Below, in pieces: positions 1-64,000 of a stretch of DNA of 64,000 bases. The DNA comes from Somniosus microcephalus (lineage: Eukaryota), in assembly GCA_052327205.1 (NCBI GenBank), contig CM126211.1, positions 90,334,001 through 90,398,000 on the forward strand. The letters run 5' to 3'. The notes beneath the pieces were generated by a model. The model was not told the DNA's origin and made no database searches. It saw only the letters and a list, made by a program, of their open reading frames with translations. The position numbers and the translations under genes are program-made. Position 1 is the stretch's first letter, and each line of letters opens with the position of its first letter.

Positions 1-1900
1 GGATTAGGATGGGCAGCCATTTTGCGGGTTCCCCTTTGGGATTCCTGAGCCCAGTCTTTTCACACGGCTATTGCTGCACGTTCTTTGAATTTTAAACTAC
101 AATGTATCACAATTTGCACAGTGCCACGCAGTAACTAATAACACAGTTTGCACTGCAAGTCACCCCAGGAGTGAAGACAATTTTGGAGCAGACATTCCCA
201 GTGCCAGGCTACTACTGTTTAATATTAATTTTAAAAAAGTATTTTCTAAAAATTAGGCCCATATGTAAACTAAATGGATCAAGGCTAAAAAGCCCTTTAG
301 TTCTTGCAAATATGAAGTAGGACTGATTTCCCAGCTTTTGTTACTTAAGAAGTCTTATGAGGACTCTATTTTTGTATTTGTTATTTATGGAAACAAGATT
401 CCATTCTCAGAGGCAAATGTCCAAACATTTTATGGCTGTGCTATGACCATCCAGATAGTCACATGTTCAAATGATCTTCATTTGCCCACTGTGCATACTT
501 AGAGCAATTCTGACTACAAAAATTGACCCATAATAATCTGCTCCTCAAGTCTTCCATTTGATCACTTAGTTCCTTTTTCTCCCTTGTCCGTTTTATGTAG
601 AGTATTTCATTTTTTCTGTCTCATGAGTACTTCAAGGGTAATGCCTTAAAGGTCATTGAAGCTGCAGTGGTATGCCAGCCACAGTAAGAGAAGCTGTACC
701 ATGTAATACGGAGACTGCTCCACAGTCTATTCATACAAAGCATTAGAGGATTCAAACCGTAAGCAGTATATTTCCTCAGTGGTCTATACCACTGTTGCTC
801 TGTTCTTAAAGAGCATTATCACTAGCCCCACTGGTGCCTTTTATCACTGATGTGTGCCCTTCCCTTTAATACCTCAATAAAGCACCATGCAGATGGAGGC
901 CTTTCATTTTCTCTCTCTAGTTCAATTTTGCTCAAAATAATTATTTTAGTTCATTTAAAGTGCAGCCCTACAGCACTGTGCTTGTCACTATGTCTACCAG
1001 CCTACATCTTGGAACTTTTAGTACCAAAGCGCTCCCTAAATAATCTATCTCTACACTTCCTTTTCAGATTCAAAAAGGCAGCAGCATACAACTGCAATTG
1101 CAGTTAAATTTCACAGGTGAACTCCTGGTCTCCTGCTCATTAACAATGTGTCCCACATCTGGCTGGAGGGAGCCCTGCATATCTGTGGACATGGTTTATC
1201 ACTTTCTGTATGACTGATTAAAGTGTGGCTGCTGTGCGAATACTACCACTGGTGACTGGGATGTTTGATTAAGTTTAATGTCGTGGCACATTCTAGAAAG
1301 TTCCTGAAGTTACAGTGATTGTGTTCAAAGGCAAAGTGGCCTTCGGGTTAACAAGTAATACTGGTAACAGGAAAACAATAAGAGGGAATAAAAATCAAAA
1401 GCACAAGAACAAAGACAGAGGCGGATTTATGAAATCCGGTTAATATAAAAGATAACAGTCCAGGGAAAGTGGAGACTGACTATTTTCTATTGCTGAATAT
1501 CCAAAGCGTAAAACGTTACTGGTTATAAATACAGTGTTAGATAGTTCAAACATCCCTTTGCTTCTTGCTTCCTGGTATGTTTGTAACATATGGTCCAGAA
1601 ATTAATGGTGAGAATAAAATGTGGAACAGTTTAGTTGAGTCCTGACTCAACTGTCCTCCGGCTTGCCGCTCCTGTTATTTTACTGTAAGCAGATTCCTAC
1701 ACAGACCATACACACTAACCAACTCTCTCTTCAGCTGAATTTCCTGCCAAGCTTCCATTTTCCCCTTTAAATCTCCTACACATTTTAAGTCAATCCTGGT
1801 GCAAAAAAAAAGAGTCACCACTAATTTCAGCAGAAGACCCAGGTATGCAACAGGCCAAGAATTTTTTTCGGGATCCCAAACTAGCCTCAGTTCTCTCATC
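1..1900 (-). other. Probable EFNB2 3' UTR (end not located; may extend beyond the window)
   Basis: Repeat-free AT-rich sequence directly after the stop. Vertebrate EFNB2 mRNAs have multi-kb 3' UTRs. No convincing polyA site was seen. Confidence 0.6.
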
Positions 1901-2313
1901 TCAGACTTTGTAGTATATATTCGCTGGGCTCTGTGGTGGCATCTCCTGGACTATATACACAGGATGTCCATAGTCTCCGCTGACTTTTTCATAATGCGGG
2001 CAGAAGGCGTTGTCTGCAGTCCTTAACGGAATGATAATGTCACTGGGTTCGGAGCCGTTGTTGTTGCCTCCCCGTTTGGGGGTGGCCAGCGTGCTGAGGG
2101 ACAGAGTGGTGGTGTGCTGCGGGGAGTGCTTTCTGTGTCGTCTCTTGTACTTCAGCAGCAGGACCACCAACATGATGATGATGATGATGAAGATCACACA
2201 GCCCGATCCAATGCCTGCAAATAAGGCCACGTCAGAACTGAGGAATCTGCCCTTGTCTGAGTCCCTGGGTGCAGTCGAAGGTTTATTGTCACCACTCAAT
2301 GAGCGTGTCCCTC
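1901..2313 (-). CDS. EFNB2: EFNB2 coding exon 5 (TM helix, cytoplasmic tail, YYKV PDZ-binding motif, TGA)
   Basis: Acceptor gttttcag| at 2314; ORF 1901..2323 in the track; TM segment [25 protein letters not shown]. Confidence 0.97.
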
Positions 2314-5300
2314 CTGAAAACAAAGAAGAACTGTTTGAATAACTTGGCTCTCGACAAAATGCCCTTTAAAATCATCTCTCAGAATATTATTTCACTCCTA
2401 GGATTAAATGTTGTTAAATAAAACCTCTGTATTGAAAAATGATTGAAGATGCAGTCAGTGTGTTTCCAAGGAATCACTGGTGATATTTTAGGGCATCCAT
2501 TTTGATATACTTTGAATCAACCAACCAGCCATCTCTGTATGGTGAGGCAGATTTAGTGATTCCGCCATTAAACACGTCGCTGAAGGAAGAGCTTGCAAAG
2601 GAAATAAATTAACGTTAAATAACCGCTAAAATAATACATAATATACTTCTTTTAACACACCAATTGACTTTGAATAGACCATCAAAATGAAGCGACTTGG
2701 GGCTAAAAATTCGGTGGTGCCGCGTTTGGGGCGCCAAGCTCGCCTGGGCACCAGGCTCACCTGGGCACCAGAAGTCCCGCCCCGGAAGGACCCGGAGCGC
2801 CAGCCCGATATTCAGGTTGAGCGCCCCAAGAGGGATGCGGGGCGCTGCTTGAGGTGCCCCGCATCTCTCTTGGGGCGCTGAAATGGAATATCGCAGCGCA
2901 ACGTGCCGCAGCGCCACACGCTGCGGCACGGCGCGCTGTGGTACTACAGGCCTTCCTCCCCTTCTTAAAGGGGAGGGGCCTGCACCAGCGCGATCACCGA
3001 TCGCGAGTGCCGGCAAAAGAGCCCGGCACCGAGGAGAAGTGCCGGGCTCTCGGGACACAGCCGGCACTACCCGGGGTGGGGGGATCAGGAGGCCGGCGCG
3101 AGGAGGTGCTGGCAGGCGGCCACCGAAAAAAATGGCCGCCCCACACCTCCCCTTTAATTTGCACCACTACCGCCACAGGTAGGCCCCCGTGAACCGGTCG
3201 CGATTTGCGACCGGCGCTACAGGGGGGGGGCGCGACCCAATATCACGTTCAGGGCGGTAGCGGGGTGCTGCGCACACCAATGATGTCATCGGTGGCAACG
3301 CAGCGCTACAGGCTAATGCCGCCATTAGCGCCCCGCTAAATTTCGCGGGAGGCATGGCCAGTGGTGCTAAAGCCACTGAGTGCCCTCTTTAGGCGCTAAC
3401 TGGTGGCGCAGCCCACCAAATTTCTAGGCCTTGGTCTTCAATAAAAACAAATGAGATTATTTATTGGCACTAGTGGTCAGCAGTGAATATTTAAAATGAC
3501 ATATGCTTACATGTTATCCCTGGACTATTTTTTTATTAATAAATCTTCGCCAGTCACTAGCAAAGAATGGAGCTGACAGCTTCACTTAAAACAGATGCAG
3601 GCTTGCCTGAGGCAGCATGGGGGAAGAGTAAAAAAAATGTAAATGTTTAAGACAATTGTCCCTAGTCATACTGTCTGACTAGCTGCAGCCCCTTTGCTGT
3701 TGGTGCTGGATGTATTAGTCATTCCATATGCCGAGAAACAAGCCAGTCTATTCACTCAGAAATTAGACTGTGCATCTGAGCTTTCTTTTTACTCAGAAGG
3801 CATGTTGTATTTATCCAGCTTACAATTTCATATCCGACTGACCATAAAATTAATTTACATGGCAATTTCTCCTTTGTGAATCAAAACTTTATAACCAACA
3901 ATGATGTTCCATCTTTGTAAATCCACTTGTCTGGTATTTTCTTTCCCCCCAGGCTGGATCTCTACTTTAGTGGGAGTTTTTTTACAAGTAAATATCTCCA
4001 CTTCCCATCCTTTAGGTATCCTGGTGCTTGGCGCCATTAAGTGGGTTGTGATGGCAACCAGGTGACCTTCTCGCAGAGGTTTACATCTGCTGCACTTCCC
4101 CAATGGCTTAATTGACACGGGAAACATTCTGTGTGGAGAGCTGCAGTTGCAAATCCACACGACACCATTCCACAGTTTTTATTTTATTTTTAAAAAACTA
4201 GTTGAAGTGCCTAACTGAAAAGAGCAGGATAGAAGTCAATGTAAATCTTTTAAAATCCAGAAGATTGTAAGAGTAAAGAAAGACTGAGAGGAAGAAGGAG
4301 TCCCACAGGAAATGATTGTATTCCCTTGAGTATAGAAGATTGAGGGTGATCTGATCGAGGTGTTTCAAATGATGAAAGGATTCAATGCGATAGATACAGA
4401 GGAACTATTTCCTCTGGTAGAAGAGTCCAGAATAAGGGGGCATAATCTTAAAATTAGAGCTAGCCCATTCAGGAGTGAAATCACTTCTTCACACAAAGCA
4501 TAGTAGAAATCTGCAATTCTATTCCCCAAAAGACTGGATGCTGGGTTAATTGCAGCCTTCAAGACTGAGAAGTTTAGAACAGCGATGACCACTACAGTGT
4601 TAATAAAATAGAGATGGAGAGACAGAGAGGGTAGAGAGATGTTTCGTGTAACTTAGTGTGCAAAATGGTAATAGTTCAATAAATTAACAGACTACTAGAA
4701 CCTAATGAACCTACTAGAAAGGTCATCGAACTGAATGATAACTTTGTTTTTCTCTCCACAGATGCTGCCTGACCTGCTGAGTATTTTCTGTTTTTATTTC
4801 AGATTTCCAGCATCCGCAGTATTTTGTTTTTGTATTTTTGTAGAACCTAAAGCAACTGTTTACATCCAATTGTTCTTGTGGATTAATAACTGGTGACATC
4901 ATGTCATGAGCCTTCTCACATAGAGGCAGCACAGTTACTGAGGTAACAGCAAAAGCTGCTACCAGTAGAAAATTGTTTTGCTGGAATGATGCAATTTCCA
5001 CACAACTGATCTAATTTGCTGAGATACAGGCCTGAGAAATAGAGTTCTACTGTCCTGCTAAGGTAGAGTTATACACTGAGACGTGATCCCACATGTATTT
5101 GACCACTTTATATCTACAATAAAAATAAAACTATTATATAGATACTAAGGGGGAAAATTTGGTTGCTTTGTGCCTCCTGTTAGCGCCCTGAGAAAGCGCT
5201 AATGGGGTGCAAAGCACCTAGCGCCCGGGCGTGGCACCGCTAACACCTCCCGTGAAATTCAGCGGGAGGTTAGCAGCGGCAGTAGCACCCCGCGGCGCTG

Positions 5301-8300
5301 CGCCTCTGGTGATGACATCATCGCTATGTGCAGCGCCCTGGCCGCAAACTTGGCTTGCACCCCCTGACCTACCACCAGACGCTACATCCAACAGACTCAG
5401 GGTGCCGTGTTTGCAGCCATGGCGGCGCAAATTAAAGGGCAGGTGCTGGGCGACCATTTTTTTGGGGGCCGCCTGCCAGCTCCTGCCCCCTCCTGCCTCC
5501 TCCTGTGGGGTGCCGACCACGATCGGTCAGCCCGGCACTCCTCTTGAGTGCCGGGCTCTTCTGCCAGCACCCTGCTCCCCGGTGGTCCAGCAGGGCCCCG
5601 GTGTGTGCTGCGCTAGGCCCCTCCCCTTTAATCGGGGGAGGGAGGCCTGCAGTACCGCGGCGCTGCTGCACGTACCGCCACAATATTCAATGGGAGCGCC
5701 CCAAGAGGGAGGGGGAGCGCTTCCAGTGGCGCCCCGCCTCCTGCTTGGGGCGCTACCATTGAATTTCGGGCGTGAGGATGCTAGCTTTTTCAGGGCGCTA
5801 CTTTTTCCCCCTAAATTTCCAGCAATCTGCCTAGATTCTAGTCGTTCACAGAAATGTAGGGTGGTAGTTTATTTAAAAGGGCAGATGATTTATTTACTGA
5901 CACATTAATGTAAAGCAAGCTCATGGGTTTGAAACATGGATTTAAATCCTTGAAATAATAAACAGATCCCCGTGGTGAGTCACGGCTTTGAGAAAATGTA
6001 ATATACAGTCTTAGCCCTTCCTTTTGCTGCTTAAAGAATTGACAACCAGAGACAGCAACATGAACCTTGCTGAAAAAATTCTGCTTAGCAGGCCTATAAC
6101 AGTCTCCCGAAGCTGAGGCAAAGTAAGGCGCGCTAGTAAGATGATGGAATCAATCACATTTACATTAAACTGATTCTTGTAAGCTGTAGCTGAGTGCCAG
6201 CCTGACACAGTGAGGAAGAAGCACAGGAAGAAATTAAAGGCTTTCCTCTCTTGAAAGCACAGTACATAGAAGCTCTCATTATCTGTCAAACATCTGGAAT
6301 TGCTCACAACCCAAACTCCCTAGGAAGAAAATTAGAATATTACATTCTCTACTTTTAATCTGGCTATATCGCAAATCCACATTGCTGCTCACTTTTCAAC
6401 AAAATGGAAAGACAGAGAGAAAGTCTAAAAGGATTAGGAGTAAAGGAGCTTGTCAAGATTTCGGCAATAGGAAGGAAATAACTGTAGCAGATACAAACAA
6501 TCCAAGTGCAGAAAACTGTACTAATCCTGACAGAGTTCTAGGTGCTGTGAAAGCATCGCCCTGCTACGGTTTAAGATTGGCTCTCTCTACAGCTATCTTG
6601 TGAAAGTGGAGAACTCCTGTTGCTTTTCATAGTCCTAGTTTAGGATTGTTAAAGAACAAATACTGAAAAATGCTAAAGTTTCTGCTGGTTTAATGCACAT
6701 TGCACAGTGACACAGATGGTTCATTTTATACTTCAGATCTCCTGTACGTTTTGTGAAGTGCAAATGTTACCTCCCTCACTTCACTGAAGTTGTGCGTTTT
6801 AAAGGGGCCTGGTGGCTTTTAGTAAGGAGCTTTTTGGATTGACCACTAACAGCCACCTCGTATAACTCAACATCTGGGTCACTATCACAGACAGTTGATG
6901 ATGTAACAGACTGTATAAAATATTTCCTTCTTGATGGTTTAACTTTGTTCTAATGTTGTTTAAATAGATTTTGAAAAAGTATAATTAGTACCTTAGGAGA
7001 TTCTGAGACCAGCTAGCAAGTGGCCAAGCAGCTCAGCCTAGCAGCCTTCCTTCTATTTGAGCAGGAATGGGAGTGCAGCTGACCTATTGTGAATGGGTCA
7101 GTTATTGACCCACATAACCCATGTGGGTATGAAACTCTTATTATATTGCAAGTGGACAAAATTAATTGCCACTTGGAGAAACACGGGTTAATAAATGACA
7201 GCCAACACGGATTTATTAAAGACAAATTGTGTCTGACAAACTTGATTGAGTTCTTCAATGAAATAAAGGAGGGGTGATGAAGGTAGTGCAGTTGATGTTA
7301 TTTATATGGACTTTCAAAAGCTGTTTGATAAAGTGCCACATAATAGACTTATTAGCAAAATTGAAACCTGTGGGATTAAAGGGACAGTGGCAGCATGGAT
7401 ATGAAATTGGTTAAGAGGCAGAAAGCAGAGAGTAGTGGTGAACATTTGTTTTTCAGACTGGAGGGAAGTGTCCAGTGGTGTCCCCCATGGGTCAATATTG
7501 GGACTGCTGCTCTTTTTTATATATTAATGACCTGAACTTGGGTATAGGGGGTATAATTTCAAAGATTGCAGATGGCACAAAACTCAGAAATGTAGTAAAC
7601 AATGAGCAAGATAGTAACAGACTTCAGGAGGACATAAACAGACTGGTGAAATGGGCAGACACACGACAGGTGAAATTTAATGCAGAGAAGTGTGAAGTGA
7701 TACATTTTGGGAGGAAGATGAGGAGAGGCAATATTAACTAAATGGTACAATTTTAAAGGGGCTGCAGGAACAAATTGTCCTAGGGGTTCATGTACACAAC
7801 TCTTTGAAGGTGGCAGGATAAGTTGATAAAACTGTTAAGAAAGCATACAGGATCCTTGGCTTTGAGTACAAAAGTAAGGAAATTATGCTAAACCTTTATA
7901 AATCACTGGTTAAGCCTCAGCTGGAGTATAGTGTCAAATTCTGGGCACCGCACTAGGAAGGATATCAAGGCCTTGAAGAGGGTGCTGAGGAGAATTAACA
8001 GAATTATACCATGAGGGACTTCAGTTATCTGGAGAGACTGGAGAAGCTGGGATTGTTCTTCTTAGAGCTGAGAAAGTTAAAGGGAGATTTAATAGAGGTG
8101 TTCAAAATTATGAGGGGATTTAATAGAGTAAATAAGGAGAAACTGTTTCCACTGGCAGGAGGGTCGGTAACCAGAGGGCACAGATTTAAGATCATAGCCA
8201 AAGGAACCAGAGGGTAGATGAGAATTTTTTTAAGGCAGAGAGTTGTTATGATCTAGAATGCACTGCCTGAAAGGGTGGTGGAAGCAGATTCAATAGTAAC

Positions 8301-11300
8301 CTTCAAAAGGGAATTGGATATATACTTGAAATGGAAACACTTGCAGACGTATGGGGAAAAAGCAAGGGAGTGGGACTGATTGCATAGTTTGTTCAATGAA
8401 CCAGCACAGGCACAATGTGCCGAATGGCCTCCTTCTGTGCTCTATGATTCTATGATTCTAAGTGCAAGCTTCCCATTTGATCAGCACTTCATATACATGC
8501 AAAACTGAGCCAAACTAAGTAGTGAATGGTTGTGGCTCATATAGACATTCTTAAGTCTCAAATGGAAGTAGCGCTCCTCACAGAATCACCCCAAAGACAA
8601 AGAGTTCCTGCCATTTGTTCACTCTTGCCAATGACCCTCCTGTTTAACTTGCACATGACATGGGCCTTTCAGGCAGATGAAAGAAGCTCCACAACTCCAG
8701 CTCACAGGTGAGGTATCTTCATTATAATCAGCTTCTACTAGATGGTTACCTTCATTCTCGGTCTTTTGGGTGGGCTTGGTTGTGGTGCCATCCCGTTCTT
8801 TTCCAGGAGCTCTGGTTGGTTTTTCATTTCCTCCCACAGAATTTGCATCTAAAAAGTTTTTAAAAAGGTTGTTTCAGTTACAAACCGTAACGCTGATACC
8901 TTCATCAGTCAGACAAAGGGGCACATCCCTCAACACTGATGTTTTGCTTCACGAGCAACACACTGAGGCCATTGCAGACTCCAAGTGCCATGATTGGAGT
9001 GAAGTCTGTTTGCTTTTAACTTTATTGGCTTAACACTGTGGAAGTCACTTTGATGAGCAGCAATGTTCTTTAAAAAATCTTTAGTTATGACTTAACAAAA
9101 TGAACCAGCAGAAGTTCTATTTATAACTAAAGTGTTAGTGTATTTTCTGTCCTGTCAAAATCTGAGGTGATAAGCAATTCATTTCAACGCACAGGTACTT
9201 TGTCTGGTAACAATGTGATTTAAAACTTTCACTTTTACAGTGGCACTGCTCTGCTTGGTTTACCAGGTTTTTGAGTTGCCATTATATGTACACCCTTGGT
9301 GGAGATGCTGACCACTAAAACACCATCTACAACAGCCATAGAGAAGCCTACCAATAGCAGGCAAAGGCTTTGTAGATGATAGTTCGATTGAATAGAGGAT
9401 GCTGACAGAATGCTAAATGAACACTATGCCAACAGAGAATGTGTATGAAACAAGTTTTCGCTTTGCAAATTCTAGAGATGTTAAAGAGATTTCTAATGTC
9501 AACACAGATTGTATTTCAAAATTGAAATTGTTAAATGAAACAGAATTAATCTCTATTTACCATCAACTAATGATATTACAAGGAAGGTGTAATCTATTGA
9601 AGGCTTTCTTATTTAATAAGTTACATTCGAAACATTTAACCCAATAAGCCTCCAGATTCTAGCAAAATCTACTTCATATTAATGGCTTAAAAACAAAGAT
9701 AAGCACAAGTCTGCATTGTATAATTACTGTTTTATAAATTTAAAAACGCTAATTGATTTTTTCAAATCTTGAGGTAACAGAAAAATGCAAAGTGCTTTTT
9801 TCCAGAAATTAAAAATATAACAGCCTCAAGTTGATGCCTTGGTCTCACTGACCTTAAGGAAGGGCCACAGACAGATTGTTTTATTTCATTTTACACTGCA
9901 ACCATGTGATCAAAATTTAGGACAAGCTTTTAGGTCACTTCTAATCCTTTTATATAACAGAGACAGTGATTCAGAAACTCCAGAAAAGTTACAGAACAAT
10001 GATGAAGTATTGGATGCTCTTCAGTTCTGATGCCTGCAGAGAACCTGCTGATTTTCACAGTAATGAAGAGACTGCATTGTGTCTCTAATTGTCATAATGA
10101 TTAGGAGCAGTTTATAAAGTGGGAAAAAGAGATGATTGCTCGTGTCTCCCAGAAATACTCTTACCTTGTCCAACTTTCATTATAAGCTTCATGCCTTTGG
10201 TTTGGCACACCCCTCCTTCCCGGTTTTCCAGCCCTTCCAAAGTACCATTTGATGTTGCTGGGAAAATAGAAAAAGAAAGTGTAATCATCAAAATTCAATC
10301 CAGTGTCATCTGTAGAAAATGTGTATTACCTTTAACAAAGTCACTAAATAAACATATTACAGTTATACATCAACAAACCTGAACACTAAAACATTTTATC
10401 CAATAGCTTCATTTCCTCCCCCTCCCCCATTCACTTAAGGTAACATGGTACTCTATCAGCTACTGAAATCTAATCTTCTAGAAGATAGTTAAGAATAGGC
10501 CTATAATGTGGCACCACATCAAAAGATTTGGAGTACTGTGGAGACTATAGTTTTTAGACGGGAAAATCAATAACATGAAGCAATTTTGTGTGTAAATCAT
10601 GCTCGTCAATATTGGTAGAGGTTTTTTATGACCTATTAGATGACAACAGCAAGGACATCACTGTTAAAACAGCACCCAAGCACTGGGGGCTCTGGAATGG
10701 CTAATAAAGATGGTTATCTTCATCACTCCACCTGGTCATTTGGTTACAGGTGTACACTTACTAATAGCTTAGCAGGTGAAATCAAGCTATGAAACTAATT
10801 CCAAACACTATTAACTCTTAGAAAAGCATTCAGGTACCAAAGTAATTGTTTATTGCAATGCGATCGGTTCAGCACTTTGACCATTAAAATATGTTAATAA
10901 ATCAATCTATTTAGGGGCCTGGGAAACCGTGTGTCTTTCCAGACAGGATCAGACTTTAGTTTAACATCCAGACACTTTTGAAAATGGCAACAAGGAAGGG
11001 CAGAACAAATACTGCAAAGGCTGAATAACTAATGCAAAACACTACACAATGTATTAGTAATCCTGAAACAAAGTCCTTCCATACCATCAGTACTGCTTTG
11101 AAAAAACTAAAGTTAAAGATTTTGACTTTGTGTTTTCCCCATGTTCATTTTTTTCAACATAGGATAACAGAAGGAACTTGCATTTATATTGCGCCTTTCA
11201 CAACCTCAGAATGTCCCAATGTGCTTTACAACCAATGAAGTACTTTTGAACTGTAGAGACTTTTTGTAATGTAGGAAATATGGTAGTCAATTTGTGCACA

Positions 11301-14300
11301 GTAAGCTCCCACAAAGAGCAATGAAATAAATTACCAGATCATCTGTTTTTAGTGGTATGGGCCTGGATTTTCTGAGGCCTATGACACGGTAATACGTGCC
11401 CCGCAAGTTCCGGGTTTCCGGTTGCGATACGTATGCATGAAAAGCCAAAACTTGCGATCTGTCAAGATTCAGCTTGACAGATCGTACGAATCCGAAGGAA
11501 ATGGACATTCGCTGGTGGAGACTACTGCCGGCGAATGCCCACAAAACTCTTACGCCTGGTAAAAGCAGGAGCAAGGCCTTCTTTTACCAGCATAAGGGTT
11601 TAAATAAATATCAAAATAAAACTTTTAAAATTATTTAAACATTCAAAAACCTTTCAAATTAGTTTAGGTTATCTTTGGCCCTTTTAAAAATGTTTAAATT
11701 TATTTTTCAAAAAAATGTATATTTAGGTTTAAATGTTTAATTAAATTGTATTTTAATTACTTTTAAACATGATGATTTATTTTTATTTAGGTTGTGTGAA
11801 AGTGTGTTTTTTATGTCATTCCTATTATGCTTAAGGAGATTCCGTACATAAATGAAATTCCCATAAGCATAATGAGAATCCCCCTTTTTGATTATTGGGC
11901 CGGCCCACGTGATCCCAGGGACGCTTGCGAACTGCATGCGCCCCTGGGATACATGGGTGTTTACGCAGGCGTACACCTGCAGGCCCAGGACCCGAAGAAT
12001 CCGAAGATATGGAGTCACCAGGTAGGTGCATACTTTTCTTGCGGATCGGAGGTATTCGCCCACAGGAAGCCTCTGACCCCAATTTCAGGTCCATCGTTTC
12101 AGAGATAAATGTTGGCCAGGACATTGAGGAGAACTCCCCTGCTCTTCTACAAATAGTGCCGTAGGATCTTTTACGTCCACCTGAGAGGGCAGACGGAACC
12201 TCGGTTTAACTTATTTTTAATAGCAATGAGTACCGAAGAGACGATTGAGGCTGCAGTGGAGAGAAGGGTGTTAGTGGGCCTGACAGTGTGATTTTGCTGA
12301 ATTAATGCATGCAGTTGAAATTACAAGCTTGCTGAACCACCTGGGGTTAATAAATATATCTACTTATGTTAATTACTTTCTCTTCCAATACAGTAACTCC
12401 TCCAAGGCACCATGTCATGACTGCTCACTGTTTAAGCAAAAAAAATCCAAAAAACCCCAAATGAAGTAGAATTCTTTTTATTTTAGATTATGAGTGGAGA
12501 TTTAGTTCCTCTTTGAGTACGCACACATGCATACACGCAAATCATGCATTCACAGACTTTATTAAAACACTCAATTCATTCTACAGCCTAGAAATTCCCA
12601 TTGGTGATACTGCTAGGCTTAGCGTACAATTATGATACTATGTTACCTTAACACAGTTGTCAGCCTATTTACTAGCGGACAAAGAAATTTCACAAATTGG
12701 CTAAGGGTTCATCCGCGAACATTGCCTACAGTTGCCAAATTGGATATGCGCGTGTGATGGGGTCATTGCACACCCAGACCTACAGCCAGCTGAGGCCCTG
12801 TAGTTAGGCCAGATCTGTTGCTGAAGAAAAACTGATAAAAGATGGAGAGGCACTAATGCCAATTCCTATGTGTAGATGAAAGCTTGAACGTCCCTAATAA
12901 AAGAAAGACTTGCATTTATATCACGCCTTTCACGACCACCGGACGTCCCAACCCACTTTACAGCCAATGAAGTACTTTTTTGAAGTGTAGTCACGGTTGT
13001 AATGTAGGAAACGTAGCAGCTAATTTGTGCACAGCAAGCTCCCACAAATAGCAATGTAATAATGACCAGATAATCTGTCTTTTTATGTTGATTGATGGAT
13101 AAATATTGCCCAGGACACCAGGGATAACTCTGCTGCTCTTCTTCAAAATAGTGGCATAGAATCTTTTACATCCACCTGAAAGCGCAGACAGGGCCTCAGT
13201 TTCACATCTCATCCAAAAGACGGCACCTCTGACAGTGCAGCACTCCTTCAATACTGCACTGGAGTGTCAGCCTAGGTTTATATGGTCAAGTTACTGGAGT
13301 TGAAGACTTGAACCCACAACCCTCATGACTCAGAGTCAAGGGTGCTACCAACTGAGCCACTGGCTGACACCAATAATTCCCATCATTGCAGCCCATGAGG
13401 CAACTACTGCGTAAAAGCGGCATTAAAATAAATTTAATGCAGAGGTACTGAGGCTTGCATGGCAGGTTGAAAAGGGAAAGTTCTTAACTGAGACCAGTTG
13501 TGATAGGTTGATTAATGAACTGAGCCACTCAAGGGCACCTGTAAGCATGTGACCAGGAAAAGCTCAATTAAAAATTAACGATGGAAACTTACGGTTCTCC
13601 CATAGACTGGGACAAAAGGGAGCCCCTGTAGCAGAACAGAAGAATGCAAAGGCCATCAGTTATGACAGATGACCTTGCAGCTCAGTACAGAACTAATTAA
13701 CAAAAGCATATAAAAAAGAGAAAAAAAATTAAAAGCAGCTGCAGTGATTACTTATTTTAAATAGGGCTTTGATGTATCCTTCATGTGGCTACTTCTTATT
13801 TTAAATATATCATCCCTCAAATTACATCTCGGGATACTTGCATGCAAACACTCAACACATCTGTCTGAAATTCCTTTTAGTGTAGGCATTCACCAAGTTA
13901 AATTGTTACCACTTCCACCAAATTTCAGACAAACGTATTTAAGTGCCTATAGGTTGTTAGCAAACAATTTAATTTCAGGGCCATAGTTTTGCTCCTCTCC
14001 CCCGCCCTCCCTCCCCACGTCTCTACAATTGGGAAGTTCTGATCCTTTAATCTAGCCTGTTCCACCTCCCTCCATCCTAGCTGGTGGCACAGACACAATC
14101 AGAAATCTGTGTCTCCATCAGTGTACTATGTTCCGGCTGTGAAATGGGATCAGCCAGAGACATACAGCTGTGGTCCGTTCAGTCTGCCAGTGTGCAAAGT
14201 GCCCATCTTGGCAAGATAGCTTGAGTGCACTCCATTCAAAATGTATAAAAGAAATATTGGTATAATAAAGTGTTGTATAATTTGGCAGGTTTTTGAGGTC

Positions 14301-17300
14301 AAGTAACAATGAAATTAGCAATTCTACTACCAACAATTTCAAAGGATCCTTTAAGTTTGCGTCAGATGGTGTCCAGTTTCTCAATCCTTTTCCCCATGAA
14401 ATTTCTGGGGTGGGTTTTTTTTTATTTAAACCCCACATTGGACAAAGAATAATAGACTGTTGGGAGAAGGTAATCTGACCGTCTTAACTGGAGCCACATC
14501 ACAAGCCTGCCCACATAATTAATCTGACAATTAGCAAAGATGCTTGAGGAAATTATTTGAAAAATTCATAGGGGTTGTCAAGCTATCGCCTCACACATCC
14601 AGCTGCACGGGGTCAAGCTATAAGCAAAGCTTCCCACTGCAAAGCTGTGCTCTACGTTTGCTAAAAGAGACAAATCAGCTGGTGATGCTCAGGATACCAG
14701 AGCTTTGTGCCATTAGTACCTGTTGAAAGCTATGTGTGTAAGTCAAACACGGGAGCAAGTGCAAAGTATTCCCGACAGACTGCAGCTGTGTAAGAGACTG
14801 ATCACGAAGCAAATATCAGCTGCGACCCCCTTTTTTGAAGTTTTGCTTCCCTACTTGAGAATACCTTTCAACTGCAAACTGACTCCCACCTCAACTGTTT
14901 AACACACCATGTTGTTTGGAACGAGCTTTGAAAACAAATAGCGTGAATTAACCCTCTGTGGTTTGGGTTTTAAACCCCGGTGTGTCCATCAAGTCCTATT
15001 TTACAAGGTAAAACGTTGCACCGGACAGTCTTGGAAAAATTCATCGGCTTTTCAAGGTGAATCCATATTTCACAGTCTGGGGAGCAGCACCACACATTCT
15101 TGCAGTCAAAATAAACTGAAACCAGTATTTGATGGTAAATCCTGGAACTGCCTAATTCCATGAGTGCTTTGTGTAGGATTATGGGAAACTTGAGCTCCAT
15201 CCGTCAGTTGCAAATGACAGCTGAATGCCAACTAGCAGTAATAATGAAATCCCAAAATAATGTCCCATTGTTTCTGCAATACAGTGTTCAAAACAAAAAT
15301 AGCTGAATGCAAGATTTTCAGGTTGAGGGCTTAGCCCACTCATCCGACTATATCCCAATAGCTTCTTGTGGGGGAAATGGTGCTTCGGGGTTAGATATGC
15401 TATAGTTGCAGTGCGGGTTACTGTCTGCTCTATGTGGGTTTTTTAATCAATACATCAAAATCTGGCCGTGTTAGTTTAGCGGAGAAAAACATTGAATGAC
15501 AATAGCTTGCAACATTGAATGAAGGTAATCTGACAGTCAATAGATCAGACCCACAACAGCATCGTTCAGTCTGAGTCATGACTACATTAAAACCAACACA
15601 AAAAAGTATCAGACTAATGTGCTGCTGCAAGGCTTGCTCCAAGTAACCTCAACCGATAACAGCTATTTCTGTTTTTTGCTCGTGTGCGCTGTGTTCACTT
15701 TTATGTCTCTGTGATGGCGATGCTAGCCCACATAAGGAACCTAATAACAATGAAGTGGTTTGAAGGAACGGATGGAAATTTTTATTCTGTTTGGGGGGCA
15801 TGGGGGGGGGGGGCGGGTGGAGAAGGACGTGATTTACATCACAATTCCAAGGAGAACAATGTCACCACTGGCTTCGTAATGTTTATCTAGCCGTTGCACC
15901 TGTCAGAAATAGCAAGAACTATAGCCGCTGTTGCAAGGTTCTCATCAAAATTGTGCACAATTTTAAAATAGGTTGATGATATGAATTAATGAGTAGAAGA
16001 GGAATGCGCTAACACAAGTGCCTTTTCTGGATTTGATATTTTTCCAATCCCCAACGGAAGGGAAGTAATATTACATTTTAATATGTCTTCATTTGATCAT
16101 TATTACGCTGCTTCTCCAGGGACTGACTGTGCTTCATATACAGCATGTGTCTTGGCTATCTCTGGTCTATCAGGTCAGTCACATTGCGTTAATCACATGA
16201 TGAATTAAGCTGTTGGATTTGTGCCTATACCATCGCTTTCACTGCCAGTGATCAGAGGAGCTCGAAGAGTAACAACAGATTCAGTGCTGCTTCATCCTCC
16301 AATACCCCGTCAATAGAAGAGAGAAGCAATTGATGCTTTGACTTTTTCTGGTTGACTCAGATTAGCCAGGATGTTCCATCTGCTGCTTATAGTTCACCCA
16401 AATTGCAGCCTTAAAACTCGCCTCCATTTCCCAACAACTTGCTTGTCAATTTCAGGTGAATTTTGTGAATTCAGCATAGGTCCTGCCAATTATAAAAGGC
16501 CAGAATGCAGAGATTTCAAAACCATTTTTAAACGATCTGGCTGGAATGCAGCGAAGAGGTTCTCACTCTCCCCTAAAAACAATCGCAAGAGAGCGATTAC
16601 TTTCTTTCCAAAGGTAATCAGTAGCTTGAGCCAGTTAACACCATTCACAACAGGCAAATTAAAAATGGAGAAAAGGAAGATTAAGTTCAATGGAAATAGT
16701 TTGCATTAAAAAGGCTTATTGTTTCTAACAGAGTTAAATTTGCAACTAGAGTCAGCCTGTGTCAATTTTTTTCTATTTTTAACTCATTTTCTCAAATCGA
16801 TTCCCTGATGACATACACGTGGAAATGAGCTGAGAGAATCTGTGTAACATTGACACTTTATCAGAAAGGTGAATGCCTTGTACTCTGACATTCCAAAAAT
16901 CTCGACTGCATTTTGGCCAGCTGAAGCCAGCGTTTGCTCAATTGTCTCCGTACAGTGTTATGGAGCAGGTGTCTCTAGCCTTTAAAAGAAAATCCACTGG
17001 ACAAGTACACAACAGTCAGATCAGATGGTTGAAGTCAACCTAAGGTGTCAGCCGTGGCTCAGTTGGTAGCGCTCTCGCCTCACAAGTCGTATGAGTTCAA
17101 GTCCCACTCCAGAAACTTGAGCACAAAATCTAGGCTGACCCACCAGTACTGAAGGGGTGCTAAATCGACAGAGGTGCTATCTTTCAGATACGACATTAAA
17201 CTGAGGCCCTGTCTGCTCTCTCAGGTGGATGGAAAAGATTGAATGGCACTAGTTTGAAGAAGAGCAGGGGAGTTCTCCAATATTTATCCCTCTATTAACA

Positions 17301-20300
17301 GACTATCTGGTCATTATCTCATTGCTGTTTGTGGGACTTAGCTGTGTGCAAATTGGCTGCTGGATTTCCTACATTACAACAGTGACTTCACTTCCAAAAA
17401 AAGTACTTCATTGGCTGTAAAGTGCTTTAGGATGTCCTGAGGTTGTGAAAGGCACTATATAAATGAAAGTTATTTCTTTCTTTCACATATCCCCCCTCCC
17501 CTCCCCGGCTGCTTTATGGCTCAAGGGTATGACAGGATTTATTTCTACCTTGGATAAATGCATCAATAGGCATTTGCCAATATTAAATCACATCCCAACT
17601 GAATGCTGGACACTGATTAGCTGGAATACCTCTTCAGCTGTTAACCAAATGTAACTGAACCTGTTGAGGTTCTTTGAATGTGTTAACATGGCAGTGCCAC
17701 ATCTAGTTGGATTTAACAACAGGTAGTGTTGCTTCAGATCCTAACAGATGCCAATTCAAACTAGTGAATCAATTGGTTGAACTGATCTTCATTGGATGTA
17801 ACTTTGAGCCCATGGGGAGAGTTGTACTTGAATCACGTTAAACATTAAGGCCTAGAAATTCGGTGGGCTGCGCCACCAGGTAGCGCCTAAAGAGGGCACT
17901 CAGTGGCTTTAGCGCCACTGGCCACGCCTCCCGCGAAATTTAGCGGGGCACTAATGGTGGCGTTGGCCTGTAGCGCTGCGCCACCACCGATGATGTCATC
18001 AGTGTGCGCAGCGCCCCACTACCGCCCCGAATGCGATATTGGGTCGCGCCCCCCCCCGTAACGCCGGTCACAAATCGCGACCGGTTCACGGGGCTTACCT
18101 GTGGCGGTAGTGGCGCAAATTAAGATGGAGGTGTGGGGCGGCCATTTTTTTCGGTGGCCGCCTGCCAGCACCTCCTCGCACTGCCCTCCCCGGCCTCTTG
18201 ATCCCCCCCCCCGGGCAGTGCCGGCTGTGTCCCACCGAATTTTTAGCCCTTATTTGAAAGCAAGAAACATAATAAATTGCAATCTAAAAAACCTTTCAGC
18301 AGGAGATTGCACATTCAATTCAATTCAATTCAATTCAAATCGCTTTATTGGCATGATAAGGTACATCTTATGTTGCCAAAGCATCAAAATACATTTATGG
18401 TTGAACACATAAACGCAGTTCTATTCATACAGTGTATAAACAGGTATATCCCTGAGTGTATAAATATACATTCGCATTATTTATATTTACTCTTTTCTTA
18501 GGTTTACTGGTTGTCCCGCTGTTCATGGCAAGCTGTAACATAGTGTGCCGCCAGTGCTACACAGCTTCTCTCCTCCCCCAGTAGGTATGGGAGTTTTTGG
18601 TCGCCATTCAAATTTCTGAATTCAGGGCATATTTGTGAGAATTTTTGGTAGAAATTCTCCCTGATGCCCTGATATTTTCCACAGGCTGTGAGGAAGTGCA
18701 TCTCTGTCTCCACTACTCCCTGACTGCAGTGAGAGCATATCCTGTCCTCTCTTGGCAGCCTGGTCTGCCTGTGTCTGCCTTTTTCGATCGCTAGGCTATG
18801 TTCGCTAAGTCTGTACCTTGTCAAGGTTTTTCTCAGTTTGTTATCCTTTACCATGGTCAGGTACTCAGCCATGTTGTATTGTCTGTTTAGGGCCAAGTAG
18901 CAATTGAGTTTGCTTTGGGTTTTTGTTGTTTCTGCCCAATATGACAGGTATTTTTCCTTTTGTTTAGTGACAATTGTGTTGGGTCGAATTCTCTGTGCTA
19001 TTCTGCTACCAAACTGAGAACAGACTGAATTTTGGTCTTCAGTTTTACTTTCCAACAGTCCCATCTATCCTCGATTTGGCAAAACATTCCATATCACACA
19101 TACATGTCCATTAGTTCTTGAACCTCTGAACAAGACCCAGAGGCTATTTTCTATTGTTGGCTCTTCTGATAAGACATAATAGCAGCAAAGCCAGAACAGT
19201 AGAATACCAGTTAAGATGCTCACTTGTCAACCATAGTTGAGAGTTGGTTCAAGTCTCTGCACTGCATCCAGCACACTTGACCGAGACACTAGGTCACAGC
19301 GCATCATGAAAATGTTATGTGTCCCCTTTCCATACAGGACCTGGCACAACACATCTTTCCTCGTAGCAACTAGCCCAGTACTTGGAACACAAAACGCTAG
19401 TGGTGTCAAAGCAGCTCATACAGAAGCATGGGAATGAAATATAGGAAAAAGTTACTTTATAAATAGTACTGTGCTGCTGTTGGTTAAGAAAAGAGCAAAA
19501 CATCAACTAATTATTTTCATGTTTAATTTAGTTCGAAAACAGCCCAAAGGATAAAATTCTCTATTAAAGCTACAATATTCATTTACTCACCAACATAAAA
19601 ATCTAGAAAAAGAAAAGCTCATCTCTTGTTTAAATTTCTGTACTTTGTAGTAAGTATTCCAGTAATCACCAGTCCTGTTCGTAAATCAACATCAAGACAC
19701 AGATCAGCGCTTGATGGGTTTTTGAATTTATCAAATTGACTTATGGATCACAGATCAAATGTAGCTTTGGTAAAACGACATTTATTTATCTAACATCAGC
19801 TGCTCATGACATCTCAAGGACAATACTCCAGCTTTTAAACAGACAGCAATGTCCACACAAAAGGTGGAAATAAATCGAATGTAACATTTAAGCTCGCTGC
19901 AACAAGGAGCAGGAACGACAAGGGCTCCTCCCCTAAAAATCGGTCCTTTGTAAAGCAGACTGTGGAAAAAGGCCCCATTGAACTGCACCACTTGTAATCC
20001 CTTTTCACATTTTTATGATGAATAAAAGAAAACACGTTTCTTTTTCTCTATGTGTTCCACAAAATGCACTTCTATTTGGTCCGAGATGATGTAAAAATAA
20101 TTTTATAGGGACTGGGACTAGACGTGCAGTAACTGGATTACACGCTGCTGATGAATTGCTGAATAGAACACACTGCTGAAGAATGCTAAAGGAATCTGAA
20201 CTCTGTTGGCGGCAAAAGGACCAGGCTCCCATTTTCTATCTTTGAGACTGTGGAAGACAGAAATGAGGGCCCATTCTAGTTTAATGCTTTCTGCTAATTA

Positions 20301-23300
20301 GCCTGCACCCAATAAAACATCGACCAGCAGTAGATCTAATGTTTTTTTTGCAGCCAAATTAATTATGCTACATTCAAGTGTCAAGAGTACTTTTTATGTG
20401 CCTCCTTGCATTATGACATTTAATAATTGCATAAAATGCACTGGCATTGATCCAATATTTTGCCTTTAAAATAAATTCTTATACATTCTCTGAACATAGG
20501 GTAACAAAGGGAAAATTGTCAGAATGTTAAAGGGGTACTGCGTCAACACCTTCATTAGATATGAAAAACTGCCTCCAGTCAAATAAAAATGAATAAGGAA
20601 ACTAAATGGATTGAAGATTTTCCAACTCTTGTATGTGTCGTTATTTTAGGAGACACCACAGTGCCTTTAACGCAGTGGGTCGCTTGACGGGGGTTACTTG
20701 ATTTGTCTAGCTAACAGGAAAGGTCACTGCCATGTCAAGTTTTATGCAGTCGTCTTTCTCCATCTGGGGGATTTCCCTTTACTGTTAAACAAAAGCATGG
20801 TGGGTGCCTATGAATATTCCTAATGCTGGCAAGTTTTTTTTTAAATCAGCTCACAAAGACTAACCTTCTATTGGTAAGCATGAGAATATAGTATTCACCT
20901 CCCCCACCCCCTTCATCAATAAGGCCACTTATCTGAAATGGAAGCAACAAGCTCCGCAGTAATTGTCTCGCATTATGCCCAGGTCCTTCAAGGACGACAA
21001 TGAATTCTTTAAACTCGAGTGTCTCGATTTAATGAGCACAGATTCTAGGGGCCATGATTGTCTTCCAAAATGCGAGCTTCAAACGTTGCCCGTGGCAAAG
21101 AGAAAGTGTGTGAGAAGATCACCAGCCACTTCCCATGCCTGTTACAACATCCCTGTATCTGCTATAGCTCTCAGGAAGGATCAAATTCGACTAGCAGTTA
21201 CAAATTGACAGTACTTTCACTGTGGCAAAGGTGTTTGGACTTTTGAAATTAAAAAGTAATGGTACTTCAGAGCTCAAAAGCATTGTTTTGTTTCTTCCTT
21301 TTTCTGTTTTGTTGGTTTATAAATAGTACTGCCTTCCTGGATGAGCGACAAGAAGCCCTAGAAAGCAATCATCTTTTACAAAAGTAGCGAGTGTAAAGTA
21401 AGTGCCACAAAAATAAAAGAACAGAGAGCACTTGGTCATTTTCAATTTCTTATTTAATCTTCTCCATCAAAACTTCAAAATGGAGGAGTGAAATTAACCC
21501 TGATGATGATCTCATCCCAAAATGCAGGGGGGCAGGGTAATTTGCATGAGGGGGGCGGGCACCTGTACCATTTGCAGGGCTCCCTAGTAGTCTGCTAAGT
21601 GGGAGCAAAGGAATTTTAAATTGGCACCCTGGCAGAGAGGGGTGGCAGAAGATACAAATTTCAATTTGCTTTTCTCTGAGATCAAGTGCCAGTAGGCACT
21701 GGGGGCCCACTTTATGGCATTTGTATGGGAAGTATGCCTACCTTGCGCAGGAGTACTTACTATTGGCTGTAGGCAGGGTGGAGCCAACGGGTTTTTGGGC
21801 TGAGATTATTACCCTGCCAGTCTGTGACATCACGCCTGTGAGAGGGGTGAAATGCGGAAAAAGCGTTTGGATTCCCTTCTCAACCCGAATTTCGGAACGT
21901 GGCCAGAAAGGGGTGGAAACGTGTTTCATCCCAAATTCCTCCCCCCACCCAAATTGCTGTGCCCAAAAGGTGCCAGAGTTTCTAGGCTCTTGTTCTTTAG
22001 ACAATACAGTTCAAATTATCTTGGCTGATGGCTGAACAGGAAAGAGATGCTGTGCATTTAAAATGTCTTCCTTTGAATGTTACGGTTAGATTTTAGGCTA
22101 AAAGGACAAAATACAATAATTGCTCCTTTCACACAATGGGTCTGATTTGAGTTTTACTTTAGATTCGTATCAGCAGACAGTTGGTGTAAGTTTCACCCCC
22201 AGATACTTACATTCCTTCTCTGCCAAATGGTCATCAATCGTAACTCCAGTCAGGAGTGCCTCCCATTCAAATCTGCCACCCAGCATTTGGGTTGAATTCA
22301 GTTGAGTTCTCGGTTGGGCTGCTAAATGAAACGCTTCACAGAAACAGTCACGCCTTGATGGGAGGAAGGGCTGACAGTGGTCATTTATCCTGCTCCAACC
22401 ACACCTCCTGCTGGCTGACTACAGACCACATTAGCACGGCAAATACAGAATTCCATGGCTTGAGCTGCTCCACATTGTCAGTGGTGGAGGAGGATGCATA
22501 AGGGAGGAGAGCCAACAGCCATCAAAATGTAAGCGGAGCACTGCGGTTAGACGCACCAACAGGCAAATTCTAAAGTGTGCGATACTAATTATGGTGCAAT
22601 CAATTTATTCAGCAGCACATTTGTCGATTGAAAAGGTTACTGCATTCTCCATCACTGTCATCTCTAACTCATGTAACATTGCAACAGGAATCCATTAGAA
22701 TGTGACAGCGTTGATGTGACGCTGGTCATTGTAACAGCCGTGTAAACTGTGTTAGCACAAGCCGGTAGTCAAATTCAGCATTTCCTGTTTGATTCCAAGC
22801 CTCAGAGAACATTTTTCTAATTAGTAGGAGCCCATGCTAAGCTTAGGTGCATCACAGCCTAGCTGTCTAGGCTCAGTGTGCACAGTAAGGGGATGTGTAG
22901 GGACAGAAGCCGGTTCTGTCTATTTAAATGCTATGTTCTGAAAATCCAATTTGTAAGTGTAAATGGACCAGAGTGCACAATCTCAAATTGCACCTAGTTT
23001 GTTCATCAGAACTATGATGCAGATATAACAGAAAGAAAATTAAGACTTAAGACCAAGAAAATCTATTTGGCCCATCCACTTCCTCTTATAGGACCAAGTC
23101 ATCTATAATCCTCCACTTCATGCTGAGTCAGAGATTGATCCAATTCTCTTTTGAATGATTCTCCTGATTGAGTGTTTTCTTAAATATTGATGGCCAATAG
23201 TAAGAAGTTATATAAAGTTGAGCAGAAGGTTATGTTTTACGAGTTAACTATTGAAATGCATCATCTCTCTTGAAAATAATGACCCTGAAATTACACTGCA

Positions 23301-26300
23301 GGATACTAATAAATAAGTGTTTAATCCCTCTCTGTTGTTTTCGGTAGAGGCATTAATATGTTTAAAACAAATGGATTAATGTTTAAATAGCAGACAGGTT
23401 TGTTTTGATGATTATGTTTAACATCTGTGTGTTTGTGTCACATGGTGCAATATCAGTATCCAAGTATTTATCCTCTGAAGACTTTTGCTGTTTTGAAAAC
23501 AAATATGCGCATTATCATTTATAAAAATAGATGCCCAAATTCATTATGAAACAATGCAAATCGGAAAATTTGGGATCTCCTTACCCATAATTTCCACAAC
23601 CACTAACATGAATGGTTGGAAAACTGTAGACAGCGAAAGCTCAAATTATATTAGGCAAAGCCAGTGGGTACTTGTACACTCAACGCTGTAGGACCATTGG
23701 AATAAGTAATATTGCAATCCGATAATCACTTTGAAATTCTGGGTTAGAAATGACAGAGAGGTCGGTCCTCAAAGGGTTAATTGGAAAATAATTCAGAAGC
23801 ATTAAAATCAACCCATTTCAATCCAATGGTTTTCGCTTTTGAAAACTGTCCAATCGCAAACACAAGCAATGATATTAATGACCCAATGATTGCCTTGTAG
23901 GCTCCAGTCAGGCAGAATGTACCGTTTTAAGCAGAAGGTCATCCCTTGGTTAGTCGATGTCTACATTCACTGAGTTAATGCCAACTGACAGTTTGGAATA
24001 CAACATAACTAATGAGAAAACACACCACTCTCCAGCACAATAGCTGGTTTTTAAACCATGATGTACATGGAGCTATTTGCTTTGACTACAAACAGTCCTC
24101 CAGTAAACTTAATAAAGTCCCACAGTCAGGTTGTGCCCCACTGATGAACCTTACTGCTTTACAAGAAGAATCTTTACTCGGTAGGAATCTAGAGCAATTT
24201 TCTACTTGTCTGCTTCAATAAAACATGCGTTTGTCATGTGTTTTTAGATCAAAGACAGCAATATAATGTTTGTAAAACACAAACTGTCATTGATATCATG
24301 TAGCTGCCGTTACGTTGTATTTAACAGGATTATGTTTGCATCTATCAGAATTTTGTATTTCATCTTCAGTGGATGAATGAATCAACTCTCACCACATCTC
24401 GGGAACATTTCTTCAAATACTGAGAGCTCCGATTTTTTTGGAAGAACACCTTTAAATGTCTTGGCACTGGGGCAAAGTTACAGCAGTGAGGCAAAAGTTT
24501 TTGATCAAGATGCATGGCTAGCAATTAAGGTTGTGGGATTCAATAATTAAACATGGGGTATTTCCATACATATTGTGACACTAGGGACGGCTGAGTTTGA
24601 CACCTCTTTCATTATCCAAAGCTAGAAACTCTATACGGTGTAGAGCTGTTGTCCTAAATGTATTGCCTATGCTTCAAAACCAACAAAATCCAACATTCAT
24701 GTCAAACTGAACAAAACTAATGATATTGCAAAGATATGAAATGGGGATGGGAGGAAAGCAGAGCATTGCTCCAATTCTCTTTTGCAACCATTTTCTTCAA
24801 GAAGAAATTTATTTGACGTCTCCAGTTTAAGTTTCTTGACAGTTCACATATTGTGCGTACCATCAGGCACATCATTAATAATAATTAATAACATCATCAA
24901 CCAACCACAGGTGAGGGTAATTTTAACCTAAGTCACCTGGTGACAAACTGACGTTATCTGATTGGCCGACCATTTTACATGCCCCCCCCCCAATTTTACT
25001 TACCGTGAATGTGTCAGTTTCCCACCAGGCGATTTATCAATCTCACCATAAGACAGGTCAATGCTGCACTTTCAGTGGGACTCTACATATTTCCTGCAGC
25101 AGTATGTCGGAATGGTCTAAAAGAGAATGTGGCTCAATTTTACCTTCCGGGCGGGTACGTGGAAAAGCAAGCGGCAAGGATCAGCAGCAGGAACGCTCGG
25201 CCGATTTTAACGGCAGGTCCTGATTAACGTGCCGCTTGCCGATTTCCCGAACAGTGCGGACAGGAAGTCAGCGGGAATCAGCTACCCGCCAGTTAAAGTT
25301 GAGGATCAGGAGGCCACCGTCAAGGACCCAGACGAATGGTCCTTGGCACAAGGTAAGTGCTCTGGGAGGGGAATCCCGGTTGGGAGAGGGTGGGAAGCCC
25401 AAGGCAAGGGAGGCTTACGGTTTCCTTGTGAGTCCCAGAGGAACACTTCTGCTCCTTCTAAGCCACAAGGAAAATAACAAAAAAAGTAATAAAACTTACC
25501 TTGCTGAGCATCTTCTGGCCCTGGCTGGCTACCTATATAAGGAGGTACCCGCCAGCTTGGGCTGGGTTCCTTGCCGGCTAAAATTTAAAATTACAGTCAG
25601 CCAGATCTGGGCAGGAATGGAGTGGATAAGTCGCCCAGTTTATTTTAACTGCCTGGTTTCTGCCATGTGTTTGGGGGTGGGGGGGGTGGAGTTAAAGTCA
25701 TCCCCCAATTAGCATGTTTCAGGTCAAAAAATACCACTATCTTACGAATTTCAAATGATTGATTTCTATTACACAATAATTCCAATAAATCTTGTAGATC
25801 TCCAATGGTATCAGACATGAGGGTCTTCAGGTTTTTATTTGTTGCCACATTATATGTCAACCGTTGCTCAGTGGTAGCACTCTCACCCTTGAGTCAGAGG
25901 CTGTGGGTTGGAGTTCCACTCTAGAGACTTGAGCGCGTAATCCAGACTGGCACTCCAATCCAGTACTGAGGGAGTGCTGCAATGTCGGAGGTGCCGTTTT
26001 TGGGATGAGACATTAAACTGACATACTGTCTGCTCTCTCAGGTGGATGTAAAATATCCCATGACACTATTCGAAGAAGAGCAGGGGAGTTCTCCCCAGTG
26101 TCCTGGCCAATACTTATTCCTCAACCAACATCACTAAAAAAACAGATTATCTGATCATTATCTCATTTCGCTTTGTGGGACTTTGCTTGTACAAATTGGC
26201 TGTCGCATTTCCTATATTAAAACAGTGACTACATTTCATTGGCTGTAAAGCACTTTGGGACATCCTGAGGTAGTGAAAGGCGCTATATAAATACAAGCTC

Positions 26301-29300
26301 TTTCTTCCTATATACAATTTTTCATGTACTTGTTTTTCATGTACACTAGTAGTCATTAACCTAACTGATACCACTGAATTTAGAGTGTAGCCAGTTACAT
26401 TAGAATGTACTTACGAGAAGTAATTTTATGCTTCAAATGTTACCCACATTGTTTTCATTATCAGTTCTTCATGAACTTTACATTAGTACAGCAGTTTCTA
26501 CTTAAAGCTTTCTATCCATGCCTAATAAAATTTCCTGTTGCTAATTTCTCATAGGAAATAACTACAGGTCCACACATCATGTAAAGGCCACCCCTTGTCA
26601 CTGTGCTTCCCAGAACTATGGCACTTAAATGTCTTGTATAAGATGACAGCTTCAAGTCTTATTATAAGCTGAGTGTTAAGTGCCTTTTGCTTTAAGCCAA
26701 TGCCAGGATTTTCTTTCATAATTATTGGCATTGTTTTGGACGGTCTGTTTCTGCCAGGATCTATCACCAGACAAAAGGTCTTCACCACAGACTCCAAATT
26801 TTAGGATGGGGTTTAGCTCTCGGGCTTAGTTTTGTTCAGCCACTAGGGTCCATTAATTAAGTCAGACACCATCAGACAACCAATTTACAGACAACACCTC
26901 AAAATGTTACATGTCGTGAACACTGTTATAGCAAGTAATCATCATCCAACTGTAAGCTGAACTAATGAGGTCTACTAAAATAACAACAGAAAATGCTGGA
27001 AAAACTCAGCAGGTCAGGCAACATCCGTGGACAGAAATTTGAGTTGACGTTTTGGGTCGAACCCTTCTTCAAAATGAGGTCTACTTGCTGACCCAAAGCA
27101 TTTGCGCGCTTCCTCATTTCTAGTCCCTAAGTCAGAAATGTGTCCTACTAGAGCAATGAAAGGACTGTAAATTAATGAAGGTGCTGTAACTGGAGATTGA
27201 GCAAGGCTGGGGGAAACTCAAATGGCCAATTTTGCAGCCCTGGTGATTTGTGAACCGAAGACAAGCCAGGACTCAGCTAGTTAAATCCAGATTGTGATAA
27301 GGTTGTTTCATATATAAATTTAGGACTGATTAGAAAACCAGACAACTCACTAGCATGGGAATTTATACAATGCACAACATTCAGCTACAGTAGGAGTGTG
27401 AGAAGCATTGCTTATAGACTATTAATAGACATGCAGTACAAGCAAAATGTTGTGAAGTTTACTCATCTCCAACTCTTCATTGCTCTATTCTAATTAAAGC
27501 TGTATAGTCACACACTTAATATACTATCATGAATGTAGCTGCTCATTAAAAGAAATGTAAGAGGATCTGAACTTTACACCTTGAAATAAAGAAATTTCGA
27601 TATGTAAATTTTAAACACCATCTTACCATTTTTTTTAACTTGCCTGACATTTCAAAATCAAACACATTCTATATCCTCAAATGAACACCTAACTTTTTGA
27701 CTGAGTTCTCATAGTCTTATTTTTTAAATAACTAAATGGACTGTTATGTAGCAGCCGTAAATAAATCCTTCAGATTAAAGGTTGCAGGGATAAGTATAGG
27801 TTGGGATCATATATTACTCCATGGGACAAAATAGTTGTTAGGGTCAAAGAATGAAAGAGCTTACATTTATATAGAGCCTTTCATGCCCTCAGGACATCCC
27901 AACGTGCTTTACAGCCAATTAAATACTTCTGAAGTGTAGTCACTGTTGTAATATATGGAAAGACAGGAGCCAATTTGTGCACAGCAAGGTCCCACAAACA
28001 GCAATCAGATAAATGACCAGATCATCCATTTTAGTAATGTTGGTTGAAGGATAAATGTTGACCAGGACACCAGGGCGAACTCCCCTGCTCTTCCTTGAAT
28101 AGCCCATTGGGACCTTATACCCAAGAGGGCAGGCAGGGCCTTGTTTTAACAACTTATCCAAAAGGTAGCACCTCCAAGAGAGCAGCACTCCCTCATTACT
28201 ACACTGAAGTATCAGCCCATATTATGTGCTCAAGTCTCTGGAGTGCGACTTGAACACAGGACCTTCTGACTCCAAGGCGAGAATGCTACCACTAAGTCAC
28301 AGGGGAGAGGAGGAGAAGGGGCTGTTGGTTGGGAACTGGCAGTCTCTGATTTGTGGAGGGCAGTCGGCCATGGTTGGATAATGAAGATATGCAATGGACA
28401 GATATTCTGGAAAATTGCACCTCCTTATCTCTATACTCACCTCCAGCCCATAACCCCTCCTCCCAGAACTCTCAATTCCTCCGACTCTGGCCTCTTGTGC
28501 TTCTCTCCTCCCTGCACTCTACTATTGGTGACCATGCCTTCAACCATCTGGGCCCATACTCTAACATTCCATCTCAAAGCCCCTCTACCTCGCTCACCTC
28601 CTTTCAGACCCTCCTTAAAATCCACCTCTTTAATCAAGTTTTGCTCACCCCTCCTAATATCTCCTTCTTTGGCTCAGTGTCCATTTTTGTCTAATAACAC
28701 TTATGTAAAGCTTCTTGCGATGTTTTTCTATGTTAAAGGTGCTATATAAGTGCAAGTTATTGTTGCTGTATTATTTAATTAATGAGCATCATAAAGTTTC
28801 TATGCAGCGTTTTCCCTCAGGGAGATCAAATGGGTCGGGTAGAGTCAATGATAATGTAGATAATGCATATTTAATGGAAGGAAATGTCTGGATTGACTTT
28901 TTGTTCCCTGCTTTCTAATATTCTTAGCATTTGGGGTTCAAATGTCATCTTCAAGTTGATCCTCTGACAAGACCTCATAGAAGGATCTGAGGAACACTTG
29001 TCAATTACTTTCCAAGGTGAGAAATGCATTGCTTTTGACTTGCTTTACAAATTGTAGCATTGTTTTAGCATATGGCTTAGCTTATTTATAAAGTTATCGT
29101 GTGTTGAAATAGTTAACCCCAGTGACCCCAAACCTTAAAGCACTAGAATGAAGCATTTTTAAAAACAGAAAGAGAAGCTCATACAGTCAATTGACATTAG
29201 GACTTATTTCATTCATGTATTGTTATATACATATTCCATGTTTTTTTACAGTAAGTTGCTTTTTGGTTACAGATTTCTTGTGTCAGAATGTTAATTCTCT

Positions 29301-32300
29301 TTGTACTCAGTCTCCGTTCACATTTTTTTTAATTGCCAAGACCTAAGGCAATAATTAGACTTTTCCTTTACAATTAGTAACTGAATTGCAGACAGAAGAA
29401 AATTCTGTTCACATTTAAAGGAGGATTGAAATTTAACATGCAGCATTTTCCAGGCGAGACTTCCGTTTACACCTTAAGTGATTAACGTGAGGAATAAGCT
29501 GCCATCCATCTTGGCTCTCTGTGCCTGTTTTATTCCCTTAGCACATTTGGGTACAAGGAAATGACCCTTTTTATTTTCCAAGTTTATATAAACGAAGAGA
29601 GCTGTTAACTCAATGTGGATTGCAGAAGGAAAATACCATCTGATCCTACAAATGAGCTGCATGTACACAATGATTTACAACAATACTGCAAGAGCGGGAA
29701 TTGACGGAGACAGAAGGGTTCAAATAAATGGGGTCGGATACAAAACTGAGAACATACTAAAAACAAATATATCAGAAACCTCAAAGACTCCTTATTTAGT
29801 TGAAACAATACCTCTGAAGAAGAGCAGGTGAGTTTTCCTCAGAGTCCTGGCCAATATTTATCTCTCAACCAACACCACTAAAAAACAGATTTGCTAGTCA
29901 TTTATTTCATTGATGTTTGTGAGGCCTTGTTGTGTGCAAATTGGCTGCCACATTTCCTACATTACAACAGTAACTACACTTCAAAGGAACTTCATTGGCT
30001 GTAAAGCACTTTGGCATGTCCCAAGGTCAGGAAAGGTGCTATATGAATGCAAGTTCTTTCAAGACTTTCTTTTTGACTTTTTAAGTGCTTGTAATTAATT
30101 CAAAGCTGGTAAGGCAAGTCAAGATACAAAAATTGTTAATACTTACAAATAATGAAATAGTCGTTATCTTTTTTGAATTCTAGTCCCCAGAGGTTAGGGC
30201 TGAATTCCTGAAACTTGATAGTAAACTTGACATCTTGATCTGGCTTGTTGCAATTGAGTAATGGTGTGGGGCTAGGCACAGCATTGCAGCTGTCAGCTTG
30301 GTCTTTCGACACCATGTACAGCTTAAAGTACTCATACTGTCCAGTAATCTTGGAGTCCACCTTGGGACAGATAATGTCCAGTTTGTCTCCTATCTGCGGG
30401 TACATCACCAGTCCTTTACTTGGTAGGAACCTGAAAATAAAAACACAAGAGAGGAACACATAAATAAATGTGTTGTTGCTTGCCAAAGAACACAAAGAAA
30501 TATTCTGTTTCACAAGTTTCTTTTTTCCAGGTTTTTGCAGGAAGCTGGAACTTGATAAGTGACTGGCTGCAATAACAAAGTACATGAGGATGGGTTATTA
30601 AATGAAAGCAAAGGAAAAAATATTCCATTCAGCTCTATTTGTCGGACAGTCTCCCTTTTAATCCTGCCCGTCCCACTGCCCCACTCCAAAAAGTTAACTA
30701 TCAAAAGACTAACAAATGACTTCTATTCCTATATTTTAAGCTTGCTTGTCACATTATTAACTGTATTATAAACAAGAGAATATTGCTGTTTGTTGAACAA
30801 TTCAAAATAAAATTTGAAAAGTAATTTTTATTTTTCTTGTGATGTTCAGCATTATAATTTTACAGGCTGCCATGGCACAGAAGTAAGGAGATGAAAACAG
30901 ATCCTTGCACCACACAAGACAAGCGTTAATGTACATTTTTGGCCAGATATCTTAGGTTAGAATAGAATTTGAAAGCACTTTTTGCAACAGTTCCATTCCA
31001 TAAAAAGGTTCCACCCAAAAGGACTTTATAAATTGCAATAAAGGGCTTGTTGTTGCACAATTTGTTTTATTCGTGAAAGTGCATCCTGGTATATAGGCTG
31101 ACTTGTCTTGGGGATATATGCTCATAAGTTGCACTTGGTGCACTCATATCTGTACACTGTCACTAATCCTTGCCTTTAGATGTGTTTGCTCCAGTTAATA
31201 CTTGGAAGCAGCTCCTTAAACTTGCAGCTGCTGATTCAATATCCCCAAGGCCCAGGGCAAAGTGCCTTTGCCCCATGAAGCTGATTCACTTTTACACAGA
31301 ATCTAACCACAGCTGCACAAGACCAAAACTACAGAGCTTGCCAAACATTGCAACACGAAGCAGCATTTTACCCATTATGCAGCACGTGTGTCAGTTAGTC
31401 GATCTCTCCTGTAAGTTTATTTGCATACTAAGGATTCTGAGTGACACCTCAAGGGATTCATCTCCTCCAGTTTAATTGTATTCTGCTTTATAGAATGGAA
31501 CTCAACAGGAGTGAATAGCATTGAGATTCACCACATGATGTAAGGTGGGTTAAGTGTTTGTTGTTTTCCATACCATTTATCTTACGCAATGTTTGGTGAC
31601 ACTGTGTGGGAACTTGCGGTTTTCAAGATGACCTGATCGTGTCATCCTTCTGTGCATGCACCAGGCCACCAGATGACATCACAACTGTGTGTTGTCTAAA
31701 CTCAGGAGTGTCCCTATCTCTGTAACTTCCTCCAGCCCTACAATACTCCGAGATCCCTGCACTCCTCCAATTCTGGCCTCTTGCGCATCCCCGATTTCCA
31801 TCGCCTCACAATTGGCGACCGTGCTTTCAGCTGCCCAGGCCCCAAGTTCTGGAATTCCCTCCCTAAATCTATCTGCCTCTCTACCTCACTCTCCTCCTTT
31901 AAGGTACTCCTTAAAACCTATCTCTTTAACCAATCTTTCCTAATATCTCTTTATGTGGCTCAGTGTCAAAATTTGTCTGATAATGCTCCTATAAAGCGCC
32001 ATGGGATGTTTTGCTACATTAAAGGTTCTATATAAATGCAAGTTGTTGTTAGGACCGTGCATTGTCTCAACTCAGGAATGTAAAGAGCTTGTCTACAGCC
32101 TGACTGCCACTCAATTACACATTCTAGGCAGAATCCCCCCACCCCCCGATCAGCCATAATCTTATTGAATGGCGAAGCAGGCTTGAGGGACCAAGTGGCC
32201 TATTCCTGCTACTATTTCTTATGTTCTTATAATGCTGGATGAGTGTTTTCCAATTACATCGCCCACTACCCTGTGTTGTCTGTACAGCTGTATACTAGTC

Positions 32301-35300
32301 AAAACATGATTGCCAGCAAATACAGCCTTATCTTAATGTAAGTTACTTTGAGAAGCACAAGCCATGGGGACATGCTTTCTGTCCATGTAAAACCTATTTG
32401 TCTATCATTGGCATATTGTTTCGGAATCTAACCATTTAAAATCCTAAAAAACTATAGATGTTCCATGCTGGTCTGCGTTAATCACTAAAAAATATGCAAT
32501 GATGTTTACATCATTGATATACTTCAGTTTAACCTATCCCATTCTATTTTTGTTTTAGGCTGCTGGTTAAGGCTGCAATAACCACGCATTGCAATAAAAA
32601 CTCGCAAATAGCAATGGGCTGAATTTTAATGGGGAAGGTGGGTTGGGGGGTGGGGGGGGAGGGGCTCCGAGACAGTCGTGAACCCGGAAGAACGGGTTTC
32701 CAGCAGGACCTGTCGAATTTAAGGGCAGGGCCTTATTTGATAGGTAAGCCTTTGTTTCCTACCCGCAGCCAACCAGATTGAGAGGCTGGCTGGCTCCGAA
32801 AGGATAGGCCTGCGGCACTAGGCTGCACGGAAGAGGGAGGGAGGGATTGCGTGGGGGCCGAGTGGCAGCCGCAGCAGCAGCGGGGGGGGGGGGGGGGGGG
32901 ATTAAAGGAGGATCGGAGCAAGGGGCAGCTGCAGCAGAGGTGGGGGGTCCGAGGAGGATTGGGGGCGCAGGGCAGCTGCAGCAGCAGCAGCAGAGTGGGG
33001 GTCTGAAGGGATCGTGGGCTCGGAGCAGTTTGGGAAGGGCCAGAGGAGCGGTGGGGGTGGGGTTGGGCCTGGGGGGATTGGAGGTCTCGGGGGAACATTT
33101 GGAGATCTGGGGGGAAAATCAGAGGCCGGAGTGGGATGTGGGAGGGGGGGGGAAATCGAAGGTCTGGGGGGTGATCGGAGGTCTCGTGGAGGGTCTCCGA
33201 TCATGAGGGGTGGGTTAGATAGTGAGCCTGGATCCTGGAGGTAAGTGTAAAGGCACTTACCTCCTGGATCCAGCAGTTCTCACCTTACTTTAGCTGGCGG
33301 GTTTCACGAGACATGCAAAACCCAACCAACTAAAGTTACATTCAAAATGGAGGTTAAAGCAGAGGTTTCCACCCTCACTATAAAATCTAAATAGACAACC
33401 CGCCTCCTGGCAGCGGATTGGTCGCCCGCCCTGCCTCTATTAAAACCGCAAGTGGGCAGGTTGAAGGCGGGTTCAGGTCGGGATTCAGATTTTTAACACT
33501 TTAACTACCCACACGCCCCCAACCCACCTGTTTTTTTTAGGTTAAAACTCCCTCCAATGTCTTTGTTCATGAAATTATCAAAGGGAGCAACTTTATTTTA
33601 GGGATTCTTTTATCACTTTGGAACTAAAGTGGAATCATTTTAAGATATTATGATCAAACAAATGTGAACAAAGTCATTACCATAACTGGAGTGTAACAGT
33701 TCTGCAAGGTAAAATCCTGCTTAGAATCAACATATTCAAGACTAATTTGATTTAAGCGAAAAAGAGGTGTCCCTGAATTGATAAAAGGATTAAACTATAC
33801 CAGTGCACTGAGAAACATGCTGAATCACAGTAATTTCATATCACATGGGAGGCACTTATTGCCAAGTACATGGGAGGATTCCTTATATCATTAATGTTAT
33901 GCTCTATAATTTTTAATTAGTATTATAGCCTGATATAATCTTACACTGAGTTCTTTTTTAAATGAAGGAATTAATCTGCTCTGCTCCAAGTCAGCTTCTG
34001 ATATTATGATATCATGTGGTCAGGGACTGATCAATGTGCGAGACATAAAAAAATATGGCTGTGTAACAGCACAATCTATATTAAAGTACCTACCCCACCT
34101 TGATCAGAAATATGGAGACTAGGGGAAGGCAGTGTCACATTCATCTATACAAACCGTTAGCTCTTGGAAAAATCAGTGGTCTCACATAGATTACATTACT
34201 CTTATCCATTGTTATAATTGGTTTACGGTTACATCATTTTGTACAATTAAATCAAACTGCCTGCTCACCATCCCAATGCACAATCGTGTGTTGATTAAAT
34301 CTCTAACAATCCAATTGTTTCAATAACGTTTACTGAAGATTGTTAATTCTCATAATTACATGCAAAATAAAAATTGTTACTGATAGCATCATGAGAGATT
34401 AACACCCACTTGTAAGCATCACTGTACTATAGAAGATAGAACCCTCCATTGCCCAATCAACATTATTTTATTACCAGAACTAACCCATTTAAATTAAATG
34501 GATTAACACCAGTTATCAAAATAATGCCAATCAGAAAATCTGGGTTTGCACCCCCTATCCACCTTCACTGCCATAATCATTGCTCAAAGAAACTCACAAG
34601 CAAAAAGGATTCTGGGAAGTGACAGCATAAGAAGGCAGAACAAGAAAGTACCAATCAGCCCATCTAGTTCATAATGATCTAATCTGCCATTCAAAGCAGT
34701 AATCTAATCAGGGGTGGTGGGGGTGTGGGGGCGTGGTTAAGGTCCAGAAAACATTTACAGACTGCTCTCGAATACAGTGGTGGACAAAATATGGCCCGCC
34801 AAGTCATTCTATCTGGCCTGCTGGATGGGACAGAGATAGAACGTGAGCCAGAACTTGAGCTGCGCATTAGTCTATCCACTTTCACTTCTCGTGGTTCAGA
34901 GACCGATCCGAACTGCAGCCAAGGAACACAAAGTATGTAATACTTAATTCAAGTTATCAATCCGCAAAAGCGATTCTCCCCGGCCCGATTTTAAAAGGAT
35001 CCGTTCCGCAAATCTGGGCCCCAAGGGCAGATTTCTGTACCCAGAATGCACTGCACACTCGAATATGCCCTATCCATTTTAGAGTGGCGTCATGGCTGCT
35101 CATCTCCATGACTCTTTTACCCCGATTTCCCCCCTAACATTCCTCACCTTGAGCAGTATAATATAAACAGTGACTATTATAAAGGTTGGTGGAGGGTTAA
35201 AATTTTATACTGATATACCTGTAACACTGGCACAGTGGGCTCCGGTACTAGTTGAACAATGCCACCCAACTTGTGCCAAAACGGCTATGCCTGCCAAAGG

Positions 35301-38300
35301 GAACTGGAATGTTCAGTGCCTGCAGCTTACTTCACCTGACAACAGATCCTGGGGTCAGATTCCACTGGTTGGCAAGACAGCAACTAAATGGCACAAACTT
35401 AGGATAATCACAATAAGAATTAAAGGGGAAGTTAGAAAAAAAACCTTTAGATGGAGGGTGGTAAGAATGTGGAATTCTCGGCTACCAACCTGTTGTTGAA
35501 GCAGAGTCCATGGCATAGATTTTGACTTTATACAATAGTGACCTCAATGGAAATAAAAATCCTGACAGATGTAAAACGGGCTGCCGATTCATTATTACCC
35601 ATTTTACACTATCGCACAAAGTCAAAATCTACCCCCATACATTCTTTAAAACGTGATTTTGTTGGTTGGAAAGGGTATCGGAATTGAGCAGGAGGGTGGG
35701 ATTAGATGAGGTGGCTTATGTGGAGAACAACATCGGTTCAGTCTTGATGAGCTGAATGACACGGGCCTGTTCTGTGCTGGAACATTCTATGATATCATTG
35801 TAAATGGAAATGATTTTCTGGATAGATTATATTTGATCCTAAATGGGATTAGATTTTATCTGAGTTCAATGGACTCTTCTGAAATCAACTTACCAGTGCA
35901 ACTGTAAGAGTGTTTGGACCTGGGCCAGTGAACAGATCTCTTTCTATGTTCCTGATCTGTTGCCTCAGCTCCAGCTGCTACGCTTGAATTTGTTGTCAGA
36001 CTACCACTTTCCATAGGTTTGACGAGTAACAACGCTAGTTTGGTGATTTTAAATCTGGCACTGTTATACTGAATTTGCACTAACACAATATAACAACACT
36101 AATGTATGACCAGTAGCCTATTAGAGGTTTAATTTTAAATAAAATATAGTCAGCACAGTCCCTTTAACTCCCACTAGATGCCTTTAGCATGTTAGACTGT
36201 ATTACAGTATTAAATAGCTTAATGACATCATTTAGACAGAAGGCTCGGAGGAGACTATTTCTATCCCTATAGCAGAAGTTCTGCATAAACTGTGAAGATC
36301 AAATCCTTGTGAAAATCTAGCTCTGAGTTTTCTGACTGTAGCAAATGATTACTGATTATTGATCACTGAACGTGATTGTCTCCGTAGATATTTAACATAG
36401 GCCATTATGTGAATGTGGCCTGTCTGTGATCAGCTACCTATCAGCATCTGATTTGCACTTGAACAATTACCGTTGGTATTTGGATCATCATCATCTTTTA
36501 TAGTTAGGGCATCAGGAATGAAATGGGACTCTATGTAAGAAGCCGATCCTATTTTTAGAGCTTGCTAGTGGCAGCCTAACCAAGGATCATGGATCACTCC
36601 TCCTTAGGGGCTATATTCTGGAAAAAAAAATCTGCAATCATCTTTTTTCTTCCTAGTTACCCTTCAAATTTTCAGTAACTGTAATATAGACTGCCACTTC
36701 ATTTTCTAAAGTGTTAAACAATTTAGTCTGAATATAGCAATTTATTTCTTTAGTTGGTTTAATCAAGATGATAGATTGATAAATTAATCTATCACAAAAA
36801 TCCTTACTGCTTGGGGGACAATCTTTGGTAGCTTTAAGGAATGACATTTTATTGTATAATTGGCTTCGAAAACTGCTAGTGGCCAATTTTGGAAGTTTCT
36901 CTTTGCAGAAAATTAGCCTAGATCCACAATTACCAGAATATAGTCGAGCTTCAAATGTGGAGCATTGAAGAGATGCCAGAAAAATGTGCAATATCCTTCC
37001 TGAAGCCTTACTGAGTTATTCTGCATTTGCATTCATAGGGTCAGGTGCCCTCTCTTCAGCATAGCCAATAAATACTTCAGCACTGATCCTAGGAGATAGA
37101 GTTTGCATGGTTCTTATTACAGACAAGAAAGCAGCACGGCAGAAGATTAGCTAGCTCTGTAAGCGGTTCAATTTTTTTTTCATGCAGGTTTGTGAGCAGT
37201 GTACTTGTAGTGGGCAGTCATTTGGCATGAAAGCAAATGATTTTTAATAGAAATAAACCCCCAAAGATAATGGCCGGAGTTTCCTGCAAGCTTGCACCAA
37301 AACATCGGCGTAATGCTCAAGTTTAGCACAAAAGATCGAGGAAATTCGAAGATTATACATCGGTTTTTAAACTACGCCCGCGTTGCCTCGATGTTTTGCG
37401 CAGATTCCATGAAACATCTGCCCTTATTAACATAGCTCCGCCCCCACACAAAACACCAACTTGCGCAAATTTCCTGCGTTTACACTGTTTTTTGCAGGCG
37501 TAGATTTAAGCCAAAAACATTCAGATGCAGCAAGGGCCAAAGTCACTATTTAGGGAGTTTTACAATTAAAAAAAAAAATCTTACTTCAATCTGTACTGTT
37601 CTATATCTTTGAATGCTTTTTCATGGCATCATAAAATGTTACGTTAAAAATTGAAAAGCTTCCACAATTTTATTTTTTTTGAACGTCTGATGTACATAAA
37701 TAATGGTTTGATGGCTTCAAACTTCAATTTTCATAGATAAGGAGGAACTTAATGAAAGAATATTGCATTAGTTCTGCACTTTCCTCAGGCCCCGACTGCT
37801 TACACTGATTTTGCTTGGTTTATGTTGGTTTTTACGATCCAGTGTATGCTAATGAGACAGGGGTAATTTGGCGTAAGTACTAATTGGCAAGATTGACGTA
37901 GAAATCGGCGTCTTTTGCAGCATATCTTTTGATTTGCACTGATCCAGGAAACTCCAGGCCGTAATAAATACAAGATCCCATCGCAAGCTGCACACAAGTC
38001 CTGGAATGACTGAGGCGCTCGCAACTCAAATCATTGTCGGCAAACCATAGGCCGTAAATCTCAAACCAAGCAAATTAGTTATTCACAAAATTCAAAGCCA
38101 GAGGGTCCCATTTCGGCTTGGCAAACTCAAGGCTGTGCTGTTTACACTGACTTACGAACATATTTTTAATCCATTTATTTCTATTAAATTTAGATTTACA
38201 AGTCATGTTGATATTACATTTCTAACCTACATCGCTGAGAGATTAAATGGAACCCATAACTATGTGAGGAAACAGCAGCAAACCTTTGCAGGTATGGTTG

Positions 38301-41300
38301 GACCTAGTTATAAAAGGTATGGAACAAAACCTTTCCAAGCAATGTTAATATATCAATGCACTCTTCCTACATTCACTGTATAATTAAATTGTAAAATGGC
38401 TTCGTGAAATATATGTGTGACTGTAAACTCTTGAAAATACTTTTTCTTTTAAATCGCACATAAAATGGTGAGAATTGGAATGATAACAAAATGAGTGGAA
38501 CAATAAAGCACTGTTTATGTCACCTCTATTATAAATAAAAATCTTGTCAAAACCAGTATGAAGAAAGCAGATAAAGAGATAAAGAAATACTCTCTGCTGC
38601 AATATTCTCTCACTTGTATAGTCATGTTCTCAGGTATCCTTTTCGCCAAAAGTAATTAGAAAGGGGCAGAGTAGCACTCTTTTTTATGAGAAAAAGCAGC
38701 TGGATTGCTTCACCTATCATGAAAAAAGATTCCAACAAGTATATTTGGAGCTTTCATCAAAAATGCCACTTTGATGTCGAAGATTTATAGTCCTTATATA
38801 AAAAAAAAATCAGAACTTTTATTGGCTAGCTATGGTTCCCAGTTATGGTTCCTCTTTTCTCTAGTTTGAAAGAACTGTGGGTTGGCAAAGGTGAAATAAC
38901 ATGAAGCAATTGAATCTGGAGAGACACCTACCCAACTGTCATGGAACCAGAACGTTAATGGATTGCTGTGGGTTTGTGATAAGAGTACAGGACTTCTGAG
39001 GAGATGCTGGACATTCGGAACCGAGGCTCTGATCCAGTCAGGTAGACCAACTGCAGTTTGTACAGAAAGGCAGCAGATGCTAGGCTCTTATAAAATATAA
39101 ACAGATCATAACTAGAAGTGAAAGCTGCCTTCTGATGAACTGTGTAGAGGGGCAAACAACTCCGCATGGGCTTCAATGTGCCTTCCTTAAGCAAAGTGCC
39201 TAAACATTCTAGGGCAAAGAAAGCCAGATGGATCTTAATGAAAGCATCACACAGGCATGGAACCAGCCTCCTGCTCTGATGGGGAAATGGGTCTGGACAT
39301 GATTCCAGCACTCTCAGCTCCTACAAGCTGCAGTCTGGCACAGGTCCCAAGTCCTACACTGTAAAGTGGTAGCGAGTGAAATGGCTCTGTGTTTACCTTG
39401 TTGAGTTACGATACAATTACTCCATACATCGACTGCCAACGGTTAGGATACAAATTAATTTCCAGTGGCGAGACAAAGAGACCTCAAAATCCAAAAGAAT
39501 GTACTTATATAAATCATTTATACAAATTAATATTGCAACAAGGATTATTCAGCAAGACAAAAATCAATTAATGTGGCTAAAGAAGTTAAACTATTAAATG
39601 CTCCTAGATAAACACAGACATTACTCCTCCTAAAATCCCACAAGACACTTTCTTAAATTGCTCTACTAAACCAAACTGTTTATTTTGGTGTGTTTATCTG
39701 CTTAATAAAGACCAAATGCTTGAAGCTAGATACTCACTGAGGGTTTTGGTTCTCTGAGATTAATGTTTGAAACCATTTGCATTTTACATTAAAGTCTTTG
39801 AATGGCAGGGTAATACTTAAAGTGGGCAGGGTATTCTCAGTACCACTTTTACTTGATGCTGCCTTCAACACTGAGAAACCCAGCTTTAAAACATGAATGA
39901 TCATTTCTGCTTTAAATACAAGAGTAAATTAGACATGAGCTAAGCCACAGTTTTTAAAGATTTATAACATTGTTCTTGGTACAAATAACAGTAAGAATTT
40001 TATATACTCTATGTGGATGATTTAAAAATGTACTGTACTGAATTGTTTCATATCAGATCACTTGCCAGAATAACATGTAAACTGTTTTACTGAAAGGTGA
40101 CTGGAGATTTTGGATACTGTAAATGCCAAGTTTAAACAGCTCTTTGTAACTGATAACATGCAGATGCTATCAACAACCCAAACTATACAGGTATCACACT
40201 CAAATCACCCATTTTGGGCTAAAAAAAAGGACCATCACTGATAGCATTGCCACAAACATAATTTTATCTCTGTTGTTTCCTTGACAAGACCATGGAGCAA
40301 TTGTGTGGAATGATATATTTGATGAGGATAATCAAACAGAGCTTTGGGGTTATTCTGTTGGTGATCATTGTAACCTTTGCTCCAAGGCTGTTCCAAGATT
40401 ATGGCAATTTCAAGTTGGCCTGCTAATAATAGGCACATACATGGATTTCAAGAAGGACTGGCTTTGATACTTATCGTGGCTTGCTCCCTGTTATAAAGCA
40501 AATACCTTGTGAGCTGCCCCTGACCAAACACAGTCAATAAGGTTAATGCAAAGGATGTGATTTGCTCAAAAGAGAAAGGATAGGTGTTACAATGTTTTCA
40601 AGCATCATACTGGGAAAAGGAACCTTTGATATTGATGAGTGAAGATTAAAGAGGACTTCGGAAAGAGGTTCCACAGTGGATGGTGAGTTAGTGCAGGAAG
40701 AATTCATCCAACCAGTCAAGAAATGCATTTCTCTGGAACTTCACAATTTTAACTTTCATGGTTTTAAATGTCTTTATTTTTGTTTAACAGAGAAAGGCAA
40801 ACAGTTACAGTCCAGGTGCTACTTAGACAAAGAAGATTGCATTTTCACCTTGCATTGATACTCTGGGGGGTTAAAGTCAAGGGGCTAATTTTCAGCTTTA
40901 ACATTCCCCTCACCGAGACTCACCCACCAGGAGCACAGATTGAGTCATTAAGCACAGTGCCCATGACTTTCCATCCATTGGCGGACCAATGCCCGGGTTC
41001 CCGATATGAGCCCCCTCAGCACACAAGACTCTGCCTGCAAGGTTGAAGATGAAAAGTAGCAGTAATCAGCTACTTACAATCCACACCCAACAATGATTAT
41101 TCATCATTTCTCATGCGCCACTGAATCAACATAAATGTGAGCAAAGTTTGTTCATCCTGCTATGGAGTGTGTAAACATAGTAGAAAAGGGCTGAAGGCCA
41201 GCAATGAAAATACTGATCTACCCATTAGACACTGCTTGTGCTTAGCTTCCCATTCCTCTTGTCAATACTCACATGCGGTAGATATAAGGAGATAAAAAAT

Positions 41301-44300
41301 TCCAATTCAGCCACTCCTGAGACATGCCAGGGAGCTCATATCACAAAATTGTACATTCAAGGCCTGTGATGTTCCATCCATTCATTTTAGTGCAGCATCC
41401 TGGCCTGGAAGTGTGCAAGTTTAAGATGTGCACTCCTGTTGTGGGCCAGGAGTGGTCACATCAGAATTTTTATCCAAAAATCATCCATTTTTGACTCTGG
41501 TAACTGATTCTAGATAACTGCCTTTTTGAATTTTAATATTTTAAGTGGCATAATTCATTTTTCAGCAAAAGTGCAATTTAAACCTTCATACACATTTTGT
41601 ATATTCAGTAATGCAACTTTAAGACACAAGGCCAGAAATGTCCTCAGATCTTATCCCGCCGTATTGCATAACTTCACTGGAGGTGCATTTAGAGCTGAAC
41701 CCTTTACTGTCCTTTTAGTGCCCTAGCAGAGAGGGAGACCTGGCTTAAAGGTCTCCATGCTGGTAAGAAACTGAATCTGCTTTCTATTTTCCCTGGATCT
41801 TCCTTCCCCTGTAAATGAAAATGTATTTGCATAACTAACTTGTATAAATAAATATTTTTAGCCATGTGTCTGGATATATAAAATTAATTATTTGCAATAA
41901 GGTCCCAGTCTCACAAACTGAATAAGTTACATTTGGTGTTTAGATGCCAAGGTTTTAAGCTACAGCTTTGAAACCTGGCTATACTAGGGACTCATCAGAA
42001 CAAATGCAATCAAGAGAGTAAGTGATGCAGAAGAAATAATTCAGAAGCTGCTGGATGGAATTAATGTATCACTAGACAATTACAGTGTGTTTTGTTATGA
42101 GAAAAGCACATTGAGAAATATATTAAAAATTAACTGATGTTAAATGATGTGAGGGGTTTAAATTTCTATATAATGGTGCAAATTAACTTATCGGAGTTGC
42201 TGTAGACTTGGAAGGTAATAGTTTATGAATTGTGAGAAAATACAATTGCTTTGAGTTCTAAAATGCTAGAAAATGCAGCAAATAAAGTGTCAACACACGT
42301 CATAATTTTCTGGGGAGAGGGAGAGGGAAGTTATACCTCAAGCCTTCCTAGAAAAGAAACCTCATTTTAATCCCTCACACCCCCTACCCCTGCACCCCCC
42401 ACCCCCACCCCCCACCACCACCTTCAGAAATCTCTATCTGCCACTGAGGAAAGTTGCCTTCAACATTGAATCAGCAAGCAGCAATTTGCTAACTGGCTTA
42501 TCAACATTTTTTGGAAGTTTTCTTTTGTTTAATTTCCTCTCTTCCCCCAGAGTATGTGAAATGTCTCATTTCTAGCTAACAGACTAAATCTATAACTATG
42601 CCTCCACCTGCATCTTTGATGATAATTCATCAGCAAATCTTTGATGAAATATGCCCCCTCTGTTCAGCTCAAAGATATCAAATAAAATACTCCCTTTTTT
42701 GATTTTTCTGCACAGAAGTAGAAGACTGAGTGATTTCTCCAATAACGTACTTCACAAGCACAAAATGCTTTTCCACCTACCTTTTTGCTAAGGTTCATTG
42801 ATCCATTTTTGGAATGCTAGGAATCGTCAGAAGTGCTAAACACAGACAAATTATCTGTTAGCGTTTCCGCCCCAGATTCCACCATTGTTCACGAACCTCT
42901 AAATTTGAATACATTGACCAAATGGAAGAATTTCAGCCTCTCAGTTTGCAATCTGGCAAAATGTTTACACAAATTGTTTTGTATTAATTTTCATTTTGAA
43001 CTACAGTTATACTACCATCTCTCTCCATGAGCAAATCAGAATATTCTAAACAGCTTGCTCTATCCATATTTGTAATTAACAGAGTGGCATTAAGGTTACA
43101 TGTCTTCTTGAGATTGTTTTGCCTTCAGGTAAAAACATTTGAAGCTCTGACATTGACTTAGTGAGTTTGTTCGACGAGTAGCTGGGACATACAGAACAAG
43201 AGGATCCCAACTTTGATCCTCAGCCTGTGCTGAGTTTGCTGATCCCAGTTGTAGTGCAGTTAAGGGTGCTGCAATTGGTTTCGGTGTCTCTGGGTTCGGG
43301 AGGGGGAAAAAAATCAGCCAGCTTCAAATCACCATCCATTGACACCCCCCCCCCTCCCCTGCCTGAGTGGACATTGGGTCAGGACAAATCAAGCTTGGCT
43401 ACTCACTGACAAGGCTCACAGGTGAATAATAGCCACTTGAGTGAGATACTGGAGGGTGAACAGCACTGAATTCTAGAAGGAGTCAATGCCTTCAGGAGAG
43501 GAGTGACAGGGAGGCAGTGGAAAAAACTGGTGAAGATTATTGGCAAAACAAAATGTGCCCAATTTTTCTCGACCTTTTTTTGCATGTGCAGAGTGACACA
43601 GAAACCTTGAAAACTCATCAGAACCTCATTAAGACTCTCACTAACAGAAGCTATTTGAAACCTGATTGTAAAAATGAATCTTCTTCAAGAAAATCACTTC
43701 TGTTATCATTTAAAAGTCCAAATCTGAAAACCTCCTTCCAAATGGCACAGAATGGATCTGTCCTGCTGATAAACTAACTAGCAGCCAATAAAACAGTTGT
43801 CACTTGCTTGCACCTGGAGAGACCCCAAGGTACTCCCAAAGCTCGGCTCCACTTGCCCTTTTATGCCAAAGCCTTTTCAGGATTGAGCACAGGTTCAAAA
43901 TTTAACCCTTTTCCAAATACAACTGGCTCTTGAAAAGCAAAAAAATTAAGAAACCATCTTGCTCATGCAGGGATTTCTAGCGTTCTCCCATCTCCACAAT
44001 CTCCTCTGTACAGAATTTAAATTCCTTTTATGAAAGATTGTGCATTTGTCATTTGATACTTCATTTAGTCTTTCTCCTGATTTCCTGAGACTGAGAGAAG
44101 GCCAGCTGGATATACTTATTGGGATCATGGTGGGAAATGGCTGGCTTGGATACTGAAGATCAGGCTAGTTCTGCTGGGTAAGAAGCAGCACTCGGAGGAA
44201 CATAGTTAACAGAGCAGTACAGGAACAATGTGGCTTGTTTATCTTTGCCTCTCTCATGGAGTGTGAGACCAAAGCCTGTGCCTGAAAGATGGCTGCATCA

Positions 44301-47300
44301 AAAGCGCTCTGTTTTCCTTTCAGATAACCTCACCCCACCAATCCTCCTGCGTTCTGTTGCTACTCAGCATGTTCCTGTCTGTGGCACAAATAGATGAAAG
44401 AAACAATCTCAAAGTGAGCTTAATCCGACCGAATAGCTGCTGCTGGGCCAGGAGTTTTTAAAAAAGCCTCCGAACTAACCCATGGTACAATCTGGGGCTT
44501 TAGGCATACAGGACTTCAATAAAGCCCCAAATTAAATCTACCTTTTTCATATTACACACAATGAATGAACAAGAACTGAGCAACTTTTCTTTACCATCCT
44601 CCATCCCAAGCCAAAAAATACAGGCCTTTTATATATCCTAATCCTAACCTGCTCTTATATAGTAAAATGCTCAATAGCTCTGAACACTGCTTCCCTCCTT
44701 TCCTTTTCAAATTACAATGATAGATGTGTCAGTTTGGACATGAACAAAATCTATATGTTGCCTTGGTAACCCCTGGTTCCTGCTTATATTTTGTATATAA
44801 AATAGGTGCATTTGCTGTACTATTTATCAGAAAGGAATAGACCGGTGGTTTCCTTTAGAAACGATCGGATTACTACAGCTGATTTCTTTGTGTCTGTTTA
44901 TTTCAATCGTGCTAGATCCGGCTCTTTCTATTCAGTCCCTTGATTTACATTACTGCTCTGATCTGCAGTGTAATCCTTTTATTGTCAATAACTTGAAGGC
45001 TGATTTCCTTTTAAAGAAGATTGTGTTATGGCTTTCTCTTAATTTTATATTCCACACTTGAAAGAGGTCTCTCTGAAGAAAACACATGGATGCATCTACA
45101 AAAAATATTGAATGTGTCAAACAAGTCAAATCCATATCAAAAAATATGCACATCAACATAGGGAAACTGGATGCAGTGGATGAAAGGTCATCAACCTGAA
45201 ACATTAACTCTGTTTCTCTCTCTCCACTGACGCTGCCTGACCTGCTGAGTATTTCCAGCATTTTCTGTTTTTATTTCAGATTTCCAGCATCCGCAGTATT
45301 TTGCTTTTGTGTTAGGGAAACTGGGTGCAGTTTTACTTTTGGAAAATATATAAACATTTCTCAATCCTACTTGAAGTTTAATTACAGAAAAAAAGAATGC
45401 ATTTAATTGACTTATTGTAGCTTGGGTCTGTAAGGATATTCAGGGGAGAAAACACATCCAAGGGAGATTATTACTTAACTCTCAGTGGTTCGGGGAACCT
45501 GTTTGTCAACTCTTCCGCTCTGCAGGTTTTGCACATAAATATCCAGCTTTGAGTGTGTTGAACTTTGAAATATAAAACCGCAACAAAAGGCTTGTGATAC
45601 ACACAGTACATCATGGTAGACCAGTTTATGAGGAAAAACCTCGACTTTATTGTCATTACCTATGTTTTTCTGGCACTACTTATGCACAAAATTATCCAAC
45701 ATCAAAAATACAGTTTTTGCCTGGCCTAACTTCTGCAATGAAGCCACAGAAGTTGCATTTTTCTTTGTTACTTTTCTCCTTTGTAAGCTAAAACAAATTA
45801 TAAGATGATCCGCACCCACACAAACACCATAATGTCTAGATTCCTTTAATATTGCATAATTTTAATCAACAATTTGATACATAAATTATATGGAAATCCC
45901 TCAAGATAAAAGAGGACAAAATAATCTCCTTTCCGATGAGAGCTCAACAGTCAAACGGCGCAACTGGACATATTTTCGTCCCTTAATGTATACAGATCTG
46001 CCTTACGGGACAATAAGCAATTGGGTGCACTACCTTTCCCACAATTGATCTGGAGGTAGATAGGATTGAGAAATAGGTTTGCATATTTGCCAAAATTAAA
46101 ATTCCTCAGGGGTTAAGCATGAGAGTGGGGGAGTAAAGTCTGGAGACAGGCTTCGCTTGATTTTTTTTTGCTTTAAGGCAGCTGAACCTTCTACATTATC
46201 ATGCAATTTTACAGGCAAGGACATGGGACACATACCACAACAATGCCACTGCTGTTAGCAAGTACAGGTTTGTTTTGTCATACTCCTTTAATTGGTATTT
46301 ACGACTTCTCTTAACATTCCCTGCTGATTCCCATGTACAGTACTTTGTAGCAATCTATTTTTATCAAATTATTGATTTCTTCATAGGAATGTAACAACTT
46401 AAAATTCTCCTGACAATAAAATATCAGCCTTGTTTTAATAAGCATAGCAGTACTTTCTAAAAGCAGACACAAATCGTCATGGAATTGGAGACCTGTCATT
46501 CAGTTTAAGAGCATTAAAGACATCAAGACAATTATGTACTGTTTTAAGTCTAATCACATACCCATCCTATCACATGCTGTTGTGACACCAGAAGGAGGGG
46601 GCAAAATTGCACCATTATGCATAAGCCGCGTTTCCTGGTTAATGGTGGTTCCTGCTGGAACACAACTAAAGCCTTCTCAATTTAAAAAAAAACAAGGCTC
46701 TTACTTCTATTGGTTCAATTTATCCATAGATATTCAATTTGTTTAATAGAATTTTGTGGAAGTGCACACATAAGGCATTTGTACTTATGCAAGATCTTTC
46801 TTCCTTTTTCCTCTTCCCAAATACTAAAACAAGATGTGCCCAGATATAAATGCAGTGCTTAATTCTAGGGCCTACTCAAAATGCAGTCAATATGTACCTG
46901 TTTACCTACAAATAAAGGAATGTTTAATACAATGAGACCAGTTTGTAGCACTGAATGATCTGCTTGAAAGGGCCCTAGTTCCTTTTCTCTCCAGTTTTGA
47001 AGAAGGGTCAAACCCGAAACGTCAACTCAAATTTCTCTCCACGGATGTTGCCTGACTTGCTGAGTTTTTCCAGCATTTTCTTTTGTTATTATGCTTGAAA
47101 GGGCTCATCAGTCCTATTTAATTTAAAACTGCGCTGACGCATAAGGTTAATCCTTGGGGCTAACTAATAGAGGTTTCCCCAAACTTAGTAACAGGACCCT
47201 ATAAATTCTCTCCTGAGATATTGCTCTATGAATGTGCAACATAATCATATCAAATTCCTATTTTAACAAAGGCATTAACCTGCTTATTTTATACAGTTTA

Positions 47301-50300
47301 ATGTCACCCTTAATATTGCAGACAGATAAATTTGTTACAAGCATGTTAAGCCATTAAGTGTTCATATGATAATATTGCACAATTTAATTCCCAGGCTTAT
47401 ATAATTTATGTTTGCAGTTGTCACGATGCAGAAGTTGAGTCTTTCTGTTCTTGAAATCTGATTATATCAATGTGTTCCGTGTCCAGCAACACCCTTGGAC
47501 TTTAAGCAACTTATTAATGAAGCAACATATCTAAATTCAATTAAGAGAAAAGATTGGGTGCAGTCGGAACTGGAACTTTTATTTAATCAAGATGGCAAAG
47601 AAAGGATCTTTCTCAAGTAACTAGAAACAAGTGTGCAGTACATTTTCAAACCAGGTTTGGCTCTAAAGATCCTTAAACCACCTGACATTTTTTAAATGTT
47701 TTAAATAATTATATATCTGCAGAACTTTATAATATTTACGAAAGTGAATTTACACATCTCCACCCACAGAAAAGAGGCTACCTGTAGTTTGTTGTGGATA
47801 GGATGTGGTCATTAAAGTTGGTGACATACTGAAATAACCTTTCTTCAAGTGGAAACCTGGACAATCTGATCTTTGCTCACCTCCCACACGCACTTTCCAA
47901 CGGGGGCCATCAGTAGTTGGACCCTGGCTGTTTCTCCTCCCCAGCTTAGGGGCACAAAAACTAACTGTAGCACCCCCACTGCCATCCCAGGTGACATCAG
48001 TTGACTCTATATCACACTGTGTGCTGAATTTACCTACTGAACCAAGCCATCAAAGGAGCCTGACAATGCAATAATATTAATAAACATTCTACTGCATAGT
48101 AGGAAAACTGTCTCTGTTTTAACAGTAAACATACAACTGCCAGGAATGAATCATTTGAGCTATTTGAGGTGGCTGGCCGTGAACTGAGAATATGTTCATT
48201 GACCTAAAATCAAATCTCAGTATTTCATTCTGCCATCAAATAGTCACATCAGTGCACAGCACACTCTTGTTTAAATTATGCCTATGAATTTTGAAAGCCT
48301 CAATAACGCAGATGCTGATGTGTCTTCAAAATGCAAATGGAATAACTTGTCATCTGAGAGCTGTCCTCTCTCTGAAAAGTGACATGCTTTTTAATGAAGT
48401 TAAATCCATTGCCTGGCCATTCTGGGTATGTGAGCATAAAGCACAGTCTTTCTGCTCAGCACCAGTGTCGACATTTCCATTCCTCATGCTCTGTGTGCCA
48501 TGAGCTGCTACTGTCTGTTCACGGTCCCCAGCCTCCAAGGAGACTAATAGCTGGGATATTTTGTCTAACATAATGACTAGTCTTTTTCCTTTGCGGTTAG
48601 GTTTATTATGCTTTTATCGAGGAGTATCAAGGGTGTTGCCTCTACCTTTGATGATTTGAACTAAACAAACAGGCTGTGGTAAAATGTGCTGTGCACAGAA
48701 ATTGGTAGAAATTATATTTTACTCTCATCTCTGAATTTCTTTCAGACAGAGAATTGTGGCACTGAGATTGAACAGAGCAAACAACAACCTTTCCCAACAA
48801 ATTTCACAGCATCCTCTAAACACACTACTCATGACAGGAATTAGAAAAAGAAACACATTTTACTGCTAACTTAAGCAATCAAACCAGATTCAGAAGCAAT
48901 ACCAGTAATGGTATCTGTACAGACCTCTCACAAAACTCTCACCTTAAAAGCACGCTATCGTTCCTAAAGACTCCAATGATTTAGCATTTATTATTATTTT
49001 CTGAAATTATGAATAATTATAGTTTACCACATATAACAAAACAGTCCTCTTGTTTGGTCAGAACAGAATGATTTTGTCACTGAGTTTTCTTTGTTAATCT
49101 ACTTCCTGGTAGCCCACAGAATTTCAATAGAAATATATTTTGTCAGGAAAAACTTCTATCAACAAGGGAAATACAAAAGAATAATTCCTGATCATAAGAG
49201 CTGCATCTTTATTATCATTCCCCCATGACAGGAAGGATATTAGAGCCACAGAAAACGTGCAGTGAAGAATGATACTAGGAATGAGAATGAAAAATTGAGG
49301 CTTTTTTCACTGGTACAAAAAAGATTAAAAGGGGGATCTAACAGAGATTTTCAGAATTATGAAGGGTTTTGGGAAGGGGTGAGTAATAAAAAGACACTTT
49401 TCACTAACTGGCGAATGGATAAAGAGGAACAGACTCGAGATTATCAATAAAGAAACAAAAAAGGTAAGTAGTGAATATGTATTAACAGATGGTCATTAGA
49501 ACATGGAATGCCTTAGCATGAGTAACTATTGAGATAGAGATTCTAGCATTATTTATAAGGGAATTGGACAAGCATTTGAAAAGAAAGAATTTTTACGGAA
49601 ATGAGAAAAGGATAGGGAAATTAGATTAGGATAGATCCAGTTGAACAGCTAGCACAGACTCAATGGGCCGAGTGGCCTCCATATGTGCTGTAATTTACAT
49701 GGTTCTATAATCAATACAATAATATGGTCTATTTCAGTACATTATGAACACAAGTAAATGGAATAACTAGCTATACTGTTGAGACTTGCATCATTTGCTT
49801 TCAAGTAGTGATGAAAAGGCGAATGAAAAATTCAGATCTTTCTATGGTTATTTATGGGCAACAACTCCTCACCAAATAAATATGTTTCTTTGTATATATG
49901 TTATTTGAAAATTAACTTTTTTGTACTCTTGTATATCTGGAAAATGTTAATTGTCAAACAGTTCCAATTATTTATGAAATTTCTGCCCATATCCTGAGGT
50001 TTTACTGCAACAGAGATTTGTTGCAAAAATGAGCAAGCAGCATCAATTGGAGGGCAGTAAATGTGCGCAAGACCACTGTGTAAGTACAGCCCCCAGTGCA
50101 GTGCTCACCAAAATGCCAACAACAATTCTTTAGTTTCTAATTGTCATTGACTGCATAATATTACCAGTGCTCATGAATAAGCATAAGACTGCACCTTTGT
50201 TACTGTGATAAGGCAATTAAGTTTATGATGAGATAGAACTGAAGGGAAAGAATATAACCCGGGGACAAAGTGATAAATAATTTGCTGTAAACCCTCATAA

Positions 50301-53300
50301 GTAAAATTAAAAACCATTTCATGACAGATTTTTTTGGAAGGGGAGAGATTTGTTAAAATTAATTTTATACACATTGTCCTACTATTTTATGGAATAAATC
50401 ACCTGATCTTATCACTGATTGAAAATATGAATTCTACTTCCATCCCTTTGAGTTCCAAGAGTTACAGAGCTAACAATCTAGCAAGATAGTCTAGTATATA
50501 GGGATAAAAAGGAGCACATAACATAAGTTACATGCATTAGTGAATTTAACAATGATTGATCTATGCTTCCTGTAAATACAGTAAAAGCATTTGAGTAACA
50601 TTACAGCAAGCTAGCAAAAATGCTCCCTTCTCTCCTCACTGTGAGCAAACAGGCAATGAACCTATACTTCAGCAAATGCTCCTGTCTATGAACAGGATGC
50701 TCATTAATCTCAACATACTACATGGACATTCTCTGGTGAGATTTTATTGCATCAAACCAATGAGCTGTAGAAAAGGATCAGTTCCCTGAAATGCATGAAG
50801 ACACTTTCTGACACATCGCAAAGCAGACTGCGCAGATCTGACAAGCCCGCCCTTGTCAGGCAGTTTAAGGGCCACCTTGAAGCAGGCCCTTGTAAACAGA
50901 TGCACAGCATAGCGAAAATGCAGTAACTTCTAAGCAAAGTTTTGTCTCCTTAGGTTTGCTAACTTTGGTTTGGATGTATTCCTGGAGGTTTGGTGAGATG
51001 ACTTCCCACCTCTAACCACCCCACCCGGTCAAACAGCCGTTTCTCCCCATCTCCAATATTTTAATAACTAATTAACGCAAGTGCTCAAAGAAAAAGAGAA
51101 AAACACACATTTTTTATGCCCCTGTGATTTTTCTCCTGGGTTGCTGGCAGCAGTGTCCAGGAGATTCATCTTTAATTCCTGGAGACTTGGGGGCAATCCT
51201 GGGAGGTTGGCACCCTATGTCTCCTGCATATATTAAAGGTAGTTGGTTAGTAATGGTGGTGCTTTGATCAATGCAATAAACCACTCAAAGTCTCTCACCT
51301 GAAAACAAGAATACTGGTAATGTACCATCAGGTGCAATATTCCAATTATTCTGATGGGATTACTCCATTCAGATTGTTAAATTGTCCCAGAATGCTTGCA
51401 CAATCTGGCAACGATTACAGAATACAAATTCCTTTTTCACCCCGACTTGTAGGAAATAAAATTTTCGAAACGGAGAAAATATCAATAACCCACAAGGAAA
51501 AATGGCTAGACAGCTATTGAGTCCGAACTCCTGTTGAAGGGGTTGGCTGCTTTCAGCATCTGAAGAGTGACCTCTGTAGGATTGTACTATTGCCGAGATT
51601 TGCATCTCTCCCCTGTAGTGAGCTAAAGAGCTGCACTTCAGAAATAAACCTCGATCATCTGACTGAAATTTCCCTTCGCTTTTCATTAGAAGTCTTCCAT
51701 TTTTTTTTCATTATTTAATAACTAGCCCCAGAATTTCTAATTCAGCAATATTCTACTATTTTGTTTCCCTCTTGACTACAGCTATTAGAAAACACTGCCA
51801 ATTTAGTTTGTTGTGCTCCAAGTTTGGTATTTTTATTTTGTAGATCGATATGAACACTGCCACCGATACATTAACAATACTGTATATCTAAGTTGAACGA
51901 TATATTAAACATTACAGCTTGTTTAAATGGACAAATATTCAGACCCGCTCAAGCGCTATGCCGCAAAATTAATATTTAACCGCAAAATACCAATGCTGGG
52001 CAAACTTTAAATTTCGCAAACGTAATGCCATACAAGATCTGATTACCTATCGGTCAGAAAAAACCCGAGTTAAAGGATGTGTGTCAGTTTTTTTAGGAGA
52101 GAATTTGAGAATATTATCAGGTTTACCGCAAGCACCAACTTGATCCGTCAGGTTTGCACGGCTGGCTATGATGATCATTTTAAGATCTAAAATCTTTCAA
52201 GAGCGCACTGTAACCAAATGTTTTAATTCGCACAGGATGCCCCAGAACCGAACAACTGGATACAATGCTCGACTGATTCAAGCATTTTCTGCACCAGAAG
52301 TTGTATTTTTCTCTATTTGGTGATTATGTATCTTTAACCATTGAGTATAGTTATTAACCTGTTGCTGTTGTCCCAAAGGAAGCGGTGGATGGGATGACGG
52401 TGCTCGCTTGGAGGAGACTGGAGAATGATTCATCTAAAATCTCCTCGCAACTTTTTTATCCCTTTTAGTGGTTGCTGACTGGGATACTTCTGCAACCCAT
52501 TCTAAGTCGAGTTGTTGAAGTAAGACTCCGGTAAATAGCCGAGGAGATAGCTGAACGTGTCGGAGAGCGGCTGGACGGCTGCTGTGCTAAGAGCGAGAAA
52601 TGTTTCCCTTCCTTGAGAAATAGATTCTCCATTGGCGATCACTCGAACACTTGCAATATGTTCTTAAGTTTTAAATTGACTATCTTCTCCCACCCAAGCA
52701 CTGAGCAAAAGGTTCACACCTGCCGGCCGACTCCTAAATTAAGATGAGATCACGTTCTATAAAGTCTGGGGCCAGGGAATAAGCCCGTCCTCTGGATTTT
52801 ATGAACTTTTTATTTGGAACATGTGGTGCGTTAAAAGCAAGTTTCCACAACTTTTTCTTTCCAACGTGCGGAAGAAAATTGACGTAACTTTTATTGAACG
52901 AAAGTGTCACTTGGCTGAAGATAAATGGCGAGGCTGTAATGTGATTTCTCAATCAATTTTCCAGTTTTTTATTCTGTCCCTAAATCTAATCCAAACCTGG
53001 TTTAAACTCCATCGATCCCTGATTTACAGGAACAAGCAGCCTTTTCCAGCGGCACCTCCTCCGTCACTAACTCGCAGTTTTATGTGGTGTGAATGTTTTT
53101 TTTATATAAAGAAAACACATAATAACCTCCAGAGTCTGCTCTTGACAAAGAGACAGAGCCCAGAAGCAAACAAAGTTACATTTCGCACTCTTACAGGCAA
53201 TTTGGATATCCCGCCATTTGTAGCGCGGAAATATTTATTTTTTCACTTTGCCTTTGTAAGCGAACGTGTATCAGCCTTGACCAAACAGGCAGCATTAAAA

Positions 53301-55058
53301 GTTGCACTGCATCTTGCAGCGTGGTGCTTTAGAATTTAAGTAATTATGTTAAAATTCAAATATATGATTAAAAAATGTTCGTACACACTTTTTTAAATGT
53401 GCTATAATTTATAAACCGGTGCAAAATTGCCCAGGAAGATTCCCTAGCAACTTTAAATCCTGCCTGAGTGAGGCTGATCGTGAACTAAACTTTTCAGGGA
53501 TGTGGCAGGAAAGGTCTGAGTAATTAAAAAAAGGAGCAAAGCTGAGCAGATTTACATTGGTCATCAAGTTTCTTATCTTGACCAGTTTTTGGTAGCTGGG
53601 ACACTCCATTTACTCTAACACTTTAAACAAACATTTGCTTATTGAGTTCCAAACGAAAGGTTTAACACAACTCCGATAAGAAGCTGATTCATAGACAACA
53701 CACTTCACGGGCGAACACAGTTTTAACTGTGTGTGTGCTTTTCCTTTACGTTAAAGTGATAGACTGCGAACAGAATCCTGAAAGGATCATTCATCTCGAG
53801 GGGGGTGGGTTGACAGCGGTACAGGCTTATGTTGGGGTAAATTACAATTCATAGTTTTTATATATTTTTAAAATTTTGCTTTCTTTTTATTTTAGCACGA
53901 GCACCAGTTGCACTCGGAGCAATGAGTTTCAAATTATAATTTCTGAAACAGAACAAAGGAGGTGTTTGGGGTGGGGGGATAGCCATTTTTATTTTTGGCT
54001 TTAAATACAGTGTTCATTTAATAGCGCGTGTGTCTCAATGCAGAAATTATCGGGGCGATTTCCCCGCACTTGCTTTTCTATACCAACTATAACTTGGGTT
54101 TGGGATAATTCAGGAAATAAAACCTGTATAACTGATTAGATTTCCTGGAGAGACTCGCCTTGCAGTAAAAACTTCGGCAAAGCCTCGAATGCAGGCTTAT
54201 TGTTGGCTGCAGAGTCTCATCCAACACACTGACAGGTAGAAGCGCTTCCTCCCGAACATTAGCACCGAACCCTATACTAACGCCACCTGCTTCCTTGTCT
54301 ATTCGGCTGCTGCTTAGAATATAAATCGCTCTGGGGTTAAGATGCACGTCTGTTGAGTGTGGATTTTTTCCCCCCAAAAGCTCGACACGGTCTCTGTTGC
54401 GACCCGAGTGTCTCCTGGTTCTATCTCGCCACCTCCCCATTCCTGTTCTCCCAGCCGAGGTCACCCAGAGAGGCTGAGTCCATATAGACACCGGGGTATT
54501 TTAATTTCGCACCGCTCGTAAAATCCGTCTCTACCACCCACCACATAAAAACACCTTCAATATATCAAAGGCTGTAATATTACAAAAACCTGCGTCTACA
54601 TTAGACCGGCGGCCAGCAATTCGCAACTGAGTCCCCGAGATCCCCGCTGATCGCGGTCTCGGTCCGGCTTCTGTACAAACAAACAACCGCGGCTGAATCC
54701 TCAGGAACTGCTCAAGTCTCTCCGACAGTTACAGGAGGACCTAGTTAAATAGAATTTATCGCACGAGTGTGTCGATTATTACACCTCTGTGATTACAATA
54801 ACACTGAGATCGGGACGGGGGCTGCGATCAAGTCAATTCCACCTTGTACCGTGCTGTGTGTATCTAGAACATGAGAAATAAAATATCAAAGTTGCAGGTG
54901 TTGAGCCTGACCAAGACCATCAGTTGTTTCACTTACTTGGGATTTGAGGAATTCCAATATATAGGTGCCAAAATTTCACAGTTTGATATAGCCAGCCTGC
55001 ATAAAACGAACACAACTCCCAAATAGTATTTCCAAAGCGAGTTCCTTATTGCCATCAT
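1901..55058 (-). CDS. EFNB2: Ephrin-B2, complete spliced CDS: join(55058-54937, 30430-30147, 10257-10165, 8848-8750, 2313-1901); 336 aa
   Basis: Exon lengths 122+284+93+99+413 = 1011 nt, in frame, with all introns GT..AG. The translation gives a signal peptide, an ephrin domain ([12 protein letters not shown] loop), a TM helix and a cytoplasmic tail ([22 protein letters not shown]...[30 protein letters not shown]) matching ephrin-B2 rather than B1/B3. Confidence 0.97.
2700..3430. mobile_element. Non-autonomous DNA transposon (Harbinger/PIF-like MITE, family A), GC-rich
   Basis: TSD TTG at 2697-2699 and 3431-3433; imperfect 18-bp TIRs GGGCTAAAAATTCGGTGG / GGCCTAGAAATTTGGTGG; a second copy at 17849. 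Confidence 0.85.
4315..4570 (+). mobile_element. CR1 LINE 3' fragment (degenerate)
   Basis: Degenerate end of ORF2 (RRLR.DLIEVF.M.KG...TRGH.LK-like), similar to 8060-8300. Confidence 0.75.
4706..4840 (+). mobile_element. Short Penelope-pLTR/retrozyme-like element, subfamily 1 (degenerate hammerhead)
   Basis: 10-bp TSD TAGAACCTAA at 4696-4705 and 4841-4850; body nearly identical to 45178-45312. Confidence 0.75.
5149..5811. mobile_element. Harbinger/PIF-like MITE, body related to family A, inverted relative to 2700-3430
   Basis: TSD TAA at 5146-5148 and 5812-5814; TIR GGGGGAAAA; shares internal blocks (CCATTTTTTT..GCCGCCTGCCAGC, CCCCTCCCCTTTAA) with family A. Confidence 0.85.
7150..8460 (+). 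mobile_element. CR1 LINE, 5'-truncated, disrupted RT/ORF2 with 3' tail
   Basis: Fragmentary RT motifs ([52 protein letters not shown]) with stops and frameshifts; ends in (GATTCTAT)n. Confidence 0.92.
8750..8848 (-). CDS. EFNB2: EFNB2 coding exon 4 (juxtamembrane linker [33 protein letters not shown])
   Basis: Acceptor ctttttag| at 8849 and donor GAAG|GTAACC at 8749; 99 nt, phase 1-1, which keeps exon 3 in frame with exon 5. The sequence is divergent, so the donor is inferred from phase. Confidence 0.85.
10165..10257 (-). CDS. EFNB2: EFNB2 coding exon 3 ([31 protein letters not shown])
   Basis: Acceptor tttcccag| at 10258 and donor G|GTAAGA at 10164; 93 nt, phase 1-1; encodes the end of the ephrin domain. 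Confidence 0.96.
11170..12210 (-). mobile_element. DeuSINE (SacSINE1-like) 3' part, interrupted by a MITE at 11359-12092
   Basis: Segments 11170-11358 and 12093-12210 rejoin into a sequence colinear with the other SINE copies in the window. Confidence 0.85.
11359..12092. mobile_element. Harbinger/PIF-like MITE (AT-rich centre, multiple internal hairpins) nested in a DeuSINE
   Basis: TIRs GGGCCTGGATTT / GGACCTGAAATT; splits the SINE with a 2-3 bp duplication (TAT/CAT). Confidence 0.8.
12899..13371 (-). mobile_element. DeuSINE (tRNA-derived, SacSINE1-like), full length
   Basis: tRNA head with A box (TGGCTCAGTTGG) and B box (GGGTTCAAGTC), Deu-type central domain (GAAGAAGAGCAG..GGTGTCCTGG) and an L2-like ATATAAATGCAAG tail. 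Confidence 0.9.
17044..17480 (+). mobile_element. DeuSINE, full length
   Basis: A box at 17055-17066, B box at ~17093-17105; same body and tail as the other copies. Confidence 0.9.
17849..18249. mobile_element. Family A MITE, internally deleted, inverted relative to 2700-3430
   Basis: Both TIRs present, flanks TAA/TTA; roughly 90% identical by eye to the reverse complement of 3052-3430. Confidence 0.88.
18313..19064 (-). mobile_element. 5'-truncated non-LTR retrotransposon, RTE-X-like (C-terminal Cys/His motif), apparently young
   Basis: Open 186-aa frame with [14 protein letters not shown]...[17 protein letters not shown], then a 3' UTR, AATAAA and a (TGAAT)n tail at 18313-18338. The clade is assigned from motif recognition. 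Confidence 0.8.
21484..21989. mobile_element. Degenerate MITE-like element (Harbinger-type ends)
   Basis: GC-richer block; the right end TTTCTAGGC resembles the family A TIR and the left end has GTGAAATT. No TSD found. Confidence 0.45.
24911..25706. mobile_element. Harbinger/PIF-like MITE (related in style to 32616-33555)
   Basis: Imperfect TIRs GAGGGTAATTTTAAC / GGGGATGACTTTAAC, CpG-rich body, internal inverted CAAGGTAAGT pair. Confidence 0.65.
25855..26307 (+). mobile_element. DeuSINE, near full length
   Basis: Colinear with 17044-17480. Confidence 0.9.
26977..27072 (-). mobile_element. Short Penelope-pLTR/retrozyme-like element, subfamily 2
   Basis: 13-bp TSD AATGAGGTCTACT at 26964-26976 and 27073-27085; the reverse complement is nearly identical to 46997-47091. 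Confidence 0.8.
27848..28302 (-). mobile_element. DeuSINE, near full length
   Basis: Reverse complement is colinear with 25855-26307. Confidence 0.88.
28415..28770 (+). mobile_element. L2-type LINE 3' fragment
   Basis: Decayed ORF2 end (..AF....P...N..P.......F.TLLK.HLF) and tail GCTATATAAGTGCAAGTTATTGTTG; paralogous to 31708-32050. Confidence 0.8.
29814..30060 (+). mobile_element. DeuSINE 3' half
   Basis: Runs from GAAGAAGAGCAGG to the TATATGAATGCAAG tail; ends ~85 bp from the exon 2 donor. Confidence 0.85.
30147..30430 (-). CDS. EFNB2: EFNB2 coding exon 2 (ephrin receptor-binding domain)
   Basis: Acceptor ttattttcag|G at 30431, translation [26 protein letters not shown]...[21 protein letters not shown], donor T|GTAAGT at 30146; 284 nt. 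Confidence 0.97.
31708..32050 (+). mobile_element. L2-type LINE 3' fragment
   Basis: ORF remnant [18 protein letters not shown]...[10 protein letters not shown]; tail TATATAAATGCAAGTTGTTGTT. Confidence 0.85.
32150..32230 (+). mobile_element. CR1-type 3' tail fragment
   Basis: CAGCCAT..TATTGAATGGCG..GCAGGCTTGAGGG..TGGCCTA.TCCTGCT..TTCTTATGTTCTTAT. Confidence 0.65.
32616..33555. mobile_element. Harbinger/PIF-like MITE, G-rich, with an internal splice-donor hairpin
   Basis: TSD AAT at 32613-32615 and 33556-33558; TIRs GGGCTGAATTTTAA / GGAGGGAGTTTTAA. Confidence 0.8.
35385..35795 (+). mobile_element. Old CR1 3' fragment interrupted by a 124-bp MITE
   Basis: HKLRI...IKGEVRK...RVVRMWNS remnant, then a GGGCCTGTTCTGTGCTG..ATTCTATGAT tail after the insertion. 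Confidence 0.7.
35512..35635. mobile_element. 124-bp MITE (Harbinger/Tourist-like)
   Basis: 29-bp TIRs (24/29 match); TSD CAT at 35509-35511 and 35636-35638. Confidence 0.85.
37272..37960. mobile_element. Harbinger/PIF-like MITE with AT-rich centre
   Basis: TIRs GGCC-GGAGTTTCCTG / GGCCTGGAGTTTCCTG, CpG-bearing arms around an AT-rich core; TSD not clean. Confidence 0.75.
40240..40740 (-). mobile_element. Highly decayed CR1-like LINE fragment
   Basis: Remnant ENIVTPI(Y)...PL (CR1 ORF2 pre-RT motif) and CR1-like 3' segments. Confidence 0.4.
43145..43510 (+). mobile_element. Older SINE-like interspersed repeat
   Basis: Shares blocks (GGGTGCTRCARTT, GGGAGGRGAAA..CAGCCAG) with a reverse-oriented copy at ~47860-48060; tRNA-like head remnant. 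Confidence 0.5.
45178..45312 (+). mobile_element. Short Penelope-pLTR/retrozyme-like element, subfamily 1
   Basis: 19-bp TSD TAGGGAAACTGG(A/G)TGCAGT at 45159-45177 and 45313-45331; begins GATGA-A-AGGT-CATCA-ACCT-GAAAC. Confidence 0.82.
46974..47091 (+). mobile_element. Short Penelope-pLTR/retrozyme-like element, subfamily 2
   Basis: 13-bp TSD TGCTTGAAAGGGC at 46961-46973 and 47092-47104; has the best preserved hammerhead motif. Confidence 0.82.
46993..47027 (+). ncRNA. Minimal type I hammerhead ribozyme-like motif (C3U variant)
   Basis: AGUU-[UUGAAGA]-A-GGGU-CAA-ACCC-[GAAAC]-[GUC]-AACU: stem I AGUU/AACU, stem II GGGU/ACCC, and a palindromic ACGU in place of stem III. Confidence 0.65.
47860..48060 (-). 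mobile_element. Older SINE-like repeat, second copy of the 43145-43510 family
   Basis: Reverse-complement similarity to 43230-43390. Confidence 0.45.
49230..49710 (+). mobile_element. Decayed CR1 LINE 3' fragment
   Basis: [13 protein letters not shown] remnant and tail GGGCCGAGTGGCCTCC..TGTGCTGTAA..TTCTAT. Confidence 0.8.
50951..51217. mobile_element. hAT-superfamily MITE (TAGGG-type TIR, Blackjack-like)
   Basis: Perfect 8-bp TSD TGTCTCCT at 50943-50950 and 51218-51225; TIRs TAGGTTTGCTAAC / TAGGG-TGCCAAC. Confidence 0.85.
54937..55058 (-). CDS. EFNB2: EFNB2 coding exon 1 (signal peptide: [41 protein letters not shown])
   Basis: Read by hand; absent from the ORF track. Tandem ATGs at 55058 and 55055, the PIYWNSSN ephrin-B motif, and donor AA|GTAAGT at 54936; 122 nt, phase 2. 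Confidence 0.95.
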
Positions 55059-55575
55059 CACCGTTCACTTCGTCCTCCGACAATATAGGTATAAATATTA
55101 TCGCGTGTCTTCGTCCTGGGTGCGTCTCCTCTCAAATGTCTGGACGGTATCCCTTTCCCAAAAGCACACTTTTGATCCGAGCCTCTGCCTCGCCGAAACT
55201 TGAAATGGACTCTCGCGTTCCAGTCGCTGCTGATCCAGTGGAGTTGTTTGCAGAGCGGGGCACTCGGTCTCACACTCGGCCGCTTGCCCTCCTCATTCCC
55301 CCCGTGTTACTGTAAATCGCTGCAACTCTTTTTGCATCTAGGCACTTGCTTGCATTGCAACAGCAGAATGAGCCAAAATTTTCAGCTGCAAACCTTTTTT
55401 TCTCTCTCTGTCTAATTAATCTTTGCTGTTTGCGATTTCCAAATCTGCCCGATAGGTTAACAGAAGTACGGAGCGATGTGCATACAAGCGCGCTCTGTCT
55501 GTGTGTGTTTTATGTGTGTGTGTATTCCTGTCTCGGTCTGCGCTCCACTTGGTCACTTTCACGATCCAGGACGTG
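55059..55575 (-). other. Probable EFNB2 5' UTR containing four short uORFs
   Basis: Lies between the ATG and a TSS inferred ~30 nt downstream of the TATA-like box; uATGs at 55483, 55355, 55337 and 55296. Confidence 0.6.
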
Positions 55576-55594
55576 ATGAGCCAGCTCTTTGCAA

Positions 55595-55760
55595 GAAAGC
55601 TATATACCTCCCAACAACCCACCGTGAGAGCGAGCCCCCGTTCATTGGTCCATCCGGCCACCTGCAGCCGCCGCTCCACCTGACTGACAGGCAAAGTCGC
55701 GCTCTCATTGGTCGCAGGAGCCGTCAATCAACGCCTTCCCCCTCCATTGTTATTGTTTCA
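55595..55760 (-). promoter_or_regulatory. EFNB2 core/proximal promoter: TATA-like box, two CCAAT boxes, PBX-MEIS/PREP decamer
   Basis: TATATA at 55601-55606, CCAAT (plus-strand ATTGG) at 55644-55648 and 55707-55711, TGACTGACAG at 55681-55690, TGATTGAC (minus) at ~55723-55730, all in a CpG-rich context. Confidence 0.75.
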
Positions 55761-56971
55761 TCCGATTAAGGCTGAGCTGAGCGAGATTGTTAGCAGCCAG
55801 TCGAACAGCACAGGTAACCAAATAAAACAGAGCAAATAAACATAACTGCAGCGTTTCTGTGTAAACCCTCACACTATTTCATTTGCACTTGATAATGGGA
55901 AGGAATGCGTTTTAGCACAAATCTCATTATCGTCTGATTTTAGGTGGTGATGGGAGGCGGGGAGAATACCCGCAGTCCACTGCACTCACCATCACTTCAA
56001 TAAACTGATAAAGTTTGCACTTTGCAATAAAGTTCAACATGATTCCCTGACAAATGTTCTCTAACTGTCCAAATCTGTAACATTGCATTGGGGGAGGGGA
56101 AAAAGGCACCGACTGCAGATGCAAGGTTTCATATATGCACGAATTAAATGAAGGGGAAAAGTCTAATTCTTGAGAAACATTCACTTTAGAGTTAAATAAC
56201 TATTGCATCTAACTCTAGAAGTAATCAATTATGCACCATCCGTTGACTTGCTGCAATTCCATGCAGTCGTGTTGTGTTTAAGGAATGAAACGGCTGGGGC
56301 TGGGCTGGGCATTAGATGCCGTGATGTCAAGGTATGATATTGTGAGGCACCAGCCAGGATCCGACTGACTTTAGTCTTTTTCATGGATCAACAGCGCCCA
56401 CTAGAGATTAAATCTGAAATGTTCACCAGATATCCCCGCGATGACTCTGGGTCTTACCGCCTTGCAAGTCCTGAGGCACTCTCGCGGCGAATTCACTGTC
56501 ACGGTAAACGTGTTTTTTTTCGATTCTTACACCTATCATTGAAATGTTATGAAGACTGTCTTGACTTGATCGACACATTTAGCTTCTTGGGGTAATTTAA
56601 CCCCACTGAGATGATTTAGTATTGTAACTTTTGAAGTTCGTGGAGACTAATCGTCAGCAAAAACTGAAATCCAGACTTTGAAGCAATTTCTACGTGCAAT
56701 ATTTAAATTATTCCTGTAAGAGATCAGAGCCCTGAATACATTGAGTTTAGGACAATATTTTCTTAAGGGGCAACATTGTCTTTGAAATAAGTTTGTTTGT
56801 TCGGTTTATTTACCATGGAACATTAAAATAGGCATCCAACAATGAACAGCAGATTTAGAAAAAGCTGATGGTACGGCCATTTCATCAGTTTCTGCCACAA
56901 AGCCCTTGCACAATTGCTCTAATGCAGTAATAATTCTTCCAAATCTCTATACTAATACGACATTTTGAGTA

Positions 56972-57111
56972 AATGGAAAAGGGTAAGTGTGCAATTAATG
57001 GAAAAATATGAGTGTACAATTAATGGAAAATATAGTGTGCAATTAGTGGAAATGTAAGTGCACAATTAATGGAAAAGTGTAAGTATACAATTGGTGGAAA
57101 ATGCAAGTATA
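56972..57111. repeat. Degenerate minisatellite, ~6 copies of a 23-25 bp unit (AATGGAAAA.TGTAAGTGTRCAATT)
   Basis: Units start at 56972, 56997, 57022, 57045, 57068 and 57093. Confidence 0.9.
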
Positions 57112-59906
57112 GACATGCTGGACAAAGGTCCCAAATAATATATGCTCCATACGGATGGTCTGTATCTAAATCTCAAAGACTAAAAAGGTGCTAATAGCGT
57201 GTTAGTTTTATAAATCAAACAAATTTTGAAGACGCCAGACATAATCTAATTTACAGCTACGTGACCCGAGTGTCCGGAACCCTTAGCGATTAATCCAATT
57301 TATTTTAAACGGGTTTGGAGTTTAATGGTGAATCTCGATTGTGACATTAAATGAACTTCGTACTAAGGAAATCAAGCAACAAAAAATGAAGTGTCCAATC
57401 TGATCAGAATGAGCTAGTTTATATATTGTACAAGTGATTGAATCATCTCAAACGGCGACAAATTCTCAGCAAGCATACGGGACAACATTCCTGTTTGTTT
57501 TCAGGTGCATTGCCCAAATTTGAATTCTCCTCTCACCTCCAAATAAAAAATAATAAACTCGCATAAAAAGTAGCTACAGAGTACGATAAAAACAATTCTA
57601 AACTGTATAATGACAATAAATAACTTTTAATAATGAATTGAAGGTAAGACATGCTTTTTAAATAAATCCATCGTGAATCCTGGTTTATCCTTATTAACCC
57701 TCAGCAGATTGAATCGACACTTGTGAAAATATCCCCAGTTTTCGCATATTTAAGGCGATTATATAGAAAGCAAAGAGCCAGGATTTGTCAGACCCCTCAA
57801 CAGACGCCAATTTGTGTTCATTTTTATTGTCCCTCCATGCATGCTTTTCTATCTAGAGTGTCGCTTTAACCCTATTTCCATGTTGGTTTCAGTATTTTTA
57901 ATGGGGAGAGGTCAATTTAAACACAAAAATAGTTTAGAAGTAGCAACATTCTATTACCAAGTGGGGTGATAGATAAATGAATGGATGGATAACATGCCCA
58001 CATTTTCCTTCAAAGTATCAAGATCATACTCCATTTATCGATAAATTAAAATTACAACAGCATAGACTTTTAGTTATATTCTGGGCGTTTGCTTATCCCG
58101 CCCACCGAACTGAGAATAAATGAGTTAAACAGAAATCGTCACGCGTGTCTCCCAACAACAGCAAAGCATTAGAAACGATCGTAAACCCTTTCAACATCAC
58201 CCCTAACGACTACAGCTGTCGACACGTTTACTGCAGAATTTTATGTGGCAATTTCCACGGTGATCATCAAGTCGGTGAAACGTTTCTGCCCTTTGGTAAT
58301 TAATAACATAGATCGGCGGGAGGGGAAATGCGCTTTCAGAAGCGGTTAGGTTCTCCAGTTACGCGAATGCAACAAATGCAAATCGAAGTAAAGACCGGCG
58401 TGTTTGTTTGCAGGTCCATCAACTAGGATAACCCGTTATCTTGCAGCATTCACGTTAGTTTGAATAAATTCAGTTCCAACAGCAGTCGAAATGTGTTTGC
58501 AAAAACTTGTCTACACTGAATTTCCTGTTGTTTCTCCAGCGTGTGCGACATACGGGCTGCAACTTGATCCAAAACCCGGACAAGTGAGAACCGTATTAAT
58601 ATATGTGCCATATTGAGACCGTGGCAAAGGACGCGTGGGGTGAAATTAGTTAACACAAATTCACGTCCGTTGATGCTTTCTTTATTATCGAATTTGGTTG
58701 TTAAATTTTCAAAACACAACAAATAGGCGAAAAGCTAAATGATTTCTTTTTCTGATGTAGATCAGCAGAAGTGTTACTTTTATCTGTTTTCCGGCTACCG
58801 TTTAGGTTTTAGCCTCAAACGTACAGGAAATAGTAGATTTGCTCAGTGTCTGATCTTTCCCTTTCACTATGACCCACAAAACGAGAAGAATTGGCAGCAC
58901 TGCGTAACCAAAGACATAGGAAATACCACCACTGCGTCCGATCTACAATGTAACTGCTCCGTGAGATACCGGAATAGTATCGGTTACATATCGCGCAAGA
59001 TCCAAAAGTCTATTTCAAAGCAAACTCATAAACCCATTAAATGGCAATTCGCCATTTTCCTACAATGTCCCGCAATGCATTCGTTATGCAAAGTGGGGGA
59101 CTATAAATTAATATTTATCACCCGTCAGAATAACACTGGGCCGTCCCAAACCGTTGGATAGCATTTTGTTGGTAAGATATTGCATTTCTATGTACACAAT
59201 AACACTTTTTACAATTCAGATTAGCCAAATGTTGATTCAGTGTGTGATATTGTTATTTAATTTTGGTCAAATGTTGTCCCCAATTCAATTATTTCTTTGG
59301 CTGGTCAATATAATCAATATACTTTTTCTTGAAAATCGGTGACAGATTGATACAGAGATAGATCAAAAATCAAAGCAGACAGTTAACAAAAGGTTTGTGA
59401 TATACTGGTGAATTGTTAGGTTTTGGTGCGCTTTGATCATGAGGGTTACTGTTTCAATGTAATTGCACATAGTACTAGAGTACAATTCAAAATTAGTTTT
59501 ATTTCCCAGTGATTATGACAAAATACGCTGGTGTGTGTATAAACGGTTGTTCTATGTTCTGCTAATAAGGACAGTAATTCCATAATTTAGCTGTGTATTG
59601 TATTCATCCTAAATATGTTTTGATAAAATCAATACACGTAGTAGCGATTGTGAAGATGCGGTGCCGAAATGCAATGCCAACTTGGATTTCTTCAAATAAA
59701 GTTGCTATAGATGGCTCAGGAATCAAAAGGAGGCGCAACTGAAACGAGCCTGTTCGCACAGAATCGAAGTCTCCAGCTAAATTGAAAGATGATTTTTGAC
59801 AGCCTACAATCTTTATTAATAACGCCGAGACCTGTGGGCTGGTCAGATGGAAACTTTCTTAACAAGCCCGTTTCAGTGATACAGTGTGAAATAAAAGAAA
59901 ACACGC

Positions 59907-60020
59907 CCTTTCCCACATTACAACAGTGACTCCACTTCAAAAGTACATCATTGGCTGTAAAGCGCTTTGAGACGTCCGGTGGTCGTGAAAGTCGCTGTAT
60001 AAATGTAAGTCTTTCTTTCT
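59907..60020 (+). mobile_element. DeuSINE 3' fragment
   Basis: CATTACAACAGTGACT..CATTGGCTGTAAAGCGCTTTG..TATAAATGTAAGTCTTTC. Confidence 0.85.
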
Positions 60021-60114
60021 ATATTGCCAGAGTTTCATGTACACCATTATTTAAGATGTATTATAACTGGATTACTTAAAATGTTTTATAACTGGATGGA
60101 TGGTAAGGTGAATT

Positions 60115-60250
60115 CATAGAATCTTACAGCACAGAAGGAGGCCATTCGGCCCATCGGTCCTATGCTGGCTCTTTGAGAGAGTTAGTCCCACTCCCCTGCT
60201 CTTTCTCTACAGCCCTGCATTTTGTTTCCATTTCAGCTATACATCTAATT
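60115..60250 (-). mobile_element. CR1 3' tail fragment
   Basis: CATAGAATC..CAGCACAGAAGGAGGCCATTCGGCCCAT is the reverse complement of the CR1 tail at ~8415-8455. Confidence 0.85.
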
Positions 60251-62054
60251 TTTAAGAACATGCAGTTTTATGAAACCTGTTTACAAGATTCGCACTTGTC
60301 TTCTAAAATGATTCAAATGTTTCCTCAGTGATGTTATTTAACCGTGATCTAATTCCAGCGCAAAAACTCACTGCAGTCTTTGAGGGAAAGCATTGAGATT
60401 TAATGAGATATGTATATATGGGAGAGAGGGAGATAGGGAGAGGGAAAAAGCAGAGAGCGAATGGAAAGACTTACGATCGGAGAATGGCTGAGTAAGTTTA
60501 GTTCAACTATGGACAGGTGAGGCAAGCCTCTATGAACCAGCTTTTGGAAAACTACATAGGTAGATTTCCGGTTCAGTGAACCCAGTGAAATGACAAGAAG
60601 CAGCAATCCAGTAAAAGCTAACCCGGAAATGCTGGCGATTCTGTTTACACTCCAAGATTTTAGCGTTTACAGAAAAAAATCTCGCCTTCGTGTGATCTTA
60701 TGAAAGGTTCAGGTATTTCATAGATTTATACAATAATTACACACAACTTCATAACAATGATGATAGTCTTTTCGCAATAATTTTCAGAGGGCGGCTTATC
60801 CAGTTTCGTGGAGGTCATCAAAGCGAGCGAATGGTAATCTGACGGAAGAGCAGGCGACAGACGCAGGCAGCAGACCCGGACAGAAAGAAAGGCTCCACTT
60901 TGAGAGACCAGTATTTCAAAGCATTCATGTCTTGGATACTTTCTAGACTTGAAATCTATTACAGTCCATTAAGCTCGTTTTAAACGTTGTCATTATCTCA
61001 CCTTACAGCCGCCTTGTTATTTCCGATACGTCCTGTTGTTGCTTTTATGACTAAAACACGACCCCTTTTCCTAAGGCACGGAGGTCACTTGTTGGCTCAC
61101 CTGAAATGTTAATAACTGGTGCTTTCGAGCTTCGAAAACCGAGATATATAGGCCACAACCATTAGTAGGTGTCCTGCAATGAGAAGGTGCGAGCTTCTGT
61201 TACATAGAAAATGTATACATGAGGGCGACTGCCTGGAACAATATAATATTGAGGTTCTGATAGCATCATAAACCGTGAGAACGAAATAAAAACTGTTTAT
61301 AACTTTTGCATGAAATTGCTCCCATGTATTTATCTTTATCCCCTGGAATTGGTGGGGTGGTTTTATTTTGACTATTGCTGTCCTGGCAAACATCATCAGC
61401 ATTATTACTCACTATGCAGTTAATTCAGGTTGATGTTCCAACTAAAGCTTTAATGACTGCATGTTTATCAACTGATGATTGACATTAGGCTACCAGACCA
61501 TGCAATAGTCAATATATATTTTATAGCAAATACCTCATCAAATGCAACAAAATACAAGCTTGAAGCTCAGCGAGTTTTTACAACCAGATCATTTCAGGAT
61601 ATATACATCTGTATGCCTTTCTTTCATAACAAGTTGAAAAGCTATGGGGGTGTCTGAATCAGTTTTGCATCCATTGGTTTGTTGGTAGCCGTGTGTATGG
61701 CAAATAAGAATGGCGAGCACATACTATGTTGCTAATGTACAAAGATAACCACACTGAAATATTAATGCTTGTGATATAATCGCTGCATGTTTTGTTCCAG
61801 AAAATAATAGCGTCATGTTTTAGCAAGCTTGCCACATCAAGCCAAATTATCTTTATGGTTGCTTCAGACTTCTGAATTCCAGCCTAAAATAACATGTTTC
61901 ACATGGTGGCTTCAACCACGTGACCAGGCCAAATGTTTAACAAGTTCCCCTGTCCTCCCCTAGTGGCGCACACTCATGCTGTGGTACAGACAACCATGTC
62001 AAAACATTTCATATTCATTCTCCTCACTGTCTGAATTGGTGCCAATTCTTGGCC

Positions 62055-63327
62055 AGTCATTGATAGATTTTCAAAGTGAATGGCAGAATGGTGGTAGCAT
62101 GGAAAAACAGTAAATGTGAATGGGAGGCCTTCAAAGAGGAGATAGTTTGGGTACAGACTAGGCACATTCCCTTGAGGGGGAAAGGAAGGGCATCCAAAGC
62201 TAGAGTTCCCTGGATGACTAAAAATATAGAGATTACAATGAAACAGAAAAGGAGGCTTATGATAAATGACAGGCTCATAATTCAGTAAAGAACCAAGCTG
62301 AATACAGAAAGTACAGAGGAGAACTGAAAAAGGAAATACAAGGGGCAAAGAGAGTGTATGAGAATAGATTAACAGCTAACATAAAAGGGAACTCAAAAGT
62401 CTTTTATAAACATAAATAGTTAACGGTTAGTCAAAGCAAGGGTGGGGCCGATTATCGACCAAAAAGAAGATCTTCTTGTGGAGGCAGAGGGCATGGCTGA
62501 GGTAGTAAATGAATACTTTACATCTGTCTTCACTAAAGAAGAGGATGCTGCCAATGTCACAGTAAAGGAGGAGGTAGATAAATGGGATAGGAAAAAAATA
62601 GATAAAGAGTAGGTACTTAAAAGATTGGCATCACTCAAAGTAGAAAAGTCACCTGGTCTGGCTGGGATGCATCCTAGGTTAGGGTGAAGATAGTAAAGGC
62701 TCTGGCCACAATCTTCCAGTCCTCCTTAGATATGGTAGTGGTGTCAGAGGACTGGAGGATTGCAAATATTACACCCCTGTTCAAAAAAGGGGAGAGGGAT
62801 AAACCTGGCAACTACACTAAACCATTATAAATCATTGGTTGGCCCCAGTGGAGTATTGTGTCCAATTCTGGGCACCGCACTTTAGGAAGGATGTCAAGGC
62901 CTTAGAGAGGGTGCAAAGCAGATTTACTAGAATAGTACCAGGGATGTGGGACTTCCATTACCTGGAGAGACTAGAGAAGCTGGGGTTGTTCTCCTTAGAG
63001 CAGAGAAGGATAAGGGCAGATTTAATCGAGTTGTTTAAAATCATGAAGGGTTTTGATAGAGTAAATAATGGGAAACTGTTTACAGTGGCAGAAAGGTTGG
63101 CAAAAGAACCAGAGGAGAAATATTTTTATGCAACGAATGGTTATGATCTGGAATGCACTGCCTGAAAGGGTGGTAGAAGTAGATTCAATAATAACTTTCA
63201 AAAGGGAAATGGATAAATACTTGAAGGAGAAAAATTTGCAGGGCTATGGTGAAAGGGCAGGTGAGTTGGCTAATTAGATAGCTCTTTCAAAGAGCTGGCA
63301 TAGGTACAATGGGCCAAATGGCCTCCT
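62055..63327 (+). mobile_element. CR1 LINE, 5'-truncated, RT core deleted (~62815); tail resumes at 63939-63959
   Basis: WEAFKEEI...PWMT, KSPG.DG.HPR-like and EDWRIANITPLFKKG..DKPGNY segments jump to EYCVQFWAPHFRKDVKALERVQ; CR1 tail present. Confidence 0.92.
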
Positions 63328-63938
63328 AATCAATCAAATCAAATCAAATCAAATCAAATCAACTTTTATTGTCATTGTTAGTGCACAAGTGCAGTACAAC
63401 GAAATGTAGGCTTGCGGCTCCCGAGAGTGTACAATTTGGATTAGGACATTTCAACATACATTTGTACATGTATATTAGCATAAATATGACCATAATAAAG
63501 TGAATAAAGTGCATCGGCAGATGTGCAGGCTTTAGTGTTTATTTGTGGAGTTCAGTAGGATGACAGCCCTGGGAAAGAAGCTGTCCCTAAATCTGGTCGT
63601 ACGGGTGCGAATGCATCTGTAGCGTCTTCCAGATGGTAGGAGGGCGAACAGACTGTGGCTGGGGTGGGTAGGGTCTTTGATGATGGTCCGTGCCCTCCGT
63701 AGGCAGCGTTTCTGATATATATGTTCTATGGTCGGTAGCCGGGTGCCGGTAATGCGTTGGGCAGTTTTGACTACCCGCTGCAGGGCTTTCCGGTCATGGG
63801 AGCTACAGCCGCCGTACCATACCGTGATACAGTTTGTCAGGATGCTCTCTATAGTGCAGCGGTAGAAGGTAGAGAGGATCGGGGGTGACAGATTACATCC
63901 CTTCAGCCTCCTCAAGAAATATAGGCGCTGCTGGGCCT
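63328..63938 (-). mobile_element. 5'-truncated Rex1/Babar-like LINE (C-terminal DUF1891-type region), inserted in the CR1 tail
   Basis: Open frame AQQRLYFLRRLK...FYRCTIESILTNCITVWYG...LQRVVKTAQRITG...HPSHSLFALLPSGRRYR...RFRDSFFPRAV; AATAAA and a (GATTT)n tail at 63328-63362. Confidence 0.88.
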
Positions 63939-64000
63939 ATGCTGTATCATTCTATTCTAACAGGTCGTTTCAGTCCCTCCAATGTTTTTCTCCTCTTCTG

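What the first reader, a model, noticed from the sequence alone, without database searches (positions are those of the whole stretch)
46961..47104. TSD-flanked ~100-135 bp retroelements carrying a minimal hammerhead ribozyme (four copies in the EFNB2 introns)
Seen: four short elements (4706-4840 +, 26977-27072 -, 45178-45312 +, 46974-47091 +), each with its own 10-19 bp target-site duplication, variable 5' ends and similar T-rich 3' ends. This pattern indicates target-primed retroposition of a tiny non-coding RNA. This copy reads AGUU-UUGAAGA-A-GGGU-CAA-ACCC-GAAAC-GUC-AACU, a type I hammerhead core (CUGANGA...GAAA...NUH) with stems I and II and only a palindromic ACGU for stem III. Established: minimal, dimer-dependent hammerheads occur in the pseudo-LTRs of Penelope-like elements and in retrozymes, and an extra A after A9 is a known natural variant. 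Inference: these are either extreme 5' truncations of a Penelope-like element or an independent high-copy retrozyme-like SINE family in sharks, at about one copy per 16 kb here. The general phenomenon is known; this family's status is not verifiable from the window.
Basis: partly seen in the sequence, partly recalled or inferred. Interest (0 to 1): 0.75.

Follow-up and report, generated by a model that had tools for sequence, protein, structure and literature searches.

The report
Penelope retroelement stumps with hammerhead motif
Four short, duplication-flanked insertions in the introns of an ephrin-B gene belong to a very abundant repeat family and are likely the broken-off tail ends of Penelope-like jumping genes, whose small hammerhead ribozyme motif is already known, so this is an ordinary member of a described class.

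Summary
The window has exactly four copies, with TSDs of 10-19 bp. For the copy at 46974-47091, two related organisms each have a contig with the empty site: 131 bp (the element plus one TSD copy) are absent.

The repeat family is very abundant (65,000-80,000 contigs per run lie on the stretch holding two copies). Family-wide it shows Penelope-like element (PLE) signatures: two fixed 3' ends about 34 nt apart (the PLE 'tail'), inverted 5' junctions, a minimal type I hammerhead matching the published PLE consensus, and a splice-acceptor-like tract at helix I.

Only this copy keeps a whole core. It has U3 and lies antisense to the host gene; the other three are truncated or mutated. All copies span the cut site, so they likely come from uncleaved RNA, which argues against retrozyme circles.

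No RT/GIY-YIG ORF could be linked because no genome was held. Whether the parent is a full PLE or a short parasite stays open. The scan's earlier notes report similar PLE stumps in other genomes (AI notes, unchecked). Verdict: new member of a known kind, low interest.

The parts
46961..46973 (+). c4 left TSD, 13 bp
   Evidence: identical to 47092-47104; one copy only in X9 and X18 contigs
46974..47091 (+). c4 element, short 3' end, younger subfamily; intron 1 of the ephrin-B gene, antisense
46979..46994 (+). pyrimidine tract plus CAG, splice-acceptor-like, overlapping the 5' arm of helix I (function inferred)
   Evidence: pyrimidine tract plus CAG at the same place in loose-end consensuses of RNA run X21 and DNA run X18 (table 7)
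46993..47027 (+). minimal type I hammerhead motif: U3 variant, extra A after A9, 4-bp stems I and II, ACGU palindrome in place of helix III; predicted cut after 47023
   Evidence: matches the consensus in Cervera 2014 Fig S3; activity untested
47092..47104 (+). c4 right TSD
45159..45177 (+). c3 left TSD, 19 bp (1 mismatch to 45313-45331)
45178..45312 (+). c3 element, older subfamily, 5' end inside the first hammerhead box, carries the tail
   Evidence: 5' junction bridged in X18 record 9
45276..45310 (+). optional 3' extension of about 34 nt (PLE 'tail') between the two family-wide 3' ends
   Evidence: loose-end peaks at 45275 and 45308-45310 (table 7)
45313..45331 (+). c3 right TSD
26964..26976 (-). 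c2 TSD, 13 bp exact (other copy 27073-27085)
26977..27072 (-). c2 element, c4 subfamily, short 3' end, U3 and G12A, stem I cut to 2 bp; intron 2, sense to the host gene
27073..27085 (-). c2 TSD, other copy
4696..4705 (+). c1 left TSD, 10 bp exact (other copy 4841-4850)
4706..4840 (+). c1 element: about 11 nt of filler, homology from 4717, decayed hammerhead, 9-nt deletion, tail present
4841..4850 (+). c1 right TSD
1901..54980 (-). host ephrin-B gene (exon 1 near 54960, exon 2 near 30150-30430, exon 3 near 10200, last exon below 2365); context only
   Evidence: (Pfam Ephrin, E 1e-32)

Best explanation
The four TSD-flanked repeats are insertions of one abundant family and are likely extremely 5'-truncated, inactive copies of the 3' end (pseudo-LTR) of a Penelope-like retrotransposon. 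Shown: insertion with TSD, high abundance, two 3' ends, inverted junctions and the hammerhead pattern. Inferred mechanism: the element's GIY-YIG endonuclease nicks the target. Its reverse transcriptase starts inside an uncleaved RNA at one of two sites, about 70 or about 104 nt past the hammerhead cut site, which gives the short end or the tail end. Synthesis stops after about 95-130 nt, at or just beyond the hammerhead, and repair duplicates 10-19 bp of target. The hammerhead would serve the parent element as a dimer-dependent motif. In these solo copies it is predicted to be inert: three are broken, and c4 is single and antisense to the host gene.
For: Empty site with one TSD copy in 2 of the 2 other organisms laid (table 8). 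Loose 3' ends peak at 45275 (583 contigs in X1, 615 in X9) and at 45308-45310 (812+575+1348 in X1; 716 and 1375 in X9; 927+701+1534 in X18), followed by unrelated flanks (agreement 0.36-0.38). The spacing fits the 30-40 bp optional tail of PLEs (PMC8557442; PMC3846280), which maps to two RT start sites in vitro (PMC11167929). RNA reads laid on c4 run on into tail-like sequence, so the c4 subfamily also has tailed copies (553 reads, agreement 0.46). Opposite-strand joints between 5' positions appear in all three DNA runs (table 5), as for inverted 5'-truncated PLE copies. The hammerhead fits the metazoan PLE consensus; a U3 core with G8 is listed for a PLE-linked Saccoglossus motif. The c3 subfamily keeps C3 upstream (table 7). 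Pair 10.1-11.1 is G-C in c2/c4 and A-U in c3. An acceptor-like tract abuts helix I, where the D. virilis Penelope intron ends. Conserved sequence continues upstream of c4 in 436 RNA reads (agreement 0.93) and upstream of c3 in 553 reads (0.71). Most PLE hammerheads elsewhere are solo and read as truncated PLEs. Penelope-like elements are expanded in whale shark introns.
Against: No RT or GIY-YIG ORF was linked. None lies next to the copies among the 52 frames of 100 aa or more (only 5 window frames were scanned against Pfam), and no genome is held. The element's open frame found only two short look-alike proteins (71 and 98 aa, no Pfam family) and two unrelated hits, and nothing among longer proteins. 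In X18 the upstream consensus decays into AT-rich letters about 20 nt above the box (agreement 0.45), which fits a short master as well as extreme truncation. Only 24 of 1353 loose-end rows and 15 of 353 joint rows were shown. The TSDs are not strongly AT-rich (46-70%), whereas the anole enzyme prefers AT-rich targets. The hammerhead fold is not the energy minimum (monomer -4.9 vs -5.9; dimer model -8.1 vs -16.1 kcal/mol).
Confidence: 0.65

Rival explanations
1. The copies come from a short (about 150-200 nt) non-autonomous master RNA derived from a PLE pseudo-LTR. It would be copied in trans by PLE reverse transcriptase and endonuclease, as a SINE-like parasite of PLEs. The chemistry is the same as in the best explanation; only the parent differs.
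For: All four 5' ends lie within about 45 nt of the cut site. The X18 upstream consensus fades about 20 nt above the box. Abundance is very high. Non-autonomous PLE derivatives are known (Chlamys MRC1; Xenopus retrozyme families matching pLTRs).
Against: The 5' ends of the four copies all differ. RNA reads continue upstream of both c3 and c4 into conserved sequence for about 40 nt, limited by 101-nt reads. Heavy 5' truncation is the PLE norm.
Confidence: 0.22
2. They are integrated monomers of a non-LTR retrozyme: tandem hammerhead repeats that self-cleave, circularise and are reverse-transcribed.
For: Type I hammerhead, low GC and TSDs longer than 4 bp fit the definition in PMC7229834. One chondrichthyan among 35 genomes has retrozymes.
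Against: No tandem array covers any copy (0 of 9 TRF rows). Copies span the cut site instead of starting at it. The 3' ends are fixed and run into unrelated flanks. The hammerhead is minimal, not canonical. No RNA joint going back appears among the 15 joint rows shown, and no place has many RNA ends (tables 5 and 6; weak evidence from one cDNA library).
Confidence: 0.05
3. They are 3' fragments of an ordinary LINE (CR1/L2-type) or of a tRNA-derived SINE that it mobilises, and the hammerhead-like pattern is incidental.
For: TSDs and 5' truncation are shared with LINE products. Stem II of c2 resembles a B box with 1 mismatch.
Against: That B-box match is at chance level (6 seen, 5.6 expected). 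No A box lies in any copy and no tRNA gene in the window. There is no poly(A) or simple-repeat 3' end. Two discrete ends with an optional tail are reported as not seen in non-LTR TPRT. The descriptor chance rate is 5 of 200 windows.
Confidence: 0.05
4. The c4 hammerhead is an active or domesticated intronic ribozyme acting on the ephrin-B pre-mRNA.
For: c4 keeps all boxes and both stems. Domesticated intronic hammerheads exist in amniotes.
Against: c4 is on the strand opposite the gene and absent from both relatives. It is a monomer without helix III; monomers of this type did not cleave in vitro. The only sense copy, c2, has G12A. RNA run X21 has no depth on the flanks.
Confidence: 0.02

Closest known systems
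Minimal hammerheads (min-HHR) in pseudo-LTRs of metazoan Penelope-like elements (Cervera and de la Pena 2014, PMC4209133)
   Same: Type I core, extra base after A9, palindromic 15.2-16.2 pair in place of helix III, U-rich upstream, U3 variant seen before, thousands of solo dispersed copies.
   Different: No shark among the 40 species of Fig S3 (supplementary file 1 not searched). Stem II is short (4-5 bp). No ORF-linked copy is shown here.
Endonuclease-positive PLE insertions with optional tail and inverted 5'-truncated copy (PMC3846280, PMC8557442; anole Poseidon PAc, PMC11167929)
   Same: Optional 3' extension of about 34 nt, 8-19 bp TSDs, 5' truncation, inverted junctions, hammerhead 70-105 nt upstream of the 3' ends, templates uncleaved.
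   Different: These four copies are single-armed and only 96-135 bp long. The clade (Poseidon or Neptune) cannot be assigned without the RT.
Metazoan non-LTR retrozymes (PMC7229834; bioRxiv 10.64898/2026.07.22.740005)
   Same: Non-coding, type I hammerhead, long TSDs, proposed PLE origin and dispersed monomers.
   Different: Not tandem, shorter than 150-450 bp, minimal hammerhead without tertiary-contact loops, ends not set by cleavage.

Membership tests
Penelope-like element (EN+) insertion | Linked ORF with telomerase-like RT and GIY-YIG endonuclease | tested here: inconclusive
   None beside the copies; protein and DNA searches gave no link; no genome held
Penelope-like element (EN+) insertion | Optional 30-40 bp 3' tail (two 3' ends) | tested here: met
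   Loose-end peaks at 45275 and 45308-45310; 2 of 4 window copies tailed
Penelope-like element (EN+) insertion | Variable 5' truncation with TSD | tested here: met
   Four different 5' ends, TSDs of 10-19 bp; empty site for c4
Penelope-like element (EN+) insertion | Inverted 5'-truncated copy adjacent in some insertions | tested here: met
   Opposite-strand joints in 1-15 contigs per row in three DNA runs (table 5); not in the four window copies
Penelope-like element (EN+) insertion | Partial-tandem arrangement forming a pLTR around an ORF | not testable with these tools
   Needs the assembly
Penelope-like element (EN+) insertion | Intron and internal promoter in the pLTR | tested here: inconclusive
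   Acceptor-like tract at helix I; no donor or spliced read seen
PLE minimal type I hammerhead | CUGANGA-H box, stem II, GAAA, palindromic 15.2-16.2 pair, U-H, stem I | tested here: met
   c4 fits with U3 for C3 (precedent); c3-type family keeps C3 in loose-end consensuses; c1, c2 and c3 individually do not meet it
PLE minimal type I hammerhead | Self-cleavage as a dimer or with protein help | not testable with these tools
   Needs a bench assay; folding energies do not favour the fold
Rfam hammerhead families | Covariance model hit | tested here: not met
   0 hits at gathering in 64 kb; none at E up to 10 in 46900-47200
Non-LTR retrozyme | Tandem repeats with a hammerhead in each unit | tested here: not met
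   3' ends run into unrelated flanks; window plus four runs only, so arrays elsewhere are not excluded
Non-LTR retrozyme | Abundant circular RNA | tested here: inconclusive
   One RNA-seq run, no back-joint among the rows shown; library not suited to circles
tRNA-derived SINE | Pol III A and B boxes at the 5' end | tested here: not met

The most novel reading that the evidence does not exclude
A short, non-coding, hammerhead-bearing RNA has become an independent SINE-like parasite of Penelope machinery. It has a defined 5' end at the splice acceptor, subfamilies that replaced each other between lineages (the U3 subfamily expanded recently), and a doubled 10-nt motif, 29 nt apart, that sets the two reverse-transcription start sites. 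Its tens of thousands of dated copies would then give a natural map of what PLE reverse transcriptase recognises.
Probability: 0.15. Interest if true: 0.5.

Novelty: new member of a known kind. Interest (0 to 1): 0.22.

Why it matters
If the best reading holds, little changes. It adds a cartilaginous-fish-type family to the known list of PLE hammerheads and warns that such solo copies are not working ribozymes. The family's value is as material. Its very many short copies, two sharp 3' ends and lineage-specific insertions suit tests of PLE internal priming (so far shown in vitro for one element) and use as presence/absence markers.

Tried and rejected
Whole-genome analysis: no genome held.

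Rfam: no hit.

Pattern scans for a contig linking the repeat to an ORF:
- Metagenomes: 0 and 6 hits. All 6 are 21-29 nt matches in loci of 60-67% GC with no further similarity, rejected as chance.
- Viral contigs: 0 in three scans.
- Prokaryote genomes: 0 in two scans.
- Phages: 0.

Test of whether the element's open frame is a PLE ORF start: 9 candidates, none scored; 4 hits, none with RT or GIY-YIG. Both are weak negatives.

Other checks:
- Folding z-scores were uninformative.
- The B-box resemblance in c2 was rejected as chance.
- No RNA holder was listed, which is no evidence either way.
- Summed contig depth (about 10^6 over the elements against mostly 3-30 on the flanks) was not converted to a copy number; the tool says it is not one.
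- Skip joints between c3 and c4 were treated as paralogue mapping artefacts.
- Loose 5' ends at 45217, 45232 and 47034 were treated as alignment breaks, not true ends.

Look-ups that gave nothing: earlier-finding searches by sequence and place. Lunse 2017 (PMC5785218) is not held. PMC12602865 gave nothing relevant.

Full report
1. The observation. An HMM of the four finds only these four in the window (E 8e-40 to 1e-30; next hit E 1.3). c2 and c4 are 92.5% alike over 94 nt, c1 and c3 83%, and c3 and c4 79%, so there are two subfamilies. The TSDs are 13 bp exact (c4, c2), 19 bp with one mismatch (c3) and 10 bp exact (c1). A flanking repeat of 12 bp or more with up to one mismatch occurred in 2 of 1500 random segments. 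The host is an ephrin-B gene on the minus strand (Pfam Ephrin, E 1e-32; exons). c3 and c4 lie in intron 1, c2 in intron 2 and c1 between exon 3 and the last exon; only c2 is sense.

2. Insertion shown directly. I laid 4 of the 24 listed runs on 44950-47350 at 80% likeness. In both runs from other organisms, one contig passes from 46960 to 47092 with no letters between (X18 record 14, positions 1655/1656; X9 record 21, 3979/3978). The 131 missing bases are the element plus one TSD copy. c3 is older: X18 record 9 runs 34 nt into it. Contigs in X9 and X18 that start inside its tail overlap it by only 24-25 nt, under the tool's bridging rule. Summed depth over the c4-type 5' part falls from 1.8 million (X1) to 0.45 million (X9) to 0.013 million (X18), while the c3 type stays at 1.8-4.9 million. 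This fits a recent expansion of the c4 subfamily. In all, 76,057, 79,989 and 64,870 contigs were laid per DNA run, with flank depth mostly 3-30. The family is very abundant, but the tool's depth is not a copy number.

3. The hammerhead. My descriptor (allowing C or U at position 3, written with the target in view) hits only c4 on either strand; 5 of 200 shuffled windows gave a hit, and strict C3 gives none. The pattern fits the consensus for metazoan PLE minimal hammerheads in Fig S3 of PMC4209133, which includes a PLE-linked motif with U3 and G8 and many with U17. At family level, loose-end consensuses show an intact C3 box upstream of c3-type copies (553 RNA reads, agreement 0.71; 527 X18 contigs, 0.45), U3 in the c4 type (295 reads) and GAAAC-GU conserved (table 7). 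Pair 10.1-11.1 is G-C in c2/c4 and A-U in c3, one compensatory change. Against activity: c2 has G12A and 2 bp of stem I; c3 starts at G5; c1 starts at G8 and lacks GAAAC. Rfam has no hit. Folding is no better than shuffles, and the hammerhead fold is not the minimum as monomer or dimer. Published monomers of this type did not cleave and dimers cleaved poorly; the anole motif needs its protein. A strict published filter rejects any core change, noting that rejects are mainly mutant copies in repeats.

4. Penelope signatures.
(a) Two 3' ends. Contigs leave the element at 45275 (583 in X1, 615 in X9; no X18 row shown) or at 45308-45310 (up to 1348, 1375 and 1534 per position) into unrelated T-rich flanks (agreement 0.36-0.38). 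An optional 30-40 bp tail is described as characteristic of PLEs and not seen in non-LTR TPRT. It corresponds to two internal RT start sites in the anole element. There the start sites lie 85-92 nt past the hammerhead cut (my subtraction); here the ends lie about 70 and 103-105 nt past it.
(b) Opposite-strand joints among 5' positions (for example 45194 to 45232: 8, 5 and 6 contigs) match the inverted truncated copy of PLE insertions.
(c) A pyrimidine tract plus CAG overlaps the 5' arm of helix I in c4 and in the loose-end consensuses. In D. virilis Penelope the intron ends at helix I. No spliced read was seen.
(d) 436 RNA reads continue upstream of 46975 into one sequence (agreement 0.93), so longer versions exist. 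This may be a single expressed locus.
(e) Every copy spans the cut site, so the templates were likely uncleaved, as found for the anole element in vitro.
Only 24 of 1353 loose-end rows and 15 of 353 joint rows were displayed.

5. What is missing. No RT or GIY-YIG ORF was linked to the repeat. No genome is held. Eight collection searches gave nothing or chance matches, and two protein searches with the element's open frame gave no PLE protein. So it works like a PLE end on four anatomical tests, but membership is not closed. The upstream consensus in X18 fades about 20 nt above the box, which fits either extreme truncation or a short master.

6. Expression. RNA run X21 (same species label) laid 7082 reads, all on the two elements and none on the flanks. 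Only 285 are 99% alike or better, 81% run on into unlike sequence, both strands are present, and no place has many ends. This fits passive read-through of many paralogues and gives no sign that c3 or c4 is itself transcribed. A cDNA library is a poor test for cleaved or circular RNA.

7. Mechanism and rivals. Best reading (0.65): nick by the PLE endonuclease, internal priming at one of two sites, early stop near the hammerhead, and TSD formed on repair; the parent is a full or long PLE. The same chemistry with a short parasitic master gets 0.22. Retrozyme circles get 0.05: no tandem array, ends not at the cut site, and a minimal rather than canonical hammerhead. A LINE or tRNA-SINE fragment gets 0.05. 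A domesticated ribozyme gets 0.02.

8. Novelty. PLE hammerheads, their solo dispersed copies, tails and inversions are in print, and Penelope-like elements are known to be expanded in whale shark introns. I found no paper describing this family's hammerhead: of seven searches, the two that asked for hammerhead together with shark or cartilaginous fish returned one irrelevant mention and zero papers, and Fig S3 and Table S1 of PMC4209133 list no shark. The library lacks most subscription journals and Repbase/Dfam. The supplements of the 2026 preprint, which covers one chondrichthyan, were not seen and may list it. Earlier notes of this scan describe similar PLE stumps in other genomes. They are unchecked AI notes, and sequence look-ups did not tie them to this family.

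9. Papers seen. PMC4209133: main text parts 1-2 of 4, supplement file 2 parts 1-2 of 3 (file 1 not searched). 10.64898/2026.07.22.740005: parts 1-3 of 5. PMC11167929: parts 1-2 of 4. PMC3088659: passages and section 8. Passages only: PMC6155905, PMC8557442, PMC3846280, PMC7761336, PMC6765202, PMC7229834, PMC8969392, PMC12602865, 10.1101/443036. PMC5785218: not held, title seen in reference lists only.

10. Verdict. Observation confirmed, interpretation partly supported, new member of a known kind, interest 0.22.

Noticed in passing
window 45252-45261 and 45281-45290: The same 10-mer occurs twice, 29 nt apart, each copy 14 or 18-20 nt upstream of one of the two family 3' ends. c1 has lost the first copy by a 9-nt deletion. 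Candidate signal for the RT start; untested.
   Followed up: partly
window 27074 (c2) against 46994/46995 (c4): Homology of c2 to c4 begins at the first base after the acceptor-like CAG. One case with 2-nt microhomology; it could be chance or a spliced template.
   Followed up: no
window 45274-45275 joined to 45310-45311 (table 5): Opposite-strand joints link the short end of one copy to the tail end of another (up to 15 contigs in X1, 6 in X9, 9 in X18): tail-to-tail pairs, unlike the usual head-to-head inversion.
   Followed up: no
window 45193-45354 and 46975-47136 (run X21): 63-69% of RNA depth has the first mate on +, which in most stranded libraries means antisense to the element. Three of four copies here are antisense to the host gene, and sense strands carry acceptor-like tracts (4 in sense, 0 in antisense), so selection against sense intronic copies is possible.
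   Followed up: partly
window 4690-4720: The first 11 nt or so of c1 repeat letters of the flank just upstream, like a templated filler at the 5' junction.
   Followed up: no
window 2803-3432, 5424-5771, 17847-18233: GC-rich interspersed repeat family, copies 75-92% alike in both orientations.
   Followed up: no
window 11164-13371, 17044-17486, 25855-26329, 27843-28303, 29815-30061, 59908-60042: Repeat family of about 450-475 bp with at least seven pieces, about 80% alike, SINE-like.
   Followed up: no
window 18504-19064, 62821-63165, 63532-63936, 7888-8455: Frames and repeats that look like 3' remnants of LINE ORF2 (recalled resemblance); Pfam hit only for 63532-63933 (ALKBH8_N).
   Followed up: partly
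proteins P0002 and P0003: Two predicted proteins in the public library contain the translation of this repeat (79-81% identity, no Pfam family), likely spurious gene calls on copies of the element.
   Followed up: yes
window 47218-47298: Small depth peak in all three DNA runs (127-309 against 5-14 in the bin before it), another minor repeat next to c4.
   Followed up: no
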